In this document: piece after piece, positions 1-64,000 of the stretch | How the letters are laid out: each line of letters begins with the position of its first letter | Numbering within the stretch: the stretch's first letter is position 1 | The notes under the pieces: generated by a model | Databases searched by the model: none | What the model was told of the DNA's origin: nothing | Seen by the model: the letters and a program-made list of their open reading frames with translations, nothing else | Program-made: the position numbers and the translations under genes | DNA from: Thermoplasmatota archaeon | GTDB taxonomy: Archaea > Thermoplasmatota > Thermoplasmata > UBA10834 | Reading direction: 5' to 3' | NCBI GenBank assembly: GCA_040751795.1 | Contig: JBFMHR010000001.1 | Location: forward strand, 1-64,000 | DNA: 64,000 bases

Positions 1-989
1 TGTATCCTCCCACATATCGGGCACGTCCTGCTGCTGTATCTCGGGTCCACCTTGACGACGGGGACCCCTCTCCACTCCGCCTTGTACTCGATGATCTGGT
101 GGAGCTTCCTCCTGGGCCATGAGCTCACGCGCCTGCTGAGCGCCTTGTCCCTGACTCGCCTGGGAGCGCCCCGCAGGTCCTCCAGCACTATGGCCGCCTT
201 CTCCTCCTCGGCGAACCTCAGCACGGCGTCCGCCACCTGGTACATCCTGTGCTCGACCCTGTCGTGCTCCGTCCTGCCCTCGCGCCTGCCCAGGCGCCTC
301 GAGGTGCGCCTGTCGTAGGCCTTCTTCTTCTGGAGCCTCCTGCGCCTGTCGTGGTGCCTGGACTGGATCTCCGCGACGTCCGAGTAGTCGGCCTTGACGG
401 GAGTGATTCGCTCCCTCCCGGCGAGCACACCGTCCATGCTCCTCTCGTTCGTGTCGAGGGAGAGGACCACCTCAGGCTCGTACGGTCTTGCGGTCCCCTT
501 CCTGAAGGCTATTATGACTCTGTCCGGGAGGAGCGTGAGGGACCCGAGGGTCAGGGAGGGGTCGTCCAGGTACCTGCGGTGGTACCGGCTTACCACGAGC
601 CTCAGCTTGACGTGCAAACCCGCCCTTATGGGGAGGTCCACGACGCCGTTCTCCCTGTCGAGCTTGTACGCCTGGTTCTCGGCCTTCATCATCGGACGCC
701 TGACATATGGGACCGCACGGGCCCTCCCCTCCCGGACGCGCCTCCGGTGGTTCCTGAGGAGGCTCGCGGCGACCTCGAAGGAGCAGACCAGGTGTTGGGA
801 GTACATCATCGGATGCTCCTTCCGGAAGTCCTTGTATGCCAGTCTGACGAGGGCGTTCCTCGATGTCACCCTCGCCAGGAGCCCTGCCCTGACCGCTTCG
901 TTGACCGCGAGCCGGAAGTCCTGGAGGAGGAGAGCCGCCTCGGGAGGCAGCTCCGAGGCCAGCCTGAATGCGACCCCTCCGACAGGCAT
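1..989 (-). CDS. tnpB: TnpB-like RNA-guided endonuclease (IS200/IS605 family), 3' end runs off the window
   Basis: Manual translation (missing from the ORF track): MPVGGVAFRL...VLSLDTNERS (RuvC-I D)...IVLEDLRG (RuvC-II E)...IIEYKAEWRGVPVVKVDPRYSSRTCPICGRI (Zn finger). TTATATA box ~25 nt upstream. Confidence 0.88.
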   Translation of the reverse strand, partial: MPVGGVAFRLASELPPEAALLLQDFRLAVNEAVRAGLLARVTSRNALVRLAYKDFRKEHPMMYSQHLVCSFEVAASLLRNHRRRVREGRARAVPYVRRPMMKAENQAYKLDRENGVVDLPIRAGLHVKLRLVVSRYHRRYLDDPSLTLGSLTLLPDRVIIAFRKGTARPYEPEVVLSLDTNERSMDGVLAGRERITPVKADYSDVAEIQSRHHDRRRRLQKKKAYDRRTSRRLGRREGRTEHDRVEHRMYQVADAVLRFAEEEKAAIVLEDLRGAPRRVRDKALSRRVSSWPRRKLHQIIEYKAEWRGVPVVKVDPRYSSRTCPICGRI

Positions 990-1155
990 GGATGAAGAGA
1001 GAGGCTTCAGTATATAACGGCCCAGCGGCTGCATGTAGCCAAAGGGCGTGTCTTCAGGCACGCCAGATGGTCTTGACCACCCGGATTGTGACAGAACCGA
1101 GACCTGATAAGCTTATTATATCGTCCGCCGTTCCTGTGCGTAAGGCTGACGCCAC

Positions 1156-2808
1156 ATGCCAGTCATCAACTTCAGCTACTCCGACCTCTGCGGGCTGGTG
1201 GGGTACGACGTCCCGAAGGCAGTGCTAATGGAGAGGCTGCCCATGATCGGCGCGGACCCTAGGTGCGCGGACGAGGCCACGGACGAGATGTCCTTCGAGT
1301 TCTTCCCCGACAGGCCGGACCTCTACTCCGTGGAGGGCGTCGCCAGGGCGCTGAGGGCGTTCCTGGGCAGGGAGCCGGGGCTGAGGTCCTATGCGGTCGC
1401 GCCGTCCGATGTCGAGCTCAGGGTGGACCCGTCCGTCGAGGGCGTGAGGCCGCACATATGGTCCGCCCTGGTAGAGGGGCTGGACGTGGACGACAGGCTC
1501 ATCAGGTCGATGATGGACCTGCAAGAGAAGCTGCACGTCACCCTGGGCCGCAACAGGAGGAAGGTGGCCATCGGGCTGCACGATTTCTCCACGGTGAAGC
1601 CTCCCTTCACGTACAGGGCGGTGGGGCCGCACGAGGTCCGTTTCGTGCCCCTGCAGGGGGACGGGGAGATGGACCTCGCCGAGATCCTGGTGGCCCACGA
1701 GAAGGGGCGCGCCTATTCGGGGATCCTCGAGGGCAAGGGCGCCTACCCGGTCATACTGGACAGCGTTGGCGAGGTCCTGTCATTCCCTCCGATCATCAAC
1801 GGCGTGAGGACGACCGTCTCCGAGTCGACCAGGGACGTGCTCGTCGACTGCACGGGGACCGACGCGAACGCGGTGAGGGGCGCCGTCAACATAGTCACGA
1901 CAGCCCTCGCGGAGCGGGGCGGCAGGGTGCGCTCCGTCAAGGTCGTCGGCGGGGGCGGGATGGCGAGGGCGCCCGACCTGGCCCCCCGGCGGATCGAGCT
2001 CGACGCCAGCTACGTCGACAGGTGGCTGGGGACGAGGCTGGGCCCCGGAGTGATGGCCGAATGCCTCGGGCGCATGGGCCACGGCGCGACGCCCGCGGGG
2101 GACGGCGTCAGCGTGATGGTGCCGCCGTACAGGCTGGACATCCTCCACCCCGTCGACCTGGCCGAGGATGTGGCGATCGGCCACGGCTTCGAGAGGTTCG
2201 GCGACAGGCTCCCGTCGCGGTTCACGGGCGGCAGGCCCGACGCGGTGGCGGACTTCTGCTCGAGGCTGAGGCCCGTGATGATGGGGCTCGGCTACACGGA
2301 GGTCACCGCCCTGACGCTCTCCAGCGCTGCGGAGCAGTACGACGCGCTCGGCCTGGAGAGGGACCCGTCCGCCGCGCGCATACTCAACCCGGTGACCGAG
2401 GACCACGAGCTCCTCAGGGCTTCCCTGCTGCCCGGCCTCATCGGCATACTGAGGAGGAACAAGCACCGCGAGCTCCCCCAGAGGATATTCGAGACGGGGG
2501 AGGTCGTCCGGGGCACGAAGAACAGGGCGATGCTGTCCGGCGTCTCGGTCCACCCGAAGGCGAGCTTCACCGAGGCCAAGTCGGACGTGCAGTCGCTCAT
2601 GCAGGCGGTGGGGCTCCGGTGCGAGGTGGCCGCGGCCGAGCACGGCGCCTTCATCCGCGGGCGCTGCGCCGTCGTGATGAGCGAGGGGAACCCGGTGGGG
2701 ACCCTCGGCGAGGTGTCCCCGGCCACGCTCGCGGCGTTCGGCCTCGGGTACCCCGCCGCGGCCTTCGAGATCGACGCGGAGGAGCTCCTAGCCCTCCGCT
2801 CACGCTAG
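1156..2808 (+). CDS. pheT: Phenylalanyl-tRNA synthetase beta subunit (archaeal type)
   Basis: PDRPDLYSVEGVARAL, SFPPIING, PPYRLDILHPVDLAEDVAIGHG motifs. Confidence 0.96.
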   Translation: MPVINFSYSDLCGLVGYDVPKAVLMERLPMIGADPRCADEATDEMSFEFFPDRPDLYSVEGVARALRAFLGREPGLRSYAVAPSDVELRVDPSVEGVRPHIWSALVEGLDVDDRLIRSMMDLQEKLHVTLGRNRRKVAIGLHDFSTVKPPFTYRAVGPHEVRFVPLQGDGEMDLAEILVAHEKGRAYSGILEGKGAYPVILDSVGEVLSFPPIINGVRTTVSESTRDVLVDCTGTDANAVRGAVNIVTTALAERGGRVRSVKVVGGGGMARAPDLAPRRIELDASYVDRWLGTRLGPGVMAECLGRMGHGATPAGDGVSVMVPPYRLDILHPVDLAEDVAIGHGFERFGDRLPSRFTGGRPDAVADFCSRLRPVMMGLGYTEVTALTLSSAAEQYDALGLERDPSAARILNPVTEDHELLRASLLPGLIGILRRNKHRELPQRIFETGEVVRGTKNRAMLSGVSVHPKASFTEAKSDVQSLMQAVGLRCEVAAAEHGAFIRGRCAVVMSEGNPVGTLGEVSPATLAAFGLGYPAAAFEIDAEELLALRSR

Positions 2809-2863
2809 GCACCGTCGAAACCCTATTATGGCCGCGGGGGCGATGGGAGGCCGCCGCCCACAT

Positions 2864-2953
2864 GCTGAGGTAGCCAAGCCCGGATCACGGCGCCAGCCTT
2901 GAGAGCTGGTGGTACCACGTACCTCGGGAGTTCGAATCTCCCCCTCAGCGCCA
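2864..2953 (+). tRNA. tRNA-Ser(TGA)
   Basis: Acceptor GCTGAGG/CCTCAGC, anticodon arm CCAGC-CTTGAGA-GCTGG, long variable arm, GTTCGAATC, encoded CCA. Confidence 0.95.
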
Positions 2954-3012
2954 GGGATCCGGGGAGAACACTATAAATAGGCCCCAACATCGTTAACGAG
3001 ACATCGAACGCA

Positions 3013-5667
3013 TTGGAAGCTGGAGGACCTCCTTTGATCTCCGTGCTCCTTGTCGACGACGAACCCGCCCTCCTCGAGCTGGCCAAGTTCTTCCTGGAGA
3101 GGAACGAAGACATCACCGCGGCCGCGGCCTCCAGCGCGAAGGAGGCGACGGAGATGATGCGCACGGAGCGGTACGACGCCGTCGTCTGCGACTACCAGAT
3201 GCCGGGGATGGACGGCCTCGAGTTCCTTAAGGCGCTGAGGGCGCAGAAGGACGACATACCCTTCGTGCTCTTCACGGGCAAGGGGAGGGAGGACGTCGCC
3301 ATCGAGGCGCTCAACTCCGGCGCGGACTTCTACCTCCAGAAGGGAGGGGACCCCAACTCCCAGTTCGCGGAGCTCGCCAACATGATCAGGGCGTCGGTCG
3401 CGGCGCTCAGGTCGGAGAGGGAGCTCGCCAGGAGCGAGGAGCGGTTCAGGCTCCTCGCCGAGAACTCCAAGGACCTCGTCTTCCGCTACGAGCTCCTCCC
3501 CGAGCCGAGGTTCGAGTACGTCTCGCCTTCCGCGACCCGCATCGTGGGCTACACCCCCGAGGAGCACTACGCGAATCCCCGGCTGGGGATGGACCTGGTC
3601 CACCCGGACGACAGGCACCACCTCCAGGCGCTCCTCGAGGGGACGCGCGACCCGGCGACGCCCCTGGTCGTCCGCTGGATGACCAAGGACGGGCGGCTCA
3701 TATGGACGGAGCAGAGGCTCGTGCCAATCAGGGACCCCGCCGGGAGGACCGTCGCCATCGAGGGGACGGCGATAGACGTCACGGAGAGGGTCAACGCGGA
3801 GGAGGAGCTGAGGCGGTCGGAGGCGGAGTACAGGAGGCTCGTCATGACGGTCCCCTCGCTCATCTGCAGGCTCGCGACCGACGGGAGGACCCTCTTCGTG
3901 AACGAGCACCTGAAGGAGGTGACCGGCTACGCCCCGGAGGAGCTGGTCGGCCGCAACTGGTGGGACGTGCTCTTCCCCGGCAACCTGAGGGGCCAGGTCG
4001 ACTCCCTGATGCAGGACCTGGGCAGCAGGGACGTGTGGGGGAGGGAGATGACCCTGCTCGACAAGGCGGGGTCGACCAAGACGCTCCTCTGGAGCTCATT
4101 CAACGAGCGGTCCGGGGACGGCAGGGAGCTGCAGGAGCTCAACTTCGCTGCCATTGACGTCACGGCGAGGAAGGCCGCTGAGAACGCGCTCAGGGAGAGC
4201 GGGGCCTTCAACAGGGCGGTCCTCGACTCGCTGGACGCGAACATCGCGGTGCTCGACGGCGTGGGCCGCATCGTGGCCGTCAACAAGAGCTGGCTCGTCT
4301 TCGCGGGGGTCAACGACGCGGACCTCTCGAAGGTGGGCGTGGGGTGCGACTACCTCGCCGTGTGCGAGGTGGCCGCCGCCGACGGAGACGAATCCGCGAG
4401 GAGGGTGGCGGACGCGGTCCGCGAGGTCCTGATGGGGATCAGGAGCACCTTCTCGATGGAGTACCCCTGCGACTCCCCCGAGAGGAAGAGGTGGTTCATG
4501 CTCGACGTGACCCCCCTCCCCAGGAGGCGCGGGGGCGCGGTGGTCTCCCACATGGACATCACCCCGAGGAAGACCATGGAGGAGGCGCTGAAGGCCAGCG
4601 AGGCGCACTACAGGTCCATCTTCGAGGCCACCGGCACGGCGATGGCCATAATCGCTGAGGACGACACCCTCGTCCTGGTCAACTCTGAGTTCGAGAAGCT
4701 CTCGGGGCGCTCCAAGGCGGAGCTGGAGGGGAAGGTGAGGTGGCGCTCGCTGCTGGACCCGAAGGACCTCGCGGCCGTCTTGGAATACGACCGCTCGAGG
4801 TTCGAGGACCCGGCGAGCGTGCCGAAGGCGTTCCAGCTCACTGCGAGGGACAGGTTCGGGGCCCAGAGGTCCGTCCTGGCCAACGCGGCCGTCGTCCCGG
4901 GCACCAGGCGGACCATCATATCCGTCCTGGACGAGACCGAGAGGAGGAGGTACGAGGACGCCGCCCACCAGGCGAGCAAGAAGCTGGACCTCCTGGCCAG
5001 GATCACGAGGCATGACATCCTGAACCAGCTGGCGGTCCTCTTCGGCTACCTGGAGCTCGCGAGGGAGAGGTCCAAGGACGAGCAGATGCTCCCCCTCCTC
5101 GCCAAGGCCGCGGCCGCGAGCGAGTCGATAAGGAGGCACCTGGAGTTCGCACGCGACTACCAGAACATGGGGACCAAGCGACCACAGTGGGTCGACATCC
5201 AGGCCACGTGCAGGAGGGTCGCCTCGAACGTGGAGCTCAAGGGCGTCCGGCTGGTCGCCGAGCTCGGCGGCGTGGAGGTCTTCGCCGACCCCATGCTCGA
5301 GAAGGTGTTCTACAACCTCCTCGACAACACCATGAAGCACGGGAAGAGGGCCACCATCGCGTCCTTCGGGTACTCCGCCGGGGCCGACGGGATGAGGCTC
5401 GTGTACCAGGACGACGGGGTCGGCGTCCCCGGGGCGGACAAGGCATCCATCTTCGAGAGGAGCGAGGGGGACATCGAGGGCAGGAGGGGGTACGGCCTGT
5501 ACCTCGCGCGGGAGATACTCAGCATCACGGGGATCACCATCTCCGAGACGGGCAGGGAGGGGGAGGGGGCCAGGTTCGAGATGTTCGTCCCGAGGGGCAG
5601 GTACCGGACGAAGAGGGAGCCGGACAAACGCAGGGGCCGGGGCAAGGCGCGCCGGACGGCGCACTGA
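3013..5667 (+). CDS. Hybrid sensor histidine kinase (REC-PAS x4-HisKA-HATPase)
   Basis: N-terminal VLLVDDE...DYQMPGMDG receiver, several PAS/PAC repeats, RHDILNQL H-box, NLLDN/DDGVG/GYGLYL ATPase boxes. Confidence 0.92.
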   Translation: MEAGGPPLISVLLVDDEPALLELAKFFLERNEDITAAAASSAKEATEMMRTERYDAVVCDYQMPGMDGLEFLKALRAQKDDIPFVLFTGKGREDVAIEALNSGADFYLQKGGDPNSQFAELANMIRASVAALRSERELARSEERFRLLAENSKDLVFRYELLPEPRFEYVSPSATRIVGYTPEEHYANPRLGMDLVHPDDRHHLQALLEGTRDPATPLVVRWMTKDGRLIWTEQRLVPIRDPAGRTVAIEGTAIDVTERVNAEEELRRSEAEYRRLVMTVPSLICRLATDGRTLFVNEHLKEVTGYAPEELVGRNWWDVLFPGNLRGQVDSLMQDLGSRDVWGREMTLLDKAGSTKTLLWSSFNERSGDGRELQELNFAAIDVTARKAAENALRESGAFNRAVLDSLDANIAVLDGVGRIVAVNKSWLVFAGVNDADLSKVGVGCDYLAVCEVAAADGDESARRVADAVREVLMGIRSTFSMEYPCDSPERKRWFMLDVTPLPRRRGGAVVSHMDITPRKTMEEALKASEAHYRSIFEATGTAMAIIAEDDTLVLVNSEFEKLSGRSKAELEGKVRWRSLLDPKDLAAVLEYDRSRFEDPASVPKAFQLTARDRFGAQRSVLANAAVVPGTRRTIISVLDETERRRYEDAAHQASKKLDLLARITRHDILNQLAVLFGYLELARERSKDEQMLPLLAKAAAASESIRRHLEFARDYQNMGTKRPQWVDIQATCRRVASNVELKGVRLVAELGGVEVFADPMLEKVFYNLLDNTMKHGKRATIASFGYSAGADGMRLVYQDDGVGVPGADKASIFERSEGDIEGRRGYGLYLAREILSITGITISETGREGEGARFEMFVPRGRYRTKREPDKRRGRGKARRTAH

Positions 5668-5728
5668 CTCGGACCACCCTTCTTAAGCGCTATCGAAACC
5701 TTCTTTATGCACTGACCGAATAGATTCC

Positions 5729-5980
5729 GGTCTGTGTTCAGGCTTGCGGACGGGCCTGCCGGCGCCCCACATCGCAGAACTAATAGGGGGGAGCTAGGGC
5801 CGGGCACTCGCCCGGCGATCGACGGCTGTCGACATGGATTCTGTGTGGGGTGCGGACGGATTCCGCATGCAGGGCCGCGGCCATCAGTCTGGACGCAGAG
5901 GAGACTACGGGGGAGACCGTAGCGGCGGTGGACCCCCGGCGCTGGCGAACGCCGCCGCCGGGGCCCCGCGAACCTTTTTC
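5729..5980 (+). ncRNA. Candidate structured non-coding RNA, family unassigned
   Basis: TATA-like TTTATG at 5704; 14-bp closing stem 5731-5744/5886-5899 with 3 G-U pairs; nested stems; T-tract near 5975; no credible ORF. Confidence 0.55.
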
Positions 5981-5987
5981 CCCACCC

Positions 5988-6911
5988 TCAGGCGGCGTGC
6001 CTGCCCGTGGGCTCCCCCGTGTTCAGAAGATAGACGCCGGCGAACGCCACGAGCCCGCCCATGAGCGCGAGGGGGAGGCTGCGCGGAAGGATCATCTCCG
6101 CCCCGGGCACGGCTGCCAGGACGAGGAGCTGGACGCCTACAGTCATTATCCCGACGAGGGCGAAGAGCACCGACGTCAGGCTCGCGCCTATCTTGGGGAG
6201 GCCCGCATAGTATGTCAGGATGCCCACGGCGGGGAAGCACCCGAGCCCGAGGAGGACGAGGAGCCCTGCCGCGTCGGGCCACGACAGCAGCCCGAACGGG
6301 GCCCCCATGGCCAGGAGGAGCGCCCCCGACAGCAACATCTCGATCCCGGACACGGGGACGAGCCCGTGGGACCTCAGCAGCACCGCGGTCATCACCACCG
6401 AGACCGCGAGGAGGAAGGAGCTGATGATCGCCTCCGCCTCGCCCAGCCCGATGTCCAGCGACAGCGTCTCCGCGTTGGCCAGGACCATGAACACGCCGAG
6501 GAGGATGAGGACGCTCCCGGACGTCTCCCGCCTGCTCAGCCTCTCGCCGAGGAACGCGGCGGACAGGAGGACTATGAAGAGGACCTCCGAGGAGCCTCCG
6601 CCGAGGATCGCCTCCTTGCTCGCCCCTATCCTCCCGACCGCATCGAACCACAGGAGCACCCCGAGGGCTATGAACACCGAGGTCGCGAGCATGAACATCC
6701 ATCCCCGGCGGCCGAGGTCGCGCGCGACCCTCCCCGACCTCGAGGGCATGGCGGCGACCAGCGCCAGGCCAGCGACGATCGACGGCACGGCGGAGACCAC
6801 GAACGAGCCTATCCCGAATGTGTTTATGGCGGCCTCGACCCCGACGGACTCGAAGGCGACCACCAGCGCTGAGAACATCACGATGCCCATGTACTTGCGC
6901 CTGGTGTCCAA
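5988..6911 (-). CDS. DMT/EamA family transporter
   Basis: About 10 hydrophobic segments in two repeats; AAFLGERLS motif. Confidence 0.85.
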   Translation of the reverse strand: MDTRRKYMGIVMFSALVVAFESVGVEAAINTFGIGSFVVSAVPSIVAGLALVAAMPSRSGRVARDLGRRGWMFMLATSVFIALGVLLWFDAVGRIGASKEAILGGGSSEVLFIVLLSAAFLGERLSRRETSGSVLILLGVFMVLANAETLSLDIGLGEAEAIISSFLLAVSVVMTAVLLRSHGLVPVSGIEMLLSGALLLAMGAPFGLLSWPDAAGLLVLLGLGCFPAVGILTYYAGLPKIGASLTSVLFALVGIMTVGVQLLVLAAVPGAEMILPRSLPLALMGGLVAFAGVYLLNTGEPTGRHAA

Positions 6912-7046
6912 GGGTCCCGGCCCCCGATGGCCGCCTGGCCCCTAAACCTTTCCGAGACGGCCTCGCGAAAGGCGACGTCCGCAATACTTTTATGTGCGCG
7001 CGCGCCCATGAATACCGCGTCAGGGCTGACACAGGGATGGGAACCC

Positions 7047-7334
7047 ATGTGCAGGTACAGCTACCGTAGCGGCGCGTGTGCCAACAGGCACGTCGAGAGC
7101 CTCGAGTGCGTGGGAGAGGACAGGTGCGAGCATTCTCAGCTCAACGTCCTCACGAGGAGGGGCGGCCCCGGCGCCCAGGGCGACTGCGGCCTCGGCAAGT
7201 GGATGGGGCTGTACTGCGAGAAGTACGGCAGGTTCTACTGCGCCGGCAAGGACCGGTGCGACAACCACGAGGTCTACATGAGGCACTTCACCCAGCACCA
7301 GGAATCGCTGGCCCGCAGGTTCCAGGAGGAGTGA
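7047..7334 (+). CDS. Small Cys-rich protein (8 Cys)
   Basis: MCRYSYRSGAC...GLYCEKYGRFYCAGKDRC; host-like codon usage. Confidence 0.75.
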   Translation: MCRYSYRSGACANRHVESLECVGEDRCEHSQLNVLTRRGGPGAQGDCGLGKWMGLYCEKYGRFYCAGKDRCDNHEVYMRHFTQHQESLARRFQEE

Positions 7335-7336
7335 GG

Positions 7337-7576
7337 ATGCACTGCAGGTACCTGACCAAGGACGGCCTGTGCACCGGGAAGTACTCCGGTTACGCCTGCA
7401 TAAAGGGCCACTGCACGCTCGTCAAGGAGTCGAAGGCGTGCGAGCACCACGAACCCACCGGCGACTACTGCAGGAAGTACGCCAGGTTCGGGTGCGTGGG
7501 CAGGGACAACTGCGAGTCGCTCGCCGACTACCTCGACACCGTGTCGGAGGATCAGGCCGAGCCCTCGGGCTCGTAG
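7337..7576 (+). CDS. Small Cys-rich protein (8 Cys), paralog of the upstream gene
   Basis: MHCRYLTKDGLC...GDYCRKYARFGCVGRDNC; AGGAGG SD, starts 2 nt after the upstream stop. Confidence 0.75.
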   Translation: MHCRYLTKDGLCTGKYSGYACIKGHCTLVKESKACEHHEPTGDYCRKYARFGCVGRDNCESLADYLDTVSEDQAEPSGS

Positions 7577-8541
7577 AGCTCCTTCCTGAGCCGGGGTATC
7601 AGCGCCATCAGGACCGCTATCTCGCTCAGCGCCGTGCGGTCGATCAGCCCGTCCGACAGGTAGCCTATCGATCCCGACCGCCTCCCTATGTCCTCGATGC
7701 CCGTGATGGCCGACATCGTGTCGCCCACCGAGCGGCCTGCGACTACCGCGTCCGTGACCTCCGGGGGGTACTCGAAGCCCGGCCCACGGCCCACGGTGAC
7801 CCGCCCGGAGGCGTCGGCGATGGCGCAGTACTGCACGTCCACGTACCTCCCCGAGAACGGGTCCCTGACCAGTCCGGCCTCTATGCCGACGCCGTAGTCC
7901 GCGCCCGTCCTCTCGATGGAGTTGCGGGCGCGCCGGGTCGCGCCCTCCAGGATCCTGTCGTTCAGGGGCTGCCTCTCCACGCCATGGTCGGGGTCCACGC
8001 TGACCACCTCGACCATGCCGAAGGCCTGCGCGAAGACGTTCCGCGCGGCGTCGACCTTGACCCTGTTCGTGGAGCCGACGGCGACCTTGAGGGGCCTCAT
8101 CAGCCTTCCGTCCTTGTCTATCTCGCCCTTCACGATCCTGGTCGCGCTTATCGGCTCCGAGTCGTCGGCCTTGACCTCGCGGATGCTGTACACCCTCAAC
8201 GGCCCCAGCCCGTTCCTCCGCCTCTGCTCGTTTATCGCATCTGCGTTCACCCGCGTCTCGGGCGAGACGACTATCGCGTCGATCTTCTCGGACGTGGCGG
8301 CCGTGCCCAGGATGTCGGATATCATCACTATCTCGAAGGGCTTCCCGTAGCGGGCCAGGAAGCCCGCGAGGGCCTCCTTCCTCTCGAAGTAGGGGAGGAC
8401 CTCGACCTTCCGGGACGCCCTGGCGAACTCGTCGGAAGTGAGGCCGACCTCGACCTCGTCCCCGAGCGAGAACGCCGTCTCGAAGAGGAGCTCGTGCCCC
8501 TTGTGTATGATGTTGAAGGTCCCTCCGATCCCGACGCGCAT
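7552..8541 (-). CDS. coaD: Bifunctional phosphopantetheine adenylyltransferase / inosine-xanthosine triphosphatase (CoaD-YjjX fusion)
   Basis: GGTFNIIHKGH (HxGH), IVVSPET, PISATRI, then VAVGSTNRVK...GVGIEAGL (YjjX); true start is MRVGIGG at 8541. Confidence 0.9.
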   Translation of the reverse strand: MRVGIGGTFNIIHKGHELLFETAFSLGDEVEVGLTSDEFARASRKVEVLPYFERKEALAGFLARYGKPFEIVMISDILGTAATSEKIDAIVVSPETRVNADAINEQRRRNGLGPLRVYSIREVKADDSEPISATRIVKGEIDKDGRLMRPLKVAVGSTNRVKVDAARNVFAQAFGMVEVVSVDPDHGVERQPLNDRILEGATRRARNSIERTGADYGVGIEAGLVRDPFSGRYVDVQYCAIADASGRVTVGRGPGFEYPPEVTDAVVAGRSVGDTMSAITGIEDIGRRSGSIGYLSDGLIDRTALSEIAVLMALIPRLRKELYEPEGSA

Positions 8542-8546
8542 CCCGG

Positions 8547-8744
8547 CTACCCCACCATCGTGAACGCTATGGCGAGGACCATTATGATGACCATGATGAC
8601 GTAGAAGTAGGTGAGCTGGTTCTTCTTCCTCCTCATCTTGCCCTTCCAGTCGTCCTCGCACTTGCTGTCGCAGAACTCGTCCTTGTACGGTATCGCCTTC
8701 TCGCAGCTGCGGCAATGCCTGTGCTGGGCCAGACGCTCGACCAT
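8547..8744 (-). CDS. DUF2116-like Zn-ribbon membrane protein
   Basis: HRHCRSCEKAIP...FCDSKC followed by one TM helix. Confidence 0.8.
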   Translation of the reverse strand: MVERLAQHRHCRSCEKAIPYKDEFCDSKCEDDWKGKMRRKKNQLTYFYVIMVIIMVLAIAFTMVG

Positions 8745-8808
8745 GTGACTCGCCGGCTTGAGAACAATGATTGGGGATATAGCGTTTCCCCATTGGCACG
8801 CAGGCGCC

Positions 8809-9741
8809 TCAGGCCCGCGGCTCGACCCTGACGCCCTCGCAGCCCACGGCGACGATCAGGGGCCTGCAGCCCGCCTGGAGTATCGCCCCAGAGGCCGCCT
8901 CAGGGTCGTCCGTGAGGGCGATCATGCTGCCCCCGCCCCCGGCGCCCGTCAGCTTCGCGCCGTAGCTCACCCCCGCGCAGGCCTCCACGGCGGCGTCGAG
9001 CATCGGATGGCCCACCCCCAGGGAGTTGAGCAGCAGGTGGTTCTCCGACATGAGCCTCCCGACCTTCGCCTTGTCCTGCCGGCCCAGCGCCTCGGCGCCC
9101 TCCATGACTATCTCGGCTATCCTGTCGACCGCCCTCGCCGCGTCCCTGTCCCCCTCGACGAGCCTGCGGACCTTGGCGACGAGCGGGCCCGTCGACGCGT
9201 GGATCCCGGTGTGGCCCACGACGACGGTGAGGGGCGGCACATCCCTGTGGTGGACGCACCATGCCCTCTCCCCCTTCTCTATCCGCCACAGGAAGCCGTC
9301 GAGCTCCTCGGGCCCCACGAGGACCCCGTGGCCGTTGCAGGATGTGGAGGTGTCGGTCGGGCTCGCCCCTCCCTGGACCCTGAGCTCCACCTCGAAGGAC
9401 TTCCGCGCGATCGCCTCCGGCTGGAACCTCCCCTTCTCGGCCAGCATGGCCCCCACCGAGGAGACCGTGACCGCCGCCGAAGAGCCGAGCCCGGAGCCCG
9501 ACGGTATCCTCGAGCGGGTGGAGATCTCCACGGGCGGCCCGCCCCAGGCCTCGTCCAGGGCCGCCGACAGGTACGCGTGGTGCTGCTTCTTCATCGGGCG
9601 CCCGTTGACGAGGTAGTCGTCCGACCTGGAGATGGACGTGGTGATGCGGAGGTCTATGGCCAGCGCGAGGGCCGGCTTCCCGAACACCACCGCGTGCTCC
9701 CCGAAGAGTATCATCTTCCCCGGGGCCGAGCACCGCTTCAT
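8809..9741 (-). CDS. mvk: Mevalonate kinase (GHMP family)
   Basis: APGKMILFGEHAVVFG, PSGSGLGSSAA, GAKLTGAGGGG. Confidence 0.93.
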   Translation of the reverse strand: MKRCSAPGKMILFGEHAVVFGKPALALAIDLRITTSISRSDDYLVNGRPMKKQHHAYLSAALDEAWGGPPVEISTRSRIPSGSGLGSSAAVTVSSVGAMLAEKGRFQPEAIARKSFEVELRVQGGASPTDTSTSCNGHGVLVGPEELDGFLWRIEKGERAWCVHHRDVPPLTVVVGHTGIHASTGPLVAKVRRLVEGDRDAARAVDRIAEIVMEGAEALGRQDKAKVGRLMSENHLLLNSLGVGHPMLDAAVEACAGVSYGAKLTGAGGGGSMIALTDDPEAASGAILQAGCRPLIVAVGCEGVRVEPRA

Positions 9742-9833
9742 GGGGGACCTTCAGCCCCTAGTCACGATATATCCTTTTCCGCGCCTCGAGGGAAGCGTTT
9801 ATTACTCATCCGAGGGCTTCACTCAGCCTGCCG

Positions 9834-11123
9834 GTGTCTCAGATGGAGAGGAGTTCGAGGATAGAGGGTTTCTACAAGCTCAGCCCGGAGGAGCGCCTCA
9901 GGGTCGTCAAGGAGTTCGCGGGCCTCACCGACGACGAGGCTCTCGCCCTGTCGGGCCATGCCGGGCTGACCCCAGGCGGTGCCGACAAGATGGTGGAGAA
10001 CGCAGTGGGCACATTCGCCATGCCCATCGGGGTCGCGACCAACTTCCTCGTCAACGGCAGGGACTACCTCGTCCCCATGGTCATCGAGGAGCCCTCCGTC
10101 GTGGCGGCGGCCTCGAACGCGGCCAAGATGGCGAGGGACAGGGGCGGCTTCAGGGCCTCGAGCACCCCGCCGGTGATGATCGGGCAGGTCCAGGTGACCG
10201 GGGTCAAGGACCCGGAGGCGGCAGCGGCCCGCATCGAGGCGGCGAAGGCGCGCATCCTCAAGCTCGCGAACGAGCAGGACCCGATGCTCATCAGCCTCGG
10301 CGGCGGGGCCAGGGACCTGGAGGCCAGGGTCATAGGGACGGTGCACGGGCCGCAGGTCGTGGTCCACCTCAAGGTCGACGTCAGGGACGCGATGGGGGCC
10401 AACGCCGTGAACACGATGGCCGAGGCGACCGCGCCCCTCATCGAGGAGGTCTCCGGCGGCAGGGTGTACCTCAGGATACTCTCCAACCTCGCGGTCTTCA
10501 GGACCGCGAAGGCCGAGGCCACCTGGTCGAAGGAGGCGATAGGAGGCGAGGAGGTCGTCGACGGGGTCGTCGAGGCCTACGCCTTCGCGGAGGCGGACCC
10601 GTACAGGTGCGCCACCCACAACAAGGGGATAATGAACGGGATAGACGCGGTCATAATCGCGACCGGGAACGACTGGAGGGCGATAGAGGCGGGCGCGCAC
10701 GCATACGCGACCGTCTCCGGCGGCTACAAGCCCCTCACGAGGTTCTCCAAGACCCCGGAGGGTGACCTGAGGGGGAGCATTGAGGTCCCCATGGCCGTCG
10801 GCCTGGTCGGGGGGGCGACGAAGGTGCACCCGGGGGCAAAGGCGTGCGTGCGCCTCCTCGGGGTCAAGACCGCGAACGAGCTGGCGGAGGTCGTCGCCTC
10901 GGTAGGGCTCGCCCAGAACCTCGCGGCGCTCAGGGCCCTGGCCACGGTCGGCATACAGAAGGGGCACATGTCCCTCCACGCCAGGAACATGGTCGCGAGC
11001 GTGGGCTGCCCGCCAGAGCTGATGGAGGAGGCGGTGGAGACCATTGTGCGCGAGAGGAAGATACGGATGGACCGGGCCAAGGAGGTCGTCGAGGAGCTCA
11101 AGCGGTCCCGGGCTAAGCGGTGA
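9834..11123 (+). CDS. HMG-CoA reductase, class II
   Basis: ENAVG, EEPSVVAAAS, DAMGAN, THNKGIMNG, GNDWRA, GIQKGHM. Confidence 0.95.
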   Translation: MSQMERSSRIEGFYKLSPEERLRVVKEFAGLTDDEALALSGHAGLTPGGADKMVENAVGTFAMPIGVATNFLVNGRDYLVPMVIEEPSVVAAASNAAKMARDRGGFRASSTPPVMIGQVQVTGVKDPEAAAARIEAAKARILKLANEQDPMLISLGGGARDLEARVIGTVHGPQVVVHLKVDVRDAMGANAVNTMAEATAPLIEEVSGGRVYLRILSNLAVFRTAKAEATWSKEAIGGEEVVDGVVEAYAFAEADPYRCATHNKGIMNGIDAVIIATGNDWRAIEAGAHAYATVSGGYKPLTRFSKTPEGDLRGSIEVPMAVGLVGGATKVHPGAKACVRLLGVKTANELAEVVASVGLAQNLAALRALATVGIQKGHMSLHARNMVASVGCPPELMEEAVETIVRERKIRMDRAKEVVEELKRSRAKR

Positions 11124-11174
11124 CGCGCGCCGAGCCCGGGAAAGATATATGCCCATCACGGCGATAATCCTGGC

Positions 11175-11867
11175 GTGACGCTACTGACGGAGGGCGACCT
11201 GCTCGGCCTCGCCGGTGTGTACGGGTACGTCGCGTCTGTGGTCGTGCTCTCGTGGGCCCTGAAGGGCAGGGTCAGCAATCCGCGGAAGCTCGTCCACATC
11301 CTCACGGGCGGGATAGTCTTCTTCTGGTGGTCCTTCGACACGAGGGAGGTGATGGCGGGCCTGGCGGCCGCGCCGTTCATAGTGCTGCTGCTCCTGTGCA
11401 CCCCGGTATCGCCCGTGGAGTGCCTCCGCAGGAGCCCGCTCGGGAGCCGCTCCTCCGAGGGGCACCAGTACGGGCTCGTGATGTACGCCATCTCATGGAC
11501 GGCGATCGCGTACCTCCTCTTCCACGACCTCTTCGCCGCCTCGATCGCGATCGCGGCCATGTCCTTCGGGGACGGGATGGGGGAGCTCGTGGGCAGGCGC
11601 TTCGGCAGCATCGAGTACCTCCGGAAGAGGACCGTGGAGGGGACGCTGGCCGTCTTCGCCGCGACCCTCGTGTCCGTCCTGGTGCTCAGCTGGTTCTACT
11701 TCGAGGTCGTCGGGTACGCCTACGGGGGGCCCCCCGACATGGGCGTCCTCTTCGCCGTGTCGGTCGCGGGCATGGTGGCTTGCCTCGAGGCGGTGACCCC
11801 GGGGCAGGTGGACAACCTCGTCATACCGCTCGTCGTCGCGGGCTACCTGCACATGCTGGGGGTCTGA
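11175..11867 (+). CDS. CTP-dependent polyprenol/dolichol/phytol kinase family membrane protein
   Basis: RKLVHI, SFGDGMGELVGRRFG, KRTVEGT, DNLVIP. Confidence 0.85.
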   Translation: MTLLTEGDLLGLAGVYGYVASVVVLSWALKGRVSNPRKLVHILTGGIVFFWWSFDTREVMAGLAAAPFIVLLLLCTPVSPVECLRRSPLGSRSSEGHQYGLVMYAISWTAIAYLLFHDLFAASIAIAAMSFGDGMGELVGRRFGSIEYLRKRTVEGTLAVFAATLVSVLVLSWFYFEVVGYAYGGPPDMGVLFAVSVAGMVACLEAVTPGQVDNLVIPLVVAGYLHMLGV

Positions 11868-11869
11868 CC

Positions 11870-12475
11870 CTGAAGAGGCTTGTCGTCGTCGACGGCCTCG
11901 ACGGCTGCGGGAAGGACACCCACGCGAGGAGGATCGCGGAGCTGATGGGCGCCGAGGGCCACGCGGTCTCCGTCGTCTCGCACCCGTCGAGGAGGTTCTT
12001 CGGGAGGCTGTCCAAGAGGGCGCTCCAGGGATCGGGCCACGGCCCGAGGGCGGTGGCGACGCTCTTCTACACGCTGGACGTGCTCGCTTCCGTCTCCCGC
12101 TACAACAGGGCGAGGGAAGGCACGTTCGTCTTCGTGAGGTACCTGCTCGGGACCGCCTACCTGCCGAAGGGGCTCGCCCCGCTCGGCTACAGGCTCTTCA
12201 GCAACCTCCTGCCGTTCCCGGACCTGGCCCTCTTCATCGACATCGAGCCGGCCGTCGCGCTCCGGCGCATCGAGGCGAGGGACCACAGGCGCGAGATGTT
12301 CGAGACCCTGGAGAAGCTCGAGTCGGTCAGGGGCGTTGCGAAGGCGCTGGCCGGCGAGGGGTGGGTGGTAATAGACAACAGCGAGGACGGCGAGGCCCCC
12401 TTCAGGAGGCTCGCGGAGGTCATGGCGGCCCGCGGGTACCTCGAGCCCCGTCCCGGGCTCAGCGGCCCCCCTTGA
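11870..12475 (+). CDS. Thymidylate kinase-like P-loop kinase (probable CTG start)
   Basis: VVDGLDGCGKDT P-loop, PDLALFIDI, EMFETLEKL; VRY replaces the usual DRY. Confidence 0.78.
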   Translation: MKRLVVVDGLDGCGKDTHARRIAELMGAEGHAVSVVSHPSRRFFGRLSKRALQGSGHGPRAVATLFYTLDVLASVSRYNRAREGTFVFVRYLLGTAYLPKGLAPLGYRLFSNLLPFPDLALFIDIEPAVALRRIEARDHRREMFETLEKLESVRGVAKALAGEGWVVIDNSEDGEAPFRRLAEVMAARGYLEPRPGLSGPP

Positions 12476-13382
12476 ACGCCTTCGACTCCTCGCGGAGCCT
12501 GCACTTGTCGCACGCCTTGTCGCACGGCTCGACGTGTATGACTATGGTCGTCCTCGGGAGGGCCGACTTGATGTCCTGCTCCAGGTGTTCGGCCAGGTCG
12601 TGGCTGTCCTTGACGCTTATGTCCGACGGCACGGTCAGGTGGAGGTCGATCTGCCTCTCCGAGCCCGTCTTCCTCGCCCTAAGCTTGTGGAAGTTGACGT
12701 AGGCGGAGGCGTGCTCGTTCATTATCCTCTCGATCTCCCTCATCTCCGCGTCGGGGAGGGCCACGTCGAGGAGCCCCTCGGACGACCGCGTCGTTATCTC
12801 GTAGGCGGCCTTGATGATGAACACGGCCACGAAGAGCGCTATCAGCGGGTCGATGAGCCTCTCGCCGGTGATGAGTATCGCGACGAGGGCCACGAAGACG
12901 CCCAGCGACGTCCAGATGTCGGTCTTCAGGTGGAGGGCGTCGGCCTCCAGGGCGAGGGAATCCGTCCTCTTGGCGACGTCCATCAGCCTCCTGGAGACGT
13001 AGAAGTTCAGCACAACCGAGAGCCCCATCACGACCATGCCAGCGGCGACGAACTCGACCTCCACCGGGTCCACGAGGCGCCGCGCGGCCTCGTACACGAT
13101 CACCGCCGCGGCGACGAATATCAGCGCTCCCTCGACCATCCCCGAGAGGTTCTCGAACTTCCCGTGGCCGAACCTGTGGTCCGAGTCCGCCGGCTCCGCC
13201 GACCTCTTCACCGAGAAGCGCGCTATGAGCGCGGCAACGAGGTCTATCCCCGAGTGGAGCGCCTCCGAGATGACGCCGACGGACATCATCATCACCCCCA
13301 CCGCGAGCTTCGTGGCTACGAGGGCCGTGTTCGAATACACGGACAGCCTCGCCACGGAGACCTTCTCGGCGGCCGCGTCCAT
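12459..13382 (-). CDS. Cation diffusion facilitator transporter
   Basis: EALHSGID, PADSDHRFGHGKFE, ADALHLKTD, IHVEP. Confidence 0.93.
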   Translation of the reverse strand: MDAAAEKVSVARLSVYSNTALVATKLAVGVMMMSVGVISEALHSGIDLVAALIARFSVKRSAEPADSDHRFGHGKFENLSGMVEGALIFVAAAVIVYEAARRLVDPVEVEFVAAGMVVMGLSVVLNFYVSRRLMDVAKRTDSLALEADALHLKTDIWTSLGVFVALVAILITGERLIDPLIALFVAVFIIKAAYEITTRSSEGLLDVALPDAEMREIERIMNEHASAYVNFHKLRARKTGSERQIDLHLTVPSDISVKDSHDLAEHLEQDIKSALPRTTIVIHVEPCDKACDKCRLREESKAFKGGR

Positions 13383-13501
13383 GTTCCCCGTCCATGACCA
13401 GGCCCGTACTTAGGTTTTTTCGGGCTGAACCTTACGTGGTCATCCCCGAAAACATTATCAAACGATACCCTCATTGGGCCACAGCCGGGAGATAGGACGC
13501 A

Positions 13502-15064
13502 ATGCCCAATGATGCCCCCCGTCATCTGGACAGCCTGCCGGTCAGCAAGCTGAAGACCGTCGCGCACCAGCTCAACGTCGATGTCAGCTCGTGCAGGCTC
13601 AAGAAGGACTACGTCGAGAGGCTCGCCGCCGCTGGCGTGACCGAGGAGCAGGTCCAGGAGGCCCTCTCGCCCGAGAGGCACCCAAAGAAGGACGGGGCCG
13701 CCCCCAAGGACGCGGAGGCGGCGAGGAGGGACGTCGAGGGCATCGCCGGGAAGTCCGCGGGGACGAAGGTGCTCCCCGACGAGGTCAACGACGAGGTGGA
13801 GAGGAACATCGACCGCGCCCTCCTGGTCAGGCCCGCCTTCTTCGAGATCGACTCACAGGTGGAGGTCGCCTGGAACCACATGATCATGGCCGACTACCAC
13901 GACGCCATCGCCGCGAACTCGCAGGCGAGGGCGAGGATGCTCGACAGGTTCAGCTCATTCCAGGTGTTCTCCTCGGCGCTCTCGATCAGAGCGGCGGAGA
14001 GCATCATATCGAGCCTCAACGACGCGCAGGGCAGGGTGGACCCGCGCCTCAGGTCCGCGCTCGCCGAGGCGAAGATCGCGTTCGTCGAGGGGAGTCCGAG
14101 GCACCGCGAGGAGACCCTCGAGGAGCTGGAGACCCTCACCACGAAGGCCTACGAGTCGTTCTTCGAGGGCAGCACCAGGGCCGAGGCCGAGCTGCGCACC
14201 CTCCTCTCTGACTACGAATCCTTCGGGGCGCAGACCCAGGAGCCCTGGAGGCTCCTCGAGATCGCCGAGCAGGCGAGGCAGTCGTTCAACGTGGCGGAGT
14301 ACGCCAAGGTGCTGGAGGACGCGAGGCAGGCCGCGGCCAGCGCCAAGGAGAGGCGCGCCGCCGAGATCGACGGCTCGTTCGGGATGGCCAGGTCGGCGCT
14401 GCACGAGGCGAGGGAGGTCGGTGCGGTCCTCTCGGTCGGGGAGAAGGAGATCGCCGAGGCGAGGGAGGCATTCGACGGGCAGGCCTTCAAGCGCGCGACG
14501 GACCTCCTCGCGGCGGTCGAGCGGGCCGCCGACCAGGCCCACATGGAGCGGATGAAGGACAGGACGGCGATGGAGCGGCAGACAATCAGGGTCTCCCACG
14601 GCATCGCCGGCATCGAGAAGACCCTGCAGGAGGCCGCGGCCTACGGGATGGACGTCCAGGACGGACTGGTGTTCGTCTCGAAGGCCAAGACATCCTTCGC
14701 CAACAGGGACATAGTCACGGCAGCGAAGCTCTTCCGCCGCCTGAAGGACAAGACAGCGGCGATCGAGGACGACCTCGACAGGGAGCGGGTCGAGCGCGGC
14801 GTGGCCAGGAAGGTCGAGGACGCGAAGTGCGGCAAGTGTGGCAAGGAGGCCCTCTACGCCTTCCCGAACGACAGGAGGAAGTGCGTCGAGTGCGGCCACT
14901 CGTTCTCCATGGTGGTCGAACCACTGCCCGCGACCATGGAGCCCATAGAGAAACCGGTGTCGTCGTCGCCCCAGGCGCAGGCCGCGCCGGCCAAGGTGGC
15001 AGCGCCTCAGGCGGAGGAACAGAAGAAGGGGTTCTTCTCCCGCAAGTTCAAGAGCCAGAAGTAG
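13502..15064 (+). CDS. Hypothetical helical protein with SAP/HeH-like N-terminus and C-terminal Zn ribbon
   Basis: LPVSKLKTVAHQLNVDVSSCRLKKDYVERL; CGKCG...CVECG; ends KKGFFSRKFKSQK. Confidence 0.75.
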   Translation: MPNDAPRHLDSLPVSKLKTVAHQLNVDVSSCRLKKDYVERLAAAGVTEEQVQEALSPERHPKKDGAAPKDAEAARRDVEGIAGKSAGTKVLPDEVNDEVERNIDRALLVRPAFFEIDSQVEVAWNHMIMADYHDAIAANSQARARMLDRFSSFQVFSSALSIRAAESIISSLNDAQGRVDPRLRSALAEAKIAFVEGSPRHREETLEELETLTTKAYESFFEGSTRAEAELRTLLSDYESFGAQTQEPWRLLEIAEQARQSFNVAEYAKVLEDARQAAASAKERRAAEIDGSFGMARSALHEAREVGAVLSVGEKEIAEAREAFDGQAFKRATDLLAAVERAADQAHMERMKDRTAMERQTIRVSHGIAGIEKTLQEAAAYGMDVQDGLVFVSKAKTSFANRDIVTAAKLFRRLKDKTAAIEDDLDRERVERGVARKVEDAKCGKCGKEALYAFPNDRRKCVECGHSFSMVVEPLPATMEPIEKPVSSSPQAQAAPAKVAAPQAEEQKKGFFSRKFKSQK

Positions 15065-15566
15065 GCGTCGGCTCTCCCTTGCCCTTGTTGTTCGGGGTCC
15101 GCTCCCTCGCGAGCCCCCTTATGATGTCGCCGCGGGTCACTATGCCGACCAGGCTGTGCCCCTCGACGACGGGCAGCCGCTGGATCTTCCTCTCGACCAT
15201 CATCACGATGGCCTCGTTCACCGTTATGTCGGGGTTGACGGTGACGACCTCCTTCGACATCACGTCCCTCACGGGGGTGTTGCCGATCTCCTCGTAGGCC
15301 TCGAGGATCTCCCTCTGGGTGACCTCCTCCTGGAAGGCTATCCCGAGGGACGATATCGAAGGGAAGACGAGCCTGAGGTCCTTCTTCGTGGTCTTGATGG
15401 ACCTGAGCACGTCGATCTCGCTGAACACCCCGACGACCAGGCCGTTCTCCACGACGGGCACGCCGGACACGTTCTTCTCCGCGAGCATCGCGGCCGCGTC
15501 CTTGACGAGCGTCTCCGGCGTGATGCTCATCGCCGGCGAGCTCATGACCTCTCTTACCTTGACCAT
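15048..15566 (-). CDS. CBS domain protein
   Basis: Two CBS motifs (SGVPVV...GVFSEID; RLPVV...GIVTRGDII). Confidence 0.92.
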   Translation of the reverse strand: MVKVREVMSSPAMSITPETLVKDAAAMLAEKNVSGVPVVENGLVVGVFSEIDVLRSIKTTKKDLRLVFPSISSLGIAFQEEVTQREILEAYEEIGNTPVRDVMSKEVVTVNPDITVNEAIVMMVERKIQRLPVVEGHSLVGIVTRGDIIRGLARERTPNNKGKGEPTPTSGS

Positions 15567-15652
15567 TAGTACCGCTCCGCTCGAACCACGGAGAAGCTAT
15601 TAAATCCTTTCTTCCGGTTCCTTGGACAGTCAATCCAGGGAGTCGGAGCCCA

Positions 15653-16609
15653 ATGATCCGGACCAAGCTGAAGCCCATATCAGACATCGAGCTCTCACAC
15701 GACATGACCGTACGCGACCTGACGGCGCAGATGCTGTCGTCCGGGGGCTTCACCGCGAAGAAGCTGGGGGCCGCCTGCGACATACTGAGGGCGATGTACA
15801 GGGAGAGGCAGTGCACGGTCTTCCTGTCCTTCCCCGCATGCATCGTCTCGACCGGCACGAGGGGGGTCATCAGGAAGCTCGTCGAGGAGAAGCTCGTCGA
15901 CGTCATCATAACGACCTGCGGCACTCTGGACCACGACCTGGCCAGGGTGTGGCGGAAGTACTACCACGGCGACTTCCTCATGGACGACGCCGACCTCTAC
16001 AGGAAGGGCATCAACCGCCTCGGGAACATCCTGATCCCGAACGAGAGCTACGGGATCGTCCTGGAGCAGAAGATGCAGCCCATACTGGACGAGATATACA
16101 GGTCAGGAAAGAAGACCCTCTCGAGCAGGCAGCTGGCCGAGGAGTTCGGGAACCGCGTCAGCGACAAGAGGTCCATACTCCACTGGGCCGCGAGGAACCA
16201 GATACCCGTCTTCGTGCCGGGGATAACGGACGGGGCGTTCGGCTCCCAGCTCTGGCTCTTCCGGCAGCAGCACCCCGACTTCAACGTCGACGTCCTGAAG
16301 GACGAGCAGGAGCTGTCCGACATTGTCTTCACCTCGAAGAAGGCGGGGGCGATCATGGTGGGTGGCGGCATCTCCAAGCACCACGTCATATGGTGGAACC
16401 AGTTCCGGGACGGCCTCGACTACGCGGTGTACCTGACCACCGCCGAGGAGTACGACGGCTCCCTGTCGGGGGCCAGGATACGCGAGGCCGTGAGCTGGGG
16501 GAAGGTCAAGGAGAAGGCCAAGTACATAACGGTCGAGGGGGACGCCACGATAACGCTGCCCATGATAGCGGCGTCCGTCATAGGCACCAACAGGCCGGCA
16601 AGAGATTAA
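15653..16609 (+). CDS. dys: Deoxyhypusine synthase
   Basis: GINRLGNILIP, PGITDGAFG, GGGISKHH, DGSLSGARIREAVSWGKV, GDATI. Confidence 0.93.
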   Translation: MIRTKLKPISDIELSHDMTVRDLTAQMLSSGGFTAKKLGAACDILRAMYRERQCTVFLSFPACIVSTGTRGVIRKLVEEKLVDVIITTCGTLDHDLARVWRKYYHGDFLMDDADLYRKGINRLGNILIPNESYGIVLEQKMQPILDEIYRSGKKTLSSRQLAEEFGNRVSDKRSILHWAARNQIPVFVPGITDGAFGSQLWLFRQQHPDFNVDVLKDEQELSDIVFTSKKAGAIMVGGGISKHHVIWWNQFRDGLDYAVYLTTAEEYDGSLSGARIREAVSWGKVKEKAKYITVEGDATITLPMIAASVIGTNRPARD

Positions 16610-16649
16610 TATTGCTCAGTCGGCTTACCTGTCAAGTGGCGGGTCCGAG

Positions 16650-17717
16650 ATGATGTCCAACGAAGGTGGGCCGGAGATCCCGGCGAGTCAAGACCTCATC
16701 GCGTTCGCGAGGGAGTACCTCAAGTCGTACATGGAGACGGTCGAGGAGAAGAAGCCCCCGGCCTACCCCAGGTTCGCCCAGGACATGCCCTACGCCACCA
16801 AGATCTACTTCCTGCCCAACGGCTGCATATGCATGATATTCAACTCCGCGAAGGAGCAGTCCATCGAGGGGGCCGCCAAGGATTGGGACGAGGTCCAGGA
16901 CATCATCGTCAAGGGGGTCGACCACTTCGCCGGGTTCTACCCGTTCGAGGGGCGGTCCCTCGGCGACTGGAACAAGAGGGGCAAGAAGGACGCCCTCAGG
17001 GATCTCAGGCTCCTTGACAGGTCCGAGCTCGCCAAGTCGGGTGCGGAGCTCGAGAGCGTCATCGACAACATCGCCAAGATGAAGAAGGCCAACCCCTGGC
17101 TCGTCAGGTCCGGGGACGAGATGATCTCCGCCCTGAAGAGCATGGAGAGCCGGATGAGGGGCGGGTTCCCCACGGTCGACGCCATCGCGAGCCTCCAGGC
17201 GCTGAAGGCGTACAACCCCAGCGCGGAGAGCGTGAAGATAGAGTTCCCGGACAGGGAGATACTGGACAGGATAATGGAGGGGGTCCAGGAGGTCGCCGGG
17301 ATGCAGGTCAAGCTCGAGGCCTTCGAGACCAGGATGTTCGAGATGGAGAAGGCCATGCAGGCCCCCGAGCTCATGGAGAGGCTCTCCGACGCCTTCGACA
17401 GGGTGGACAGGCTCGAGAAGCAGCTCGAGAAGGTCTCCAACATACTCACGATGCTCAACTCCAAGGTGGAGAGCTACTTCTCCAAGTCCGCCGAGAAGGA
17501 GAGGCAGGCGGACCTCGAGAAGCGCATCGAGGAGCACACCACCAAGGCCCTGTCCCACGAGTCCAAGATAGCGGAGCTGGAGAAGGAGGCGGAGATGCTC
17601 CTCGCCGAGATGCGCGCCATGGCCTCCAAGATGGAGAAGGACATACACGACAGCAGGAAGAGGATCGCGAGGGTCGAGAAGCACTTCGTCGACTTCGCGA
17701 AGCTAGTCCAAGAATGA
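16650..17717 (+). CDS. Hypothetical coiled-coil protein
   Basis: Long E/K/L heptad-rich C-terminal half; host-like codon usage. Confidence 0.75.
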   Translation: MMSNEGGPEIPASQDLIAFAREYLKSYMETVEEKKPPAYPRFAQDMPYATKIYFLPNGCICMIFNSAKEQSIEGAAKDWDEVQDIIVKGVDHFAGFYPFEGRSLGDWNKRGKKDALRDLRLLDRSELAKSGAELESVIDNIAKMKKANPWLVRSGDEMISALKSMESRMRGGFPTVDAIASLQALKAYNPSAESVKIEFPDREILDRIMEGVQEVAGMQVKLEAFETRMFEMEKAMQAPELMERLSDAFDRVDRLEKQLEKVSNILTMLNSKVESYFSKSAEKERQADLEKRIEEHTTKALSHESKIAELEKEAEMLLAEMRAMASKMEKDIHDSRKRIARVEKHFVDFAKLVQE

Positions 17718-17724
17718 GTGGGCC

Positions 17725-18720
17725 ATGAAGCGAGTGTGCGTCCTGCCCGGGGATGGGATCGGGCCCGAGGTCGTCGGGTGCGCCACAAGGGTGCTCGAAG
17801 CCGTCGCCCCAGGAATCGAGCTGGTCAGCGGCGAGATCGGGCAGTCCGCCATGGATGTCCATGGGTCCCCCCTTCCTGCCCGGACGTTGGACCTGATACG
17901 CGGGTGCGACAGCTGCCTCTTCGGCGCGGTCACCTCCCCCAGCGCGGCGAGCCACCCATCGCCAGTGCTGACGTTCAGGAAGGAGCTGGACCTCTTCGCC
18001 AACCTCCGCCCCGTCAGGAACCTAGTCAGCGTGCAGGGCAGGCCGCCCATCGACGTCGTAATCGTGCGGGAGAACTCCGAGGGGCTCTACCACCAGCCCG
18101 AGGTGGAGGACGCGGAGGGCGTGACCACTCACCGGCGCGTGACGGCGCGCGCATCAAGGCGGATAGTCGACTTCGCCATCGGGCATGCCCGCTCCAGGGG
18201 GAGGCGGGGGGTCTGCTGCGTGCACAAGGCCAACGTCCTGAGGAGGTCCGACGGGCTCTTCCTCGATGTCTTCAGGGAGCGGATGCGCGATGCCGGCGCT
18301 GGACTCATGGCCAGGGACCAGCTCGTCGACTCGGCCGCGCTGCTCCTCGTCACCGACCCCTCGTACTTCGACGTGATCGTCACGCTCAACCTCTACGGCG
18401 ACATCCTGTCGGACCTCGCCGCGGGTGTCGCAGGAGGCCTGGGCTTCGCACCCTCTGGCAACATAGGGCCGAGGCACTCGGTCTTCGAGCCCGCCCACGG
18501 GTCCGCCCCCGACATCGCGGGGAAGGGCGTCGCCAACCCGACCGCGGCGATCCTCTCCGCGTCGATGATGCTCGAGCACATCGGGATGGGGAGGGAGGCC
18601 GCGGAGGTCTCCCAGGCGGTCATCGGGGCATATGCCGACGGCGCCCTCACCGTCGACGTGGGCGGGGCGCTCGGTTCCGCCGCGTTCACGGAGCTAGTGC
18701 TCTCGCGACTGCGCCGCTGA
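17725..18720 (+). CDS. Isocitrate/isopropylmalate dehydrogenase family
   Basis: [42 protein letters not shown]. Confidence 0.92.
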
Positions 18721-19207
18721 TGGCCCTGAGCGGGCACGACACCCTGTGCAAGACATGGGCGGCGAACTCACGGGCCCCACCGTCGGGGTGTGCCACCCGG
18801 AACGAGATGAATGCCAGGAGGACGAGCGCCGTAACAGATGCGCAGAGGAGGACCGCCTCGGCAGCGGAGAAGAGTCCGAGGAAAGTGTCCTCGGCGTAGT
18901 CCATCGATATGTGCACCCCCCAGAAGAGCAGGGGCAGGGCCAGCCTGGAGGCGGACGCCACCGGCCCGACGACCAAGGCAGCGACGGGGCTGTGGAGCAG
19001 CGACTTCCACTGTCCGTCCGCGGACATGAGGGCGTCGATGTCGAGGACGCCGCCGACGCCGTGCACGTCGACGTACCCCTTGAGCCCGAAGAGGTGGTCC
19101 ACGTCTATGAACACCCCGAAAAGGAGCGCGACGAACGAGTCGTTCCTGTCGAGGTTCAGAAGGCTGATGAGTAGGAGGCTCACGACCAGGTGCGTCACAG
19201 CGAGCAT
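18686..19207 (-). CDS. Membrane-bound metal-dependent hydrolase-like protein (YdjM-like)
   Basis: THL, IDVDH, LLHS, VHISMD motifs within TM segments. Confidence 0.7.
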
Positions 19208-19310
19208 GAGTCCACGGCGCGATCGGTTCTGGGCGATGATTGTCCCCGTCGGTATATCTGGTTGTCGCCGGCCGCTGGCCCTGGCGGGATGCGGTTGAAA
19301 AGGGAGGATG

Positions 19311-19395
19311 TGCGGGGGCTGAGATTCGAACTCAGGGACTCCTGCGAGACCAGACCCTCAATCTGGCGCCGTTGACCGGGCTTGGCTACCCCCGC
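19311..19395 (-). tRNA. tRNA-Leu(GAG)
   Basis: Reverse complement: GCGGGGGTAGCCAAG...CCAGA-TTGAGGG-TCTGG...GTTCGAATC...CCCCCGCA. Confidence 0.95.
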
Positions 19396-19574
19396 ACGGT
19401 TGGCGCTGGCCCGCCTTCGTAAAGCGTTTACCGATTAAAGCCTTTCGTCCCCGGCCCGTCCTCCCCCATGGTTCCGTCGTTCGATATCACGTACTAAATA
19501 CTACTGCGCAATACCCCTGTCGGAAGTCGGTCTGCCGCAGAGGCCGGGCCCTGTGCGGGGGACCGCGAAGGGGA

Positions 19575-21047
19575 ATGAAGATGATAGGATTCCCGAAGGG
19601 AAAGGTCGCGTTCCGGATGTTCCAGGATGAGGACCTGGAATCGCTTCACTGGGGAACGTTGGATGTGCTTGAGAACGCAGGCATCAAGGTCATCAGCGAC
19701 GAGTGCCTGAAGCTGCTCGAGGACGCGGGATGCTCCGTCGACAGGAAGACGAGCGTCGCGAGGATCCCCGGCAACCTGGTCGAGGAGGCCATAAGGAAGG
19801 CCAAGAAGAACATCACGCTCTGCGCCAGGAACCCGAAATACGACGTCGTGCTCGACGGGAGGAGGACCTACTGCTGCACCGACGGCAACGGCACGAGCGT
19901 CATGGACTTCGACACAGGGAAGAGGAGGATGTCGACGAGCAAGGACCTGGCCATGGTCGGCAAGGTCGCGAACGCCCTCGACTCCGCCCACATCTTCTGG
20001 CCGTGCATAAGCTGCCAGGACATCCCCGACTACTACCGCCACGTGGCGGACCTGAAGGTCGCGCTATCCAGCATCGAGAAGCACGTGCAGGTCGAGACGA
20101 CCAGCCACAGGCGCGAGGCGCAGTGGCTCATCAAGCTCGGCGCGGCGTTGGCCGGGGACGAGAAGGCGCTCAGGAGGAGGCCCATATTCTCCTCGATGCA
20201 CTGCCCGTTCTCCCCGCTCCAGCTCGACGGTGGCTCCACCGAGGGCGCCCTCGCGCTCGCGCGCGCGGGAGTGCCGATATCGTTCTACGGCATGCCCCAG
20301 GCAGGCATAACCGGGCCTGTCACCCTGGCGGGCTCGATAATAGTGAACAACGCCGAGGTGCTCGGCGGCCTGACCATGGCCCAGCTGACGGCGCCCGGCT
20401 CCCCCTTCATGTACGGGACGGGCGGGGCAGCCTTCGACATGAAGACCATGACCTGGGCCGGCGGCGGCCCGGAGAGGGCCCTGATATCCGCGGGCGCGGG
20501 GGAGCTCGCGCACCACTACGGCTTCCCGATACTGTGCGGCGGCATAGTCACGTCCGCCAAGGTCCCGGGGCCGCAGTCCTGCTACGAGAAGATGTCGAGC
20601 GGCCTGCCCCAGTTCTACGCGGGCTGCGACATGGTGGCTGGCCTCGGCCTGCTCGATGACGTCACCATGCTCTCGTACGAGCAGATGGTCATCGACAACG
20701 AGATGGCCAAGATCATGGCGAGGCTCGCGCAGGGCGTCGTCGTCGACGACGACCATATGGCCATCGACCTCATCAAGAAGGTAGGCCCCGGAGGCAGCTT
20801 CCTGCCCGAGAGGCACACTATCTCGTGGCTCAGCAAGGAGCACTTCATGACCGAGATAACGGACCGCAGGACGGGCGAGCTCTGGGAGGCCGACGGGAGG
20901 AAGAGCGTCGTCGACCGCGCCCGCGAGAAGGCCGCGAAGATCATGAAGGAGCACCAGGTGCAGCCCGTGCCCAAGGACGTCGCCCAGCAGTTCGAGGGGA
21001 TCGTCGCCTCGGCCGAGAAGGACATCAAGCAACACGGCCTGGACTGA
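19575..21047 (+). CDS. MttB/MtgB superfamily methyltransferase (non-pyrrolysine)
   Basis: SPLQLD, GITGPVTLAGSI...NAEVLGG, GLGLLD...SYEQMVID, IKKVGPGGSFL; no in-frame TAG. Confidence 0.87.
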   Translation: MKMIGFPKGKVAFRMFQDEDLESLHWGTLDVLENAGIKVISDECLKLLEDAGCSVDRKTSVARIPGNLVEEAIRKAKKNITLCARNPKYDVVLDGRRTYCCTDGNGTSVMDFDTGKRRMSTSKDLAMVGKVANALDSAHIFWPCISCQDIPDYYRHVADLKVALSSIEKHVQVETTSHRREAQWLIKLGAALAGDEKALRRRPIFSSMHCPFSPLQLDGGSTEGALALARAGVPISFYGMPQAGITGPVTLAGSIIVNNAEVLGGLTMAQLTAPGSPFMYGTGGAAFDMKTMTWAGGGPERALISAGAGELAHHYGFPILCGGIVTSAKVPGPQSCYEKMSSGLPQFYAGCDMVAGLGLLDDVTMLSYEQMVIDNEMAKIMARLAQGVVVDDDHMAIDLIKKVGPGGSFLPERHTISWLSKEHFMTEITDRRTGELWEADGRKSVVDRAREKAAKIMKEHQVQPVPKDVAQQFEGIVASAEKDIKQHGLD

Positions 21048-21178
21048 GTGCCTCAACAAAGTCTATTAGCACAGACCAGCTTCGGGCTGGAGAGGAGGCG
21101 GAGCGCCCCTCCAGCCCCGAGAAACCCCTTCCAAGGGTGTTCCACTTGATACCTTCCGAGCTGGTACGCGACTTCGAG

Positions 21179-22093
21179 ATGCAGATGAAGGAGCTGCGCA
21201 TAGGGCGCACGCCCCTCAGACGCGCCCAGAAGCTGGAGAAGAAGCTCGGCCTCCGCAGGCTCCACCTCAAGGTCGAGGGGGAGAACCCGTCGGGCACCCA
21301 CAAAGACAGGATGGCCCTGCTGCTGGCGCTCGACGCGAGGAGCAAGGGGGTCAGGACCCTGGCGGCCGTGACGTGCGGCAACTACGGCGCGGCCCTGGCG
21401 TACGTCTGCGGCAAGCTCGACATGCAGTGCAAGGTGTACGTCCCATCCACCTTCGCCGCGACCAGGAACAAGGACATCGAGGCGTACGGCGGGGAAGTAG
21501 TCGTGGCGGAGGGGGACTACGAGGCCGCCCTCAACGCGTCCCTCAGGGACATCGAGAGGAACAGGTGGTACAACGCCAACCCCGGAGGGACGAACAAGGG
21601 GATCGGGGTCTACTCCTACTCGTTCATCGCCCGGGAGATCGCGCAGGAGCTGGGGAGGCAGCCCGACTGGGCCGCCGTCCCGTTCGGGAACGGGACCGTC
21701 CTCGCCGGCGTGTGGCAGGGGTTCAGGGCGATGAGCATGAAGCCCAGGATGCTCGCCTACTCCAACAACAACTCCGCCGTGCACGGCCTCGCCTGCAAGT
21801 CGCGGGACCCGGTCCCGGTCCCGGACCTCACCATCACCGAGGTCAACGAGCCGCTGTCGGGCAACTTCCTCCTCGACGACAGGGAGGGCATGGACGCCAT
21901 CCTCGAGTCGAACGGGGCCGCGTTCGAGATCGGCGACGAAGAGCTGGTCAAGGCCTCCAGGCTCATCAAGGCCGAGGAGGGGATGGACGTCCTCCCGGCA
22001 TCGGCCGGGGCCATCACCGCCATCAAGCTCCTCGACTCCAAGAACCACACCTTCGTGGCCGTCCTGACGGGGAGGGGCCACGGCCACGGCTGA
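21179..22093 (+). CDS. Threonine synthase-like PLP-dependent enzyme
   Basis: GRTPL, EGENPSGTHKDR, TCGNYG, VPFGNGT. Confidence 0.82.
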   Translation: MQMKELRIGRTPLRRAQKLEKKLGLRRLHLKVEGENPSGTHKDRMALLLALDARSKGVRTLAAVTCGNYGAALAYVCGKLDMQCKVYVPSTFAATRNKDIEAYGGEVVVAEGDYEAALNASLRDIERNRWYNANPGGTNKGIGVYSYSFIAREIAQELGRQPDWAAVPFGNGTVLAGVWQGFRAMSMKPRMLAYSNNNSAVHGLACKSRDPVPVPDLTITEVNEPLSGNFLLDDREGMDAILESNGAAFEIGDEELVKASRLIKAEEGMDVLPASAGAITAIKLLDSKNHTFVAVLTGRGHGHG

Positions 22094-22176
22094 GCGATGG
22101 ACAGAAGTGGGCACCGCCCCAGTGGACAGTCCAGTCCAACCAACATATTAATACATCAAGGTACATTGCCAGCCCG

Positions 22177-22263
22177 ATGGACGCAGCCGCAGGTCATGCA
22201 GCAACGCTTCTTCTCGTCGTGACCCTAGGGGTCCCCGTCGACCTGCGGATCGAAGGCCTTTGA
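22177..22263 (+). CDS. Putative ilv leader peptide MDAAAGHAATLLLVVTLGVPVDLRIEGL
   Basis: ATG ~24 nt after TATTAATA (22146-22153); 11 of 28 residues are L/V/I; lies immediately upstream of ilvB. Confidence 0.65.
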   Translation: MDAAAGHAATLLLVVTLGVPVDLRIEGL

Positions 22264-22328
22264 CGGGCACGCGACCTCTGGGGTGTTGTGATGTCCGTCG
22301 GGGCAATGTCAAGGAGTGTGAACAAACG

Positions 22329-24008
22329 ATGAAGGGCGCGAGGGCCACGGTCGAGCTGCTGGAGAGACAGAACGTGGATGTGATGTTCGGCATCCCCGGC
22401 GGCGTCCTTCTCCCCTTCTACGACGAGCTGGTGCAGTCGAGGATCAGGCACATCCTCGTCAGGCACGAGCAGTGCGCGGCCCACATGGCCGACGGCTACG
22501 CCAGGGTGTCGAAGCGCCCCGGCGTGTGCGTGGCCACCTCGGGACCGGGGGCGACGAACCTCGTGACAGGGGTCGCGACCGCGTTCATGGACTCCTCCCC
22601 GATCGTGGCGCTCACCGGGCAGGTGGCGACCGGCGTGCTGGGCAACGACGCGTTCCAGGAGGCCGACGCCTTCAGCCTCATGATGCCCATAACGAAGCAC
22701 AACTTCAGGGTCACGGACCCAAAGGACCTGGCCGAGACCGTGAACAAGGCGTTCATGATCGCCACCACAGGAAGGTACGGCCCCGTACACATAGACCTCC
22801 CGACCGACATTCTCACGTCCGAAATAGCCGAGGAGGACCTGTCGAAGACCGCGAGGGTCCCCAAGCCGAAGAGGAACCTCTCCGGCCTGCTCGACGCCAT
22901 CAAGCTCCTGGAGTCGGCGGAGCGGCCGACCATAATGGTCGGAGGCGGGGTGGCGTGGTCCAGGGCGGGAGGGGAGATAACCCGTCTCGCGGAGATACTC
23001 ATGGCCCCCATCGTGACGACCCTCATGGCGAAGGGCTCGGTCCCGGAGGACCACCCCCTCGTGCTCGGGGTGTGCGGCATGCACGGGAGGCAGGTCGCCA
23101 ACTACGCGCTCAACAACTGCGACGTCCTCCTTGCGATAGGCACCCGCTTCAGCGACAGGGTGACGGGCAAGCTCAGCGAGTTCGGGGCGAAGACGAAGGT
23201 CGTCCACGTCGACATCGACTCCTCCGAGATCGGGAAGAACGTCAAGGGGAGGGTCGGGCTGGTGGGCGACGCCTGGACGGTCGTGAACGCCCTCATCGCA
23301 GGCCTCCAGAAGAGGAAGAAGAAGGACACCTGGATGGAGCGCATGAAGGCCCTCAACAGGGAGTGCTCCTGCGACTACGACCTGAGGTCGGACCCGATCA
23401 AGCCCCAGAAGGTCGTCCACGAGCTGTCGAAGAACCTCCCCGCCGACGCGATAGTGACCACGGAGGTGGGGCAGAACCAGATGTGGGCCTCCCACTTCTA
23501 CAAGTGCTACGGGAAGAGGATGTTCATCACATCCGGCGGGCTGGGCACCATGGGCTTCGGGTTCCCCGCCGCCCTCGGCGCGAAGCTGGCCCGCCCTGAG
23601 AGCGTCGTCGTGGACATCGCGGGGGACGGGAGCCTCCAGATGGTCTCGCACGAGTTCGCCACGGCGGTGGAGAACGACATACCGGTCGTGGTGTGCCTGC
23701 TCAACAACGGGTGGCTGGGCATGGTCAAGCAGTGGCAGAAGCACTTCTACGGCTCGAGGTACATGGCCACCAAGTTCAGCGGGACCCCGGATTTCGTGAA
23801 GCTCGCGGAGGCGTACGGCGCCGAGGCGCTCAGGGTGGAGAGGCACTCGGAGGTCGCGGAGGCCGTCAAGAGGGCGGCGAGGTGCGATGTCCCGATGCTC
23901 CTCGACTTCGCCGTGGACCCTGAGGAGGACGTCCTCCCCATGACGCCGCCGGGGAAGAGGTCCTCTGAGTGCATCAAGGGCAGGTGCCAGTGGAAAGGAG
24001 GTGCGTGA
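22329..24008 (+). CDS. ilvB: Acetolactate synthase large subunit
   Basis: GIPGG, RHEQCAAHMADGYAR, TSGPGATN, GDGS...NN TPP motif. Confidence 0.96.
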   Translation: MKGARATVELLERQNVDVMFGIPGGVLLPFYDELVQSRIRHILVRHEQCAAHMADGYARVSKRPGVCVATSGPGATNLVTGVATAFMDSSPIVALTGQVATGVLGNDAFQEADAFSLMMPITKHNFRVTDPKDLAETVNKAFMIATTGRYGPVHIDLPTDILTSEIAEEDLSKTARVPKPKRNLSGLLDAIKLLESAERPTIMVGGGVAWSRAGGEITRLAEILMAPIVTTLMAKGSVPEDHPLVLGVCGMHGRQVANYALNNCDVLLAIGTRFSDRVTGKLSEFGAKTKVVHVDIDSSEIGKNVKGRVGLVGDAWTVVNALIAGLQKRKKKDTWMERMKALNRECSCDYDLRSDPIKPQKVVHELSKNLPADAIVTTEVGQNQMWASHFYKCYGKRMFITSGGLGTMGFGFPAALGAKLARPESVVVDIAGDGSLQMVSHEFATAVENDIPVVVCLLNNGWLGMVKQWQKHFYGSRYMATKFSGTPDFVKLAEAYGAEALRVERHSEVAEAVKRAARCDVPMLLDFAVDPEEDVLPMTPPGKRSSECIKGRCQWKGGA

Positions 24009-24371
24009 ATGGAAGTGCTGATGCTGCTGGTGTACGACCAGCCCGGGGTCATGCAGAGGGTCATGGGCGAGTTCACCAGAAAGCGGATAAACGTGGAGAC
24101 CATCGTGGTCGGCAAGTGCGAGATGCCAGGGAGGGCCAGGATAGTCCTCTCCGTCGAGAGCAGGGAGAGAGCGATGAACGTCATCGAGCACCTCAGGGCG
24201 CTGCAGGAGGTCATCGAGGCCGACCTGGTCGCCCCCGAGAGGCACGAGGCATACGCGGTCCTCCTGGGGAAGGACGGCATCTGCAGGGTCACGGGCACGG
24301 TCGACGAGGTGGAGGCCCTGATCAAGAAGAGCCAGCCTCAGAGATACATAGAGGCGATGAACGCGATATGA
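24009..24371 (+). CDS. ilvN: Acetolactate synthase regulatory (ACT) subunit
   Basis: DQPGVMQRV...RINVETI ACT motif; directly follows ilvB. Confidence 0.85.
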   Translation: MEVLMLLVYDQPGVMQRVMGEFTRKRINVETIVVGKCEMPGRARIVLSVESRERAMNVIEHLRALQEVIEADLVAPERHEAYAVLLGKDGICRVTGTVDEVEALIKKSQPQRYIEAMNAI

Positions 24372-24387
24372 CGTGGGAGTGGTGACA

Positions 24388-25368
24388 ATGGCAAGGATGT
24401 ACTACAACAAGGACGCGAACCTCAACGTGCTGAAGGGGAAGAAGGTCGCGGTCGTAGGGTACGGCATACAGGGCAGGGCTCAGTCCCTGTGCCTCAGGGA
24501 CAGCGGCGTGGACGTGGTCGTGGGGCTGAAGTTCAGGGACGACTACTGGAAGCAGGCCAAGGCCGACAAGATGGAGATCATGGACATACCGGAGGCGGTC
24601 AGGGCCGCCGACATAGTCATGATGCTCATCCCGGACGAGGTCCAGAAGGCGGTTTACGACGCAGACGTCGCGCCCAACCTGAAGGAGGGCATGACACTGG
24701 ACTTCGCCCACGGGTTCAACATCCACTTCAAGCTGATAGTCCCGCCGAAGGACGTGGACGTCATCATGGTGGCGCCCAAGGGCCCCGGCGCCCTCGTGAG
24801 GGACACGTTCGTGGCGGGGGACGGCGTCCCCGCGCTCATAGCGGTCCACCAGGACCACACGGGCAGGGCCAAGAAGACGGCGCTCGCGATGGCCAAGGGC
24901 CTCGGCGCGACGAACCGCGGGGTCATCGAGACCACCTTCAAGGAGGAGACGGAGACGGACCTGTTCGGCGAGCAGGCGGACCTATGCGGAGGCGCCAGCG
25001 AGCTGGTCAAGAAGTCCTTCGAGGTGCTGGTCGAGGCCGGCTACCAGCCTGAGATAGCCTACTTCGAGGTGCTCCACGAGCTCAAGCTCATCATCGACCT
25101 GGTCCAGAAGGGCGGGGTCGAGGGGATGTGGGACAACGTCTCCAACACCGCCGAGTACGGCGGCAGGACCCGGGGCCCCAGGATCATCGACGCACGCGTG
25201 AAGGAGAGCATGAGGGCCGTCCTGAAGGACGTCCAGTCGGGCGCCTTCGCCAAGGAGTGGGTCGAGGAGTGCAACTCGGGGCTGCCGACGCTGACCAAGC
25301 TGAGGAATGAGGGCGAGAAGTCCCAGATCGAGGTCGTCGGCAGGTCCATCAGGAAGATGTTCAAGTAG
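24388..25368 (+). CDS. ilvC: Ketol-acid reductoisomerase
   Basis: GYGIQG, FAHGFNIH, MVAPKGPG, ETETDLFGEQ. Confidence 0.96.
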   Translation: MARMYYNKDANLNVLKGKKVAVVGYGIQGRAQSLCLRDSGVDVVVGLKFRDDYWKQAKADKMEIMDIPEAVRAADIVMMLIPDEVQKAVYDADVAPNLKEGMTLDFAHGFNIHFKLIVPPKDVDVIMVAPKGPGALVRDTFVAGDGVPALIAVHQDHTGRAKKTALAMAKGLGATNRGVIETTFKEETETDLFGEQADLCGGASELVKKSFEVLVEAGYQPEIAYFEVLHELKLIIDLVQKGGVEGMWDNVSNTAEYGGRTRGPRIIDARVKESMRAVLKDVQSGAFAKEWVEECNSGLPTLTKLRNEGEKSQIEVVGRSIRKMFK

Positions 25369-25431
25369 CGGTCGCGGCAAAAGGCATAGATACCAGGCGG
25401 CCGTTTTTGTACGTCGAGGCAGGCGGGCAAC

Positions 25432-26223
25432 GTGGAGTGCTGCATTCCAAAGGGCAGGCGGCTCGGGAGGTTCGATGGGCCCGACGGGGTCTTCATGGGC
25501 CTCGTCGACGGCGGCGAGGTCGAGGCCACCCAGGCTCGGGACTTCTCGGGAGTGCTCATGCACGGGTGCCGCCCCACGGGCAGGGTGCACCGCCTCGACG
25601 GCCTGCGCACGCTCCCGCCGGTCCACAGGCCGTCCAAGATCATCTGCATAGGGCTCAACTACCGCAGCCACATCAGGGAGATGGGCTGGGACACGCCCAA
25701 GGTGCCCATCATATTCACCAAACCGTCCTCGGCCATAGTGGGGCCTGGCGACGGGATAGTGATCCCGCCGGCATCGTCCAGGGTGGACTTCGAGGGCGAG
25801 TCCGCGTTCATCGTCGGGAGCAGGGCGAAGGACGCCTCCGACGGGGCGGGCCACATACTGGGTTACACATGCCTGAACGACGTCACCGCCCGGGACCTGC
25901 AGAAGACCGATCCGGACTGGACGAGGGCGAAGGGGTTCGACACCTTCGCGCCGATCGGCCCGTTCGTATCCGCGGCGGCGCCGTCGAGGGTCGAGACCCG
26001 CCTGAACGGGAAGGTCGTCCAGGGCTCCCCCCTCTCGGACAGGGTGTTCGGTGACGCGGAGCTGGTGGAGTACATATCGACGGTGATGACCCTCGAGCCC
26101 GGAGACGTCGTCGCCACGGGGACCCCGTCGGGGATCGCCCCGATGAAGGCCGGCGACGTCGTCGAGGTGGAGCTCGACGGGGTCGGGTGCCTGAGAAACC
26201 CGGTCGTCGCGAGGCGGCCGTGA
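25432..26223 (+). CDS. Fumarylacetoacetate hydrolase family protein
   Basis: KIICIGLNY, DFEGE, NDVTARDLQ, AKGFDTF, TGTPSG; start uncertain. Confidence 0.9.
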   Translation: MECCIPKGRRLGRFDGPDGVFMGLVDGGEVEATQARDFSGVLMHGCRPTGRVHRLDGLRTLPPVHRPSKIICIGLNYRSHIREMGWDTPKVPIIFTKPSSAIVGPGDGIVIPPASSRVDFEGESAFIVGSRAKDASDGAGHILGYTCLNDVTARDLQKTDPDWTRAKGFDTFAPIGPFVSAAAPSRVETRLNGKVVQGSPLSDRVFGDAELVEYISTVMTLEPGDVVATGTPSGIAPMKAGDVVEVELDGVGCLRNPVVARRP

Positions 26224-26241
26224 GGAAGGAGGACGGATGAC

Positions 26242-27165
26242 ATGGCGATAGAGCCGAGTGAGAGGATCTGGAAGAACGGCCAGCTGATACCGTGGAAGGA
26301 CGCGACCGTGCACGTGCTCACGCACGGGCTCCATTACGGGACCGGCGCGTTCGAGGGGATAAGGTGCTACGCGACCGACGGCGGGCCTGCGGTCTTCAGG
26401 CTCAGGGACCACATGGTGCGGCTCCACACCTCCGCGAAGGCGATCCAGATGAGGATACCCTACACGGTCGACCAGCTCTGCGAGGCGGCCAAGGAGACGG
26501 TCAGGACCAACGGGCTCTCCTCCTGCTACATACGCCCCATCGCGTTCTTCGGCGTCCTCGGCATCGGCGTCAACCCGATAGGCTACCCGGTCGAGACGTT
26601 CATAGTGGCGTTCCCGATGGGCGCCTACCTCGGCGACGAGGGCATGAGGAAGGGCATACGGGTGCACACGTCGTCCTGGCACAGGGCGCCTGTCGGCTCC
26701 GTCCCGTCGACGGCGAAGATCTGCGGCGACTACCTGAACAGCGCCCTCGCGGTCATGGAGGCCAAGATGAACGGCTTCGAGGAGACCGTCATGCTCAACG
26801 ACCTGCACATGGTCGCGGAGGGCTCCGGCGAGAACATATTCATGGTCAAGGGCGGGACGATATTCACTCCCCCGGCCAACGCGGGGATCCTCCCCGGGAT
26901 AACGAGGGACTCGGTCATGACGGTGGCCAGGGACCTCGGGCACGAGGTCGTCGAGAGGAACTTCTCGAGGGGCGAGCTCTTCATGGCGGACGAGCTGTTC
27001 TTCACCGGGACCGCCGCCGAGGTGACCCCCATCAGGGAGGTCGACAGGCGGCAGGTGGGGGAGGGTGTGCCCGGGCCGGTCACGCTGGAGGTCCAGAGGA
27101 CCTACCTCGACGCGGTCAAGGGCAAGCTGGATAGGTACCGCGGCTGGCTGGACCCGGTGCGCTGA
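26242..27165 (+). CDS. ilvE: Branched-chain amino acid aminotransferase
   Basis: LHYGTGAFEGIR, EGSGENIF, ILPGITR, FTGTAAEVTP. Confidence 0.95.
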   Translation: MAIEPSERIWKNGQLIPWKDATVHVLTHGLHYGTGAFEGIRCYATDGGPAVFRLRDHMVRLHTSAKAIQMRIPYTVDQLCEAAKETVRTNGLSSCYIRPIAFFGVLGIGVNPIGYPVETFIVAFPMGAYLGDEGMRKGIRVHTSSWHRAPVGSVPSTAKICGDYLNSALAVMEAKMNGFEETVMLNDLHMVAEGSGENIFMVKGGTIFTPPANAGILPGITRDSVMTVARDLGHEVVERNFSRGELFMADELFFTGTAAEVTPIREVDRRQVGEGVPGPVTLEVQRTYLDAVKGKLDRYRGWLDPVR

Positions 27166-27232
27166 GGGCCGGAGGGCAACCAATAAATACTCGCCCGGAC
27201 CATACATCGTCTGACGATTGTCATACGAAGGG

Positions 27233-27526
27233 ATGGGCGAGATGACAGCGTACACGTTGGAAGATCTCGTGAGCCAGGCTGAGTCCGGAGGGGTCACCCT
27301 CGCCGACGTCCTCTCGTCGAAGCTCTCTGCGGAGGACCTCGACAGGATGCAGGGCGAGCTCGGCAGGATGATGTCCGAGAACTACAGGTCCATAGAGGGT
27401 TTCATGTCCGGCGTGGATGTGGCCAGCATGGCCGATTTCACCGAGCTGTCCCCGGCGGACCTCGACGAGGCGGAGGCCCTGATCAGGGCCGCACTGTCGG
27501 ACGATGCGGCCCTCGCCCGCTGCTGA
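27233..27526 (+). CDS. Small acidic hypothetical protein
   Basis: ORF with host-like codon usage and an upstream AT-rich promoter-like segment. Confidence 0.6.
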   Translation: MGEMTAYTLEDLVSQAESGGVTLADVLSSKLSAEDLDRMQGELGRMMSENYRSIEGFMSGVDVASMADFTELSPADLDEAEALIRAALSDDAALARC

Positions 27527-27529
27527 GGG

Positions 27530-28357
27530 CTAGTCGACCCTCCTGAATATCCTGTTCTCTGCGTCGACCAGCATGTAGTGGTTCCTGGGCCCGCCGACCA
27601 TGGACTCCGTCCTGCCGAGCATGAGGTGGCCGCCCGGCCGCAGCGACCGGTACAGGTTCATGACGACCTTGTCGTGCATGGGCCTCGAGAAGTAGATGAG
27701 CACGTTCCTGCAGACGACGACGTCGAAGAACCTCGACCTCGGCTCGTCCAGGAGGTTCTCCTGGACCAGCCTCACCCTCCTCCTGAGGGCCTCGCCCACC
27801 GAGAACGAGTCCCCCTCCTCGACGAAGTACTCGCGGAGGTAGTGGAGCGGGACCCTGCCCACCTGCTCCTTGGTGTAGACGCCCCTGCGGGCGAAGGCCA
27901 GGGCGGTCTTCGAGAGGTCGCCCCCCGTCACGACCCCCATTATGTTCTCGTTGCTCCCGGCCCTCCTGAGCTCCTGGTCGAGGCAGATCGCGATGGTGTA
28001 CATCTCCTGGCCGGTCGCGCACCCGGCGCTCCATATCCTGACCATCCCCCCTGCGCCCATCTTGGAGCGGATGACGGGCCTGAGCACCTTCTCCGAGAGG
28101 GCCTCGAACGCGCCTTCGTCCCTGAAGAAGTCGGTGACGTTGATGGAGAGGGCGGCGATCAGCTCGTTGGTCTCCTCCTCGCTCGCCCGGAGGAGCCTGA
28201 CGTAGTCCGCCAGGTCCGCAGTCCCGGCGCGCCCCATCCGCTTCCTCACGCTCCTCAGCACGAACGTGCCCGAGTAGCCGCTGACGTCCAGCTCCCTTGC
28301 CTTGAGGAGGTGGAGCCTGACGGACTCCAGCAGCTTCGCGTCTGGGCCTTCCATCAC
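27530..28357 (-). CDS. cheR: Chemotaxis methyltransferase CheR
   Basis: [30 protein letters not shown]. Confidence 0.95.
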
Positions 28358-28548
28358 ACCGGTTCCATGGGCCTCAGGTTAGATATTCCCTTGCATCGCC
28401 ACGGGCCGCGCCATCATCACTCATGAGACCGGAGACGACATATTATTATATGGGCCAACCCGATTTTGACCTACATGCGAGAGCGTACCCCGTCCAGCAC
28501 AGGCTCCGGACGTGGCCGCCCCCGCCCGCGCGTCCTGCAGGTGATTGC

Positions 28549-30531
28549 TTGAGGCTCTCCCTTACCCTCAAACTGGTAGCCGTGATGATGGTCCTGGCCC
28601 TCGTCCCCATCGTGGGAATCAGCATGATCTCGATAGAGGGGCTCAACGACACGAAGGGGGACGTCGAGGTCCTCTACTCCGAGAACCTGGTCGTCGTCTC
28701 GAAGATAGCCGAGGCGACGAGGACCCTGGCGAACGCCGAGAGCGACATAATCCTCGCCTACACATACTACGGGACGACCGAGGCCAACCTCTACTACAAC
28801 TCCTACACGACCGAGCGCACCAGGTTCACCAGCTTCCTCTCGACGTTCAGCTCGACGTACTCGTACGAGGCGCTGCCCTCGATGCCGGACATACTCGCCG
28901 GCCAGGGAAGGACCGACCTGCTGGACGACCAGGCCGATGTCTACGACACCATCGCGTCCGAATGGAACGTCTTCATACTGGCGGTCGACCTGACATGGGA
29001 GAACCTCCAGGACGGACAACCCTCGCTCGCGCAGGCGGCCATGGAGAACGCGACGGCAAGCATGGACATGGTGAACGAGGGGATGGACGGCCTCATCGAG
29101 ATCTGCGTGGACGGCGCGGCCCTCATGGAGGAGGTGGCCGCGGAGACATTGAAGCAGAGCTACTTCTGGACCCTGGTGGGAGGCGCGTCAGTGGCGGTCA
29201 TCATATCCGCCGCCGCGCTGATGCTCTCCGTCCTGGTGACGGGCCCCATAGTCCACGTGTCCAAGGCGGCGAACAAGATCGCCGAGGGCGACTTCTCCGC
29301 AAGGCTCACCATCAAGCCGAGCAAGGACGAGATAGGCGACCTCGTGATCGCCATGAACATGCTCATCGACAACACATCTCAGCCGCTCCAGAGGCTCACT
29401 GAGAGCGCCCAGGCCATCGCAGACGGCGACTTCACCAAGGACATCGACTTCCAGGCGAAGGGGGACATGTCCAAGCTCGTCGACAGCTTCAGGAGGATGA
29501 GGACCGCCCTGATCAAGCTCACGGAGCAGATCCAGCTCACCTCCAAGTCGCTGAGGGAGTCGTCCGCCATGCTGGCGGAGACCGCCAAGCACATGACGGA
29601 CGCCACGCAGCAGGTGTCGTCGTCCATGACCCAGACGTCGAAGGGGGCCCAGATACAGGCCGCGAAGGTCGACGAGATGGTCAGGATGCTCGGGGAGCAG
29701 ACCAAGGCGATCTACGACGTCGTCCAGAGCTCCCAGAACGCCGCGAGGGCCTCCGAGGACGCCAGCGACGTGGCCCAGAGGGGCAGCAGGTCGGCCGAGG
29801 ACGCCCTCCAGCGCATCAAGAGCCTCCTCAGGAGCGTCGAGGAGACCGCGGAGGCGATGAACCAGCTGACCAAGAAGTCCCAGGAGATCTCGCAGATAGT
29901 GATGATCATCAGCAACATCGCACAGCAGACCAACCTCCTCTCCCTGAACGCCGCCATCGAGGCGGCGAGGGCGGGGGAGCACGGCAGGGGTTTCGCCGTC
30001 GTCGCGGACGAGGTCAGGAAGCTCGCGGAGGGCTCGAGGAAGGCCGCGGGGCAGATACAGTCGCTCATAGAGTCGGTGGAGAAGGACATCACCGACAGCA
30101 CCCACAAGATGGACCAGACGCGCGTGAGCGTGTCGGAGGGCACCAGGACGGTGTCCGAGGCGCTGAAGTCGCTGGAGGACATAGCGGCCACGGTCCAGGA
30201 GACGGCGGCCATGGTCCAGGAGATAAGCGCCTCGACCCAGCAGCAGAAGGCCCTCACGGAGAGCCTCGCGAGGAGCCTCGACGAGGTCGCGAGCATCGCG
30301 AACGAGACCTCCTCCTCGGCCGAGGAGGTCTCCGCGTCGTCCGAGGAGGTCGCCGCGGGCATGGAGGAGCTCACCGCGTCGGCGCAGGACCTGGCGGACC
30401 TCGCGAGCACCCTCAACAAGATCACGAGGAACCTCGCGACCATGGCCGCGGCCGAGGTGAGGGAGCGCAGGGTCAAGGCCCCGCCCGCCGAGCCCGAGGA
30501 GCCCGCAGAAGAGCCGGAGGGTGCCGACTGA
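28549..30531 (+). CDS. Methyl-accepting chemotaxis protein (2 TM, 2 HAMP)
   Basis: [38 protein letters not shown]; probable TTG start after a GGTGA SD. Confidence 0.95.
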
Positions 30532-30995
30532 TGGCCGCCCCCGAGGGCAGCCAGTATGTGGTCTTCAGGCTCGGCAAGGAGGAGTACGCCTTCGACATAA
30601 CCGCGGTGAAGGAGATCAGGGACCTCGAGCAGGTGGCCAAGGTCCACAGGAGCCCCTCCTACATCGAGGGGGTCATGAACCTCCGCGGGAAGCTCGTCAC
30701 CGTCGTGGACCTCAGGAGGCGCCTGAGCATCGAGGCGAAGGCGCACGACGACCTCTCCAAGATAGTCGTCGTGGAGGCGCCCGACGCCCCCGTGGGTTTC
30801 CTCGTCGACGAGGTGACGGAGGTCATCAGGGTGGGGAAGGGCGACATCGAGTCGGCCCCCGCTTACGTCGCGTGCGGCCTGGAGGCCGAGTACGTCAAGG
30901 GGATAGCGAAGATGGGGGACCGGCTCATAACGGTCATCGACCCGGTCAGGATACTGGAGCTGTCGACGGACGACGGCCCAGACATAGGAGGTTGA
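30531..30995 (+). CDS. cheW: CheW
   Basis: YVVFRLGKEEYA, GVMNLRGKLVTVVDL. Confidence 0.95.
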   Translation: MAAPEGSQYVVFRLGKEEYAFDITAVKEIRDLEQVAKVHRSPSYIEGVMNLRGKLVTVVDLRRRLSIEAKAHDDLSKIVVVEAPDAPVGFLVDEVTEVIRVGKGDIESAPAYVACGLEAEYVKGIAKMGDRLITVIDPVRILELSTDDGPDIGG

Positions 30996-31000
30996 GCTAA

Positions 31001-31366
31001 TTGGCTACGGTGCTGGTGGTTGACGACTCCGAGTTCATGAGAAGGGTCCTCAAGAACATACTCGAGGGCGGCGGTCACAAGGTCATGGAGGCCCGCAACG
31101 CCGGCGAGGCGCTGGACACGTTCAGGAGGTTCGGCGCCGACGTCATCACCATGGACATTGTGATGCCGGAGACCGACGGGATCGAGACGGTCAAGCGGCT
31201 CCGGGAGGTCGACGGGGACGTGAAGATAATCATGGTCTCCGCCCTCGGCCACCAGAAGACGGTGATGAGGGCCCTCGAGGCCGGGGCTATGGACTTCATA
31301 ATGAAGCCCTTCACCTCGGACGATGTCCTCGAGTCGGTGAACGCGGTCCTGCAGATGGGCCGTTGA
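31001..31366 (+). CDS. cheY: CheY response regulator
   Basis: VLVVDDS, MDIVMP, KPF; position within the che operon. Confidence 0.93.
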   Translation: MATVLVVDDSEFMRRVLKNILEGGGHKVMEARNAGEALDTFRRFGADVITMDIVMPETDGIETVKRLREVDGDVKIIMVSALGHQKTVMRALEAGAMDFIMKPFTSDDVLESVNAVLQMGR

Positions 31367-31376
31367 GGGGTGCGAG

Positions 31377-32435
31377 ATGACGGGCCCGGTCCGCGTCCTG
31401 ATCGTCGACGACAGCGCGTACATGCGCGTCGTCCTCAGGGACATGCTCCAGTCGGAGGAGGGGATGTCCGTGGTCGGCGTCGCGAAGGACGGCGTCGAGG
31501 CGGTGGCCAAGACGGCGTCCCTCCGCCCGGACGTGGTGCTCCTCGACATCCAGATGCCCAAGATGGACGGGCTCGCGACCCTCCAGCGGATCATGAGGGA
31601 GTCGCCCACGCGGGTCGTGATGCTCAGCGCCATGAATAGGGTCGACGTGCAGCTGCCCCTGAAGGCCCTGGAGATGGGCGCCGTCGACTTCATCCCCAAG
31701 CCCAGCGGGCCGGTCTCCATCGACATAGTGAGGTTCAAGCAGTCCATCGCGGACCTGGTCAGGAGCGCGGCGGCCGCGAGGCTCGACGTGGTCAAGCGCA
31801 TGAGGGGCCCGATAAACGTCAGGCACCTGGAGGAGGCGAGGCCGGCCCCGCCGAAGCCCGACGGCAAGGCGGTCGTCATGGCCGCATCGACGGGCGGCCC
31901 GAGGTCCCTGGAGACCATCTTCTCGGCCCTCCCGAGGAGCATCGGGGCGCCGGTGCTCATAGTCCAGCACATCCCGGCCGAGTTCTCCCTCTCCTTCGCC
32001 AAGCGCCTCGACGCGGCCAGGGGCCCGAAGGTGGTGCTCGCCACCGACGGGACCGAGATAGAGCCCGGCAAGGCGTACCTCGCGCCCGGGGGATACCACC
32101 TGAAGCTCGACCGGAAGGCCAAGGGGAAGGTGGTCGCAAGGCTCGACGACAGCCCCCCGGTGCAGTTCGTCAAGCCCTCCGCCAACGTCCTGTTCGAGAG
32201 CGCGGCCGACTGCTACGGCGGGAAGCTCCTCGGGATAGTCCTCACGGGCATGGGCTCCGACGGCGCGCAGGGGGCCAAGGCGATCAAGAGGTCCGGCGGG
32301 AGGGTCATCGCCCAGGACGAGGCGACCTCCGTGATATTCGGCATGGCCAAGGCGGTCATCGACGCCAAGACGGCCGACGCCGTGGTGCCCCTGGACAGGA
32401 TACCACAGAGCATAATCGACTTCGTGGAGGGGTGA
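31377..32435 (+). CDS. cheB: CheB methylesterase (REC + CheB)
   Basis: ASTGGP, VQHIP, LTGMGSDGA. Confidence 0.95.
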   Translation: MTGPVRVLIVDDSAYMRVVLRDMLQSEEGMSVVGVAKDGVEAVAKTASLRPDVVLLDIQMPKMDGLATLQRIMRESPTRVVMLSAMNRVDVQLPLKALEMGAVDFIPKPSGPVSIDIVRFKQSIADLVRSAAAARLDVVKRMRGPINVRHLEEARPAPPKPDGKAVVMAASTGGPRSLETIFSALPRSIGAPVLIVQHIPAEFSLSFAKRLDAARGPKVVLATDGTEIEPGKAYLAPGGYHLKLDRKAKGKVVARLDDSPPVQFVKPSANVLFESAADCYGGKLLGIVLTGMGSDGAQGAKAIKRSGGRVIAQDEATSVIFGMAKAVIDAKTADAVVPLDRIPQSIIDFVEG

Positions 32436-32436
32436 G

Positions 32437-34362
32437 ATGGCCAAGGAGTTCGACCTGAACAAGTACTCGAAGCTCTTCGTCACCGAGGCCAGCGAGCACC
32501 TCCGCACCCTGAACGACTCCATGGTCGAGCTCGAGAAGAGGCCGGGCGACAAGGAGCTCGTGGACCAGATGTTCCGGGCCTGCCACACCATCAAGGGCAT
32601 GGCGAGCATGATGAACCTCGCCGCCGTGACGGAGACGGCCCACGCCCTGGAGGACGTCCTCGGCGCCATAAGGGACGGCAGACAGTCGCCGACGCCCGAG
32701 GTGTCCGAGGGGATCTTCGAGGGCCTCGACGCCCTCGAGGCGATGGTCGCGCAGGTCGAGACCACCCTTGACATCAGGGAGGTCCCGGGCCTCGTGGACA
32801 GGATCCGCGGCCTCATCTCGGCGCCGAAGGCCCCCGCGAGGAAGAAGGCCAAAGCCGAGAAGCCCCCGCCCGCGAAGGCCGAGGAGCCTGCCGAGAGGAG
32901 GGCCGTGGTCTCGGTGCGCCTTGCGCGGAGGTGCGTCCTGCCCGCCGCCAGGGCGCTCGTCATACTCAAGGAGCTGGAGAAGGGAGCGGACATCCTCGAG
33001 ACCACCCCCTCCGAGGAGGACATAGAGAGGGAGCGCCCGTTCGAGGAGCTCATGATAAGGCTCGAGCCCGGGAAGGGCTTCGAGGACGCCCTCTCCAGGG
33101 TCGGCAACATGACCGACGTCGAGGAGCTGAGGTGGGGAGCGGAGTCGGACCCGCAGGAGTCATGGTCCAGGTTCGCGAAGCAGGAGAAGCGCGCCGCCCA
33201 GGCCGACGCACCCGCGGTCCAGACGGTGAAGGTCGGCATGGACAAGCTCGACGACCTCCTGGACGACGTGGGCGAACTGGTGATAGGCAGGAGCAGGCTG
33301 ACGGACAAGGCCGGCTCGGCCGACGACTACGAGCTGCAGGAGATATCCTCCCTCATAGACAACCTCACCTCCGAGATACAGTCGAAGGTGCTGAGCATAC
33401 GCATGATCCCGCTCGACATGGTCATGAGCAGGTTCCCCAGGATGGTCAGGGACATATCCAAGGGCCAGGGGAAGGAGGTCGAGTTCGTCGTCGAGGGGGG
33501 CGGGATAGAGCTCGACAGGACCGTGGCGGACAGGATAGCCGACCCGGTCATGCATATCATAAGGAACTCGATAGACCACGGCATCGAGACCCTGGAGGAG
33601 CGCGGCGCCGCGGGGAAGAACCCCAAGGGGCTCATACGCGTCGTGGCGTCGAAGCAGCAGGACCACGTCCTCATAGAGGTCACGGACGACGGGCGCGGCA
33701 TAGACTTCGAGAGGATACGCCAGGTGGCCGCCTCCAGGGGCCACATGACGAGGGAGAGGGCGGAGGCCGCGTCCGGCAGGGAGCTCCTGGACCTCCTCTT
33801 CAAGGCGGGGTTCTCGACGAAGGACGTGGTCACGGAGACCTCCGGGAGGGGCGTGGGCCTCGACGTGGTCAAGAAGGCCGTGGAGGACCTCGGCGGCTCG
33901 GTCATGATCGCCACGTCCAAGGGGTCCGGCTCGACGATATCCCTGTGGCTCCCCTTCACCCTCGCCATCATTGACGCGATGATGACCTCCATCGCCGGCC
34001 AGATGTACGCCGTACCCATGAGCGTCGTGGTGGAGTCGCACAGGTTCGAGCCCTCGGAGGTGCGCTCGATAAGGAGCAGGGAGGTCGTCCAGCTCAGGGG
34101 AGAGGTGCTTCCGATGCTCAGGATGCGCAGGTTCTTCGGGGTCGAGGAGGCCCCCGACGGCGAGGGCATCAACACCCTGATAGTGCAGAGCCGCGAGCGG
34201 AGGGCGGCCATCGCCGTCGACGAGCTCGTCGGGCACCAGCAGATAGTGGTCAAGTCCTTCGACAGGCGCCTGAGGAAGGTCAGGGGCCTGTCCGGGGGGA
34301 CGATCCTGGGCAGCGGCAGCATAGCGCAGATACTGGACATCGATTCGATACTGGGAGAGTGA
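32437..34362 (+). CDS. cheA: CheA histidine kinase
   Basis: FRACHTIKG Hpt, RNSIDHGIE, GFST...SGRGVGLDVV, CheW domain. Confidence 0.96.
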   Translation: MAKEFDLNKYSKLFVTEASEHLRTLNDSMVELEKRPGDKELVDQMFRACHTIKGMASMMNLAAVTETAHALEDVLGAIRDGRQSPTPEVSEGIFEGLDALEAMVAQVETTLDIREVPGLVDRIRGLISAPKAPARKKAKAEKPPPAKAEEPAERRAVVSVRLARRCVLPAARALVILKELEKGADILETTPSEEDIERERPFEELMIRLEPGKGFEDALSRVGNMTDVEELRWGAESDPQESWSRFAKQEKRAAQADAPAVQTVKVGMDKLDDLLDDVGELVIGRSRLTDKAGSADDYELQEISSLIDNLTSEIQSKVLSIRMIPLDMVMSRFPRMVRDISKGQGKEVEFVVEGGGIELDRTVADRIADPVMHIIRNSIDHGIETLEERGAAGKNPKGLIRVVASKQQDHVLIEVTDDGRGIDFERIRQVAASRGHMTRERAEAASGRELLDLLFKAGFSTKDVVTETSGRGVGLDVVKKAVEDLGGSVMIATSKGSGSTISLWLPFTLAIIDAMMTSIAGQMYAVPMSVVVESHRFEPSEVRSIRSREVVQLRGEVLPMLRMRRFFGVEEAPDGEGINTLIVQSRERRAAIAVDELVGHQQIVVKSFDRRLRKVRGLSGGTILGSGSIAQILDIDSILGE

Positions 34363-34366
34363 GCGG

Positions 34367-34975
34367 GTGAAGATGAGAGACGAGAGCAAGGTCCTTGACA
34401 TAGTGGGCGAGTTCGCCAACATAGGCGCCGGGAACGCGGCGACCGCCCTCGCGTCCCTGCTGGACATGGAGGTGGTCAACGAGGTCACCTCGTGCACCCT
34501 GCTCCCCCTGTCCAAGGTCGCGAACTGGCTCGGCGGCCCCGACCAGGTCGTCGCGGGCGTCTACACGAGGCTGTGCGGCGACCTCAAAGGCGGGGTGCTC
34601 GTCGTCCTGTCCCGCGACTCGGCGACCAACCTGATCCGCCACCTCACCAAGGAAGCCCCGGACCTCGCGAGGCTCACGGAGATGCAGGGCTCGGCCCTGA
34701 GGGAGATCGGGAACATATGCCTCTGCTGGTACCTGGTCGCGGTCTCCAAGATGATAGACAGCGACCTCATCCCCGCGCCCCCCGACGCGACGGTCGACCT
34801 CCTCGGCGCGGTCCTCGACCTGCCCCTGGCTGACGCGGGAGTGAAGGTCGACAAGGTCATCGCGGTCCACACGGTCTTCAAGAGCTTCGAGAAGGCGTTC
34901 GACGGGTACTTCCTGCTCCTCCCAGAGGAGCAGATGCTCGACGTGATACTGGAGAAGATGGGAGACGGCAGATGA
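34367..34975 (+). CDS. cheC: CheC phosphatase
   Basis: EFANIGAGNAATAL, SALREIGNI. Confidence 0.92.
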   Translation: MKMRDESKVLDIVGEFANIGAGNAATALASLLDMEVVNEVTSCTLLPLSKVANWLGGPDQVVAGVYTRLCGDLKGGVLVVLSRDSATNLIRHLTKEAPDLARLTEMQGSALREIGNICLCWYLVAVSKMIDSDLIPAPPDATVDLLGAVLDLPLADAGVKVDKVIAVHTVFKSFEKAFDGYFLLLPEEQMLDVILEKMGDGR

Positions 34976-35448
34976 ACGAGCCCGTGCTCGTTGGCATTGC
35001 GCAGATAGTCGTCGCGAGGGCGCCGGAGCGGATATGCTGCATGGGCCTCGGCTCGTGCGTGGCCGTCTTCCTGTACGACCCCATGGGACGGATAGGCGGG
35101 GTCGTCCACGCCCTCCTCCCCAGGGCCCCGCGCGACGCGAAGGTGCGCGGGAAGTACGCCGACACCGCCGTGAAGGCCCTGCTCGAAGAGATGCTCTCGA
35201 AGGGCGCCAGGAGGGACCAGCTGAGGGCCAAGCTCGTCGGCGGGGCGCAGATGTTCCCCAACCTCAACATCAGGGTGGCGGACATAGGCAAAGAGAACGT
35301 CGAGGAGGCGAAGAAGGCCCTGAAGGGCCTTGGGATCAGGCTCGCGGCCGAGGACACCCACGGGACAAGGGGCCGTTCGGCCACGTTCGACCTCGAGAAC
35401 GGCAGGGTGTCCATAAGCACCGCTTTCTCTGACAGCCACTTCATATGA
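34972..35448 (+). CDS. cheD: CheD
   Basis: GLGSCVAV, KYADTA, AKLVGGAQMF. Confidence 0.93.
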   Translation: MNEPVLVGIAQIVVARAPERICCMGLGSCVAVFLYDPMGRIGGVVHALLPRAPRDAKVRGKYADTAVKALLEEMLSKGARRDQLRAKLVGGAQMFPNLNIRVADIGKENVEEAKKALKGLGIRLAAEDTHGTRGRSATFDLENGRVSISTAFSDSHFI

Positions 35449-35493
35449 GCAGGTTCAGAAGGCTTTAGTAGGAGAAGAGTCCTAGTCGCTATC

Positions 35494-35815
35494 GCCAGGA
35501 GAAGGCGGATGGCCGACGGTAGGCCCGTTCTCAGAACGGGCCGGCTGAGGAAAGTCCCCTCTCCAAGAGAAGGTGGGCCGCCAGAGCGGCAGGGCGAGAG
35601 TCCTGGCAAGGGCACAGAAACGGCACAGCCTCGGGATAACGTGATGATTCCCCTGGGGATGAAGTCTCCCGAGGACATGGTGAAACGGCGACACCCCACC
35701 GGAGCAAGCTCAAACGGCCGAACGATCTCTCATCGACGGCGGGTAGAGTGCAATAGTCGGATGCCATCACCGTCGCAAGACGGGAACAGAAAGGGGCTTA
35801 TGTCCTTCACCTGGC
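35494..35815 (+). ncRNA. rnpB: Archaeal RNase P RNA
   Basis: GAGGAAAGTCC (CR-I), ACAGAAA, GTGAAACGG, GGAGCAAG, AACAGAAAGGGGCTTAT (CR-V); P1 GCCAGG..GAAGG / CCTTC..CCTGGC. Confidence 0.95.
35790..35815 (+). repeat. Left att direct repeat AAAGGGGCTTATGTCCTTCACCTGGC
   Basis: Identical 26 bp at 47070-47095; forms the 3' end of rnpB. Confidence 0.93.
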
Positions 35816-35955
35816 TCTTATACCTTTATAAAGGGTATATGACAGAATGCACTTTCTGTCTCTCCCCGCATGGTCCTCCAGGGATTGCTCCGGCAATGGG
35901 AGGTCATACCCACCACAACAAAGTTTTACATGGCTTCTGAAGCATTTCCAAGTGG

Positions 35956-36588
35956 ATGCCGGGCAATCATGGAGAGATAAAGGCGGAGTTTCCGATATTC
36001 GCAGCCATGGATAAGGAAACCACCATGCTGAACCTATTCAGATTCGAAATGCGGAAGACTCGTCTGCAGTTCAAGAGAGTGAGCGATGACCTTGATGAAA
36101 GGAAAGCGACTTCAGGTTCAGCATTGACCAGAGAGGAAAATGCCAACAGTCAGGCGAAGCTCTTCGCTGACATTCACTTTCTACTAACATGTCTGAGTCG
36201 GCTCGGATCACTCTTCTACAGGATGAAAGGCTACTTTCCTGAGAACTCCAAACTGAGCGAAGTCGAGACTCGTGTCCGAAAGCGTCTTGATTTCTTCGGT
36301 GAAATCAGGAATGACTTGGAGCATGTGGAGGACAGGCCAGGCAAAGGAGTCAACATCCTTGGTAGCACCTTTGGCTCTGTCTTTCAATTCGATGACAAGC
36401 AGATAGATGTCGGCAGTCATCTCAGAGATGAGATCGAGACTTTCTTCACTGAAGTGGAATCGATATATGACCGAATATTAGTCGAGAGACGGAAATCGTT
36501 GGGACAGAAAACCGTACTGTATAGAACAGGCATAACAATACCCGGGAGCCCAGAAAATCCTCATTCATTCGATGAGACAAAGAATTAA
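35956..36588 (+). CDS. Hypothetical protein with HEPN-like Rx4H motif
   Basis: IRNDLEH in a helical protein. Confidence 0.6.
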   Translation: MPGNHGEIKAEFPIFAAMDKETTMLNLFRFEMRKTRLQFKRVSDDLDERKATSGSALTREENANSQAKLFADIHFLLTCLSRLGSLFYRMKGYFPENSKLSEVETRVRKRLDFFGEIRNDLEHVEDRPGKGVNILGSTFGSVFQFDDKQIDVGSHLRDEIETFFTEVESIYDRILVERRKSLGQKTVLYRTGITIPGSPENPHSFDETKN

Positions 36589-36631
36589 GGCGTCATCGCC
36601 CCGATGGATGAGTAGCGTCTGATTTTCAGGC

Positions 36632-37384
36632 CTATCTGCTTCTGGAGATGATGCCTCTCTTCTCTAATTCATCCAGATACTCATCCATTCCAGGCAAGTG
36701 TCCCAACGCCTCTGCCCAATCAAGGACAGACTTCGAATTGAGCTCCAATATCATGTCCCCCGGTGTGAGGAATAGGACCCTTTCAGGATCTGTCATGAAT
36801 CCCAATTCGAGAAGGTCCGCTCTCACCTCATCTTCGTACACCCAATGGAGATCATCTTCGATTCTCCGTATCTTGCCGAGCTGTTGGCCTATCTCATGAA
36901 TATCGAGACCTGCATAGTATGGGCTGTTATCGTTCAGCATTCTCACAATGAGATCTCGCAGAGGCCCATTCTGGAAGACCCGTATCTTCTGATGCTTGGG
37001 AGAACGATATGCCCGTCTCATTGCATCTCTAAGCCATCTTACTGCCGAGTCAAATTCCTTCTTTCCTGCATTAGGCGACAGTAGCGGGCATGGAGCATCC
37101 GGTGTCGAGAATATCATCAGACAGAGGTTCATGGCTTCCTCCTTTGACATTCTTCTCAGAGGTTTGTGATGATTGGGGCCTCGTACCTTCTCATAAGTGA
37201 TATGTGGTGCGAATCCTTCGTCATCACTGACAATACTCAAGTGGATGCCAATCGTGCCATCCGTTGATTCATCTCCCAGGGCCTTTACGAACGACTCCAC
37301 ATCGCTACACCACCGGAAAAGTATCCTGAATCGGATCAAGCCGTTGTCCTGAATCAGCACCTTGCGGAGTCGCTTCTTGGACAC
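36632..37384 (-). CDS. Hypothetical protein
   Basis: 250-aa ORF in the lower-GC region; no motif recognised. Confidence 0.65.
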   Translation of the reverse strand: MSKKRLRKVLIQDNGLIRFRILFRWCSDVESFVKALGDESTDGTIGIHLSIVSDDEGFAPHITYEKVRGPNHHKPLRRMSKEEAMNLCLMIFSTPDAPCPLLSPNAGKKEFDSAVRWLRDAMRRAYRSPKHQKIRVFQNGPLRDLIVRMLNDNSPYYAGLDIHEIGQQLGKIRRIEDDLHWVYEDEVRADLLELGFMTDPERVLFLTPGDMILELNSKSVLDWAEALGHLPGMDEYLDELEKRGIISRSR

Positions 37385-37492
37385 CGAATCTCATCTCCGA
37401 ATCATGGCATTATACCTCGGCCCATGGTTTCACTCTTCCCTCATGGCAAGCATGTGAATCCGAAACGAAACCTCAGTGACAATGGGAGCCAT

Positions 37493-37651
37493 TCAGACAT
37501 GCCGCTTCTTCTCTTTGGAATCTGGAGCGTCTTTCTCAGAGGCGCCAAGTTGTACGGTAGTTGTCCCCACCTGCACTCCAGCTTTATCCCAGTCCCCAAG
37601 GTCCGGCTTATCCCGTCTTCTGCTCTTGTCTTCTCGCTTCTTCTCTGTCAT
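37493..37651 (-). CDS. Micro-peptide 2 (DxxDWD..VGTxT motif)
   Basis: MTEKKREDKSRRRDKPDLGDWDKAGVQVGTTTVQLG...; GGGAG SD upstream. Confidence 0.6.
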   Translation of the reverse strand: MTEKKREDKSRRRDKPDLGDWDKAGVQVGTTTVQLGASEKDAPDSKEKKRHV

Positions 37652-37690
37652 GCGAGCACAACTCCCTTCAGTCACCATCCGAGTTCAGAC

Positions 37691-37822
37691 TCATTTGTCT
37701 GTCTTCTCCTTCTTGTGCTCCTTCTTGATGCTCTCAAGCGTGATTGTCCCCACATCCTTGCTGTCCCAATCTCTCATGTCTCGTTTCTGGCCTCTCCTCT
37801 TATTCTGATCCTCCTCACCCAT
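37691..37822 (-). CDS. Micro-peptide 1 (DxxDWD..VGTxT motif), 43 aa
   Basis: Manual translation MGEEDQNKRRGQKRDMRDWDSKDVGTITLESIKKEHKKEKTDK; starts 4 nt after the upstream stop. Confidence 0.6.
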   Translation of the reverse strand: MGEEDQNKRRGQKRDMRDWDSKDVGTITLESIKKEHKKEKTDK

Positions 37823-37826
37823 TCAA

Positions 37827-39029
37827 TCATCCCCATATCCTGTCCAGATTCCATACCACAACTAGCACTAATCCAATGAGAAAGGCAATGAACATGCCCT
37901 TGGCAAACCAAGCCTTGAAGACATTCTGACGATGATTATGCAAGAAGGAGTCATAGAGTTTCCTCGATATGATCATCTCATAATCCCTTGGTTCCCCTTT
38001 GCGATAGATGTCAATAATCTCCCCTATGTCAGCTCCACCTTTGAACTCCCTCACGAAGAATGCAATTACACCGAGAAAGGCAGCGACAAGAAGTGAGATC
38101 ACCCCGAGAATTCCGAAGTGTCCAACATAGCTACCCGAATCTAGATCCGCAACAGGTTCTGTCAGGGATACGATAAGGCCGAGGGACACAAAAACAAATC
38201 CCAGCATGACGCCTGTCTTGGAATCCAGTGACTCACAGTTCCGACTCTCCTGGTCAAACTGCCTCTGTATTTCGCCTGTGATAATCGAAAAGTCGTTCTT
38301 GCTGGCAGCACTGTTAGACTCGTCCATACCCTTGACCTCCTGATGTGATGAGCCGCAATCAGCAATGGGCATCTGCTCAACGGAACCCTCCTCCCGATTT
38401 CTAGGAGAATCTAGACCCAATGTACTGACAAGAGAGCTCTTGAATTTCCCAGATAGATTCATTTGGCGCCAGAAAAGGAAGTAGTACACCGCTAGAGTTG
38501 TGATTGCCGCAATCACTATGATTACTCCCCTTACACTCGCATCAACATCTATGGATCCGATTGCGATACCGAGCACAATCACCCACATGAAGTAGAATCC
38601 GGAGATGAGAATGTGAAGCACTATGCTGCTGGGAATTCCTTTGACTTGAGGACGAAAAGCTGAGTCCCCTTCCTGCCAGACTGCACACTCCTCCCGCATA
38701 GTGACCGCTCTCTGAAGCCACAGTGCTCTGTGAATCCACTCTATCTCATATCTCTGTGCTCTAAGGATTATCAAGAACCAGGCAGTTGAGATGAACATGC
38801 CTAGAACAGATAGCGCCATGATTATCATTGCCCACTCGGGGTGGTTTAGTGCACTCACGGCTGCCACGATCAAGACACCATTTGTAGCTGAATGGAGTGC
38901 ATTCGTGGACCAAGTCGTTGAGTCTTGACCTCTCTCCATAGCGTTCAATTGAGATAGTTGGTCCATCCCAAATCTGCCTGTGCCACTAGTCTTATCATGT
39001 ATCTTCTCCACAGCAGGAGCCCCTGGCAT
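37827..39029 (-). CDS. Two-domain membrane protein; C-terminal domain resembles Pycsar TM effectors
   Basis: N-domain with ~4 TM; C-domain LDSKTGVMLG...3 TM...NVFKAWF; in-frame internal ATG at 38327 with AGGAGGT SD. Confidence 0.65.
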   Translation of the reverse strand: MPGAPAVEKIHDKTSGTGRFGMDQLSQLNAMERGQDSTTWSTNALHSATNGVLIVAAVSALNHPEWAMIIMALSVLGMFISTAWFLIILRAQRYEIEWIHRALWLQRAVTMREECAVWQEGDSAFRPQVKGIPSSIVLHILISGFYFMWVIVLGIAIGSIDVDASVRGVIIVIAAITTLAVYYFLFWRQMNLSGKFKSSLVSTLGLDSPRNREEGSVEQMPIADCGSSHQEVKGMDESNSAASKNDFSIITGEIQRQFDQESRNCESLDSKTGVMLGFVFVSLGLIVSLTEPVADLDSGSYVGHFGILGVISLLVAAFLGVIAFFVREFKGGADIGEIIDIYRKGEPRDYEMIISRKLYDSFLHNHRQNVFKAWFAKGMFIAFLIGLVLVVVWNLDRIWG

Positions 39030-39033
39030 CAGG

Positions 39034-39783
39034 TCAGCCTCCTCCGGCAAATCTAACGCTAAATGCTTCACAGATCGCCTTCACGAATGAATGATAGTGC
39101 AACGGGCTCCCCAGCTGGGGGGCTGGTGGCTCACTCACCAGCTTAGCCGAATGTCCCTTCACATTGTCGTAGTCAACGACAATGACTCCGACTGCGTCGA
39201 TCTCATTAGGTTTGCTAGGCGATGGGCCAGTCTTCGAGGCTCTAGGCAAATCCTCAAACAGCTTCACTGTCTCTGTGACTAGTCGTTCAATGTTTGCATG
39301 CATTGTTGTCTCTCCAGCTCTAAGAGGCGACATGAAGCTTGCAGACATGTTCACGACAACGAGCCCACCAACAATCGTCCGTGGATTTGACATGTGGAGG
39401 ATACTTGAGAAGGAATTCAGGTCCCTCTGTCTATTCCTTCTCGCTTTTCCGTGTTCCGTCATGATTGTCTTCGCATCTACTGCCACCCACAACTCATCGG
39501 GAGGAGCACAGATTGACTCCCCCTCGCCGCCAGGCACCCTTTGCGCATCTCGGGAAGTGGGTCCGATGGCAAGGTCAATGTTCCAGCCTAATGGCACCCC
39601 CAACCCAGGCGGTTGGTTCTGGTTATAGCAGATTCTCCCCTTTGCAGCCATTTCTGCAAAAGCAGGGCATGAAGCCATCATATCCTCCAAGAGGAGCTCG
39701 CAGAGTCGGTCGCCATGCTTCGATGATCTTGGGTGATAACCGTTTGACTCCAGATACCGCACGAATTCTCTGTCCGCCTTCAA
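39034..39783 (-). CDS. Putative Type II restriction endonuclease (PD-(D/E)xK)
   Basis: IDLAIG...VAVDAK motif; directly downstream of a DNA methyltransferase. Confidence 0.68.
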   Translation of the reverse strand: MKADREFVRYLESNGYHPRSSKHGDRLCELLLEDMMASCPAFAEMAAKGRICYNQNQPPGLGVPLGWNIDLAIGPTSRDAQRVPGGEGESICAPPDELWVAVDAKTIMTEHGKARRNRQRDLNSFSSILHMSNPRTIVGGLVVVNMSASFMSPLRAGETTMHANIERLVTETVKLFEDLPRASKTGPSPSKPNEIDAVGVIVVDYDNVKGHSAKLVSEPPAPQLGSPLHYHSFVKAICEAFSVRFAGGG

Positions 39784-39847
39784 CTCCAGACCACTCTGCG
39801 GATGTAAGGCCTAGGTAGTATGTTAATTTTCGGCAGAGAAGGATGTC

Positions 39848-40912
39848 CTATTTCTTGGTGATGGATAGCCTGCGGTTCATCTGCAGGGTGCCTATTTCAT
39901 TCCTGATGCGCTTCTCGGCCAGTCGAAGATAGTCGCTGTCAATCTCGAAGCCTACGCTATTCCTGCCAGTCTTCATTGCCGCGAGATTGGTTGTCCCTGT
40001 CCCCGTGAACGGATCGAGGACGGTGTCTCCCGCGAAACTGAACATGCGTATGAGCCTCAGAGGTATCTCAAGAGGAAACGGAGCCGGGTGTTTTGCAGTG
40101 CTCTCCCCCGGAACATCCGCCCATATCTGCTGGAACCAAACTCTATGTTTGTCAGCAGGGACTATGCTCAGCAATCGAGTCTTGGTATCAGGCTTGCGAT
40201 ACGATCCCGGCTTCCTCTCCATAAGTATGAATTCAACATCATTCTTCACCACACCCCCGGGCTCGTAGGGCTTACCGAGGAAGCCTGCCCCATTCCCTTC
40301 AGCCTCGAAGGCTGCATTCGCAATCTTGTACCAGAATATCGGAGCTAGATTGTCAAAACCTAGCTTCCTGCAGTGGCCTTGAATGTCGGCATGCAGTGGG
40401 AAAACTTGGTGTCGCCCATGCTTCCTGCGGCTCAGGCAGACGTCGCCGACGACAATAATCAACCTCCCGCCTTCCACGAGGACTCTGTGGCATTCTGCCC
40501 ACACCTTGTCGAGTTCCTTCAAGAAGTCCTCGTAATCGGTAACATAGCCAAGTTGTCCCTCGGTTATGTTGTACTTCTTCAGAGTCCAGTATGGGGGGGA
40601 GGTTACTACTAGGTGTACAGACTCATCCTCTACGCCTTTCAGATTCCTAGCATCGCCTTGAATAAGCCTATGTTCGGTCGGCAGACTAGCTATCTCCTCT
40701 TCAACGGCGGACAGGAAGGCAGAATCCTTACTCGCCTTAGGTATGAACATATCTGCCTGCCTGGGAGTCATGCTAGATGGCAGATTGAAAGACTTGGACA
40801 GTTCGTCCACAGACATTTCGATGGACCAATTGCCAGAGCACGTACTTGAACTGTTCGCAGAGGTCTCCGGAAATGCTCCTTTGCCTAGTAATAGCCCGGA
40901 GTCATGCGCCAT
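39848..40912 (-). CDS. Site-specific DNA methyltransferase, beta class (SPPY, probably N4-C)
   Basis: VTSPPYW, HPAPFP, VLDPFTGTGTT. Confidence 0.93.
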   Translation of the reverse strand: MAHDSGLLLGKGAFPETSANSSSTCSGNWSIEMSVDELSKSFNLPSSMTPRQADMFIPKASKDSAFLSAVEEEIASLPTEHRLIQGDARNLKGVEDESVHLVVTSPPYWTLKKYNITEGQLGYVTDYEDFLKELDKVWAECHRVLVEGGRLIIVVGDVCLSRRKHGRHQVFPLHADIQGHCRKLGFDNLAPIFWYKIANAAFEAEGNGAGFLGKPYEPGGVVKNDVEFILMERKPGSYRKPDTKTRLLSIVPADKHRVWFQQIWADVPGESTAKHPAPFPLEIPLRLIRMFSFAGDTVLDPFTGTGTTNLAAMKTGRNSVGFEIDSDYLRLAEKRIRNEIGTLQMNRRLSITKK

Positions 40913-42039
40913 GACGTGCTACCCTCCTTCATAGAACGGTGTTCGACAAGGGAGACGAGCCTTTCGAGCTTCTCATCAGAAATCTCCCCATTAAGGTACT
41001 TCAGGAGGATCATATCTCTGATGCGGTCTGATCTCTCAGGCCCCTCATCTATCGACTCGGCACCGAATCCTGCGTCCTCCTCGGGCAGGGCTCTCTGAGA
41101 CACGCTTGCGGACTCACCACCAAATGCCCTGTCATACGCTTGTCTCCTGCTCTTTTCACTCAAATGCGTGTATCTCTGCACATCGTCCAGACTCTTATGC
41201 CTTGACTGAGCCTGAATGAAGGATGCAGACAGCCCGCTCTCGGCCATATGTGTGATCATGCTGTGCCTGAAGATGTGGGGATGGACGTTCTTCTCGATTC
41301 CTGCTCGAAATGCCGTCTTCTTCACCATCATCCAGAGATTCCTCCTTGTCATTGGCCTCCTGCCCTCTGTGAGGAATACATAGTCTTCGTACCCGCTCTC
41401 TGGCGCTGGCCTACCCGCTTTAAGGTATCTTGCTACGGCTTGGACGGCCTCATCTGAGAGATTGACGAAGGAGTAATCCTTCCCCTTTCCCGCATGTACT
41501 CTGAGGCGCTTCTTGTCGAGATCAAGATTGGCGACCCTCACGCCGATGGCTTCACTAGCCCTTAGCCCACCATAGTACATCAAGCAGATGAGGGCATAAT
41601 CTCTCAACGAGGTGTCTCTCTCGGCCTGGAACCCATTCTCCCCGATCTTCGACCTCTTCGCTTCGTCAAGCACCCGCCTGACTTCTTCCTCTGTCAGAGG
41701 AACCTTCTCCTTCTCAACCTGCTTCGGGAGTTTCATCCTAAGGTCATGGCGCTCGATAACCTGCGATGTATAGCAGTTTACGGCTGCAAGCATGCTACAC
41801 ATGGTATTCTCACAGTATTTCTCTGCCAGGTGAGCCTTCCATGCCTGCATGTCGGCCTTCTGAAGCTCTAGAACGGGCTTTCCGATGAATTCTAGGCACA
41901 ATCTCAGACTCCGAGTGTACGAGGTCGCAGTAGCCTCTGTACGCTTCTCTGCCCTCAGAAATGCCTCGAATCGTTCAACCTGCTCCTGAACCTGCTGCTC
42001 AGTGTTCACACACCCTAGAGACTGCTCTCTCGTACTCAA
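40885..42039 (-). CDS. Tyrosine recombinase/integrase
   Basis: GLRASE (R), GKGK (K), HPHIFRHS (HxxR), RHKSLDDVQRYTH (H, Y). Confidence 0.95.
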   Translation of the reverse strand: MSTREQSLGCVNTEQQVQEQVERFEAFLRAEKRTEATATSYTRSLRLCLEFIGKPVLELQKADMQAWKAHLAEKYCENTMCSMLAAVNCYTSQVIERHDLRMKLPKQVEKEKVPLTEEEVRRVLDEAKRSKIGENGFQAERDTSLRDYALICLMYYGGLRASEAIGVRVANLDLDKKRLRVHAGKGKDYSFVNLSDEAVQAVARYLKAGRPAPESGYEDYVFLTEGRRPMTRRNLWMMVKKTAFRAGIEKNVHPHIFRHSMITHMAESGLSASFIQAQSRHKSLDDVQRYTHLSEKSRRQAYDRAFGGESASVSQRALPEEDAGFGAESIDEGPERSDRIRDMILLKYLNGEISDEKLERLVSLVEHRSMKEGSTSWRMTPGYY

Positions 42040-42141
42040 GCTGCTTCACCGAGCCTGAGAATGCAGTCCCTGACAATAAAGGTTTTCGAGGCAGGCAGGC
42101 AAAGCTCCCAAAAGCCCTTTGGTGAAGCAGCTATTGAGTAC
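42032..42141 (-). promoter_or_regulatory. Inverted repeat covering the integrase SD/start and enclosing a BRE-TATA promoter
   Basis: GTACTCAAGCTGCTTCACC (42032-42050) vs GGTGAAGCAGCTATTGAGTAC (42121-42141); minus-strand CGAAAACCTTTATTG at 42088-42074. Confidence 0.65.
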
Positions 42142-42202
42142 AATACCTGCCTGCTATCCCGACGAGGCACCAAAGAGGAACAGGGTTGATATATGTTCCG
42201 AA

Positions 42203-42466
42203 TCAGGTGTCATCGCCCCCCTTCCCCTGGAACTTGCCCTCGATAGCCATTCGGACATGCCTTGCAGACAATCGGGCTTTACGCCTCTCCCCCAATTGAG
42301 CTCTAAGGAAGTTCTCCCTATCATGGATCGAAGACGCTCTGACAGCGATGGAGATTGCCTCATTCTCGAGGTGAGATTTGAGAGTTTCAACGGCCGCGCG
42401 CTCAATCTTCCGTTCTGGAGCCTTCTGTCCCAAGAGCATCCGGACGGACCGGAGGGAGATGGTCAT
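42203..42466 (-). CDS. Putative histone-fold protein
   Basis: ISLRSVRMLL / ERKIERAAVETLKSHLENEAISIAVRA / RKARLSARHVRMAI fit the alpha1-L1-alpha2-L2-alpha3 pattern. Confidence 0.62.
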   Translation of the reverse strand: MTISLRSVRMLLGQKAPERKIERAAVETLKSHLENEAISIAVRASSIHDRENFLRAQLGERRKARLSARHVRMAIEGKFQGKGGDDT

Positions 42467-42753
42467 GAGCCCTCCTGCTGTTCAGCATCCAGTTGCGACT
42501 CCCGATTCTCGATCTTTGGGAGGAACCTCTCAAACTCCTTCCCTTTGCGCCACCGCCACTGCGTCTGTTCGTTTATCAACCCTCGAACCCGGGAAAGCCT
42601 GTAGTATGAATCTGCGGTTCGCCGATCAATGCCCAACCCCGCATCAACAACCACCTCTTGCCAGTCATTTCGACCATAGTAACGACTGTCATCACAGCAG
42701 AGGTGGATTGTCTTCGCAAGGGCCTCCAGTTTCTTGGCTTCATTTTTGACCAT
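42463..42753 (-). CDS. Small winged-helix-like protein
   Basis: GIDRRTADSYYRLSRVRGLI helix-wing pattern; ATGA overlap with the next gene. Confidence 0.55.
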   Translation of the reverse strand: MVKNEAKKLEALAKTIHLCCDDSRYYGRNDWQEVVVDAGLGIDRRTADSYYRLSRVRGLINEQTQWRWRKGKEFERFLPKIENRESQLDAEQQEGS

Positions 42754-42776
42754 AGGCCACCCCCGCCGCATGCTTA

Positions 42777-42902
42777 TGTGTGTGTGAGTGTGCAACTAAG
42801 AGAGAAGGACCTCTCTCAAGACAATACATATTATACGACATCACAGATAGAAATCTGTTCAGAGAAGGGATTCTCTCTAGGGCGTGCACACACTCACACA
42901 CA
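42777..42902. repeat. Long imperfect palindrome with AT-rich core
   Basis: TGTGTGTGAGTGTGCA...AGAGAGAA / TTCTCTCT...TGCACACACTCACACACA. Confidence 0.7.
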
Positions 42903-42982
42903 ATCCTGATAACACCCCTAGGAGCCCTTCCATTGTCTCCGATCCTGACTTCCTTCGAGTACATCCCATCCCTCCTAGTGTA

Positions 42983-43354
42983 TCACTTCGTCGTCTTGAC
43001 CTCCCGAAACAATCTCGCTGGGAGCTGGTCAATTGGGTCAACCGTTATGCTAGGAAACTCAGAAATCACCGACTCCCTGCTTATCAATGGCTCATGTTGC
43101 TCCTTATACCAGCAACTCTCGCAGAGTCCTCGGTGGGCAAGGGCAATCAATTGGGAAGGTCCTCTTTGGCCTGATGGGAGTCTTGGGGTCTTGTCAGTAC
43201 CTGCTAATGTAAACCCCGCTCGTTCTCTCGCCAGAAGCTCAAGAACCACAAATCTGAGGAGACCTGATAGACTCTCATACCCTCGAGAGGCCTGTATTTG
43301 CCCGAGCGCTGCTGCATCTTCATCGTCTAGTCTGAAAGAGATAGACCTACTCAC
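42983..43354 (-). CDS. Ribbon-helix-helix protein
   Basis: SISFRLDDEDAAALGQI...SLSGLLRFVV; C-terminal CxxC. Confidence 0.72.
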   Translation of the reverse strand: MSRSISFRLDDEDAAALGQIQASRGYESLSGLLRFVVLELLARERAGFTLAGTDKTPRLPSGQRGPSQLIALAHRGLCESCWYKEQHEPLISRESVISEFPSITVDPIDQLPARLFREVKTTK

Positions 43355-43849
43355 CTGACTCCTTCCTGCCCTCAGCTCTACCCAGAGTCCTTCAGAGCCG
43401 CAGCAGGTTCAAGGAGGTTCAACATCGGAGGAGAGAATTCCGATAGACTCTAGGTTATCTGCCAAATCGACTACCGAGATTAAGGTCTTTTCGCTACCGG
43501 GGTTCTGCCGAGGATCTTCAAGACTCTGTATTGAAGAGTCTGTATTACGCGTGCATTCAAGCACGTATACGGAAATCTGCCGACAAATGCTCTTGCCGAC
43601 AATCGAAAAGGCCAGGATTATCGGCGGCGGACAGGGGATACCTTCAAAACCCTATGAAGAGAGAGAGAAGAGAGAGACATAGTCTCTCTCCACGAGCGTG
43701 CGAGGGCTGCCGAGGATTGACTTCCGACTTTCAGCTGGCAGTCGGAAGCAATCACGGTGATTCCGCCTGTCCATGGGCGAGACCTCATTCAAGCCAAATC
43801 ACGGGAAACAGAAAGAGAGATATGCGAAGACATCTGTACTCGGCAATGG

Positions 43850-44413
43850 ATGGAATCTGGGGGACCTGCGCCGAATCAGGACGATTGGCGCGAGTATCAG
43901 GCTCTTGAGGCGAGAATCCAGAATGATTCTAGGGTAGCATATGCGATTCTGGCAGCTTCATTGACTTCATCGTTAGCCTTAGCAGGTCTGCTACTGGTCT
44001 ATATCGATCCTGGGCAAGACCTAATCAGATTTCTGATCATCGCAGCCCTTGCACTCTTCATACTTAAATTCGGCACGGTGATTCAGAATCGATTCAACGA
44101 CACAGCAAGTATCAGAATCGCCAGGGCAGTGCAGCTGGAACGGAATCTGAGAATACACAGTTTCAGATCTTTTCCGCCCTGGTACGAATTTCCCGGAGGC
44201 GACTACTTCAAGATTCTTGGAGAATACGCCAGTAATTCCCGATCCGATGGCACTCCATCCTCTGATGCGTATTTCACATATTTGGGCCAAAGAGAATACG
44301 AACGTATAATCCGCGGATTGCGAATCCGTATTTACGTCTCATGGTTCGGATATGCAGTGATCTTAGCTCTGATTGCATCCGGAATTATTCTTGCTCTGGT
44401 GAACACTCAGTAG
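43850..44413 (+). CDS. Membrane protein (~3 TM), possible pore-type effector
   Basis: Two N-terminal TMs, then IARAVQLERNL, then a C-terminal TM. Confidence 0.62.
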   Translation: MESGGPAPNQDDWREYQALEARIQNDSRVAYAILAASLTSSLALAGLLLVYIDPGQDLIRFLIIAALALFILKFGTVIQNRFNDTASIRIARAVQLERNLRIHSFRSFPPWYEFPGGDYFKILGEYASNSRSDGTPSSDAYFTYLGQREYERIIRGLRIRIYVSWFGYAVILALIASGIILALVNTQ

Positions 44414-44526
44414 CAGTGACAAGAGAACCCGGCTGCGGAAACATGATAGGGATTAGTCGATGAAGGCTATAGGGGTAGAGGAAAGCCCTTAAGCCATCGC
44501 AAATGATTTGGATATTGGGAAAGGAA

Positions 44527-45051
44527 ATGGCAGATAAGTTCTTGGTTTTCGTCAGCCACTCCGCCAAAGATAAGCATCAACTCGAATTGATAAGAGGCGC
44601 AATCAGAGGGACTGGTGCGCGACCATATGTTGCCGAGGAGAATGTGACGCCAGGTGCGAAACTGTCAACAAAGATACGCAACAAGATTGAAGAATGTGAT
44701 GTATTCCTGCTAATCCTTACGGAGAACAGTGCAGCATCTGCCTATGTAAATCAAGAGATTGGATACGCGCTCGGCCTTGAGAAATTCGTGCTGCCTATAG
44801 TGATCGGGGATACTTGTCCCCAGAACCTCTGCTCCGATATTGAGTACATACGAATCGATCCGGAACGCCCTTCTTCATCTATTCGCACTGTCCGAGCAAT
44901 CATAAAAGCCAAGAAGAACGAAACTGAACTTGAGCAACTTGTCAAGATTGGCGCCCTCACCCTAGGGACCATAGCTTGGCTCAAGTACGGCCCTCAGATT
45001 AAGGAAACCGCATCTAGGTGGTGGCAGAATTTGAACAGACCATTACCATGA
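44527..45051 (+). CDS. TIR domain protein with hydrophobic C-terminal segment
   Basis: VFVSHSAKD, IEECDVFLLILT, SAYVNQEIGYA (catalytic E). Confidence 0.88.
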   Translation: MADKFLVFVSHSAKDKHQLELIRGAIRGTGARPYVAEENVTPGAKLSTKIRNKIEECDVFLLILTENSAASAYVNQEIGYALGLEKFVLPIVIGDTCPQNLCSDIEYIRIDPERPSSSIRTVRAIIKAKKNETELEQLVKIGALTLGTIAWLKYGPQIKETASRWWQNLNRPLP

Positions 45052-45116
45052 GAAGAAGCGATAGTGGCGAAGGGAAGCTCTTAAATCGTGCCTGGGGATT
45101 TCATAGGGTGATAGAC

Positions 45117-46292
45117 ATGAATGATTCCTCGACCCAAATGCTCATTCCTCTTCTCGCTGGAGGTGAAGATACCCTAGTCGAATTCAAATCTTTCCTTCCC
45201 AAGAACGAAGAAACTAAGCACAAAGTGGCCGAGGCCGCAACCGAGCTTGCCAACGCTGCAGCTCTTTGCGGGCATCCTAAGGCATTCCTGCTTCTCGGAG
45301 TCACAGATGATGGCAAGGTCGTTGGAGTGAAATGCCAAGAACGATACAAGAAGGAATTCAGAGAACTGATATCTGCCAAGTCTAATCCCCATGTGAGGGT
45401 TCTAGAGATTCATGAGATTGGAACCACGAGTCTATCGACCGACATCAAGTCTGAACCATGCGGCGAAGCAGTGTACGTCCTGGAAATTGCGCCTGCCTTG
45501 GATGGACCGATTCGATACTATAGGTCTAAAGATTCCAACGGAGTTCTATTGACAAGGGATGGCCCTCGAAAGCGGGACATGACCAACGAGGAATTGCGGC
45601 GGCTGTCCAGCGGGCCTGCCAGAACTCCGAAACTTTCACTCAGACTTCTGAACGATGAGGAACATGAAGTTGAATGCCTGGTCTTGAGACCGAAATTCTT
45701 GGTGAAGAAGAAGACCGAAGAGCCAAAGCCATACACTCCCACTCCTCAGCAGACAGCCTGGCTTGAGCAACTGAAGCGGCAGCCAAACATGCAACAGGTG
45801 ATGATACAGCAGGCATTGAGCACAAAAAGACTACTTGAGATGACAGAAACATGGAAGCCGTTTCTGACACAGGTTGAGAGAATCCCAGCTCCGAACACAT
45901 TTCCCACTCACTTCGCATTGTCGAATACCGGATCTGCACCAGCCGAGGATGTAAGGGTCACGATGAAGTTTCCTGAATGTTTTATGATTGAGGAGAAATC
46001 GGAGTATGAGCCACAGTCATATGGCATCCTTGCACATGTTCCATCAGTCACACCACCATTCAGCGGCGTATGGAAGAAAGACAGAGATGATCGGAATTGT
46101 GTGACTGCTGGCATTCGTGTCCAGAAACTAAGTAATGATGTCACAATTACTAGATTCGACCCAATTTTCGTGACTGTACCCAATGCCGAGAGAGAATACA
46201 GCATCGAAATCCGGATCACTGCCGACTATCAAGAACCTGTGCACCAGACTCTCACAATGATTATCAAGCCAATCATCGAAGAAGTCTCATAG
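45117..46292 (+). CDS. Schlafen/AlbA_2 domain protein with Ig-like C-terminus
   Basis: GEDTLVEFKS...LAN...LLLGVTDDGKVVG; C-terminal LSNTGSAPAEDVRVTMKFP. Confidence 0.8.
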   Translation: MNDSSTQMLIPLLAGGEDTLVEFKSFLPKNEETKHKVAEAATELANAAALCGHPKAFLLLGVTDDGKVVGVKCQERYKKEFRELISAKSNPHVRVLEIHEIGTTSLSTDIKSEPCGEAVYVLEIAPALDGPIRYYRSKDSNGVLLTRDGPRKRDMTNEELRRLSSGPARTPKLSLRLLNDEEHEVECLVLRPKFLVKKKTEEPKPYTPTPQQTAWLEQLKRQPNMQQVMIQQALSTKRLLEMTETWKPFLTQVERIPAPNTFPTHFALSNTGSAPAEDVRVTMKFPECFMIEEKSEYEPQSYGILAHVPSVTPPFSGVWKKDRDDRNCVTAGIRVQKLSNDVTITRFDPIFVTVPNAEREYSIEIRITADYQEPVHQTLTMIIKPIIEEVS

Positions 46293-46308
46293 GGGCGGAA
46301 GGGCATCC

Positions 46309-46992
46309 ATGAAAAGGATGAATGGACTTACAAGAAGGACGACAATCAACTACATTGAGATCGAGGTCTTGAGTGAGCGGCTATTTGACGAGGATACTCT
46401 CAAATCCTTTGCCCGTATTGCAGCTCAAATTGCCTCGAATGCAGGGACTGAAGAGGGGCGGCCGAGCAGTCGGTTCTGCATCGAATCCGTCAGAGAACCC
46501 ATCGCATTGATTGATGACATCATTGGAGGAGTCGGCATCAACCAGCTACTTGTTCCAACCGCTGATACCTACACGGGCCACTACCCAGTGAACGAAAGGC
46601 AGATTCACAGACCACTCCAGTATGCCCTCGTTGACCTGCTCACGAGCATCAGGTCGAGAGATACAATCCGGTATGGTTGCCAACACATCGAGGGCATCTT
46701 GAAGACCATGTTTGAGAATGAAATCCACGGAATTCATCGCAAACCTCTAGGACAAATCGTCAAAGACCTGAAGAAAAGGAGCATCCTGGGGAATGATCTT
46801 ATTCAACAACTTGAGAACCTCGTCACTATCATGAACATTGCCAAGCATGAACATGGCAATGATGCCATTAGAATACCAGACCCATTGCGCACAGTAGAAT
46901 CTCAAGTCTTCAACACCCACGAAGCAATCTCAATGTACTTCATATGCAGGAAGCTCGGAGTACTACTCCTAGCTGAATCTAGCACACCGTAA
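46309..46992 (+). CDS. HEPN/DUF4145-like protein with degenerate motif
   Basis: HIEGILK...PLGQIVKDL...MNIAKH. Confidence 0.55.
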   Translation: MKRMNGLTRRTTINYIEIEVLSERLFDEDTLKSFARIAAQIASNAGTEEGRPSSRFCIESVREPIALIDDIIGGVGINQLLVPTADTYTGHYPVNERQIHRPLQYALVDLLTSIRSRDTIRYGCQHIEGILKTMFENEIHGIHRKPLGQIVKDLKKRSILGNDLIQQLENLVTIMNIAKHEHGNDAIRIPDPLRTVESQVFNTHEAISMYFICRKLGVLLLAESSTP

Positions 46993-47069
46993 CGCTGATT
47001 TGCATCATTGAACGCAGAATATCAGCGTCTGCATGTATGTGCTCGATATGATCCAGACTGCAGGGTTTC

Positions 47070-47095
47070 AAAGGGGCTTATGTCCTTCACCTGGC
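47070..47095 (+). repeat. Right att direct repeat (copy of the rnpB 3' end)
   Basis: AAAGGGGCTTATGTCCTTCACCTGGC identical to 35790-35815. Confidence 0.93.
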
Positions 47096-47241
47096 ACTTG
47101 CGCCCAGTGGAACCGGGGCAACACATACAGCTCTACGTTCCCAGCCCGTTACTCCGCGTTCCTCGTCATTCTTGACGGAGTATCACCCTGTCCGCCGAAA
47201 GGCTATTGAAGGACGCACTCATCCTAACATCGGTGTCTGCA

Positions 47242-47595
47242 ATGGGTGAAGATGTGCTTATCGTGCTGAACGATGCGCCTTACGGAACGGAGAAGGCCTA
47301 CAACGGACTGCGACTGGCCATAGCCTTGCAGGCGAGACAAAGCAACGTCCGGCTGTTCCTCATGGCGGACGCCGTCTCCGCAGGCATCCCGAACCAGGAG
47401 ACCCCGCCGGGGTACTACAACGTCAGCGAGATGCTCGGAAGGGTCCTCGCGAAGGGCGGGAAGGTGGCGGCCTGCGGGAGCTGCATGAAGGCGAGGGGGC
47501 TCAGGGTGGAAGGGCTCATCAAGGGCATCGAGCAGGGCTCGATGGCCCTGCTCTGCGAATGGACGCAGGAGTGCGGTAAGATCCACTCCTTCTGA
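47242..47595 (+). CDS. DsrE/YchN family protein
   Basis: NDAPYGTEKAYNGLRLA, FLMADAV, ACGSCMKARG. Confidence 0.88.
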   Translation: MGEDVLIVLNDAPYGTEKAYNGLRLAIALQARQSNVRLFLMADAVSAGIPNQETPPGYYNVSEMLGRVLAKGGKVAACGSCMKARGLRVEGLIKGIEQGSMALLCEWTQECGKIHSF

Positions 47596-47739
47596 CAGGC
47601 GGATACAGACTCGTTCCGGATCCATGTCGCCCGCGAGGTCCCTGCGATTCCGGAAGCATGGTGACACTCCCTCTGCTCATGGTCGAACCACGGAAAAGGC
47701 TTAATGAGGCCCCGCCTTTACAAGAGCAGGTGGTAGGAA

Positions 47740-50700
47740 ATGGGTCGGATGACTGAGCTGGCTGCGCCACGGGAAGTCAGGGGCTCTGAGGCGATCATGG
47801 TAGCCCGCAATTACGACCGGAGGACCAGGGAATCACTCTCGCGGGCATCGACACTGCGCCGGATGCCGCCGCCCCGACTCGCTGCGGCCGTCGCCGCGGC
47901 CTTTGTATCCGTTGCCCTCGCGACCATGGGCCTCTTGGCCTGCGTTGTCCCTTCGAGCCCGGATGCCCCCGCTGGAATAGCGGCCATATCGAACGAGACG
48001 CTGGACGGCGAGAACGATGCGGGGCAGTTCACATCCATTGCCATCGGCGATGATGATGACGTGCACATCAGCTACATCTATGAGACCACGGCCGATCTCA
48101 GATACGCGACCAACGACGGAGGTGCGTGGAGCACTGAGACGGTCGATTCGGTCACCGACGCTTCCGGCTACACTTCGATGGCGATCGACTCTGAAGGCAA
48201 GGTCCACATCGCCTACTTCGACTTCACCAACATGCTGTTGATGTACGCAACGGACACGGGGGGCTCCTGGACAACCGACATGGTCGACGGCAGCGGCGAC
48301 GTCTCCGGATTCATCTCCCTAGCTGTCGACCTCAACGACAAGGTGCACATCAGCTACTACGACTCCGCCGATGACGACCTCATGTACGCCACGAACGCAG
48401 GCGGCTCCTGGGACATCAGTGCGATTGACAGCGGCGACAACGTCGGAGGCCACAGCTCGATAACCGTCGACTCCCATGGCGGCATACACATAAGCTACTG
48501 TGACTACACGGACACCGCCCTCAAGTATGCCACCAATGCGACCGGGTCGTGGACCACAAGCACGATTGACAGCGAAGGGACCGTCGGGTACTTCACATCC
48601 ATCGCTGTCGATTCGTCCGATCACGTCCACATAAGCTACCATGACGACACGAACGGTGCCGTCAAGTATGCCACGAACTCGGGGGGTTCATGGGCATGCG
48701 AGGCGGTCGACGGCGAATCGGGGATTGGCGACATCACATCCATCTCGATCGACGCTGAAGACCATGTGCACATCAGCTACTGCGACCGGATCGACGTGGA
48801 CCTCATGTACGCCACCAACGCATACGGCACCTGGTCCATTCAGACGGTCGACAGCACAGGTGATGTCGGAAGCTACTCATCCATAGCGGTCAACTCCACG
48901 GGCGTGGCCCACATCAGCTATTACGATTCGACGAACCACGACCTCAAGTACGCCACGGTCGCCCCATGCGTCATCCATGGCTGGGTGAACGACTCGGAGA
49001 CGATGCAGGGGATCGAGGGCGCCCAGGTCATGGCGTTCCTGACAGACTTCGAGTTCTCTCCATATCTCGACCCCATAATGGCGCAGACCACGGCAAACGA
49101 GACCGGATACTACGAACTGACCCTGCCCGGCGGCGCCACTGCGCTCATGTGCGGAGCCTCCGGACACTATAGTTACACCGTTGAGTTCAACACGACGGAG
49201 CTGACCGAATACCGGCTCGACATCATTCTGGACCCCGAGCCCACTGTGCCGACCGCGGACATGAGCCTGGACCCGGTCTCTGACGTGTCGTCCCACAACC
49301 CGCTCACGGTCAGTGTGGAGTGCGAGGACTTCAACATCTATATGGTCTTCATCTACATCGGCAGGATCCAAGAGCTGTCTGGTGACTACGTCGACTTCCA
49401 TCCCGTCGCTGGCGCTGCGGCGGTGCCCATGTGGGATACTGGCACGGACGACTTCCTCTATACCTACGAGAACGACGTCTTCGAGGGGACATACACGTGG
49501 ACGGCGAGCGCGGAGGCAGGCTATCTGACGAACGACACCGCATCGGAGTATATCGACATATGGTCGCACAGGTCCATCGATGGCGTCGAATCCTACGGTA
49601 TCGCGGGATACTACTCGAACGAGACGCTCGAGGGGGAGGTCGGCAGGGCATGGTTCGACCTCCTGACGGGGGAGTACCTCGGCTTCGAGTTCGGGGAGTC
49701 ACTGCTCCACGAGCCCTCCACCCTGCCACCCGCCCCCGCCGACGACCACACGGGCATGCTCACCCCGTTCTCATTGACCTACAGGATAGCCACGGACTGG
49801 ATGGGGACGGGAAACCCCCCGCCGGCGGACTTCCTCAGCTACGAAGAACAGCTCTTCGAGGAGAGACCCACCATGGGGCTCACGCTCCGGATGACCTACA
49901 TCGCCCCGAGCGGGGACTACGTCGCGCTCATGATAGTCATGGACGAGGCCGCCAACTACAACGGCTCCGTGGAGCTCTTCTCCGTCGACACGGATGCGCC
50001 CTCGGCGGACTGCGGGTCCGACCGGACGGTCTCATGCGGGGACGAGGTCACCCTGGACGGGAGCGCGTCATCCGATAATGTCGGCATAGCGTCCTATCAG
50101 TGGGACCTGGTCGATGGCGAGGCCGTGACGCTGACCGGCGCCGAGGCTGCGCACACCTTCGAGCTTCCGGGGACGTATGCGGTCACGCTCACCGTCTACG
50201 ACGGTGCGGGCAACAGCGGCACCGACACGATGACCGTGACCGTCGTTGACGATGAGGCCCCGGTCGCCGACGCGGGCGAGGCCCCGACGGACGTGGAGGC
50301 GGGCGAGACCGTCACATTCAACGCCTCGGGCTCCTCCGACAATGTCGGGATAGTCAACTTCACATGGGAGCTCACGGACGCCGCGGACGTCGTCCTGTAC
50401 GGGGAATCGGCGGACTACGCGTTCAGCGACGCCGGGGAGTTCCTCGTGACCCTCACGGTCAGGGACGCGGCGGGGAACAGCGACACCGACACGCTCACCG
50501 TCTCGGTGAGCGAGGCGCCTGTCAACGACCCGCCGGTGGCAGATGCCGGGGACGACGAGACCATCGGCCCCGGCTCCGTGTACACGTTCGACGGGACAGG
50601 CTCTTCGGCCGATGTCGTGAACCACACCTGGACATTCGCCTACGATGGGGAGGAGAGGGAGCTCTACGGGGAGACGCCGTCATGGACGTTCGACATCGCC

Positions 50701-50904
50701 GGAGAGTACACGGTGACGCTCACCGTGACGGACGACCTCGGGGCCACCGATGCCGACACCGTCCTGATCACGGTCGAGGAGGAAGGGTCCCAACTGGCCC
50801 TGCTCGTCGCTGCGGGGGCGGTCGCGGCCGTGGCGGCCGTCGGGGCGGCCCTCCTGCTCCTCAGGAAGCGCAAGGGTTCGGGCGGACCTCCGCCCCAGGG
50901 TTGA
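47740..50904 (+). CDS. Large acidic surface protein: 7-repeat beta-propeller, 3 PKD domains, C-terminal TM anchor
   Basis: Seven SIAxDxxxxVHISY repeats; APSADCG/APVADAG/PPVADAG PKD starts; TM followed by RKRK; start uncertain. Confidence 0.85.
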   Translation: MGRMTELAAPREVRGSEAIMVARNYDRRTRESLSRASTLRRMPPPRLAAAVAAAFVSVALATMGLLACVVPSSPDAPAGIAAISNETLDGENDAGQFTSIAIGDDDDVHISYIYETTADLRYATNDGGAWSTETVDSVTDASGYTSMAIDSEGKVHIAYFDFTNMLLMYATDTGGSWTTDMVDGSGDVSGFISLAVDLNDKVHISYYDSADDDLMYATNAGGSWDISAIDSGDNVGGHSSITVDSHGGIHISYCDYTDTALKYATNATGSWTTSTIDSEGTVGYFTSIAVDSSDHVHISYHDDTNGAVKYATNSGGSWACEAVDGESGIGDITSISIDAEDHVHISYCDRIDVDLMYATNAYGTWSIQTVDSTGDVGSYSSIAVNSTGVAHISYYDSTNHDLKYATVAPCVIHGWVNDSETMQGIEGAQVMAFLTDFEFSPYLDPIMAQTTANETGYYELTLPGGATALMCGASGHYSYTVEFNTTELTEYRLDIILDPEPTVPTADMSLDPVSDVSSHNPLTVSVECEDFNIYMVFIYIGRIQELSGDYVDFHPVAGAAAVPMWDTGTDDFLYTYENDVFEGTYTWTASAEAGYLTNDTASEYIDIWSHRSIDGVESYGIAGYYSNETLEGEVGRAWFDLLTGEYLGFEFGESLLHEPSTLPPAPADDHTGMLTPFSLTYRIATDWMGTGNPPPADFLSYEEQLFEERPTMGLTLRMTYIAPSGDYVALMIVMDEAANYNGSVELFSVDTDAPSADCGSDRTVSCGDEVTLDGSASSDNVGIASYQWDLVDGEAVTLTGAEAAHTFELPGTYAVTLTVYDGAGNSGTDTMTVTVVDDEAPVADAGEAPTDVEAGETVTFNASGSSDNVGIVNFTWELTDAADVVLYGESADYAFSDAGEFLVTLTVRDAAGNSDTDTLTVSVSEAPVNDPPVADAGDDETIGPGSVYTFDGTGSSADVVNHTWTFAYDGEERELYGETPSWTFDIAGEYTVTLTVTDDLGATDADTVLITVEEEGSQLALLVAAGAVAAVAAVGAALLLLRKRKGSGGPPPQG

Positions 50905-50955
50905 CCCGGACTCACCCGCGGATGACGGGAGCGGTGCATACATTGAACCGCCCGC

Positions 50956-51372
50956 ATGGCATCCCAGTCGCCAGACATGAAGCGCAGGGAACGACCCCGC
51001 GAGGCTGAAGGGGCCGAGTTCGTAGGATGCTGCGGCGCATACTGCAGGACCTGCCGGTCCTTCGTCCTGGGCGACTGCAAGGGCTGCAGGCTCGGCTACG
51101 ATGAGGGAGAGAGGGACATATCGAGGGCCAGGTGCAGGGTCAAGGTCTGCTGCATCAGGGACAAGGGGCTGGGGACCTGCGCCGACTGCCCGGAGTTCGA
51201 CCGGTGCGGCACCCTCGCGGCCTTCCACGGCAAGAAGTGGAAGGAGTACGGCAGGTACAGGGAATCGCTGGAGTTCATCCGCAGGGAGGGGTACCCTGCA
51301 TTCATCGAGACGAGCAAGGGGTGGGAGCGCGGCTACGGGGACCTCGGCCCTCCCCGTCGAAAGAGGGCGTAG
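50956..51372 (+). CDS. DUF3795-like Cys-rich protein
   Basis: CGAYCRTC...CKGC...CRVKVCC...TCADCPEF. Confidence 0.78.
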   Translation: MASQSPDMKRRERPREAEGAEFVGCCGAYCRTCRSFVLGDCKGCRLGYDEGERDISRARCRVKVCCIRDKGLGTCADCPEFDRCGTLAAFHGKKWKEYGRYRESLEFIRREGYPAFIETSKGWERGYGDLGPPRRKRA

Positions 51373-51457
51373 ACATCGAGGGCGGGAGCGCGCGCGAACC
51401 CATCCCCCATCCCGGTCTGAGATACGAGAATGGCGCGTCGGGCGTCCTTGGAATGGG

Positions 51458-51967
51458 TCATCGCAGGAAGGTGCGGTCCAGCTCGTCCAGGCCGACGGTG
51501 TCGCAGATGTCCTCGGCGAACCCCACGTGCTCCTCCTTGTGCGAGGCGATCCCGCCCTTGAGCACGAACGGCCGGATCTCCCAGTCGAAGGCGCTCCAGT
51601 AGGTGCCGAGGACGCACCCGCTGGCGCTCAGGCCCACTATCACGAGGGAATCGCATCCGAGCTTCTTCAGGAGCGCCCCGAACTCCGGGTTCCCGAAGGC
51701 GCTCGCATGGCGCTTGGTGGCCTTCAGGTCCTCCTTGAGGACGTGGACCGACTCCGGGACCTCGTAGCGCCAGGTGCCGGGGACGAGGCCCTCGCCCGGG
51801 TCCTCCGTGTAGCCGACGACCACCGGCAGCCGGTTCTTCCTGAACCACGCGATCGCCGCGTTGACCACGTCCAGGCGGCTCTCGACCGAGCGCCTCAGGT
51901 CCGGGTTGCTGTCAGCCTCATATAGCCAGATGTTCTGGATGTCCTGGACGAGGAGTGCGGGCTTCAT
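51458..51967 (-). CDS. Cysteine hydrolase (isochorismatase family)
   Basis: ALLVQDIQN, KRHASAF, GLSASGCV. Confidence 0.87.
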   Translation of the reverse strand: MKPALLVQDIQNIWLYEADSNPDLRRSVESRLDVVNAAIAWFRKNRLPVVVGYTEDPGEGLVPGTWRYEVPESVHVLKEDLKATKRHASAFGNPEFGALLKKLGCDSLVIVGLSASGCVLGTYWSAFDWEIRPFVLKGGIASHKEEHVGFAEDICDTVGLDELDRTFLR

Positions 51968-52097
51968 GGTGAACGTCCCGGGCAATCGCACGACTCTTTA
52001 ATAGCAGTTCCCCTCTCGCGTCCCGCGTCTTGCCGCAGGGCAACAGCCTTAAGTCGATGCATGCCCCTGACACATACCCGGTACAAGAAGAGAGGAG

Positions 52098-52544
52098 ATG
52101 ACGATGGGTGTAGTTGTAGCGTACGACTCGGTCTTCGGGAACACTGAGAAGATCGCAATGGCCATCGGCGGTGCGCTCCCTCCAGACACGAGGGTCGCCA
52201 AGGCGGACCTTGTGGACGCGTCCGCGCTCGCGCAGGCCACGGTCCTCGTGATCGGCTCGCCGACACACGGGGGCAGGCCGACGGAGTCGGTCAAGGGCCT
52301 CCTCGGGAGGATCACCGAGGGCAGGGCCAAGGGCCTGAAGGTCGCGGCCTTCGACACTAGGATACCCGGCAAGTTCCCCAAGATATTCGGCTACGCGGCC
52401 GACAGGATCGCCGCGGACCTGACGGCGAAGGGCGCCGTGCTGCTGGTCCCTCCTGAGCCGTTCTACGTGAAGGGGAGGAACGGCCCCCTGAAGGACGGGG
52501 AGCTGGAGCACGCCGCACAGTGGGCGAAGAAGCTCAGCCAGTAG
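52098..52544 (+). CDS. Flavodoxin family protein
   Basis: YDSVFGNTEKIA, GSPTHG, AAFDTR. Confidence 0.9.
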   Translation: MTMGVVVAYDSVFGNTEKIAMAIGGALPPDTRVAKADLVDASALAQATVLVIGSPTHGGRPTESVKGLLGRITEGRAKGLKVAAFDTRIPGKFPKIFGYAADRIAADLTAKGAVLLVPPEPFYVKGRNGPLKDGELEHAAQWAKKLSQ

Positions 52545-52553
52545 ACGCTGGGG

Positions 52554-52928
52554 CTAAGGACGGCGCGCCTCTGACCTGATGGTCTCGATGAGCATGTGCA
52601 GACGCCTACCCTTGTCCTCGAGCTCCGAGCGGGTGACCGTCGCAGCCTCGGGGCAGGCCTCGTCGACCACCACCGTCCCGTCCTCCGACAGGTTGACGGG
52701 GTAGATCACGCATCCCAGCGGCCTGCGCGCGTATTCACTGCAGCGGCCTCTGTCCGCGTCGAAGAAGAAGCAGTGCCCGTCCCTGTTCCTCAGCCGCCTG
52801 ACCCCGTCCTGGCCCCTCTCAGCGAATTCGTCCGATTGGTGGCCCGCCCTCTCGAGCCTCCGGACGTCCGCGTCGCAGAGCTCCATGTGCGTGTCCCTAC
52901 AACACTCGCCGCAGCGGCCGCACCGCAT
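52554..52928 (-). CDS. YkgJ-family Cys-cluster protein
   Basis: CGRCGECC...CFFF...CSEYARRPLGCVIYP. Confidence 0.88.
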   Translation of the reverse strand: MRCGRCGECCRDTHMELCDADVRRLERAGHQSDEFAERGQDGVRRLRNRDGHCFFFDADRGRCSEYARRPLGCVIYPVNLSEDGTVVVDEACPEAATVTRSELEDKGRRLHMLIETIRSEARRP

Positions 52929-53100
52929 GGGAGGGCTGAGGAGGGGGCATGTAGTTAAAGCTTGGGCGCTGCAGCGTCCGACGACGCTGTCAGACAGTGG
53001 ACCTCGCGCACGCGCGCCCGGACGCCATATGGGCGGTCATCGAGGTGCCCTCGGCCTGGGAAGTGAAATCAACGTGGCGGCCCATGTCGATGTCGAGCCC

Positions 53101-53304
53101 ATGACCCGGATAGGAGAGACCCTGTCGACGGCCATAGCCCTGTCCGCGGGGACTGCGGACCTGGTCATAGTCACTCTGCTCGTGGCGTGGGCTCTAGAGG
53201 AGACGATATACTTCTCGCTCTTCGTGGGCATCCCCGTCGGGATGGCGTCCGGGGCGCTAACATTCGTCCTTCTGAGGAGGTTCCTGAGGGAGTGGTCGGA
53301 CTAG
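53101..53304 (+). CDS. Small 2-TM membrane protein
   Basis: Hydrophobic ORF, YFSLFVGIPVG. Confidence 0.55.
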   Translation: MTRIGETLSTAIALSAGTADLVIVTLLVAWALEETIYFSLFVGIPVGMASGALTFVLLRRFLREWSD

Positions 53305-53306
53305 GC

Positions 53307-54260
53307 TCAGCGGAGCCTCTTCTCGAACCACATGCTCTCCCTGTCCTTCACGAAGCCCGTGGAGAGGTACATGTCCAGTGCATTCTCGTTCTTGGCGTAG
53401 ACGCCGATGAACGTGGTGTCCATGCCCCGCTCGAGGACCCACTTCATCCCGTCCAGGAGCAGGAACCTGCCTATGCCCCTCCTCCTGTGGGGAGGCCTGA
53501 CGCCGAGGATGTTGATCCAGCCCCACTTCGTCCCGTTCTCCTGGTTGTACAGCCTGTCCTCGTGGGAGAGGCAAAGCCCGACTATCTCCTCGCCGTCCAT
53601 CGCCAGCGAGAAGCACTCCGGGTCCTCGCTGGAGTCCCTGTACTTTATGAACATCTCGGGCCTCTCAGGGGCGAAGTTGTAGTGGTCCTGGAAGGTGTCG
53701 TTGAACGCCTCTACTATTCGGGTCATCTCCTCGTCGCCGCACTCCTTGTACGGCCTCCTGACGAGCCTGATGCCGTCCGGGACGGCAGCCTCTGGGAGTC
53801 CGATGCGACCTTTGCGGACCAGGAAGAAGACCCGGTACGACTCGGCGAAGCCCTCGCGTGAGAGGAGGTCGAGCCGCCACTTCTCGGGTTCGACCACCCT
53901 CGTTCTGAGCTTGCCCACCCCCCTCGCCCTGACGTAGTCTGACGCGAGCGAAGCGAGGGTCTCCCCTATCCCTACACCCCTTGCATCGGGCACGATGTCC
54001 AATTCGAAGTAGGCGTCGTCCAGCCCCGCAGTGAGCCGGTTCTGCTCGACCAGGGCCCTGGCCCAGGCGACCGGCCTCCCATCGCTCCTGACGAGCCAGC
54101 TCCCCTCCGGGCGGAACTCCGAGTCGCCGAAGGTGAAAGCCGTCATCTCCTCCACCGTGGGAGCCCTCTCGAAAGGCAGCTCCGCCTTGGAGAGCCTGAC
54201 GACCTCCACGACATCGCGGATGCTGCCCTTGGTCAGCGGCTCCATGGTGAGCTCAGGCAT
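53307..54260 (-). CDS. Tandem GNAT acetyltransferase
   Basis: PDARGVGIG and PPHRRRGIG acetyl-CoA motifs; NENALDMYLSTGF. Confidence 0.88.
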   Translation of the reverse strand: MPELTMEPLTKGSIRDVVEVVRLSKAELPFERAPTVEEMTAFTFGDSEFRPEGSWLVRSDGRPVAWARALVEQNRLTAGLDDAYFELDIVPDARGVGIGETLASLASDYVRARGVGKLRTRVVEPEKWRLDLLSREGFAESYRVFFLVRKGRIGLPEAAVPDGIRLVRRPYKECGDEEMTRIVEAFNDTFQDHYNFAPERPEMFIKYRDSSEDPECFSLAMDGEEIVGLCLSHEDRLYNQENGTKWGWINILGVRPPHRRRGIGRFLLLDGMKWVLERGMDTTFIGVYAKNENALDMYLSTGFVKDRESMWFEKRLR

Positions 54261-54350
54261 GGGACGGTCGTATGGACGACGGCGACATAACCCTTTCTGC
54301 CCGCCGTCCCTTCGCAACTTTTATCACGGACCTCATTCGTGCTGGACAGC

Positions 54351-54692
54351 ATGAAGAAGGTCAGCCGCAAGGACGTAAAGGGAATATCGATGGAGGGCAC
54401 CAAGGGGGTCGACTTCAGGCCGCTGCTGGCCGAGAACGTGGACCCGCCCAACTACTACCTGAGGGTGTTCGACATCTCCCCGGGCGGCTACACCCCCCTG
54501 CACAGGCACCCGTGGGAGCACGAGGTCTTCGTCGTCAGCGGCAAGGGCAAGATCGTCCTCGACGGGCGCGAGGAACCCCTGGCGGAGGCGGACGCCGTCT
54601 TCGTGGAGCCGGACGAGCTGCACCAGTTCGCCAACGACGGCCCGGCGATGATGAGGATGATCTGCGTCATCCCCAAGCCGAGGAAGCCTTAG
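54351..54692 (+). CDS. Cupin domain protein
   Basis: PGGYTPLHRHPWEHEVFV...HQFAN. Confidence 0.9.
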   Translation: MKKVSRKDVKGISMEGTKGVDFRPLLAENVDPPNYYLRVFDISPGGYTPLHRHPWEHEVFVVSGKGKIVLDGREEPLAEADAVFVEPDELHQFANDGPAMMRMICVIPKPRKP

Positions 54693-54698
54693 ACCCCC

Positions 54699-56051
54699 TC
54701 AGCCGACGAGCGCGTCCACGCACTCGCCGAAGGCCTCCGTGTGCCTGTCGACGTCCTTCCTGGTGGTCGACGGAGCTATCAGCGCCATGTTGTGGAATGG
54801 CGTCATGAGTATGCCCCTGTTGAGCAGCATCAGGTGGAGGAGCTTCTCGAGCTCCGAGTCCCTCGCCTCCTCCGCCTCGGTCCCGTTCCTCGGGGCCGTG
54901 GGGCAGAAGTGGTACTCTATGCGCACGCCGAGCCTCGCGACGTGCCACGGGACCCCGCTATCGTCTATGACGTCCTGGACCCCCTTCTCGAAACGCTCCG
55001 CGAGGGGCATCATCTTCTTGAACGCCTGCTTCGTGATGACCTTCTCCAGGGTGGCCCTCATCGCCGCGAGCGCAAGGGCGTTGCCCGTCAGCGTCCCCCC
55101 GAGGCCGCTCTCGTCGGTGCCCTCGTCGAGTATCCTCTTCATGACCCTGTCCGAGACGTACTGGCTCATGCCGAACGCGGCGACCGGGACCCCGCTCGCG
55201 AGGGGCTTGCCCATGGTGACCATGTCGGGCTTGAGCCCGTGCGCGCCCGTGTAGCCTCCGACCCCGCTGCTTATCGTGTGCGTCTCGTCGATGATGAGGA
55301 GCGTGTCCGTGTCCCTGGTCATCTCCCTGACAGCCTCGTGGTAGCCAGGGTCGGGGAGGACTATGCCCCGGTTGGTCATCGCAGGCTCGATCAGGACGCA
55401 TGCCACGTCCTTCGGAGCGAGAGCGCGCTTCATCGCTGGCAGGTCATTGAACTCCACGACCTTCGTCGTCAGGGTCGGGTCGACCGGCGGCCCTATGTTC
55501 CCCTCCCTGGGGAGCACCTTCCCGCCCTCGAGCCTTATCAGCGTCTCGTCGACGGTGCCGTGGTAGCACCCGTGGACGACCAGGACGTACTGCCTCTTGG
55601 TGACCTCCCTCGCCAGCCTTATCGAGAACCTGTTGGCGTCGGTGGCGGTCATCGCGACCTGCCAGTAGGGGAGCCCGAACCGCCTCGACATCTCCTCGCC
55701 GACCCACACGGAGTCCTCGTTCGGGAGCATCATGGTGATGCCCCTGGAGACCTGCCTCCTCACCGCGTCGACGACCGGCTGGGGGGAGTGCCCGAACATG
55801 GAGCCGGTGTCCCCCAGGCACAGGTCCAGGTACCTGTTCCCGTCCACATCGTTGATGTACGAGCCCTTGGCGTCGGTGACGAAGACGGGGTACGGCCCCG
55901 CCCACCTGACCATCCAGTTCATGGGGACGCCCGCCAGGAGCGAGCGCTTGGCCCTCTCGAAGAGCCTCTTCGACTTCCTGTGCTCCCTGAGGAACCGGGC
56001 GGTCTCCTCCTCCTTCAGCGCCTTGACCCGACTGCGTTCGATCCTTGCCAT
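54699..56051 (-). CDS. Class III PLP aminotransferase (GSA-AM-like subfamily)
   Basis: DVDGNRYLD, CYHG, LIIDETHT, MGKPLASG; true start is MARIERS. Confidence 0.9.
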   Translation of the reverse strand: MARIERSRVKALKEEETARFLREHRKSKRLFERAKRSLLAGVPMNWMVRWAGPYPVFVTDAKGSYINDVDGNRYLDLCLGDTGSMFGHSPQPVVDAVRRQVSRGITMMLPNEDSVWVGEEMSRRFGLPYWQVAMTATDANRFSIRLAREVTKRQYVLVVHGCYHGTVDETLIRLEGGKVLPREGNIGPPVDPTLTTKVVEFNDLPAMKRALAPKDVACVLIEPAMTNRGIVLPDPGYHEAVREMTRDTDTLLIIDETHTISSGVGGYTGAHGLKPDMVTMGKPLASGVPVAAFGMSQYVSDRVMKRILDEGTDESGLGGTLTGNALALAAMRATLEKVITKQAFKKMMPLAERFEKGVQDVIDDSGVPWHVARLGVRIEYHFCPTAPRNGTEAEEARDSELEKLLHLMLLNRGILMTPFHNMALIAPSTTRKDVDRHTEAFGECVDALVG

Positions 56052-56161
56052 GGCGTGCACCTCTCCTTCCAAGCAGCCCCGGAATCGCGCAGGCCGGTTA
56101 TAACACCTGTCCCGACCGGCTCCTGGCGCCCATCGGAGGGCCCGCGTGCACGGCCCGCCGC

Positions 56162-57229
56162 CTAGCGGTCCTGGTCCGCGAGCCCCAGGAGCTTCCTGAG
56201 GAGCGGCCCGTAGTGCCCGTCCCTCAGCTCCTTGGCCGCCGCCGTGGAGACGAGGGATATCTGGGGGTCTCCGCGGAGGACGTCCGCGTCGACCAGGGGC
56301 TTCATCATCCGCTGCATCTCCGAGAGGTAGTCCTTGTAGTCCCTGAACATGTAGGTGGCGTGGGCCTCCGACTCCCTCTCGAGCGTGTACCAGGACTGCC
56401 TGATCCAGTCCCCCTCGGAGAGCTCGCGCCTCACCTCGGGGTCCCCATCTGGCCTGAACCTCAGGTGCACGTAGGCGATCAGGTCGATGTTCCAGAGCAC
56501 CAGGGGGATTATGCAGACGCGCCTGAACATCCCCTTCCTCACGAGCCTCTTGCGGACGTTGGTCACGGTCTGCCTCGAACGGCCCATGAGCTGGGCGATC
56601 TGGGCGTCCGTCGCGTGCGGGTACTCGACGAGGTTCACGAGCGTGCGCTTCTCCACGAGCGAGAGCTCCGCCTGCTCGACCTCGAAGGCCTCGGGCATGC
56701 TGGGCTCTGGAGGGGGCACGTCGATCCCGAATATCCTGTGCAGCGGGGGCGCGAAGTTGTAGGTGTAGCACATCCTCGATACGCCGAGCGGGAAGAACGC
56801 GGGCCTGAGGTCGGCCCTCTCCGCGTGCCTCACGCCCGAGAAGAGCCGCTCGTACCTGTCGAGGGCCAGCAGGTAGTCCGAGAACCTCCTGAACACCCCG
56901 CTCATCATTATGAACCCCTCCCCGGAGGCGCTGTCGAAGAACTCGGGGGTCTGGTCGAGGAACCGGAGGTGGGCCGAGTCCTTGACGTCCTTCGGGACGG
57001 CGGGGTTGGTCGAACCGTACAGCTGCACGAAGAGCGTGCACCCCAGCTTGTGGAAGCTCGGCACGTTCGAGAAGTAGATGTGCCTGGAGTCCATCAGCCT
57101 CCTCCTGATGGAGGAGACGGTGCTCTCCTTCATCCCGGACCGGCGGGCGAGCGCCGCGTCCGTGAGGGTCGCGTCCCTCATGAGGTGGTATATGACGAGC
57201 ATCTCCGACTCGCGCAGCGGTCGTTCCAT
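56162..57229 (-). CDS. Tandem HTH (Lrp/AsnC-like) transcriptional regulator
   Basis: Two HTH units (TDAALARRSGMKESTVSSIRRRL; TDAQIAQLMGRSRQTVTNVRKRL). Confidence 0.8.
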   Translation of the reverse strand: MERPLRESEMLVIYHLMRDATLTDAALARRSGMKESTVSSIRRRLMDSRHIYFSNVPSFHKLGCTLFVQLYGSTNPAVPKDVKDSAHLRFLDQTPEFFDSASGEGFIMMSGVFRRFSDYLLALDRYERLFSGVRHAERADLRPAFFPLGVSRMCYTYNFAPPLHRIFGIDVPPPEPSMPEAFEVEQAELSLVEKRTLVNLVEYPHATDAQIAQLMGRSRQTVTNVRKRLVRKGMFRRVCIIPLVLWNIDLIAYVHLRFRPDGDPEVRRELSEGDWIRQSWYTLERESEAHATYMFRDYKDYLSEMQRMMKPLVDADVLRGDPQISLVSTAAAKELRDGHYGPLLRKLLGLADQDR

Positions 57230-57532
57230 CGGAGCGGTAATGTGTCACCCGCATTGAGAACGTTGCGGAGGAGGGCGGCCCCGCCCCCGGGGGATGGCGC
57301 ATCCGCCGGCACGACGACCACGGGCGCGTTCTGGGGCAAACGACCGGGGGGAGGGCGCTTGCCTATTCGCACGACGTTCGGACTGACCTTGAGAATAGGC
57401 CCCTTAACACACCTATGTTTCCACTGGATTCCGCATGCTGGGCCGTGCGTCCTGCTTAATATACGAACTAATGCGATACACCTCTAGGATTCCGAGAGCG
57501 CTCCTCTCGGCATGTAAGGGGGTACGGAGAGC

Positions 57533-59146
57533 TTGGGAGAAGTATTTGCGAGAAAAGCGAGCGGGTTGGTCCGTGAGGCCTCGCTTCTTGATACCTTCGG
57601 TATCGGCTTCATGAACAACACGCTCGGTGTGGGCATTTGGACCATGGCGAGCTGGGGGCTGTTCATCTCGCCGCAGGGGAACATGATGCTCGGGTCGATA
57701 CTGGCGTCCCTGATGTGCATATTCGGCATCGCCTTCGTCTGGGGGTTCCTGGGCGGATCGATGCCGAGGAGCGGCGGGGACTACATCGCGAACTCGAGGA
57801 TCCTGCACCCTGCGGTCGGGATCGCCATGTCCATGACGAACGCAGGTTTCGTGATGACGTTCTGGATAGCCACCCTGGCTCCGTTCTGCGCGGACCCGGG
57901 CATGACATCCCTCCTGTCCTCGATAGGCGCGGACCAGAGCCTCATAGACTGGTTCGCGACGGCCGAGGGCATAGTCGTCACCGCGTCCCTGGTGAACATC
58001 TGGGGCTTCTTCATCGTGATAACCGGGCTCAGGGTGTACAACCTGAACCAGCGGGTGATAATGCTCCTGGCGTTCTTCACGCTGATCGTGACGGGCATCG
58101 TTCTCACGACGAGCAGCCAGGCCGACTTCATCACGGCGTACGACGCCCAGGCGGCGCTCGACGGCTCGATGACGTACGACCAGACGATCCAGTCCGTCCG
58201 TGGCGAGGGCGTGGACATCGCCGACGGCTCCGAGCCGGGATGGGACCTCGGGGCAGCGCTGGCCCTCTTCCCCGCGATAGCGTGGGCCACGGCGTACGGC
58301 TATCAGATCACCTTCATCTGCGGCGAGGTCAAACGGCCCCAGAGGAACATCATCCTGGGGCAGGTCCTCGCGGCGGTGATCCCCGCGGTCTTCCTGGTGT
58401 GGTTCTCGTGGGGCCTGGTCAACGTCATGGGCCAGGACTTCCTGGGCGCCATAGCGTACATCGACAACGCGGGCGAGGGGCCATCCTACGACGCCTTCAC
58501 CCTATCGGTGGGCAGCAACACCTACAGCATGATATCCCTGCTGACCGACAACGGCATCGCGGAGTTCTGCATCGGCTCGGTGTTCATCTTCTTCAACCTG
58601 TTATGCATGCCCATATCGTACATCGCCTTCAGCCGTGCGGCGTTCGCGTGGGGCATGGACAGGCTGGGCCCGATGTGGTTCACCGACGTGAGCCCGAGGT
58701 GGCACTCCCCTGTCAAGAACAACATCGTGATGCTGTTCATGAGCGAGATAGGGATATTCATCTACGCGTACTGGGCTGAGGCGATCGACGCCATAGCCAT
58801 CGTGGCCCTCGAGGCGATGTCCGCGTGGGGCGTCATGGCGGTGTCGGGCCTCCTCTTCCCCTACGTGAAGAAGGCGAGGACCATCTGGGAGGCGTCTCCC
58901 TACAAGTTCCATGTGGGGCCGCTCTACGTCATGACCATCACGTCGATAGTCAACCTGGCCTTCGTGGGGATACTGCTGTACTACTTCTTTACGGAGCCGG
59001 AGCTCGGCGCGATATCGACCTGGGGGTCGGTGGTCTATATCTCCATATGGGTGATCGGAGTGCTCTGGTACTTCCTCTGGGTGAGGCACTGGAAGAAGCA
59101 GGGCATAGACCTCGCCCTGGCCTGGAAGGAGCTGCCTCCGGCCTAG
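57533..59146 (+). CDS. APC family amino acid/polyamine permease
   Basis: FARKASGLVRE, MPRSGGDY, GEVKRP, ~12 TM. Confidence 0.9.
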   Translation: MGEVFARKASGLVREASLLDTFGIGFMNNTLGVGIWTMASWGLFISPQGNMMLGSILASLMCIFGIAFVWGFLGGSMPRSGGDYIANSRILHPAVGIAMSMTNAGFVMTFWIATLAPFCADPGMTSLLSSIGADQSLIDWFATAEGIVVTASLVNIWGFFIVITGLRVYNLNQRVIMLLAFFTLIVTGIVLTTSSQADFITAYDAQAALDGSMTYDQTIQSVRGEGVDIADGSEPGWDLGAALALFPAIAWATAYGYQITFICGEVKRPQRNIILGQVLAAVIPAVFLVWFSWGLVNVMGQDFLGAIAYIDNAGEGPSYDAFTLSVGSNTYSMISLLTDNGIAEFCIGSVFIFFNLLCMPISYIAFSRAAFAWGMDRLGPMWFTDVSPRWHSPVKNNIVMLFMSEIGIFIYAYWAEAIDAIAIVALEAMSAWGVMAVSGLLFPYVKKARTIWEASPYKFHVGPLYVMTITSIVNLAFVGILLYYFFTEPELGAISTWGSVVYISIWVIGVLWYFLWVRHWKKQGIDLALAWKELPPA

Positions 59147-59223
59147 GCACGCAGGGTGGGCACGCCCCAAACCCTTTCTCAAAACCCTTCCCCCGTTTCT
59201 CACCGCGCACGACAGGCCGCCCT

Positions 59224-59964
59224 TCACGGCTTGGGGACGACGTGGTAGTGGTTGTACGACTTCTTGAAGAGCCCCAGGCTCCTCGGGCGCCACTTGTCGA
59301 CGACCTCGATGTTCTCGTAGTCGTCGAAGTACAGGACCAGCGCGAAGTAGTTCGGGTCCCTGCCGCTCCTCTTGGACTCCCTGGCGAGGGACTTCATCAT
59401 CCTGCTGACGCCCTCCTTCATCTTCTCCCTCGAGGGGGCGTACCTTTCTATGGTCTCCTCCTCGTAGGCGATGATCCTCTTCCTGGTCCTGTAGTCCAGG
59501 AGCGAGACGACGTTCAGGGACGCCACCATGACCAGGATGGTCCCGATCAGGGCGTACAGCCCGACGCCGTTCACGAAGTCCGCGCCCAGGCTTGACCGCC
59601 ATATTGGCACTATCTGGAACGATATGAAGAGGACGACGAGTATCAGGAGTATCTTGTTCAGCAGCTTGAGCCAGCTGATGGCGCGGATGAGCCTGGGTAC
59701 GCCCTCCACCTTCGCGGGCATGTCGACGATCTTCTCAGCGTGGGGCCGCGTCTTGACCCACATGTCGTAGAACTCAGAGAACCGGGTCTTCTTCAGTGCG
59801 GTGAACTGGGCCTCTATCTGCTCCACGTCCTTCCGCCTGTAGGCCCTGATGTCGTCGAGCAGGACTATGCACCTCGCCAGTGATGTCTCCGGGTCGTCCT
59901 CGACGCGTTTTCCACCGAACAGTCGCCCTCGCCCCCTAGACAGGCAGGTGCCTGCAATCGCCAA
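59224..59964 (-). CDS. Hypothetical 2-TM membrane protein
   Basis: Two hydrophobic segments; start uncertain. Confidence 0.65.
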   Translation of the reverse strand: MAIAGTCLSRGRGRLFGGKRVEDDPETSLARCIVLLDDIRAYRRKDVEQIEAQFTALKKTRFSEFYDMWVKTRPHAEKIVDMPAKVEGVPRLIRAISWLKLLNKILLILVVLFISFQIVPIWRSSLGADFVNGVGLYALIGTILVMVASLNVVSLLDYRTRKRIIAYEEETIERYAPSREKMKEGVSRMMKSLARESKRSGRDPNYFALVLYFDDYENIEVVDKWRPRSLGLFKKSYNHYHVVPKP

Positions 59965-60001
59965 CGGTGACTATTAAGATATCCGCGACCTGCGCCCCGG
60001 G

Positions 60002-61378
60002 TCACCGCATGCCGTGCTCCGTCTCCTTGATCGCCTGCTCGAAGATGTCGATGCCGATGTCCAGCTGCTCCTGGGAGATGACCAGAGGAGGGGCGATCCG
60101 GAAGACGTTCCCGTACATGCCCGCCGTGATCATCATCAGGCCCTTCTTCCAGGCCAGGCCCTGTATCTGCGGGACATAGAGCGGCTCCTTCGTCTTCTTG
60201 CTCTTGACGATCTCCACCCCGATCATGAGGCCCTTGCCCCTAACGTCGCCTATGATCTCGTACCGGTTCTTGAGCTCGGAGAGCCTCTTCATGGCATGGG
60301 CCCCGAGCACCTTCGACCGCTCGACCAGGTTCTGCTCGAGTATCTCCTTCACATGCGCCAGTCCGGCTGCCATGCTTATGCCGTTGCCCCCGAAGGTCGA
60401 CGAGTGCGACCCGGGCCTCCAGACCTCCATGACGCTCTTCCTCGCGACAATCGCCCCGAGGGGGACCCCGCCCCCGAGGGCCTTCCCCATGATTAAGATG
60501 TCCGGGACCGTGCCGGTCGAATTGCACTCCCAGACCTCGCCCGTCCTCGCGAGGCCGCTCTGGACCTCGTCCGCTACCAGCAGCATCTTCCTCTGGTCGC
60601 AGAGACGCCTCAGCCGCGGCATGAACTCCTTCGGCGGGACGATGTAGCCGCCCTCGCCCTGCACCGGCTCCACGAACACCGAGGCCAGGTCGTTGCTCGG
60701 GCCCCCGAACTCCAGGATCCCCTTCTCGAGGTAGTCCACGCAGAGGAGTCCGCAGGAGGGGTACTCCTGGTTGAACCAGCACCTGTAGCAGTAGGGGTAC
60801 GGCGCGAAGTAGATCCCCGGGGCGTACGGCCCGTGGCCGTACTTGTACTTGATACGGCTCGCCATCGCCAGCGCGTTGCCTATGCGCCCGTGGTACGAAC
60901 CCATGAAGGCTATGTGCTCGCTCCCCTTCGTGTAGTACCGCGAGAGCTTGATGGCGGCCTCGACGCCCTCCGCGCCGCTGTTCCCGAAGAACGTCGACTC
61001 TAGGGCCCCACCAGGGGAGATCTTCGCCAGCAGCTCCGCGAACTCCGCCTCCTTGTCGAAGTAGGCGTCGTTCGCCAGCGAGTGGGTGAGGAGCTCCGCC
61101 TGGTCCTTGATGGCCTGGACGACCTTGGGGTTGGACCATCCTGCGTTGAGCACCGAGATGCCGGACGAGAAGTCGAGGTAGACGTTCCCGTCCTCGTCCA
61201 TTATGGCCGCACCTGAGGACCGCTTCATCGTGAACTGGAAGAGCCTGTCGTATGCGTGGGAGACGTACTTCCTGTCCTTCTCTATGATCGCCTTGCTCTT
61301 CGGCCCCGGCGGCGGGACCTTCAGGTCCGGCGCCTTCCTGGCCCAGTCCGCTACCCATTCAGGCAGGCCTAGATCCAT
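60002..61378 (-). CDS. Class III aminotransferase (GABA/ornithine AT-like)
   Basis: NSGAEGVE, SYHGR, EPVQGEGG, DEVQSG, GKALGGG, STFGGN. Confidence 0.92.
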   Translation of the reverse strand: MDLGLPEWVADWARKAPDLKVPPPGPKSKAIIEKDRKYVSHAYDRLFQFTMKRSSGAAIMDEDGNVYLDFSSGISVLNAGWSNPKVVQAIKDQAELLTHSLANDAYFDKEAEFAELLAKISPGGALESTFFGNSGAEGVEAAIKLSRYYTKGSEHIAFMGSYHGRIGNALAMASRIKYKYGHGPYAPGIYFAPYPYCYRCWFNQEYPSCGLLCVDYLEKGILEFGGPSNDLASVFVEPVQGEGGYIVPPKEFMPRLRRLCDQRKMLLVADEVQSGLARTGEVWECNSTGTVPDILIMGKALGGGVPLGAIVARKSVMEVWRPGSHSSTFGGNGISMAAGLAHVKEILEQNLVERSKVLGAHAMKRLSELKNRYEIIGDVRGKGLMIGVEIVKSKKTKEPLYVPQIQGLAWKKGLMMITAGMYGNVFRIAPPLVISQEQLDIGIDIFEQAIKETEHGMR

Positions 61379-61734
61379 TGGAACATCCTCCGAGCCCACC
61401 GCGCGCTGAAATCGTGGGCGGCTACCGTTACCTACTGCAATCGTTATCAAGTTGCCGGAGATAGAGCGGACTGGCTGGGCATTCCGAGTGTGTCTTCAAA
61501 CGCGGTTCCACGCCCCGCCATTTGCGTTTATGCAAGGACGACGACCGGCAGGTGATGCCCATCCTCCATGCCGGCGGCGTGGCAATGGCGTTACGCCCGC
61601 CTGCGGGGTAATCTGCACGCTAGCCTACGACGCGGAGCGGACTTCGAAAGGTGTTCACGGGTTCGTCACTACGGTTAAATACGGTCCACCACGTTGACTG
61701 GACAAGTGCGTAGGAGGGGAGCGTTCTGAGCAGC

Positions 61735-62661
61735 ATGAGACTTTTCTTCGTCACCGACCTGCACGGCTCTGAATTGTGTTTCAGGAAGTTCATAAGCGCG
61801 ATATCGATCTACAAGGCCGACGCGGCGATAGCGCTCGGGGACCTCGCCGGGAAGATGGTCGTGCCCATAATGAGGAACGACAACGGGACCTACGATGTCA
61901 ACTTCCTGAGCCAGGCCATACACCTCAACAACGAGTCGGAGCTCCAGAAGCAGCTCGAGAAGATCAACGCCATCGGCTTCTACCCGTACATGACGGACCG
62001 GAAGGAGGCAGAGGAGCTCCAGAGGAAGCCGGACGAGGTCACCAAGATCTTCCACAGGCTGATCAGCGAGAGGGTCCAGCACTGGGTGGACCTCGCCGAC
62101 GAGAAGCTCAGGGGCACCCGAGCGAGGGTCTACATGGCCCCCGGCAACGACGACCCGTTCGAGATGGACCCGATACTCGAGTCCTCCAGGACCATGATAT
62201 CCGCCGCGATGAGGAACCTGGACGTCCTGGGCTACGAGATGATCACGCTGGCCCACACCTCCCCGACCCCATGGGACACGCCCAGGGAGTGGTCGGAGGA
62301 GGAGATGGGGAGGAACATCGACAAGCTCGCGTCCACGATCAAGGAGATGGACAAGGCGATATTCAACTTCCACGACCCGCCCCATGGGACGATGCTGGAC
62401 TACGCGCCCAAGCTCAAGGACAACAGGCAGTCGGCGGGAGAGGTTGAGCACGTCGGGAGCACCGCCGTCCTCGAGAGCATCAAGAAGTACCAGCCCTTCC
62501 TCGGGCTCCATGGCCACATACACGAGTCGCGGGCCGCGCAGAAGATAGGCAGGACGTTCTGCGTCAACCCCGGGAGCGAGTACGGGGAGGGCATCCTGAG
62601 GGGGGTCATACTCACGCTCTCCGACACCAAGATGAAGAGCTACGTCTTCACTCAGGGATAG
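61735..62661 (+). CDS. Metallophosphoesterase (Icc-related)
   Basis: TDLHGS, GDLAG, PGNDD, HDPP, LHGHIHES, NPGSEY. Confidence 0.9.
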   Translation: MRLFFVTDLHGSELCFRKFISAISIYKADAAIALGDLAGKMVVPIMRNDNGTYDVNFLSQAIHLNNESELQKQLEKINAIGFYPYMTDRKEAEELQRKPDEVTKIFHRLISERVQHWVDLADEKLRGTRARVYMAPGNDDPFEMDPILESSRTMISAAMRNLDVLGYEMITLAHTSPTPWDTPREWSEEEMGRNIDKLASTIKEMDKAIFNFHDPPHGTMLDYAPKLKDNRQSAGEVEHVGSTAVLESIKKYQPFLGLHGHIHESRAAQKIGRTFCVNPGSEYGEGILRGVILTLSDTKMKSYVFTQG

Positions 62662-62697
62662 GGTGCGGCCTGCATGACCATGGAGGACTGATCTCGG

Positions 62698-63501
62698 ATG
62701 ACCGTGCGACTTCCCGCTGACATACCGGCAGAAGAGTACCCTGCGCCCGAGGTCTTCCTCGACGAGGCGCTCGCCCTCGTGGAGGAGGCCGGGAGGAAGG
62801 GCCTGGTCCTGCGCGTGATGGGAGGGATGGCCATATACATGCACAGCAGGGACTACGAGGCCCTCTGGAAGGGCCTCGCCCGCCTGGGCACCAAGGCCTT
62901 CACCGACATCGACTTCGTCGCGTACGGCAGGCAGAGGAACCAGCTCATGGAGTTCGTGACCTCGAAGGGGTACAAGACGGACCCGCGCTTCCTCTACCAG
63001 TTCGGCAAGTCGCGGCACATATTCTTCGGGGGGCGCGTGCCCATGGTGGAGATCTTCTACGACGAGCTCGCGATGAACCACACCATCCCGTACGCCGGCC
63101 GCCTCGAGAAGGACTCGCCGACCGTCCCCCTGGGCGAGCTCATGATGCAGAAGCTCCAGATCGTCAAGATAAACGAGAAGGACATCAAGGACCTGATAGT
63201 CCTCCTGCGCGCGCACGACGTCGGCGAGGGGGACGACCAGAAGGTCAACCTCTCCGTCCTCGACTCGGTCGACCTGTTCAACGACTGGGGATGGTACCAC
63301 ACAGCCACTACCAACCTGGCCAAGCTCAAGGCGAAGCTCGCGGAGTACCCTCAGCTGTCAGACGAGGACCGGGCGGTCGTCTCCCAGAGGATCGACAGGA
63401 TACTGGCCCACGCGGAGTCGAGGCCGAAGTCCTTCAAGTGGAAGATGCGCGCCAAGGTCGGCACCAAGACGATGTGGTACAACCCGGTGGACGACTGGTG
63501 A
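62698..63501 (+). CDS. Putative Pol-beta superfamily nucleotidyltransferase
   Basis: GGMAI...TDIDFV motif; KLQIVKINEKDIKD. Confidence 0.68.
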   Translation: MTVRLPADIPAEEYPAPEVFLDEALALVEEAGRKGLVLRVMGGMAIYMHSRDYEALWKGLARLGTKAFTDIDFVAYGRQRNQLMEFVTSKGYKTDPRFLYQFGKSRHIFFGGRVPMVEIFYDELAMNHTIPYAGRLEKDSPTVPLGELMMQKLQIVKINEKDIKDLIVLLRAHDVGEGDDQKVNLSVLDSVDLFNDWGWYHTATTNLAKLKAKLAEYPQLSDEDRAVVSQRIDRILAHAESRPKSFKWKMRAKVGTKTMWYNPVDDW

Positions 63502-63516
63502 GAGGCGCGCGCGGGC

Positions 63517-64000
63517 TCAGAGCCTTATGCGGCCCTTCTTCTCGAGGCGCTCCATCACCGCCCGCATTATCAGCGGCCAGGCGATGGTCGCGTCGCTGTA
63601 CACCTCGACGTACATCCCGCCCTCGGAGCGGGGCTTGATCTTCCCCCAGGAGACCCCTTCCGAGTAGGTGCACCCCGAGAGCCCTCCCCAATGGACCGGC
63701 TCGGGGCATATCCTTACGGCGTAGTCGAAGCGCTTGAACCCTCCGCCGGAGCCCACCCTCTTGTTGATTATGTCCAGGTAAGGACCGACCTGCTGCGCCC
63801 AATTCCTCGGGACCCCCCCTCCGATCGTCAATATGCCGAGCTTCTTGGAGGCGAGCACGCGGGACGTGTAGTCCTCGAGGTCGCCGAAGGCGTCGAACCT
63901 CACGGCCTTCTTCTTCTGTAGCTTCATCCGGCGCAGGTAGACCCCGAAGTCCAGGCCCAGCTCCGAGTCGGTGAAGGACGGGACGTAGACCGGGACCTTG
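63517..64000 (-). CDS. Second deoxyhypusine synthase-family protein (5' end outside the window)
   Basis: VPSFTDSELG, GGGVPRNW, GGLSGCTYSEGVSWGK, SDATIAWP. Confidence 0.85.
   Translation of the reverse strand, partial: KVPVYVPSFTDSELGLDFGVYLRRMKLQKKKAVRFDAFGDLEDYTSRVLASKKLGILTIGGGVPRNWAQQVGPYLDIINKRVGSGGGFKRFDYAVRICPEPVHWGGLSGCTYSEGVSWGKIKPRSEGGMYVEVYSDATIAWPLIMRAVMERLEKKGRIRL

Follow-up and report, generated by a model that had tools for sequence, protein, structure and literature searches.

In bacteria, the coupling of transcription to translation has its textbook example in leader-peptide attenuation, and among the branched-chain amino acid (BCAA) operons its classical form is seen in the E. 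coli ilvBN, ilvGMEDA and leu leaders. Bacteria also possess leader-peptide attenuators that depend on Rho, such as the tna, mgtA and corA leaders; to our knowledge, Rho is absent in archaea. Archaea too couple transcription and translation, but they terminate transcription differently, and as far as we know the question of whether they put this coupling to regulatory use is still open. The ilvB leaders of Corynebacterium, Mycobacterium and Streptomyces are described as having ORFs that overlap candidate terminator hairpins with poly-U runs behind them (PMC1262725), and the C. glutamicum leader peptide is reportedly formed without a ribosome-binding site (Morbach 2000, cited in PMC13158618). 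The mycobacterial polycysteine small ORFs (sORFs) are presented as leaderless attenuators, the proposal being that a ribosome stalled on them prevents an inhibitory structure in the mRNA (10.1101/834739). For archaea, Ribo-seq studies have likened 5'-UTR sORFs to uORFs or genes for leader peptides (PMC10117724) and labeled them potential uORFs (PMC11456600); a search of the full-text literature for an archaeal BCAA leader-peptide switch returned only bacterial cases.

Here, we examine a window of 64,000 nucleotides from a Thermoplasmata archaeon, in which a 28-codon ORF rich in Ile, Leu and Val (ILV) codons upstream of ilvB resembles an amino-acid-sensing switch of a kind for which our literature search found bacterial descriptions only. 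The genes putatively under its control occupy 22329..25368 on the forward strand, as do the leader features described below, and comprise ilvB (22329-24008, start ATG at 22329; Pfam TPP_enzyme N/M/C), ilvN (24009-24371; Pfam ACT_AHAS_ss) and ilvC (24373-25368; Pfam KARI_N/C), with ilvE (26242-27165) also found 3' of them. The promoter part of the leader (22140..22153) consists of a BRE-like element, CCAACA, and after it the TATA box TATTAATA at 22146-22153, which can be read directly. This 8-mer starts 31 nt upstream of the uORF ATG at 22177, with the TATA center at -27.5, and the archaeal start site is set by a TATA box centered near -26/-27. This ATG is not preceded by a Shine-Dalgarno (SD) motif. 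Judged from this arrangement, the ilvBNC transcript probably starts at the ATG at 22177 or 1 nt before it, and with this predicted start the 28-codon leader ORF would be translated first. The SD of ilvB itself, AAGGAGTG (22311..22318), includes AAGGAG at 22311-22316, and GGAGTGTG is invariant in the six related sequences.

Like the E. coli BCAA leaders, the locus combines an ILV-rich short ORF directly 5' of a BCAA operon with overlapping alternative helices and with minor codons at the regulatory positions. Unlike them, the archaeal ORF lacks an SD and apparently lies at the 5' end of the transcript behind a TATA box, in a host with another RNA polymerase and another mode of termination. The actinobacterial ilvB leaders share the ILV-run short ORF 5' of ilvB(N)C, and that of C. 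glutamicum shares the missing ribosome-binding site. Further, as in the mycobacterial Cys system, the predicted leaderless sensory ORF opens a biosynthetic operon as its first cistron, contains consecutive codons for the cognate amino acid of the pathway, and would exert control independently of an intrinsic terminator; the amino acid and the domain of life are different.

The putative leaderless leader ORF, uORF1 (22177..22263), runs from the ATG at 22177-22179 through 28 sense codons to a TGA at 22261-22263 and encodes the peptide MDAAAGHAATLLLVVTLGVPVDLRIEGL. Leu, Val or Ile account for 11/28 codons as against 4.8 expected (P=0.001; 3000 stop-free shuffles), so that the cluster of end-product codons typical of a classical attenuator is present; the main run, CTT CTT CTC GTC GTG ACC CTA (L L L V V T L), spans codons 11-17 (22207..22227). 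The first-pass annotation had reported the TATA box, the 28-codon ORF with its LLLVVTL run, six helix arms and the ilvB SD following them, and inspection of the sequence finds each of these in place. Its remark that CTT and CTA are rare holds insofar as they make up 2.0% and 1.2% of the 1123 Leu codons in 33 genes of the window, but the rarity is not Leu-specific because minor codons (e.g., GCA four times, GGT and GAA) are used across the whole of uORF1.

Comparison with five close relatives (Thermoplasmata MAG loci L001, L010, L002, L003 and L004, with IlvB identities of 84-93%) shows that the 28 codons, the start and the position of the stop are retained in 5/5. The stop alternates between TGA and TAA at this one fixed position, and the last 12 codons differ between the window and L001 by four changes, of which four are synonymous and none non-synonymous. 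The C-terminal half is kept as a peptide, LGV[PL]VDLRI, inside the window's clade. Beyond these relatives, unrelated ILV-rich, TATA-spaced short ORFs occur 5' of ilvB in six Methanomassiliicoccales (L005-L009, L012), and the same design is found in three Archaeoglobaceae (L063, L075, L079) as well as in L021 and L052. The TATA box starts 28-32 nt from the start codon, with its center at -24.5 to -28.5, in 17/18 of the archaeal ilvB leaders examined, and the ILV excess over shuffles reaches P<0.05 in 14/18 leader ORFs. Thus, the conserved BCAA-codon uORFs that had been proposed as a check on the initial reading do exist, in all five relatives and in other archaeal lineages; across lineages composition and promoter spacing are shared and the sequence differs.

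In a census of TATA-spaced ORFs of 12-45 codons from 51 archaeal sources (488 kb), at least five ILV residues within a 7-residue window, our definition of ILV-rich, were found in 17/24 ORFs ending at most 150 nt upstream of ilvB versus 52/550 elsewhere; with at least six, the counts are 11/24 and 5/550, respectively. A comparable ORF was present in 1/29 bacterial ilvB upstream regions of the same set. A search of the 51 archaeal sources, in which very few starts of other biosynthetic operons are sampled, for leader ORFs carrying runs of any other amino acid yielded no convincing case. The start codon is GTG in 4/6 Methanomassiliicoccales uORFs, and GUG on leaderless mRNAs is reportedly poorly used in Haloferax.

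A very improbable reading of these data is that the region, just past the start site, goes untranslated and functions as an RNA element or as the DNA operator of a protein regulator (e.g., an Lrp-family factor), with the open frame being incidental. It would accommodate the nearly invariant 27-nt block CTAGGGGTCC..GTCGACCTGCGGATC (22225..22251, codons 17-25), in which 0/8 synonymous sites differ from L002 and 0/8 from L004 as against 38-44% of ilvB third positions, the palindromes GTCGAC and CTAG, and the codon usage of uORF1, which resembles non-coding DNA in scoring below 98.8% of 416 gene windows. However, the spacing from TATA box to start codon is fixed, the stop codons interchange, the changes relative to L001 are only synonymous, ORF lengths vary by whole codons, and ILV-rich ORFs recur in other orders with unrelated nucleotide sequences; additionally, the G.U-containing and compensatory pairs of the hairpin P2 (see below) favor an RNA over a DNA palindrome. 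The exact pattern defined by the block is confined, among 80 loci scanned with the window itself outside the scan, to L002, L004 and L010, with no further copy elsewhere.

Only marginally better placed, and still very unlikely, is a translated uORF without any sensing role, acting as a constitutive translation enhancer through ribosome delivery or reinitiation, or encoding a functional micropeptide. The peptide conservation of the C-terminal half within the window's clade would fit the latter, and bacterial leader ORFs have been proposed to boost translation by reinitiation (PMC4833913). Yet between lineages composition alone is conserved and sequence is not, which is the signature of regulatory codons, and the 48-67 nt gap between uORF and ilvB, which contains a stable hairpin in 12 leaders, is unfavorable to reinitiation. 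A membrane helix needs a hydrophobic span of about 18-20 residues; the longest [ILVFMWAC] run measures five residues in the window and 3-6 in 17/18 leaders, which rules against a small membrane protein. On the sequence evidence as a whole, we judge this to be a real leader peptide of the BCAA type, probably leaderless and probably translated, and its mechanism is something we can only infer.

The first-pass annotation had further proposed three competing helices, 1:2, 2:3 and 3:4, two of which are kept among the six related sequences. Helix P1 (1:2) joins its 5' arm CCGCAGGTC (22187..22195) by nine pairs to the 3' arm GACCTGCGG (22240..22248, codons 22-24), the latter being invariant in all six; 87% of alignment cells are paired, there is no covariation, and the central A-U is a U.U in L002-L004. 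The hairpin P2, an extended form of 3:4 recovered by comparison and folding, has a 5' arm at 22256..22269 that includes the uORF stop (22261-63) and a 3' arm, TGTCCGT.GGGGC, at 22292..22304. Its 13 pairs are formed in 96% of cells and include G.U-containing pairs and three altered on both sides, with 5/500 shuffles reaching its score; hence, of the covariation sought in relatives, it is 3:4 that provides compensatory changes, though the counts are small because the six sequences fall in only two subclades (the window, L010 and L001 versus L002-L004). Folded alone, the hairpin (22253-22307) has a predicted energy of -28.1 kcal/mol (z=-3.45; 0/200 shuffles as stable), and the whole-leader fold is of ordinary stability (z=-0.23). 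Hairpins analogous to P2 lie at or just past the uORF stop in 6/6 Methanomassiliicoccales leaders, four of which have ORFs of 22, 23, 24 and 26 codons with the stop likewise abutting the hairpin. P2 is absent from the Archaeoglobaceae leaders, and therefore no single mechanism can serve all lineages.

Helix 2:3, in contrast, does not rise above shuffles across the six relatives (326/500 as good). Of these sequences, only the window, L010 and L001 have a strong version, about 20 bp long when extended and nearly equal to 3:4 in energy: segment 2 against the P2 5' arm and loop gives -36.2, -30.3 and -25.9 kcal/mol (p=0.007, 0.03 and 0.07), as compared with P2 energies of -28.1, -31.4 and -27.2 kcal/mol. 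Within this subclade, the element ACCCTAGGGGTC of the nearly invariant block is predicted to pair with the P2 loop; no partner for the block was found in L002-L004. Pairing of the uORF 5' end with its own ILV-codon region is more stable than in shuffles in 8/18 leaders, and that of the window is not special in this respect (p=0.68). Searches against Rfam 15 gave only two chance matches, both outside the leader, at E<=10 in 21000-23500, and at the gathering score only RNase P and a tRNA in the whole window and nothing relevant in 16 related loci.

The presence of 1:2, 2:3 and 3:4 in the window, the conservation of the first and last, and the near-equality of 2:3 and 3:4 in its subclade evoke a bacterial-type transcription attenuator, in which 3:4 would terminate and 2:3 would act as the antiterminator upon a stall. 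Termination would have to be factor-dependent since, as had been noted at the outset, a U-tract is lacking: between the uORF stop and ilvB (22264-22328) no T-run exceeds two. Archaeal intrinsic and aCPSF1-assisted termination both reportedly require U-tracts, and two gene-end regions do not suffice to show the terminator habits of this genome. In the actinobacterial leaders, by contrast, poly-U follows the candidate terminator hairpin, and in E. coli the uORF stop does not lie inside the last hairpin as it does here. For 3:4 as a terminator, the sign is wrong. The ILV run occupies nt 31-51 of the predicted RNA and runs into the 5' arm of 2:3, which takes up nt 45-65; a ribosome covers about 13-15 nt ahead of its A site. 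Because the ILV codons lie just before and inside segment 2, and not in segment 1 as in the bacterial ilv attenuators to which the layout had been likened, a ribosome stalled on them would mask segment 2 and favor 3:4. Hence, 3:4 is more likely the ON-state fold than a terminator. With an intrinsic terminator and codons placed so as to free segment 2 both missing, and with 2:3 not kept in L002-L004 (p 0.51-0.80), we regard such a three-helix attenuator as quite unlikely.

Another alternative dispenses with termination: the pyrimidine-rich Leu/Val codons could pair directly with the SD or start codon of ilvB and be covered by a stalled ribosome, which would free the initiation site, leaving P2 as scaffolding. 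The predicted minimum free energy fold of the window's leader indeed pairs ACGCTTCTT / ACGCUUCUU (22204-12) with AAGGAGTGT / AAGGAGUGU (22311-19) over 9 bp, and it is the rare CUU rather than the usual CUC that lets AAGGAG be matched by U-A and U-G pairs. The predicted probability of the SD being unpaired rises from 0.03 while the ribosome occupies codons 1-3 to 0.54-0.70 once its A site is on codons 11-15. Similar opening is predicted for L002, L004, L001, L063, L075 and L052, and GUUCUCGUA in the L075 uORF would pair with the ilvB AUG region (p=0.037). The same mechanism is documented for the mycobacterial Cys sORFs (10.1101/834739), where pairing of the sORF with the ribosome-binding site is demonstrated.

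For the archaeal leaders, such pairing could not be set apart from shuffled controls. SD accessibility in the free leader compared with uORF-shuffled leaders is significant in 0/17, and the duplex between the uORF and the translation initiation region, tested against dinucleotide shuffles, reaches p<0.05 in just 2/17 with p=0.05 in one more. Ribosome-position scans, the first of which permitted base pairs across the ribosome, show consistent SD opening in about 7/17 leaders; L010, L003 and most Methanomassiliicoccales (L006-L009, L012) have no predicted opening, and in L005 it appears only at the last codons. In scans with constrained or truncated folding, the "stalled" and "at stop" states show no consistent difference. 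Direct masking would also leave the embedding of the stop codon in a conserved hairpin unaccounted for, and we consider it an unlikely explanation. An erm/cat-type translational attenuation was discarded since the SD (from 22311) lies outside the P2 3' arm, which ends at 22304. A CCUC in Methanomassiliicoccales prompted a test of whether the P2 3' arm pairs with the SD region as an anti-SD; this is significant in 1/12 leaders (L008), with L012 being suggestive.

Starting from what is observed, namely a conserved ORF with an ILV bias and a set distance from its promoter, together with the helices P1 and P2, we favor, with moderate confidence, the reading in which uORF1 senses charged Leu-, Val- and Ile-tRNA through ribosome speed and ties the folding of P2 to ilvBNC expression. 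When BCAA are scarce, the ribosome would stall at codons 10-21, 5' of P2; P2 (22256-22304) would then fold, the SD-pairing Leu codons of the window's leader would be covered, and ilvBNC would be expressed. With BCAA in ample supply, the ribosome would reach the stop codon and sit on the P2 5' arm, which in the window's subclade allows the competing 2:3 fold to form; the 3' half of P2, rich in G and U, would then be single-stranded and expression would drop. The ILV codons L23, I25 and L28 are exceptions, since a ribosome stalling on them would itself keep P2 open. Translation of the uORF, stalling and the sign of regulation are what we infer from this layout, as is, above all, the effector step, for which the candidates are that the SD or start codon is captured, or that a factor for termination or cleavage (e.g., FttA/aCPSF1) loads on the exposed strand. 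The latter parallels the Rho-dependent attenuators, in that the position of the ribosome would decide which single-stranded RNA is left for a termination factor, and it gives the right sign provided that a site for factor loading or cleavage is concealed in P2; unlike in bacteria, FttA/aCPSF1 would be the putative archaeal analog of Rho.

A broader conjecture, which we hold to be unlikely but worth stating, is that terminator-free, leaderless, ribosome-mediated amino-acid attenuators arose in several archaeal lineages, namely the window's Thermoplasmata clade, Methanomassiliicoccales and Archaeoglobaceae, with a stop-codon hairpin that folds only upon a ribosome stall 5' of it and so hides a single-stranded G/U-rich stretch from a termination or cleavage factor (FttA/aCPSF1). 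If true, archaea would have their own equivalent of Rho-dependent attenuation, resting on the coupling of transcription and translation. A second uORF, of an M-R-D type, in Bathyarchaeia may belong with these attenuators. The conserved ILV-rich leaderless uORF 5' of ilvB in several archaeal groups offers a concrete, testable case, is of relevance to engineered BCAA overproduction in archaea, and supplies a search image for other pathways: a TATA box, about 23 nt, a start codon and a run of cognate codons.

Translational coupling through a second small ORF was also considered and rejected, its frame not being kept in the remaining leaders. In the window, L001, L010, L008 and L012, this ORF begins within the 3' arm of P2 and terminates at the ilvB ATG; the resulting ATGA overlap is automatic because the second codon of ilvB begins with A.

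The archaeal origin of the window is indicated by an archaeal RNase P RNA (35497-35812, 182 bits) and an archaeal-type pheT, and a single IlvB scan, which recovered 80 loci, places its nearest relatives among Thermoplasmata MAGs. A gap of 235 nt separates the end of a threonine-synthase-like pyridoxal-phosphate (PLP) gene at 22093 from the ilvB ATG at 22329, which is followed by ilvN, ilvC and, further downstream, ilvE. Direct reading of the sequence recovered every leader element claimed in the first-pass annotation: on the forward strand, a TATA box TATTAATA (22146-53), a 28-codon uORF from ATG 22177 to TGA 22261-63 encoding MDAAAGHAATLLLVVTLGVPVDLRIEGL, the codon run CTT CTT CTC GTC GTG ACC CTA (22207-27) and an AAGGAG (22311-16), along with the six arms of helices 1:2 (22187-95 with 22240-48), 2:3 (22234-41 with 22260-67) and 3:4 (22262-69 with 22292-99). 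The uORF peptide contains 11 Leu, Val or Ile (ILV) residues as against 4.8 in stop-free shuffles (P=0.001). The GC content of the window is 62%, and GC3 in its real genes is about 0.93; CTT and CTA are indeed rare as had been supposed (2.0% and 1.2% of 1123 Leu codons), but this is not specific to the regulatory codons, as minor codons occur throughout the uORF, its overall codon score lies below that of 98.8% of 416 gene windows, and the non-ILV codons are equally unadapted in several relatives.

The uORF rich in branched-chain amino acid (BCAA) codons, whose presence in related genomes was checked, is conserved in all five close relatives (L001, L010, L002, L003 and L004; 84-93% IlvB identity), each with a T(A/T)TTAATA box starting 31-32 nt before the ATG and 28 codons ending at the same position in TAA or TGA. 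The N-terminal halves of the peptides vary freely (e.g., MREPAGQGGQTP vs MDAAAGHAAT), with an I/L-L-V-V-L core and a tail LGV[PL]VDLRI being retained. In the last 12 codons, the window and L001 differ by four changes, all synonymous, with 36% of ilvB synonymous sites differing. Further, codons 17-25 show 0/8 synonymous differences between the window and either L002 or L004, where 38-44% would be expected, pointing to a nucleotide-level constraint additional to coding. The stretch 22225-22234 (CTAGGGGTCC), with its very rare CTA codon, shows little or no variation across the six relatives; no pairing partner for it was found in L002-L004.

In each of several distant lineages, ilvB has its own upstream region with an unrelated short ORF of like properties: six Methanomassiliicoccales (peptides ending, e.g., in SLLGVVVVLIR, SVVGIIIR or AVVIIIS), three Archaeoglobaceae (e.g., PVAIIVVH), the loci L021 and L052, and the DHVE2 locus L031, whose version has a Shine-Dalgarno sequence (SD). 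In 17/18 leaders the TATA box is centred at -24.5 to -28.5 with respect to the start codon, the geometry expected of leaderless mRNAs. A blind census of TATA-spaced ORFs of 12-45 codons in 51 archaeal sources (488 kb), scored by the number of ILV in any 7-residue window, found at least five in 17 and at least six in 11 of the 24 ORFs ending up to 150 nt upstream of ilvB, as against 52 and five of 550 elsewhere; these 17 ILV-rich ORFs represent roughly five independent lineages rather than 17 independent events. Bacterial ilvB upstream regions of the same set reach a score of at least six in only 1/29. The longest hydrophobic run is 3-6 residues in 17/18 peptides, less than a membrane helix needs. 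Between lineages the composition persists although the sequence does not, and this, combined with the constant distance to the promoter, is what marks a regulatory leader peptide. The core of the interpretation, an archaeal BCAA leader peptide that is probably leaderless, holds, and the uORF is probably a translated and selected ILV-rich leader ORF.

The 159-nt leader is not unusually stable overall (z=-0.23), whereas hairpin 3:4 alone is (-28.1 kcal/mol, z=-3.45, matched by 0/200 shuffles). The expectation of covarying helices, assessed on a six-sequence alignment of the window and its five relatives, was borne out for 3:4 only. This hairpin, whose 5' arm contains the uORF stop codon, extends to 13 pairs (22256-69 with 22292-22304), with 96% of cells paired, three pairs changed on both sides, several switches between G.U and A-U, and a score reached by 5/500 shuffles. 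Helix 1:2 persists without covariation, with 87% of cells paired and a U.U central pair in three sequences, while 2:3 shows no excess over shuffles (326/500 as good). In the subclade of the window, L010 and L001, 2:3 belongs to a much longer alternative, with ACCCUAGGGGUC..CCCGUCGA pairing with the 5' arm and loop of 3:4 (-36.2, -30.3 and -25.9 kcal/mol; p=0.007, 0.03 and 0.07) at about the stability of 3:4; nothing comparable was found in L002-L004 (p=0.51-0.80). The Methanomassiliicoccales possess an analogous hairpin of 11 pairs, two with double changes, whose first base is the third base of the stop codon in 4/6 and lies a few bases further on in 2/6. In many leaders the 5'-terminal bases of the RNA, at times including the start codon, are predicted to pair with the ILV-codon region; self-folding of the uORF is more stable than in shuffles (p<=0.033) for 8/18 leaders, the window not being among these. 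The Archaeoglobaceae share this closing helix but have no hairpin 3' of the stop, and their ilvB begins 24-30 nt beyond the uORF. A second small ORF, MSVGAMSRSVNKR from ATG 22291 (22288/22291-22332), starts within the 3' arm of extended 3:4 and its TGA overlaps the ilvB ATG (ATGA). L001, L010, L008 and L012 have it as well. Both clades share the start motif (A/G)TGTCC in the 3' arm, but not its frame with respect to ilvB.

In RNA coordinates the ILV run spans nt 31-51; with typical footprint sizes, a ribosome stalled there would extend to about nt 45-65. Such a ribosome would mask the 5' arm of 2:3 and not segment 1, so stalling would favour 3:4; one arriving at the stop codon would cover the 5' arm of 3:4, keeping this hairpin from forming. 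As the sensible sign for biosynthetic genes would be that stalling turns expression on, 3:4 would be the ON-state fold and not a terminator, with which the lack of any U-run, already remarked in the first-pass annotation, is consistent; a bacterial three-helix terminator is unlikely as written. Three versions of a translational output were compared with shuffled controls. The window itself makes a convincing case: a 9-bp ACGCUUCUU:AAGGAGUGU pairing is predicted, with the unpaired probability of the SD rising from 0.03 to 0.54-0.70 with the A site on codons 11-15. Over the whole family, however, no version exceeds its controls: pairing of ILV codons with the SD or start codon stood out in 2/17 leaders, general SD accessibility in 0/17, and the freed 3' arm of 3:4 as an anti-SD in 1/12. 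Alternatively, a factor such as FttA/aCPSF1 could in the OFF state load or cleave at the G/U-rich 3' half of the hairpin when this is single-stranded, a possibility which the sign of regulation fits. On balance, we lean slightly towards the BCAA sensor model as stated.

In their principle of working, these leaders would resemble bacterial ilv/leu leader peptides, and most closely the actinobacterial leaderless versions (PMC1262725; 10.1101/834739). The proposed layout of a bacterial ilv attenuator does not apply, as two defining features of the classical type fail: the intrinsic terminator is missing and the regulatory codons are placed differently. The RBS pairing that defines the mycobacterial type (10.1101/834739) could not be demonstrated above shuffled controls across the family (2/17, 0/17). 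We therefore regard the archaeal leader as a variant rather than a member of these types. A literature search for archaeal attenuators returned bacterial cases only, and, with most subscription journals outside its reach, calling the archaeal leaders undescribed is provisional. In Haloferax, sORFs in 5'-UTRs have been likened to uORFs or leader peptide genes (PMC10117724), and those of M. mazei are possibly uORFs (PMC11456600).

Around the operon, a perfect palindrome, TGGAC A GTCCA (22123-22133), was noted by eye 13 nt 5' of the TATA box, with similar ATGGACA..TGTCCAT repeats at the equivalent place in L010; it could be a 3' structure of the upstream gene or a regulator site. Further upstream, an uninterrupted MttB-family methyltransferase ORF (19575-21047, 490 aa) scores 484.8 against the NCBIfam cut-off of 525 for the pyrrolysine enzyme and has no in-frame amber codon, and is thus a non-Pyl MttB homologue. 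The ensuing PLP gene is listed as beginning at 20825, inside the MttB ORF, a start probably placed too far upstream. Immediately 3' of the ilvE stop, where no T-rich terminator is visible, CAACCAATAAATAC (27177-27190) resembles the ilv promoter (CCAACCAACATATTAATAC) and is followed by a small ORF. The roughly 12 kb that follow the RNase P RNA (about 35700-47700) contain no long GC3-rich ORF; they may be foreign or otherwise atypical DNA.

Among 17 Bathyarchaeia-type loci examined, 12 (L018, L024, L028, L029, L033, L035, L038, L039, L041, L064, L066 and L076) carry another type of conserved short ORF, situated some 100-190 nt upstream of ilvB; the remaining five have a coding gene directly upstream. 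It comprises GGAGG, 6-9 nt, ATG or GTG, and then AGG GAT ... CTC; L076 has ACG at the start position and an ATG two codons upstream. Rfam gave no match on L033 and L038. The conserved part of the peptide, M-R-D-[RCNSI]-x-L (e.g., MRDRHLNSWDRWVLIL), is the N-terminus and not an ILV run, several ending in V/L/I, and the archaea may thus possess two types of ilvB leader.

Follow-up and report, generated by a model that had tools for sequence, protein, structure and literature searches.

Integration into RNA genes is textbook knowledge for tRNA genes and, in bacteria, for tmRNA genes. Elements of this kind encode a tyrosine integrase, use as their core the 3' part of a gene for a stable structured RNA, carry that 3' part with them and rebuild the gene when they insert; direct repeats bracket the resulting island, and the sites are reused and stacked in tandem. 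All of these properties are shared by the locus described here, which lies in a 64,000-nt stretch of a Thermoplasmatota genome (the window), and its mechanism is of the tRNA/tmRNA type with a new target gene: unlike in those elements, the target is rnpB, the RNase P RNA gene, and the core consists of the conserved GGGGCUUA segment together with a terminal-helix strand. Literature searches gave no account of rnpB serving as an attachment site, and the word 'RNase' is absent from a review of RNA-gene integrative elements.

Cryptic integrated elements of archaea are the subject of a survey of the Thaumarchaeota (PMC6563490). Such elements and small integrative plasmids of the pT26-2/pTN3 type likewise combine a minimal integrase backbone, with or without a replication helicase, with variable cargo, but the present family has no sequence relation to them beyond the general integrase fold, its conserved partner gene encodes a histone-fold protein, and the copy in the window has no replication gene. 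The reading that we favour, at a probability of roughly 0.88, is that positions 35816-47069 of the window are an integrated mobile element that entered at rnpB by tyrosine-integrase recombination, and that this copy is a replication-less, defence-loaded derivative.

The attachment site at the end of rnpB

The genome is a metagenome-assembled draft (53 contigs, 2.05 Mb) in which the rnpB gene considered here is the sole copy (one Rfam match). The features that define the site are as follows.

35497..35812, + strand: rnpB, archaeal RNase P RNA, complete (RF00373, 182.4 bits, model positions 1-288)
35790..35815, + strand: attL core, the final 23 nt of rnpB plus 3 nt, in exact 26-nt direct repeat
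35820..35838, no strand: left-arm motif, near-palindromic, just inside the element (read by eye)
47059..47069, + strand: right-arm motif TGCAGGGTTTC, abutting the attR core, identical in the G005 element
47070..47095, + strand: attR core, exact copy of the 26-mer, followed by native-type flank (ACTT...)
47206..47595, + strand: DsrE-family gene (PF02635, 8.8e-19), chromosomal flank outside the element

The two cores, spaced 11.25 kb apart, are identical at 26 of 26 positions, and at 29 of 30 when extended to 35819 and 47099. A search of the whole 2.05-Mb assembly with up to 3 mismatches returns these two copies and no others (reversed-pattern control, 0), and with up to 8 mismatches the core matches nowhere else in the window (20 shuffles gave 0-2). 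In the Rfam alignment the repeat spans the unpaired GGGGCUUA segment, which we take to be the 3' strand of P4, and the 3' strand of the terminal helix. From about 35.8 to 47.0 kb the GC content is 0.47-0.54, against 0.65 before and about 0.61 after. The Rfam match, the repeat search and the GC profile thus agree with the initial annotation of this DNA, which had proposed that the DNA between the rnpB 3' end and an exact copy of it at 47070-47095 is lower in GC.

The attL core is followed by element-type sequence (TCTT...) and the attR core by ACTT, and AC follows the core in all 8 relatives whose sequence runs beyond it, so that the logic of the junctions fits integration. At the left junction rnpB matches its model from end to end, untruncated, and the target gene thus appears to have been reconstituted. 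In the proposed recombination an attP on the element would cross with an attB made up of the 23 nt that end rnpB and the 3 nt after them; the element's own 25-26-nt copy of the core would rebuild full-length rnpB on the left, and the displaced native tail would persist as the orphan core copy on the right. An attP junction or excised circle was not found in the genome's own assembly. The left-arm motif also occurs beside both core copies of another genome (G048), and arms similar to the TGCAGGGTTTC right arm are present in G007 and L178.

Since the genome is a draft in 53 contigs and the contigs of many relatives break at the rnpB site, it might be supposed that assembly or binning produced the repeat or insert artificially, through a chimeric join to foreign DNA over a short stretch of common sequence. 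Both junctions lie within one long contig, however, and the same architecture, core boundaries and arm motifs recur in assemblies made independently from samples and species other than this one, which leaves such an origin with almost no probability; use of rnpB as an integration site would itself explain why many Thermoplasmata draft assemblies break there.

Occupants of the site in related genomes

Congeners hold the same site in several states. G005 carries a different element, of 4.74 kb, between the same repeats, with an integrase fragment that is 48% identical to the integrase of the window and of which only the C-terminal half is left. In G004 the site is empty: both of its flanks are collinear with those of G005, and the breakpoint falls at the core. 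A third, again different insert of 3.7 kb lies between core copies in G006. G007 has a DsrE orthologue (87.5%) directly after a core copy, and its site is also occupied by an element. The initial annotation had proposed looking in relatives for an empty site that joins rnpB to the DsrE gene. An empty site is present for the sister element, with G004 empty and G005 occupied, but an empty rnpB-DsrE junction corresponding to the window's own flank was not found, G007 being the only relative with the DsrE orthologue. In the 11 congeners searched, nothing corresponds to the DNA of the window element except for matches of about 140 nt within the integrase gene; the interval is thus not stable syntenic DNA, and its absence points to a recent arrival. 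Together with the linkage of integrase and rnpB described below, this comparison backs the earlier proposal that an archaeal element has integrated into the essential rnpB gene.

Among the 46 genomes of the family, 11 contain the core in at least two copies (reversed control, 0 of 46) and 5 carry the integrase family, a difference which implies that many such islands are integrase-less remnants. The window copy could itself be one step along this path, having integrated by the same route and become a fixed, immobile remnant, an ordinary strain-specific defence island in which the integrase module no longer excises. The many core-bounded segments of relatives that are without an integrase, the half integrase of G005, the lack of a replication gene in the window element and the insertion of cargo between its integrase and attL are all in keeping with such a history. 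The repeats are nevertheless identical at 26 of 26 positions, the integrase is full length with all of its catalytic residues, the histone-fold partner gene is intact and none of the 11 congeners has the element, and we consider fixation unlikely, although with an appreciable chance of being correct. On the reading that we prefer, the copy in the window may still be mobile today.

The integrase, its partner gene and the choice of target

Two adjacent genes near the centre of the island form what would be its backbone, a module kept across the family, with the remainder being cargo.

40885..42039, - strand: tyrosine integrase (PF00589, 3.9e-38), 384-aa ORF (374 aa in the database gene call)
42203..42466, - strand: 87-aa histone-fold protein, directly upstream of the integrase, the conserved partner gene

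The integrase scores 131.4 bits against PF00589 (cut-off 27.1), and across 48 homologues R150, K175, H245, R248 and Y280 do not vary and H271 is conserved in at least 90%. Its family comprises 87 homologue clusters at E<=5.2e-57, with the next match only at 1.8e-23, and has a conserved, family-specific C-terminal extension of about 80 aa. The initial annotation was right both in recognising all of the catalytic motifs (R, K, H-x-x-R, H and Y) and in placing the gene centrally rather than beside an att site: it lies 5 kb from the rnpB-side repeat, attL, whereas in relatives the distance to the core is 90-1700 bp, and the central position is due to the cargo that sits between the integrase and that repeat. 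The best-scoring curated model is that of the archaeal recombinase XerA (NF040815), with which the protein shares a two-domain layout, but at 163.6 bits it falls under the curated cut-off of 220, and unlike XerA it has the C-terminal extension and is encoded in a low-GC island beside rnpB; the genome has 7 further tyrosine-recombinase matches, one of which outscores the integrase for XerA. The SSV-type integrases are likewise archaeal tyrosine integrases aimed at the 3' parts of RNA genes, and the review of RNA-gene integrative elements describes their attP as lying within the integrase gene, so that integration splits it. A suicidal integrase of this type was rejected here, as the ORF at 40885-42039 is whole and uninterrupted and the cores lie outside it, at 35790 and 47070.

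The initial annotation had proposed a test of whether homologues of the integrase adjoin rnpB, and they do so at 5 of 7 genome loci, with rnpB within 90-1700 bp of the integrase, and at 13 of 33 metagenome loci, where the core lies beside it, which makes 18 of 40 family loci in total; a further rnpB-associated case (G195) falls beyond these 40. The other 22 loci have neither rnpB nor the core and are mostly short contigs, but in 10 of them the contig runs on past the integrase for between 500 bp and 10 kb. A distant family member in G093 adjoins a tRNA. In two loci of a distant lineage, L099 and L100, a different 26-mer, cut at the same boundaries and agreeing in sequence with the rnpB of that host, occurs 4 and 3 times, respectively, and L178 is a tandem array of rnpB and three further cores. 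These neighbourhoods show that the family, as judged from gene order and repeats, regularly lands in rnpB and not in a tRNA gene. That a whole family should regularly target the gene of an essential ribozyme extends the rule of RNA-gene integration, in that integrases would select the slowly evolving end of a structured RNA and not tRNA as such, and tools for finding islands in archaea should include the 3' end of rnpB.

Histone-fold homologues lie upstream of the integrase at 28 of the 40 family loci. PF00808 (CBFD_NFYB_HMF) matches 19 of 27 members of this histone-fold family at E<=1, the best at 2.6e-6, and one copy (L198) reaches 26.2 bits against a cut-off of 21.4; the window's own protein has no match to PF00808 at E<=1. 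Its AF2 model (pLDDT 89.4) has helices at residues 5-15, 23-58 and 68-76, and each of the 50 listed Foldseek matches is a chain with the histone fold (E 0.04-0.16, target TM at most 0.85). Modelled as a homodimer the protein reaches 0.79, against 0.11 for the best of 3 controls. The mark that it passes was reached by 20 of 30 proteins whose solved structures are pairs and by 1 of 23 whose solved structures are single chains, and as histone dimers have already been solved, the pass may reflect the predictor's memory of them; contact agreement between runs is at least 94% and partner pLDDT at least 83. The predicted structure fits the helix-loop-long helix-loop-helix fold of handshake dimers. 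Such a protein may act as a dimeric, DNA-bending accessory factor for recombination, and its conserved pairing with the integrase makes it a testable candidate for an archaeal accessory factor of this kind. A broader proposal, which we offer tentatively as a possibility, is that each integrase has its dedicated histone-fold dimer as a new accessory or directionality factor, and that rnpB is a docking port throughout the lineage at which small plasmids and defence islands are stacked and exchanged.

Cargo and origin of the element

The other genes between the repeats are listed below, where 'no match' refers to Pfam, PHROGs, PADLOC and NCBIfam.

35956..36588, + strand: ORF of 210 aa, no match
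36632..37384, - strand: ORF of 250 aa, no match
37827..39071, - strand: ORF of 414 aa, read by eye as a multi-pass membrane protein from its hydrophobic stretches (PF24838 8xMP, E 1.3e-4, below cut-off)
39034..39783, - strand: ORF of 249 aa directly downstream of the methyltransferase gene, probably a type II restriction endonuclease, no Pfam match
39848..40912, - strand: type II N6/N4 DNA methyltransferase (PF01555, 2.1e-39; PADLOC MTase_II, 9.3e-65)
42463..42795, - strand: ORF of 110 aa, no match
42983..43354, - strand: ORF of 123 aa, no family match, one weak homologue in L205
43757..44413, + strand: ORF of 218 aa with hydrophobic segments, no match
44503..45051, + strand: TIR-domain protein, ThsB-like (PF13676, 1.1e-17; PADLOC ThsB, 2.4e-12)
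45018..46292, + strand: Schlafen/AlbA_2-domain protein (PF04326, 1.6e-11), its start overlapping the end of the TIR gene
46309..46992, + strand: ORF of 227 aa, no match

Of 16 ORFs tested, 9 have no family match in these four collections, and profile searches recognised no replication, capsid or conjugation/transfer genes in the element. Relatives of the element carry D5-type (D5_N/DUF5906) primase-helicases or other P-loop proteins, which suggests that the window copy is a replication-less derivative of small integrative plasmids. Its origin would then lie in a family of small, plasmid-like integrative elements specialised on rnpB, of which this copy has lost replication. The initial annotation had called the element non-autonomous or satellite-type, and the first of these terms is compatible with the missing replication gene and the primase-helicases of relatives, whereas the second has no evidence behind it. 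A provirus, or a satellite that needs a helper virus to be packaged and to spread, would accord with the small size and with the D5-type primase-helicases, which some satellites also have, and the 9 unmatched ORFs might hide structural or hijacking genes. The PHROGs matches among the 16 ORFs, however, are the methyltransferase, the integrase and one weak match to the TIR protein, with no capsid, portal or terminase; IMG/VR has no copy of the core and no close relative of the integrase, the best being 33% over part of the protein, and a viral origin is accordingly improbable.

In the integrated element as we read it, the cargo would consist of a type II restriction-modification pair, a pair of TIR and Schlafen/AlbA_2 proteins, and further proteins that are membrane-bound or unknown. 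Most of it probably serves anti-virus defence or addiction, and the rnpB site would be a hot spot for the entry of defence genes into these uncultured genomes. The ThsB-like TIR protein is shared with Thoeris, but no ThsA model of PADLOC matched any of the 16 ORFs and assignment to that system was rejected; here the partner of the TIR protein is a Schlafen/AlbA_2 protein, for which PADLOC gives no match. With type II restriction-modification systems the element shares a PADLOC-matching methyltransferase, whereas the endonuclease is a lead. The candidate restriction partner of the methyltransferase is the 249-aa ORF, which Atlas places in a cluster named 'putative Restriction endonuclease' (0.94) and which may be of the XhoI/PaeR7I type by structure (TM 0.63).

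The duplicated rnpB tail

A complete archaeal RNase P RNA gene occupies 35497-35812 on the forward strand of the window (182.4 bits against the Rfam model, positions 1-288) and is the single rnpB in an assembly of 2.05 Mb and 53 contigs. The initial annotation held that the 3' end of this gene is exactly duplicated at 47070-47095 and that the DNA between the two copies is lower in GC, and both statements are borne out, the first by sequence matching together with the Rfam alignment. An exact second copy of the 26-nt sequence AAAGGGGCTTATGTCCTTCACCTGGC (35790-35815) lies at 47070-47095; on extension, the two agree at 29 of 30 positions. GC content is 0.65 upstream, 0.47-0.54 at about 35.8-47.0 kb and about 0.61 afterwards. 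No third copy of this core was detected in the 2.05-Mb genome at up to 3 mismatches, where the reversed-pattern control gave 0, or within the window at up to 8 mismatches. Because the 26-nt copy is exact, a third copy is absent, the controls are null and the GC trough coincides, it is clear that the rnpB-tail repeat around low-GC DNA is genuine and not a product of chance. Aligned to the Rfam model, the repeat spans the unpaired GGGGCUUA segment, established from RNase P work as the 3' strand of the P4 pseudoknot, as well as the entire 3' strand of the terminal helix and 3 nt past the model.

The bases that follow the core are AC in all eight relatives with sequence continuing beyond it; in the window, TCTT follows the left copy and ACTT the right copy. 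Judged against the relatives, this is the order that would be expected after integration, reading chromosome, core and element on the left and element, core and chromosome on the right. The 11 nt preceding the right core, TGCAGGGTTTC, are identical in the element of the congener G005, and similar arms precede other cores in a relative, G007, and in contig L178. The attP junction of an excised circle is absent from the genome's own assembly. When the left arm (window 35816-35850) is compared by eye with the native post-rnpB sequence of the congener G004, approximately 66% of 35 nt agree, and the corresponding flank in genome G010 is 88.5% identical to that of G004 and 85% identical over 54 nt to the core-plus-arm of the window. 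The attP region may carry more of an rnpB downstream flank than the core alone.

Occupied and empty sites at rnpB

The gene order CheA-CheC-CheD-rnpB is kept throughout the taxonomic family, and the core is found at up to 2 mismatches in 31 of its 46 genomes, with at least two copies in 11 (reversed-order control, 0 of 46). In G005 the same 26-mer occurs twice, 4.77 kb apart, flanking low-GC DNA that contains a C-terminal fragment of a 48%-identical integrase. Whole-locus alignment places G004 collinear with G005 up to the core and from the core onward, with no insert, which makes it an empty site; at this position a third congener, G006, has two cores enclosing a 3.7-kb insert of another kind. 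This three-way alignment is decisive for the sister element in G005 being an insertion. The contrary possibility raised in the initial annotation, that relatives carry the interval as stable syntenic DNA, finds no counterpart in the congeners: the window's own 11.25 kb is absent from all 11, the exception being matches of about 140 nt at 76% identity that lie within the integrase gene in two of them. Many draft contigs stop at or near the core, in G001, G002, G003 (twice), G010, G011, G013 and G014, and we infer that these breaks are an effect of a repeat that varies within the population.

To the right of the second core, the window's DsrE gene has an orthologue in a single relative, G007 (87.5% amino-acid identity), where it lies directly after a core copy; since element-type sequence precedes that core, this site is likewise occupied, and rnpB joined straight to DsrE was seen in no relative. 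Matches to DsrE in five congeners reach only 29-36% identity and are located elsewhere. In G016 and G018, from two other genera of the family, homologues of window 51-61 kb come immediately after rnpB. The DsrE gene and a gene for a 1054-aa PKD-repeat protein (window 47096-51000, 3.9 kb; GC 0.59-0.61) are lineage-specific and are missing from the conserved block downstream of rnpB in G016 and G018; G007 has DsrE without the PKD gene. A bounding repeat for this segment (47096 to about 51000) was sought, and no third att copy was present at up to 8 mismatches. The segment may be an older, eroded insertion. Four 66-nt direct repeats within the PKD-repeat gene (48346-48834; 141-nt spacing, 70-76% identity) are probably domain repeats.

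Two rearranged loci were also noted. On a contig of G011 (C13) the sequence upstream of rnpB is not CheD, it is an inverted block homologous to window 52-64 kb; the contig ends within the core, and the rearrangement has its breakpoint at rnpB. One contig of G048 (C1, positions 1172106 and 1640925) carries two exact cores 469 kb apart in opposite orientation, one being the rnpB end and the other lying outside rnpB, with a left-arm motif after it that is almost that of the window element. Either a large inversion or a secondary site may account for this opposed pair.

Some metagenome contigs have the core close to each end. They were considered as circular episomes and rejected: their left ends are rnpB and their right ends differ, which identifies them as integrated forms and not circles. 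Contig L178 carries rnpB and three further cores in a tandem array of one integrase-bearing element and two integrase-less segments.

Core-bounded segments of the L178 array (3884-18540)
7.4 kb, integrase-bearing element, following rnpB
6 kb, integrase-less, with alpha/beta hydrolase and DUF4760 genes
1.2 kb, with a DMP19-like gene

A flank shared by three other contigs, L175, L177 and L198, had been taken as host sequence; it is the start of another core-bounded segment in the longer L178, and is thus no longer called chromosomal. In L177 and L178 the rnpB-side core is one base off the distal core, and L175, at the same rnpB, lacks the difference. This single-base difference, seen in two contigs only, would fit an rnpB tail supplied by the element.

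Genes of the interval and the integrase family

Sixteen ORFs were compared with the Pfam, PHROGs, PADLOC and NCBIfam collections, and nine were without a match in any of them.

Principal genes between the two cores
39034-39783, minus strand, 249-aa ORF without family match, directly downstream of the methyltransferase
39848-40912, minus strand, N6/N4 type II DNA methyltransferase
40885-42039, minus strand, tyrosine integrase (PF00589, 3.9e-38)
42203-42466, minus strand, 87-aa ORF
44503-45051, plus strand, ThsB-like TIR protein
45018-46292, plus strand, Schlafen/AlbA_2 protein, its start overlapping the end of the TIR gene

A candidate restriction endonuclease is the 249-aa ORF: in the ESM Atlas it resembles clusters of such enzymes, with a feature score of 0.94 and, by structure, the XhoI/PaeR7I type (TM 0.63), and these are leads only. 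Sequence searches of the PDB were uninformative for this ORF, for the Schlafen protein and for two large proteins of relatives.

Homologues of the integrase form 87 clusters at E<=5.2e-57 (35-74% identity, approximately 360-385 aa), followed by a gap, with ordinary Xer-like proteins beginning at 1.8e-23. The residues R, K, H-x-x-R, H and Y are conserved, in keeping with the earlier description of intact catalytic motifs, and the family has its own C-terminal extension. Against the best curated model, archaeal XerA, the window integrase scores 163.6 bits, below the cut-off of 220; the genome holds seven further tyrosine-recombinase matches, one of which outscores it for XerA, so that the element integrase is not the sole candidate for a housekeeping Xer. 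The seven best representative-genome loci come from Thermoplasmata, Thermoplasmatales or Thermoplasmatota MAGs, one being labelled otherwise, and in five of them rnpB lies 90-1700 bp from the integrase 3' end in convergent orientation. Among 33 metagenome loci a full rnpB is present in one, and the core (at most 1 mismatch) stands beside the integrase in 13, the former included. The proposal that integrase homologues adjoin rnpB is therefore upheld by 18 of 40 loci, where chance would give approximately 1% by our own estimate, which assumes one rnpB per genome of about 2 Mb. Neither rnpB nor core was seen at the other 22 loci; in 12 the sequence stops no more than about 310 bp from the integrase, and 10 have longer tails.

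L097-L101 form a deep sister clade in the integrase tree; their hosts' rnpB ends differ at 4-5 positions, and the host-specific 26-mer, its boundaries unchanged, is repeated four times in L099 and three times in L100, which argues that rnpB specificity is old and tracks host sequence. Members vary in how the core is oriented with respect to the integrase gene, with at least two changes on the tree. In a class-wide scan, matches cover the C-terminal extension in 8 of 401 genomes; the tally of 135 of 401 at E<=1e-40 consists mostly of XerA-like genes of about 285 aa and is not a count of the family. Among the extension-bearing matches, rnpB is 150 bp away in G195, a tRNA gene takes its place in G093, and G028 has neither within 1.5 kb. 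The family member at the G093 locus (C35, L355) is distant (203 bits) and has the C-terminal extension; the gene convergent with it is a tRNA gene and not rnpB, which hints at a target switch from one kind of gene to the other.

The mechanism is that of integrases targeting tRNA and tmRNA genes, the difference being that the target here is rnpB. The available portion of a 2021 review of archaeal tyrosine recombinases treats tRNA targets at length and nowhere contains the term 'RNase'. A full-text literature search returned no report of rnpB as an attachment site, co-occurrences of 'RNase P RNA gene' with integrase being taxonomy references only; subscription papers and supplementary island-mapping tables might list cases. 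We rate as new the target gene, the dedicated integrase clade and the partner protein.

The histone-fold partner and the kind of element

Of the 40 family loci, 28 have a homologue of the 87-aa ORF upstream of the integrase and on its strand; one weak match apart, none of the element's remaining genes is shared. An archaeal-histone/NF-Y model is matched at E<=1 by 19 of 27 members (best 2.6e-6), and not by the window's own copy. AlphaFold predicts a short, a long and a short helix (pLDDT 89.4), and every Foldseek match listed is a histone-fold chain (E 0.04-0.16, TM to target at most 0.85). A homodimer model scores 0.79 against 0.11 for the best control, with at least 94% contact agreement between runs and partner pLDDT of at least 83; among proteins of solved structure, the dimer mark is reached by 20 of 30 that form pairs and by 1 of 23 that are single chains. 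Because histone dimers have already been solved, the predicted homodimer is read as likeness to them and not as binding. The conserved position of the gene suggests that its product may act as an architectural or directionality factor in recombination. In the related element of L198 (features at 2471-3433 and 6729-7643), which also encodes a second, unrelated tyrosine integrase, a 304-aa protein whose PHROG is annotated as DNA topoisomerase sits between the histone-fold and integrase genes.

The initial annotation reported no capsid, Rep or conjugation genes, and indeed none for capsid, terminase, replication or conjugation was recognised among the 16 ORFs. Ahead of the histone-fold and integrase genes, relatives carry D5_N/DUF5906 primase-helicases (6 loci) or large Walker-A proteins (4 loci); no trace of a remnant of such a replication gene was found in the window. 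Bracketed elements all have a GC content of 0.48-0.55. IMG/VR holds neither a core copy nor a close relative of the integrase. Since relatives encode primase-helicases and IMG/VR lacks both the core and close integrases, the family's elements are read as small integrative plasmid-like elements, and the window copy as a member devoid of replication genes whose cargo is of the restriction-modification and TIR/Schlafen kinds; the satellite-type element suggested earlier is supported by nothing seen here.

Elsewhere in the window, the tRNA match at 2864-2950 is 87 nt long against a 71-position model, which suggests an intron in this tRNA gene.

Follow-up and report, generated by a model that had tools for sequence, protein, structure and literature searches.

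Within a 64,000-nt stretch of a Thermoplasmatota contig (hereafter, the window), a small mobile element encodes an 87-a.a protein that is predicted to adopt the histone fold and whose gene is followed, in every related locus with enough downstream sequence, by the gene of a XerA-like tyrosine integrase on the same strand. The conserved module is the histone together with the integrase, and this strict pairing is new here, going beyond what the initial annotation of this DNA had recognized. We favor, with a probability of roughly 0.55, the reading that the histone-fold protein serves as an architectural or directionality cofactor of the adjacent integrase. The literature treats prokaryotic histone-fold proteins chiefly as components of chromatin; a family tied strictly to one integrase clade would mean that site-specific recombination in archaea has a cofactor of its own. 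The histone fold would also gain a new function and, if this is true, would be a mobile-element tool for shaping one recombination site.

The element is 11.28 kb in length, low in GC, and integrated in the 3′ end of the gene for archaeal RNase P RNA (Table 1). It is bounded by two exact copies of a 26-bp core (two matches in the window versus zero expected), a direct repeat that extends to 30 bp with one mismatch. Since the RNase P RNA gene ends within the left copy, which takes in its last 23 nt, this gene is where the element has integrated. The GC content also marks the region, dropping from ~0.65 to 0.48–0.54 between ~36 and 48 kb. We noted the same att core and the same target in the metagenome loci L005 and L006/L007 (the latter two being the same DNA), whose RNase P RNA genes share a mean column identity of 90% with that of the window. 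The L005 element is only 5.56 kb and keeps the histone-integrase module, and the L006/L007 element is 7.36 kb and is followed by two further att copies. This defines a family of small elements (5.6–11.3 kb) with the RNase P RNA gene as its landing site; our literature search returned no account of archaeal elements integrating at RNase P RNA genes.

Table 1. Positions of the element borders, the target gene, and the genes discussed in the text (window coordinates).
Feature	Position	Strand	Evidence
Archaeal RNase P RNA gene, integration target	35497..35812	+	RF00373, 182.4 bits, E 3.5e-53
attL core, 26-bp exact direct repeat	35790..35815	+	Repeat search
Type II N4/N6 DNA methyltransferase, cargo	39848..40912	-	PF01555, 2.1e-39; PADLOC MTase_II, 9.3e-65
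Tyrosine integrase, 384 a.a, XerA-like	40885..42039	-	PF00589, 3.9e-38
Predicted histone-fold protein, 87 a.a	42203..42466	-	ORF, family profiles, and AF2 model
Upstream ORF, stop overlapping the histone start; likely start ATG at 42753	42463..42795	-	ORF
Weak ribbon-helix-helix (RHH)-like ORF, 123 a.a	42983..43354	-	RHH_1, E 0.027, 14.9 bits, below cut-off
TIR-domain protein, defense-like cargo	44503..45051	+	TIR_2, 1.1e-17; ThsB-like, 2.4e-12
Schlafen/AlbA_2 protein, defense-like cargo	45018..46292	+	SLFN_AlbA_2, 1.6e-11
attR core, second 26-bp copy, right end of element	47070..47095	+	Repeat search

The ATG of the histone-fold gene overlaps the stop codon of the upstream ORF (as ATGA), and the product is basic (pI 10.83; 18 K+R versus 11 D+E); the earlier description of a basic, ATGA-coupled 87-a.a ORF just upstream of an integrase thus agrees with the coordinates, the composition, and the PF00589 neighbor. 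Of 11 candidates from a word-indexed protein search, seven reached E ≤ 0.01, and when 1.84 billion representatives were scanned exhaustively with HMMER, 14 reached E ≤ 0.001 (the query itself counted in both). The homologues range from 77 to 104 a.a. The dN/dS of the histone gene was 0.05 against the closest relative, L003 (dS saturated, 2.09), and 0.12 between L004 and L005. That the window protein, as a single sequence, has no Pfam match to any histone family would suit a chance ORF or a decayed gene without function; however, homologues that keep their length down to 34% identity, both dN/dS values, a confident AF2 model, and the conserved synteny all speak against this reading, the probability of which we consider negligible. 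Judged by its pattern of substitution and conservation, the ORF is a real gene under purifying selection.

Homology to histones is largely a matter of the family rather than of the single protein. The 87-a.a protein gave no PF00808 (CBFD_NFYB_HMF) match at E ≤ 1, failing the gathering cut-off of 21.4 bits, reached 15.4 bits (E 0.018, residues 15–47) against the NCBIfam model NF043032 archaea_histone, short of its 50-bit cut-off, and had no phmmer matches in the PDB. With a profile of 20 family members (A2), 192 distinct PDB sequences were matched at E ≤ 10, and the 60 listed were all histones. Among the matches listed, the best whole-sequence E-value (8.8e-6) belonged to a tandem H2B construct, which matches twice, followed by 4.4e-4 for the best single H2B chain and 0.019 for the archaeal HPhA; H2B is the best solved-structure sequence match for α1–α2. 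A PF00808 match at E ≤ 1 was present in 11 of the 20 members (best 1.2e-5), and the distant member L029 clears the Pfam cut-off (24.4 bits). Using hhalign, the family aligned to a set of 16 canonical histones (PF00808) encoded by genomes within the phylum with a probability of 97.0% (E 8.5e-11) over 71 columns, that is, the whole fold, and a broader family alignment of 22 sequences gave 96.2%; against the single host histone, the probability was only 5.9%, and the 16-sequence canonical alignment was used instead. On these profile comparisons, the protein has detectable homology to histones, and the alignment to HMf-type histones that had initially been made by eye is upheld.

Several other searches for relatives were negative. 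The family alignment found no relative in the viral contigs scanned, tblastn of the 87-a.a protein against 50,697 phage records gave chance-level matches only (E 7–8), PHROGs held no match for the protein and no PHROG common to family members, and PADLOC gave no match. The scans of metagenomes and genomes for related loci used an alignment of close relatives and thus reach close relatives only.

The AF2 model (A2 alignment; pLDDT 88.9) consists of α1 (residues 5–15), α2 (23–57), and α3 (68–76). All top Foldseek matches of this model were histone-fold proteins, with E-values of 0.029–0.14, all above 0.001. Re-scoring of these matches with VIA-align placed HMfA, HMfB, the Asgard HHoB, and HPhA on top (Z 8.2–8.4, rmsd 1.2–1.8 Å over 65–67 residues, essentially the whole of each target), with an rmsd of 1.2 Å over 65 residues for HMfA and 1.7 Å over 67 residues for HMfB (Z 8.4 for both). 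Given that a Z near 8 may be a common arrangement among helical proteins, the sequence profiles were taken as independent support. The structural matches also include NF-Y, NC2, and TAFs (Foldseek/VIA-align) and a Marseillevirus nucleosome (Foldseek), and the ten best Pfam-carrying clusters in the ESM Atlas all carry a histone-fold family.

Prediction of a two-copy complex of the protein returned a score of 0.79, versus 0.02 for the best of three controls; among solved proteins, 20 of 30 one-chain pairs attained the mark applied to this score, as did 1 of 23 single chains. At least 84% of contacts agreed between the runs, and the partner had a pLDDT of at least 82. The predicted contacts are those of the classical handshake, in which α2 crosses α2 at 33:33 and 36:36, L1 (19–22) pairs with L2 (64–68) of the partner, and α3 packs on the α2 of the partner. 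The predicted model thus supports binding as a handshake homodimer, and its pass may reflect likeness to histone dimers that are already solved. Residues 49–63, the conserved insertion region described below, lie outside of the confident interface and would therefore be free for another partner. Profiles, AF2 model, and predicted dimer together support membership of the histone fold (α1-L1-α2-L2-α3, with a long central helix). The initial annotation had proposed just such an element-borne histone-fold protein, naming the absence of a three-helix fold, of a handshake dimer, or of any profile match as reasons to abandon the idea; the fold and the dimer are predicted, profile matches were found, and the proposal stands.

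Set against archaeal nucleosomal histones (HMfA/HMfB, HPhA, and the Asgard HHoB), the family has the same three-helix fold and predicted handshake homodimer, and a conserved Glu in mid-α2 is common to both. It differs from them in a 10-residue insertion, a 35-residue α2, and the residues K63, R65, and H70. The insertion (residues 53–62 by hhalign; ~12 residues before L2 in the initial estimate, which was right as to its presence) lies at the α2/L2 junction, giving α2 its 35 residues and L2 ~10. It is the most conserved part of the protein and the signature of the integrase-linked histone family: E51 and N52 are invariant in all 20 members, R55, G59, and R61 are at least 90% conserved, and N52 and G59 remain so after the addition of distant members. 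In the L2/α3 R-x-T...D motif of the 16 canonical histones, the T is invariant and the R and D are at least 90% conserved; to these residues align K63, R65, and H70, so that the R-D clamp is not kept and the His that had been noted in place of the salt-bridge Asp is borne out. The basic residue of L1 is variable within the family, conserved Arg/Lys residues (R55, R61, and K63) flank L2, and the C-terminal tail, disordered in the model, carries a conserved GG[DE] motif. The protein does not conform to the compact HMf-type fold of ~65–70 residues without a C-terminal insertion in α2, a build that permits the four-helix-bundle tetramer, given its residues 53–62 and an α2 of 23–57. Taking its sequence as the guide, with the insertion present and the R-x-T...D motif lacking, the 87-a.a protein is not a canonical archaeal (HMf-type) histone.

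The last segment had also been likened to H2A, and residues 60–79 do align locally to the H2A L2–α3 stretch (HMMER), albeit weakly, with single-stretch i-Evalues of 130–250. Eukaryotic H2A likewise has Arg-His in this stretch, where archaeal histones have Glu-Asp. Unlike H2A/H2B, the protein is without N- and C-terminal tails, docking domain, and αC helix, ending 11 residues after α3, and is predicted to form a homodimer and not a heterodimer; the resemblance to H2A/H2B may be convergent. Divergent prokaryotic and phage histones with altered quaternary structure have been described, including α3-truncated, face-to-face, phage, and bridging histones (Schwab et al. 2024, PMC11390915). In the α3-truncated families, α3 comprises 3–4 residues and α2 is shorter by 4–5 (PMC11390915), whereas α3 spans nine residues (68–76) and α2 35 residues in the window protein, which places it outside of that class.

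The pairing with an integrase recurs among close and distant relatives. A XerA-like tyrosine integrase lies downstream on the same strand in 19 of 19 related loci with enough downstream sequence. Within the close group, a PF00589 integrase is directly downstream on the same strand in L004, L005, L007, L008, L010, and L012, L003 breaks off inside the integrase such that only the N-terminal SAM-like domain is visible, and L009 and L011 end too soon for the downstream gene to be judged. When 401 genomes of the phylum were searched with a profile, nine, the host included, had the histone-fold family, and in the eight other genomes the PF00589 integrase is immediately downstream at 10 of 10 loci. 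The arrangement recurs in L084 (integrase 153 bits against the XerA model), and the pairing holds across relatives down to ~20–25% identity. Among the distant loci, many have the pair directly abutting or overlapping by 4–14 nt. As a control, an integrase was present within the ~3-kb locus in 18 of 18 family loci versus 2 of 26 canonical-histone loci, both exceptions being themselves histone-then-integrase arrangements; the family is element-borne and always integrase-paired, in contrast to the nucleosomal histones. These loci are not all independent, given that L006 and L007 are the same DNA, that the integrases of L022, L023, and L030 are 71–73% identical, and that three loci belong to a single genome. 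In Geoglobus pleomorphic virus 1, the integrase of which is 27.5% identical, a Rep gene precedes the integrase gene, with no small histone-like gene there.

The window integrase scored 163.6 bits against NF040815 recomb_XerA_Arch, below the equivalog cut-off of 220. With its PF00589 domain and a catalytic tyrosine (Y290) that is invariant in the 13 integrases aligned, it is a tyrosine recombinase. These 13 integrases share a C-terminal extension past the catalytic Tyr, laid out as a variable linker, a conserved helix with the invariant I353, and the invariant Y383 one or two residues from the C-terminus; the extension is partly acidic.

The window protein invites comparison with lambda Xis, IHF, and other recombination directionality or architectural factors on grounds of function only: it is small and basic, its gene adjoins that of an integrase, and it is proposed here to bend the att arm so as to assemble the recombination complex or set its bias. 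Xis is a winged helix and IHF has the HU fold, both unrelated to the histone fold; factors of the IHF, Xis, and ArgR/PepA types assemble or bias the recombination complexes of bacterial recombinases. The closest parallel is offered by the SNJ2 operon, which encodes Orf3 (a MarR-like wHTH), Orf2 (a 111-a.a ‘coiled coil’), and Int, and whose small proteins promote integration (PMC5861418). In both loci, a small DNA-binding-like gene comes first, then a gene for a small helical protein, and last the integrase gene, with genes overlapping; SNJ2 targets a tRNA-Met gene, whereas the window element targets the RNase P RNA gene.

How might the histone-fold protein act? We propose that a handshake dimer, probably basic and DNA-binding, is the dedicated partner of the adjacent XerA-like integrase, binding and bending element DNA beside the 26-bp att core. 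Such bending would help to build the complex in which the element recombines with the 3′ end of the RNase P RNA gene, or would bias its direction. Given that the insertion lies outside of the dimer interface and past the canonical tetramer position, it (E51, N52, R55, G59, and R61) would be the likeliest surface for integrase contact or extra DNA contacts, perhaps meeting the conserved C-terminal extension on the integrase side. Since the α2 extension occupies the canonical tetramer-contact position, it probably prevents nucleosome-like polymerization. As the gene always sits directly before the integrase gene, a DNA-shaping helper is more probable than a chromosome-packaging histone. An IHF/Xis-like accessory role had been among the initial suggestions, and the invariant adjacency gives it strong contextual support; the function itself, that is, DNA binding, bending, integrase contact, and an effect on recombination, we infer. 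Because it involves two small proteins that could be made recombinantly and an att site defined to 26 bp, the idea lends itself to direct testing.

We hold more tentatively, at somewhat less than even odds, a fuller version of this proposal. In it, the dimer would be the obligate partner of a XerA-derived integrase clade, with a finger (E51, N52 ... G59) docking on the integrase C-terminal extension, and would shape a single recombination site and not package the genome; archaea would thereby have their first recombination directionality or architectural factor, and the histone fold its first role in site-specific recombination. Our literature search, which drew on partial texts, found no paper linking a histone fold to an integrase, and none naming both a recombination directionality factor and the histone fold. 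The words integrase, recombinase, and mobile are absent from the main text of PMC11390915 as consulted, and integrase and recombinase from those of PMC13260811 (a 2026 survey of archaeal histone diversity) and PMC13681535 (viral histone mining); the supplements of all three (including 17 categories in Supplementary Table 2 of PMC11390915) may list the family. In the sections consulted of a review of archaeal tyrosine recombinases (PMC8371274), histones are unmentioned and there is no established archaeal directionality factor. According to the same review, the archaeal integrases so far characterized do not depend on any essential helper or directionality factor, which counts against the cofactor reading.

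Features of the protein and its locus also count against a cofactor. The canonical DNA-contact motif is lost (K63, R65, and H70 in its place), the basic residue of L1 varies across the family, and the histone and integrase genes of the window are separated by 163 bp, such that they may not be co-transcribed. The latter spacing, which has room for a separate regulated promoter before int, speaks for the reading of the protein as a transcription regulator of the integrase/lysogeny module, in which a dimer at the promoter would switch int and the cargo operon on or off, much as NC2/NF-Y-type factors do at promoters. Adjacency to the integrase is also expected of such a regulator, the histone-fold transcription factors NF-Y, NC2, and TAFs are among the structural matches, some recombination directionality factors double as regulators (PMC5861418), and the gene sits between small DNA-binding-like genes (with a weak RHH match) and the integrase. 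However, the overlap or abutment of the two genes in many distant loci leaves no room for a regulated promoter and fits stoichiometric co-expression better than control of int, and the HTH/RHH genes near the pair vary by locus, which suggests that regulation comes from genes other than the histone gene. We therefore consider a regulator unlikely.

The upstream neighbors themselves proved to be poorly conserved. The upstream ORF, initially described as wHTH-like, has no match to an HTH family (best DUF1492, E 0.065) and a poor structure model (pLDDT 68.7), and the match of the RHH gene is below cut-off (Table 1), so neither assignment is confirmed. The RHH gene and the upstream-ORF homologue recur only in L003, and other relatives carry large unassigned proteins or various HTH genes upstream of the histone gene. 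The RHH and ‘wHTH’ genes are consequently not conserved parts of the module, and of the RHH-wHTH-histone-integrase family once suggested, the histone-integrase portion remains. As a side observation, the L003 locus is labelled Thorarchaeota, and the host genome, examined for signs of an Asgard affiliation, gave no actin match and no ESCRT-III match above cut-off.

Chromatin formation on the element would be a more conventional role for a histone fold, with the protein coating, compacting, or silencing the excised circle or the integrated island in a lineage with few canonical histones of its own. Only 16 of the 201 genomes sampled from the phylum yielded a canonical PF00808 histone, and none was above cut-off in the host genome (92.8% complete); histones of mobile elements and viruses are known, including phage histones (PMC11390915) and the Marseillevirus nucleosome among our structural matches. 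Yet a histone-like gene is present on the host chromosome (RKT...ED motif; 29.7 bits against NF043032), and both the α2 extension at the canonical tetramer interface and the lost R-T-D motif argue against nucleosome-like wrapping. Packaging would, moreover, leave unexplained the strict pairing with one integrase family and the retention of the gene in a 5.6-kb element. Packaging of the excised circle and silencing of cargo, which the initial annotation had offered alongside the accessory role, found no specific support, and we regard element-borne chromatin as a distinctly unlikely explanation.

The conservation pattern of the protein also raises the reading of a protein-only adaptor or chaperone, that is, a dimerization scaffold stabilizing the integrase without DNA contact, as proposed for SNJ2 Orf2. 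The most conserved residues (E51, N52, and G59) are non-basic and outside of the dimer interface, the canonical DNA-contact residues are not conserved, the disordered tail keeps its GG[DE] motif, and the C-terminal extension of the integrases is itself conserved and in part acidic. Against this, the protein is strongly basic (pI 10.8), with conserved Arg/Lys residues (R55, R61, and K63) at the flanks of L2, and we give long odds to an adaptor that does not touch DNA.

We also inspected three stretches linked to an att core. An extra copy of the att core is present in 11 of 24 other genomes of the family to which the host belongs, and the histone-fold family was absent from all 24 when searched. 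In L080, which is flanked by two att cores, only the C-terminal half of the integrase is left, and no integrase ORF was seen by eye in L081 and L082, which adjoin the RNase P RNA gene. Given that these stretches have neither the histone gene nor an intact integrase, both appear to have been lost together.

Two DNA metagenome runs contain 5–9% of the words of the query, and their contigs are relatives of the region spanning the integrase, the histone, and the upstream ORF. No RNA run was listed as containing the query. No trustworthy excision or empty-site joint was found in these two runs; the sole joint, of 5984 nt, is anchored on one side by just 37 nt at 80% likeness. Likewise, the right flank of the window was not beside the RNase P RNA gene in the loci of 19 relatives, and no empty attB was recovered from them. 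Three palindromes occur beside the att cores versus 0.51 expected, those at 35843–35858 and 47015–47031 among them; as candidate binding sites they were set aside, the statistical support being thin.

Alongside the module, the element carries an assortment of other genes. The genes of the RHH-like ORF, the upstream ORF, the histone, the integrase, and the methyltransferase form a string read leftward, in which the methyltransferase gene overlaps the 3′ end of the integrase gene by 28 nt on the same strand. The TIR and Schlafen/AlbA_2 genes are read rightward, and the element also holds further ORFs without family assignment.

At its 3′ end, the archaeal RNase P RNA gene is repeatedly used as a hot spot for integration, with an identical 26-bp core in the window and in two further loci of the histone family, L005 and L007 (table below). 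In L007, three segments bounded by att cores lie in a tandem array, and 11 of the 24 further genomes in the family to which the host belongs have an additional copy of the core. No report of the RNase P RNA gene as an archaeal integration target was found in the literature searched. One short palindrome (CAGAAT ... TCTG) is found 27 nt inward of attL and another 39 nt ahead of attR, with similar palindromes present in L005 and L007; matches to the palindrome number three in the window, against 0.51 expected. These could be sites for an accessory protein, arm sites of the integrase, or a terminator of the RNase P RNA.

Coordinates of the features discussed
Feature	Sequence	Positions
RNase P RNA gene with attL core	Window	35497-35815
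Palindrome inside attL	Window	35843-35858
Type II methyltransferase, then 249-aa ORF without family assignment	Window, cargo	within 39034-40912
Integrase gene	Window	40885-42039
ThsB-like TIR protein, gene overlapping that of a Schlafen/AlbA_2 protein	Window, cargo	within 43757-46292
414-aa membrane protein (weak 8xMP match)	Cargo	
Palindrome before attR	Window	47015-47031
Second att core	Window	47070-47095
1054-aa acidic protein	Window	47740-50904
att cores	L005	4347-4372 and 9908-9933
att cores	L007	at 4440, 11799, 17877, 19075
Host histone-like gene (minus strand)	L013 (G000 contig C27)	1351-1824

The integrases paired with the histone family share a C-terminal extension, corresponding to residues ~300-384 of the window integrase; the archaeal XerA model spans residues 22-302 only. 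The extension comprises an acidic, proline-rich linker, followed by a conserved helix with an invariant I353 and then an invariant tyrosine (Y383), located one or two residues before the C-terminus.

Canonical-type histones were also noted near integrases. On one contig (G187 C56; loci L027/L040), the gene for a canonical 71-aa PF00808 histone (52 bits) immediately precedes those of a family member and its integrase. At a second locus (L055, G032 C179), a histone of canonical length, lacking the insertion, is encoded ahead of an integrase, both genes being on one strand. These arrangements may represent intermediate stages in how a histone came to be recruited to the integrase. In the phylum, canonical histones are uncommon, having been found in 16 of the 201 genomes sampled. 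The host chromosome encodes a histone-like protein with the canonical RKT...ED motif and a ~50-aa C-terminal extension; the protein's scores (29.7 bits with NF043032, 19.1 bits with PF00808) fall short of the curated cut-offs.

The 4.9-kb contig carrying the closest relative of the module (L003, JAEOUG010000131.1; 79% identity) bears the label Candidatus Thorarchaeota. A gene in the L003 flank has a DNA match of 66-71% in the window's host genome, in which we found no actin match and no ESCRT-III match above the cut-off. Possible explanations are incorrect binning of this contig and transfer of the element across phyla. The ESM Atlas cluster of the histone-fold protein comprises 99 members (PF00808 on 29%), and half of the eight members with a known phylum carry a virus label (Uroviricota); however, no relative was found when viral contigs and phage records were scanned.

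The cargo, in two blocks of the element, looks like a defence island, and the 249-aa ORF following the methyltransferase may be the nuclease of that enzyme. Just outside attR lies the gene for a 1054-aa acidic protein, secreted or membrane-anchored, containing seven tandem repeats of 141 nt (47 aa) followed by more repeated modules.
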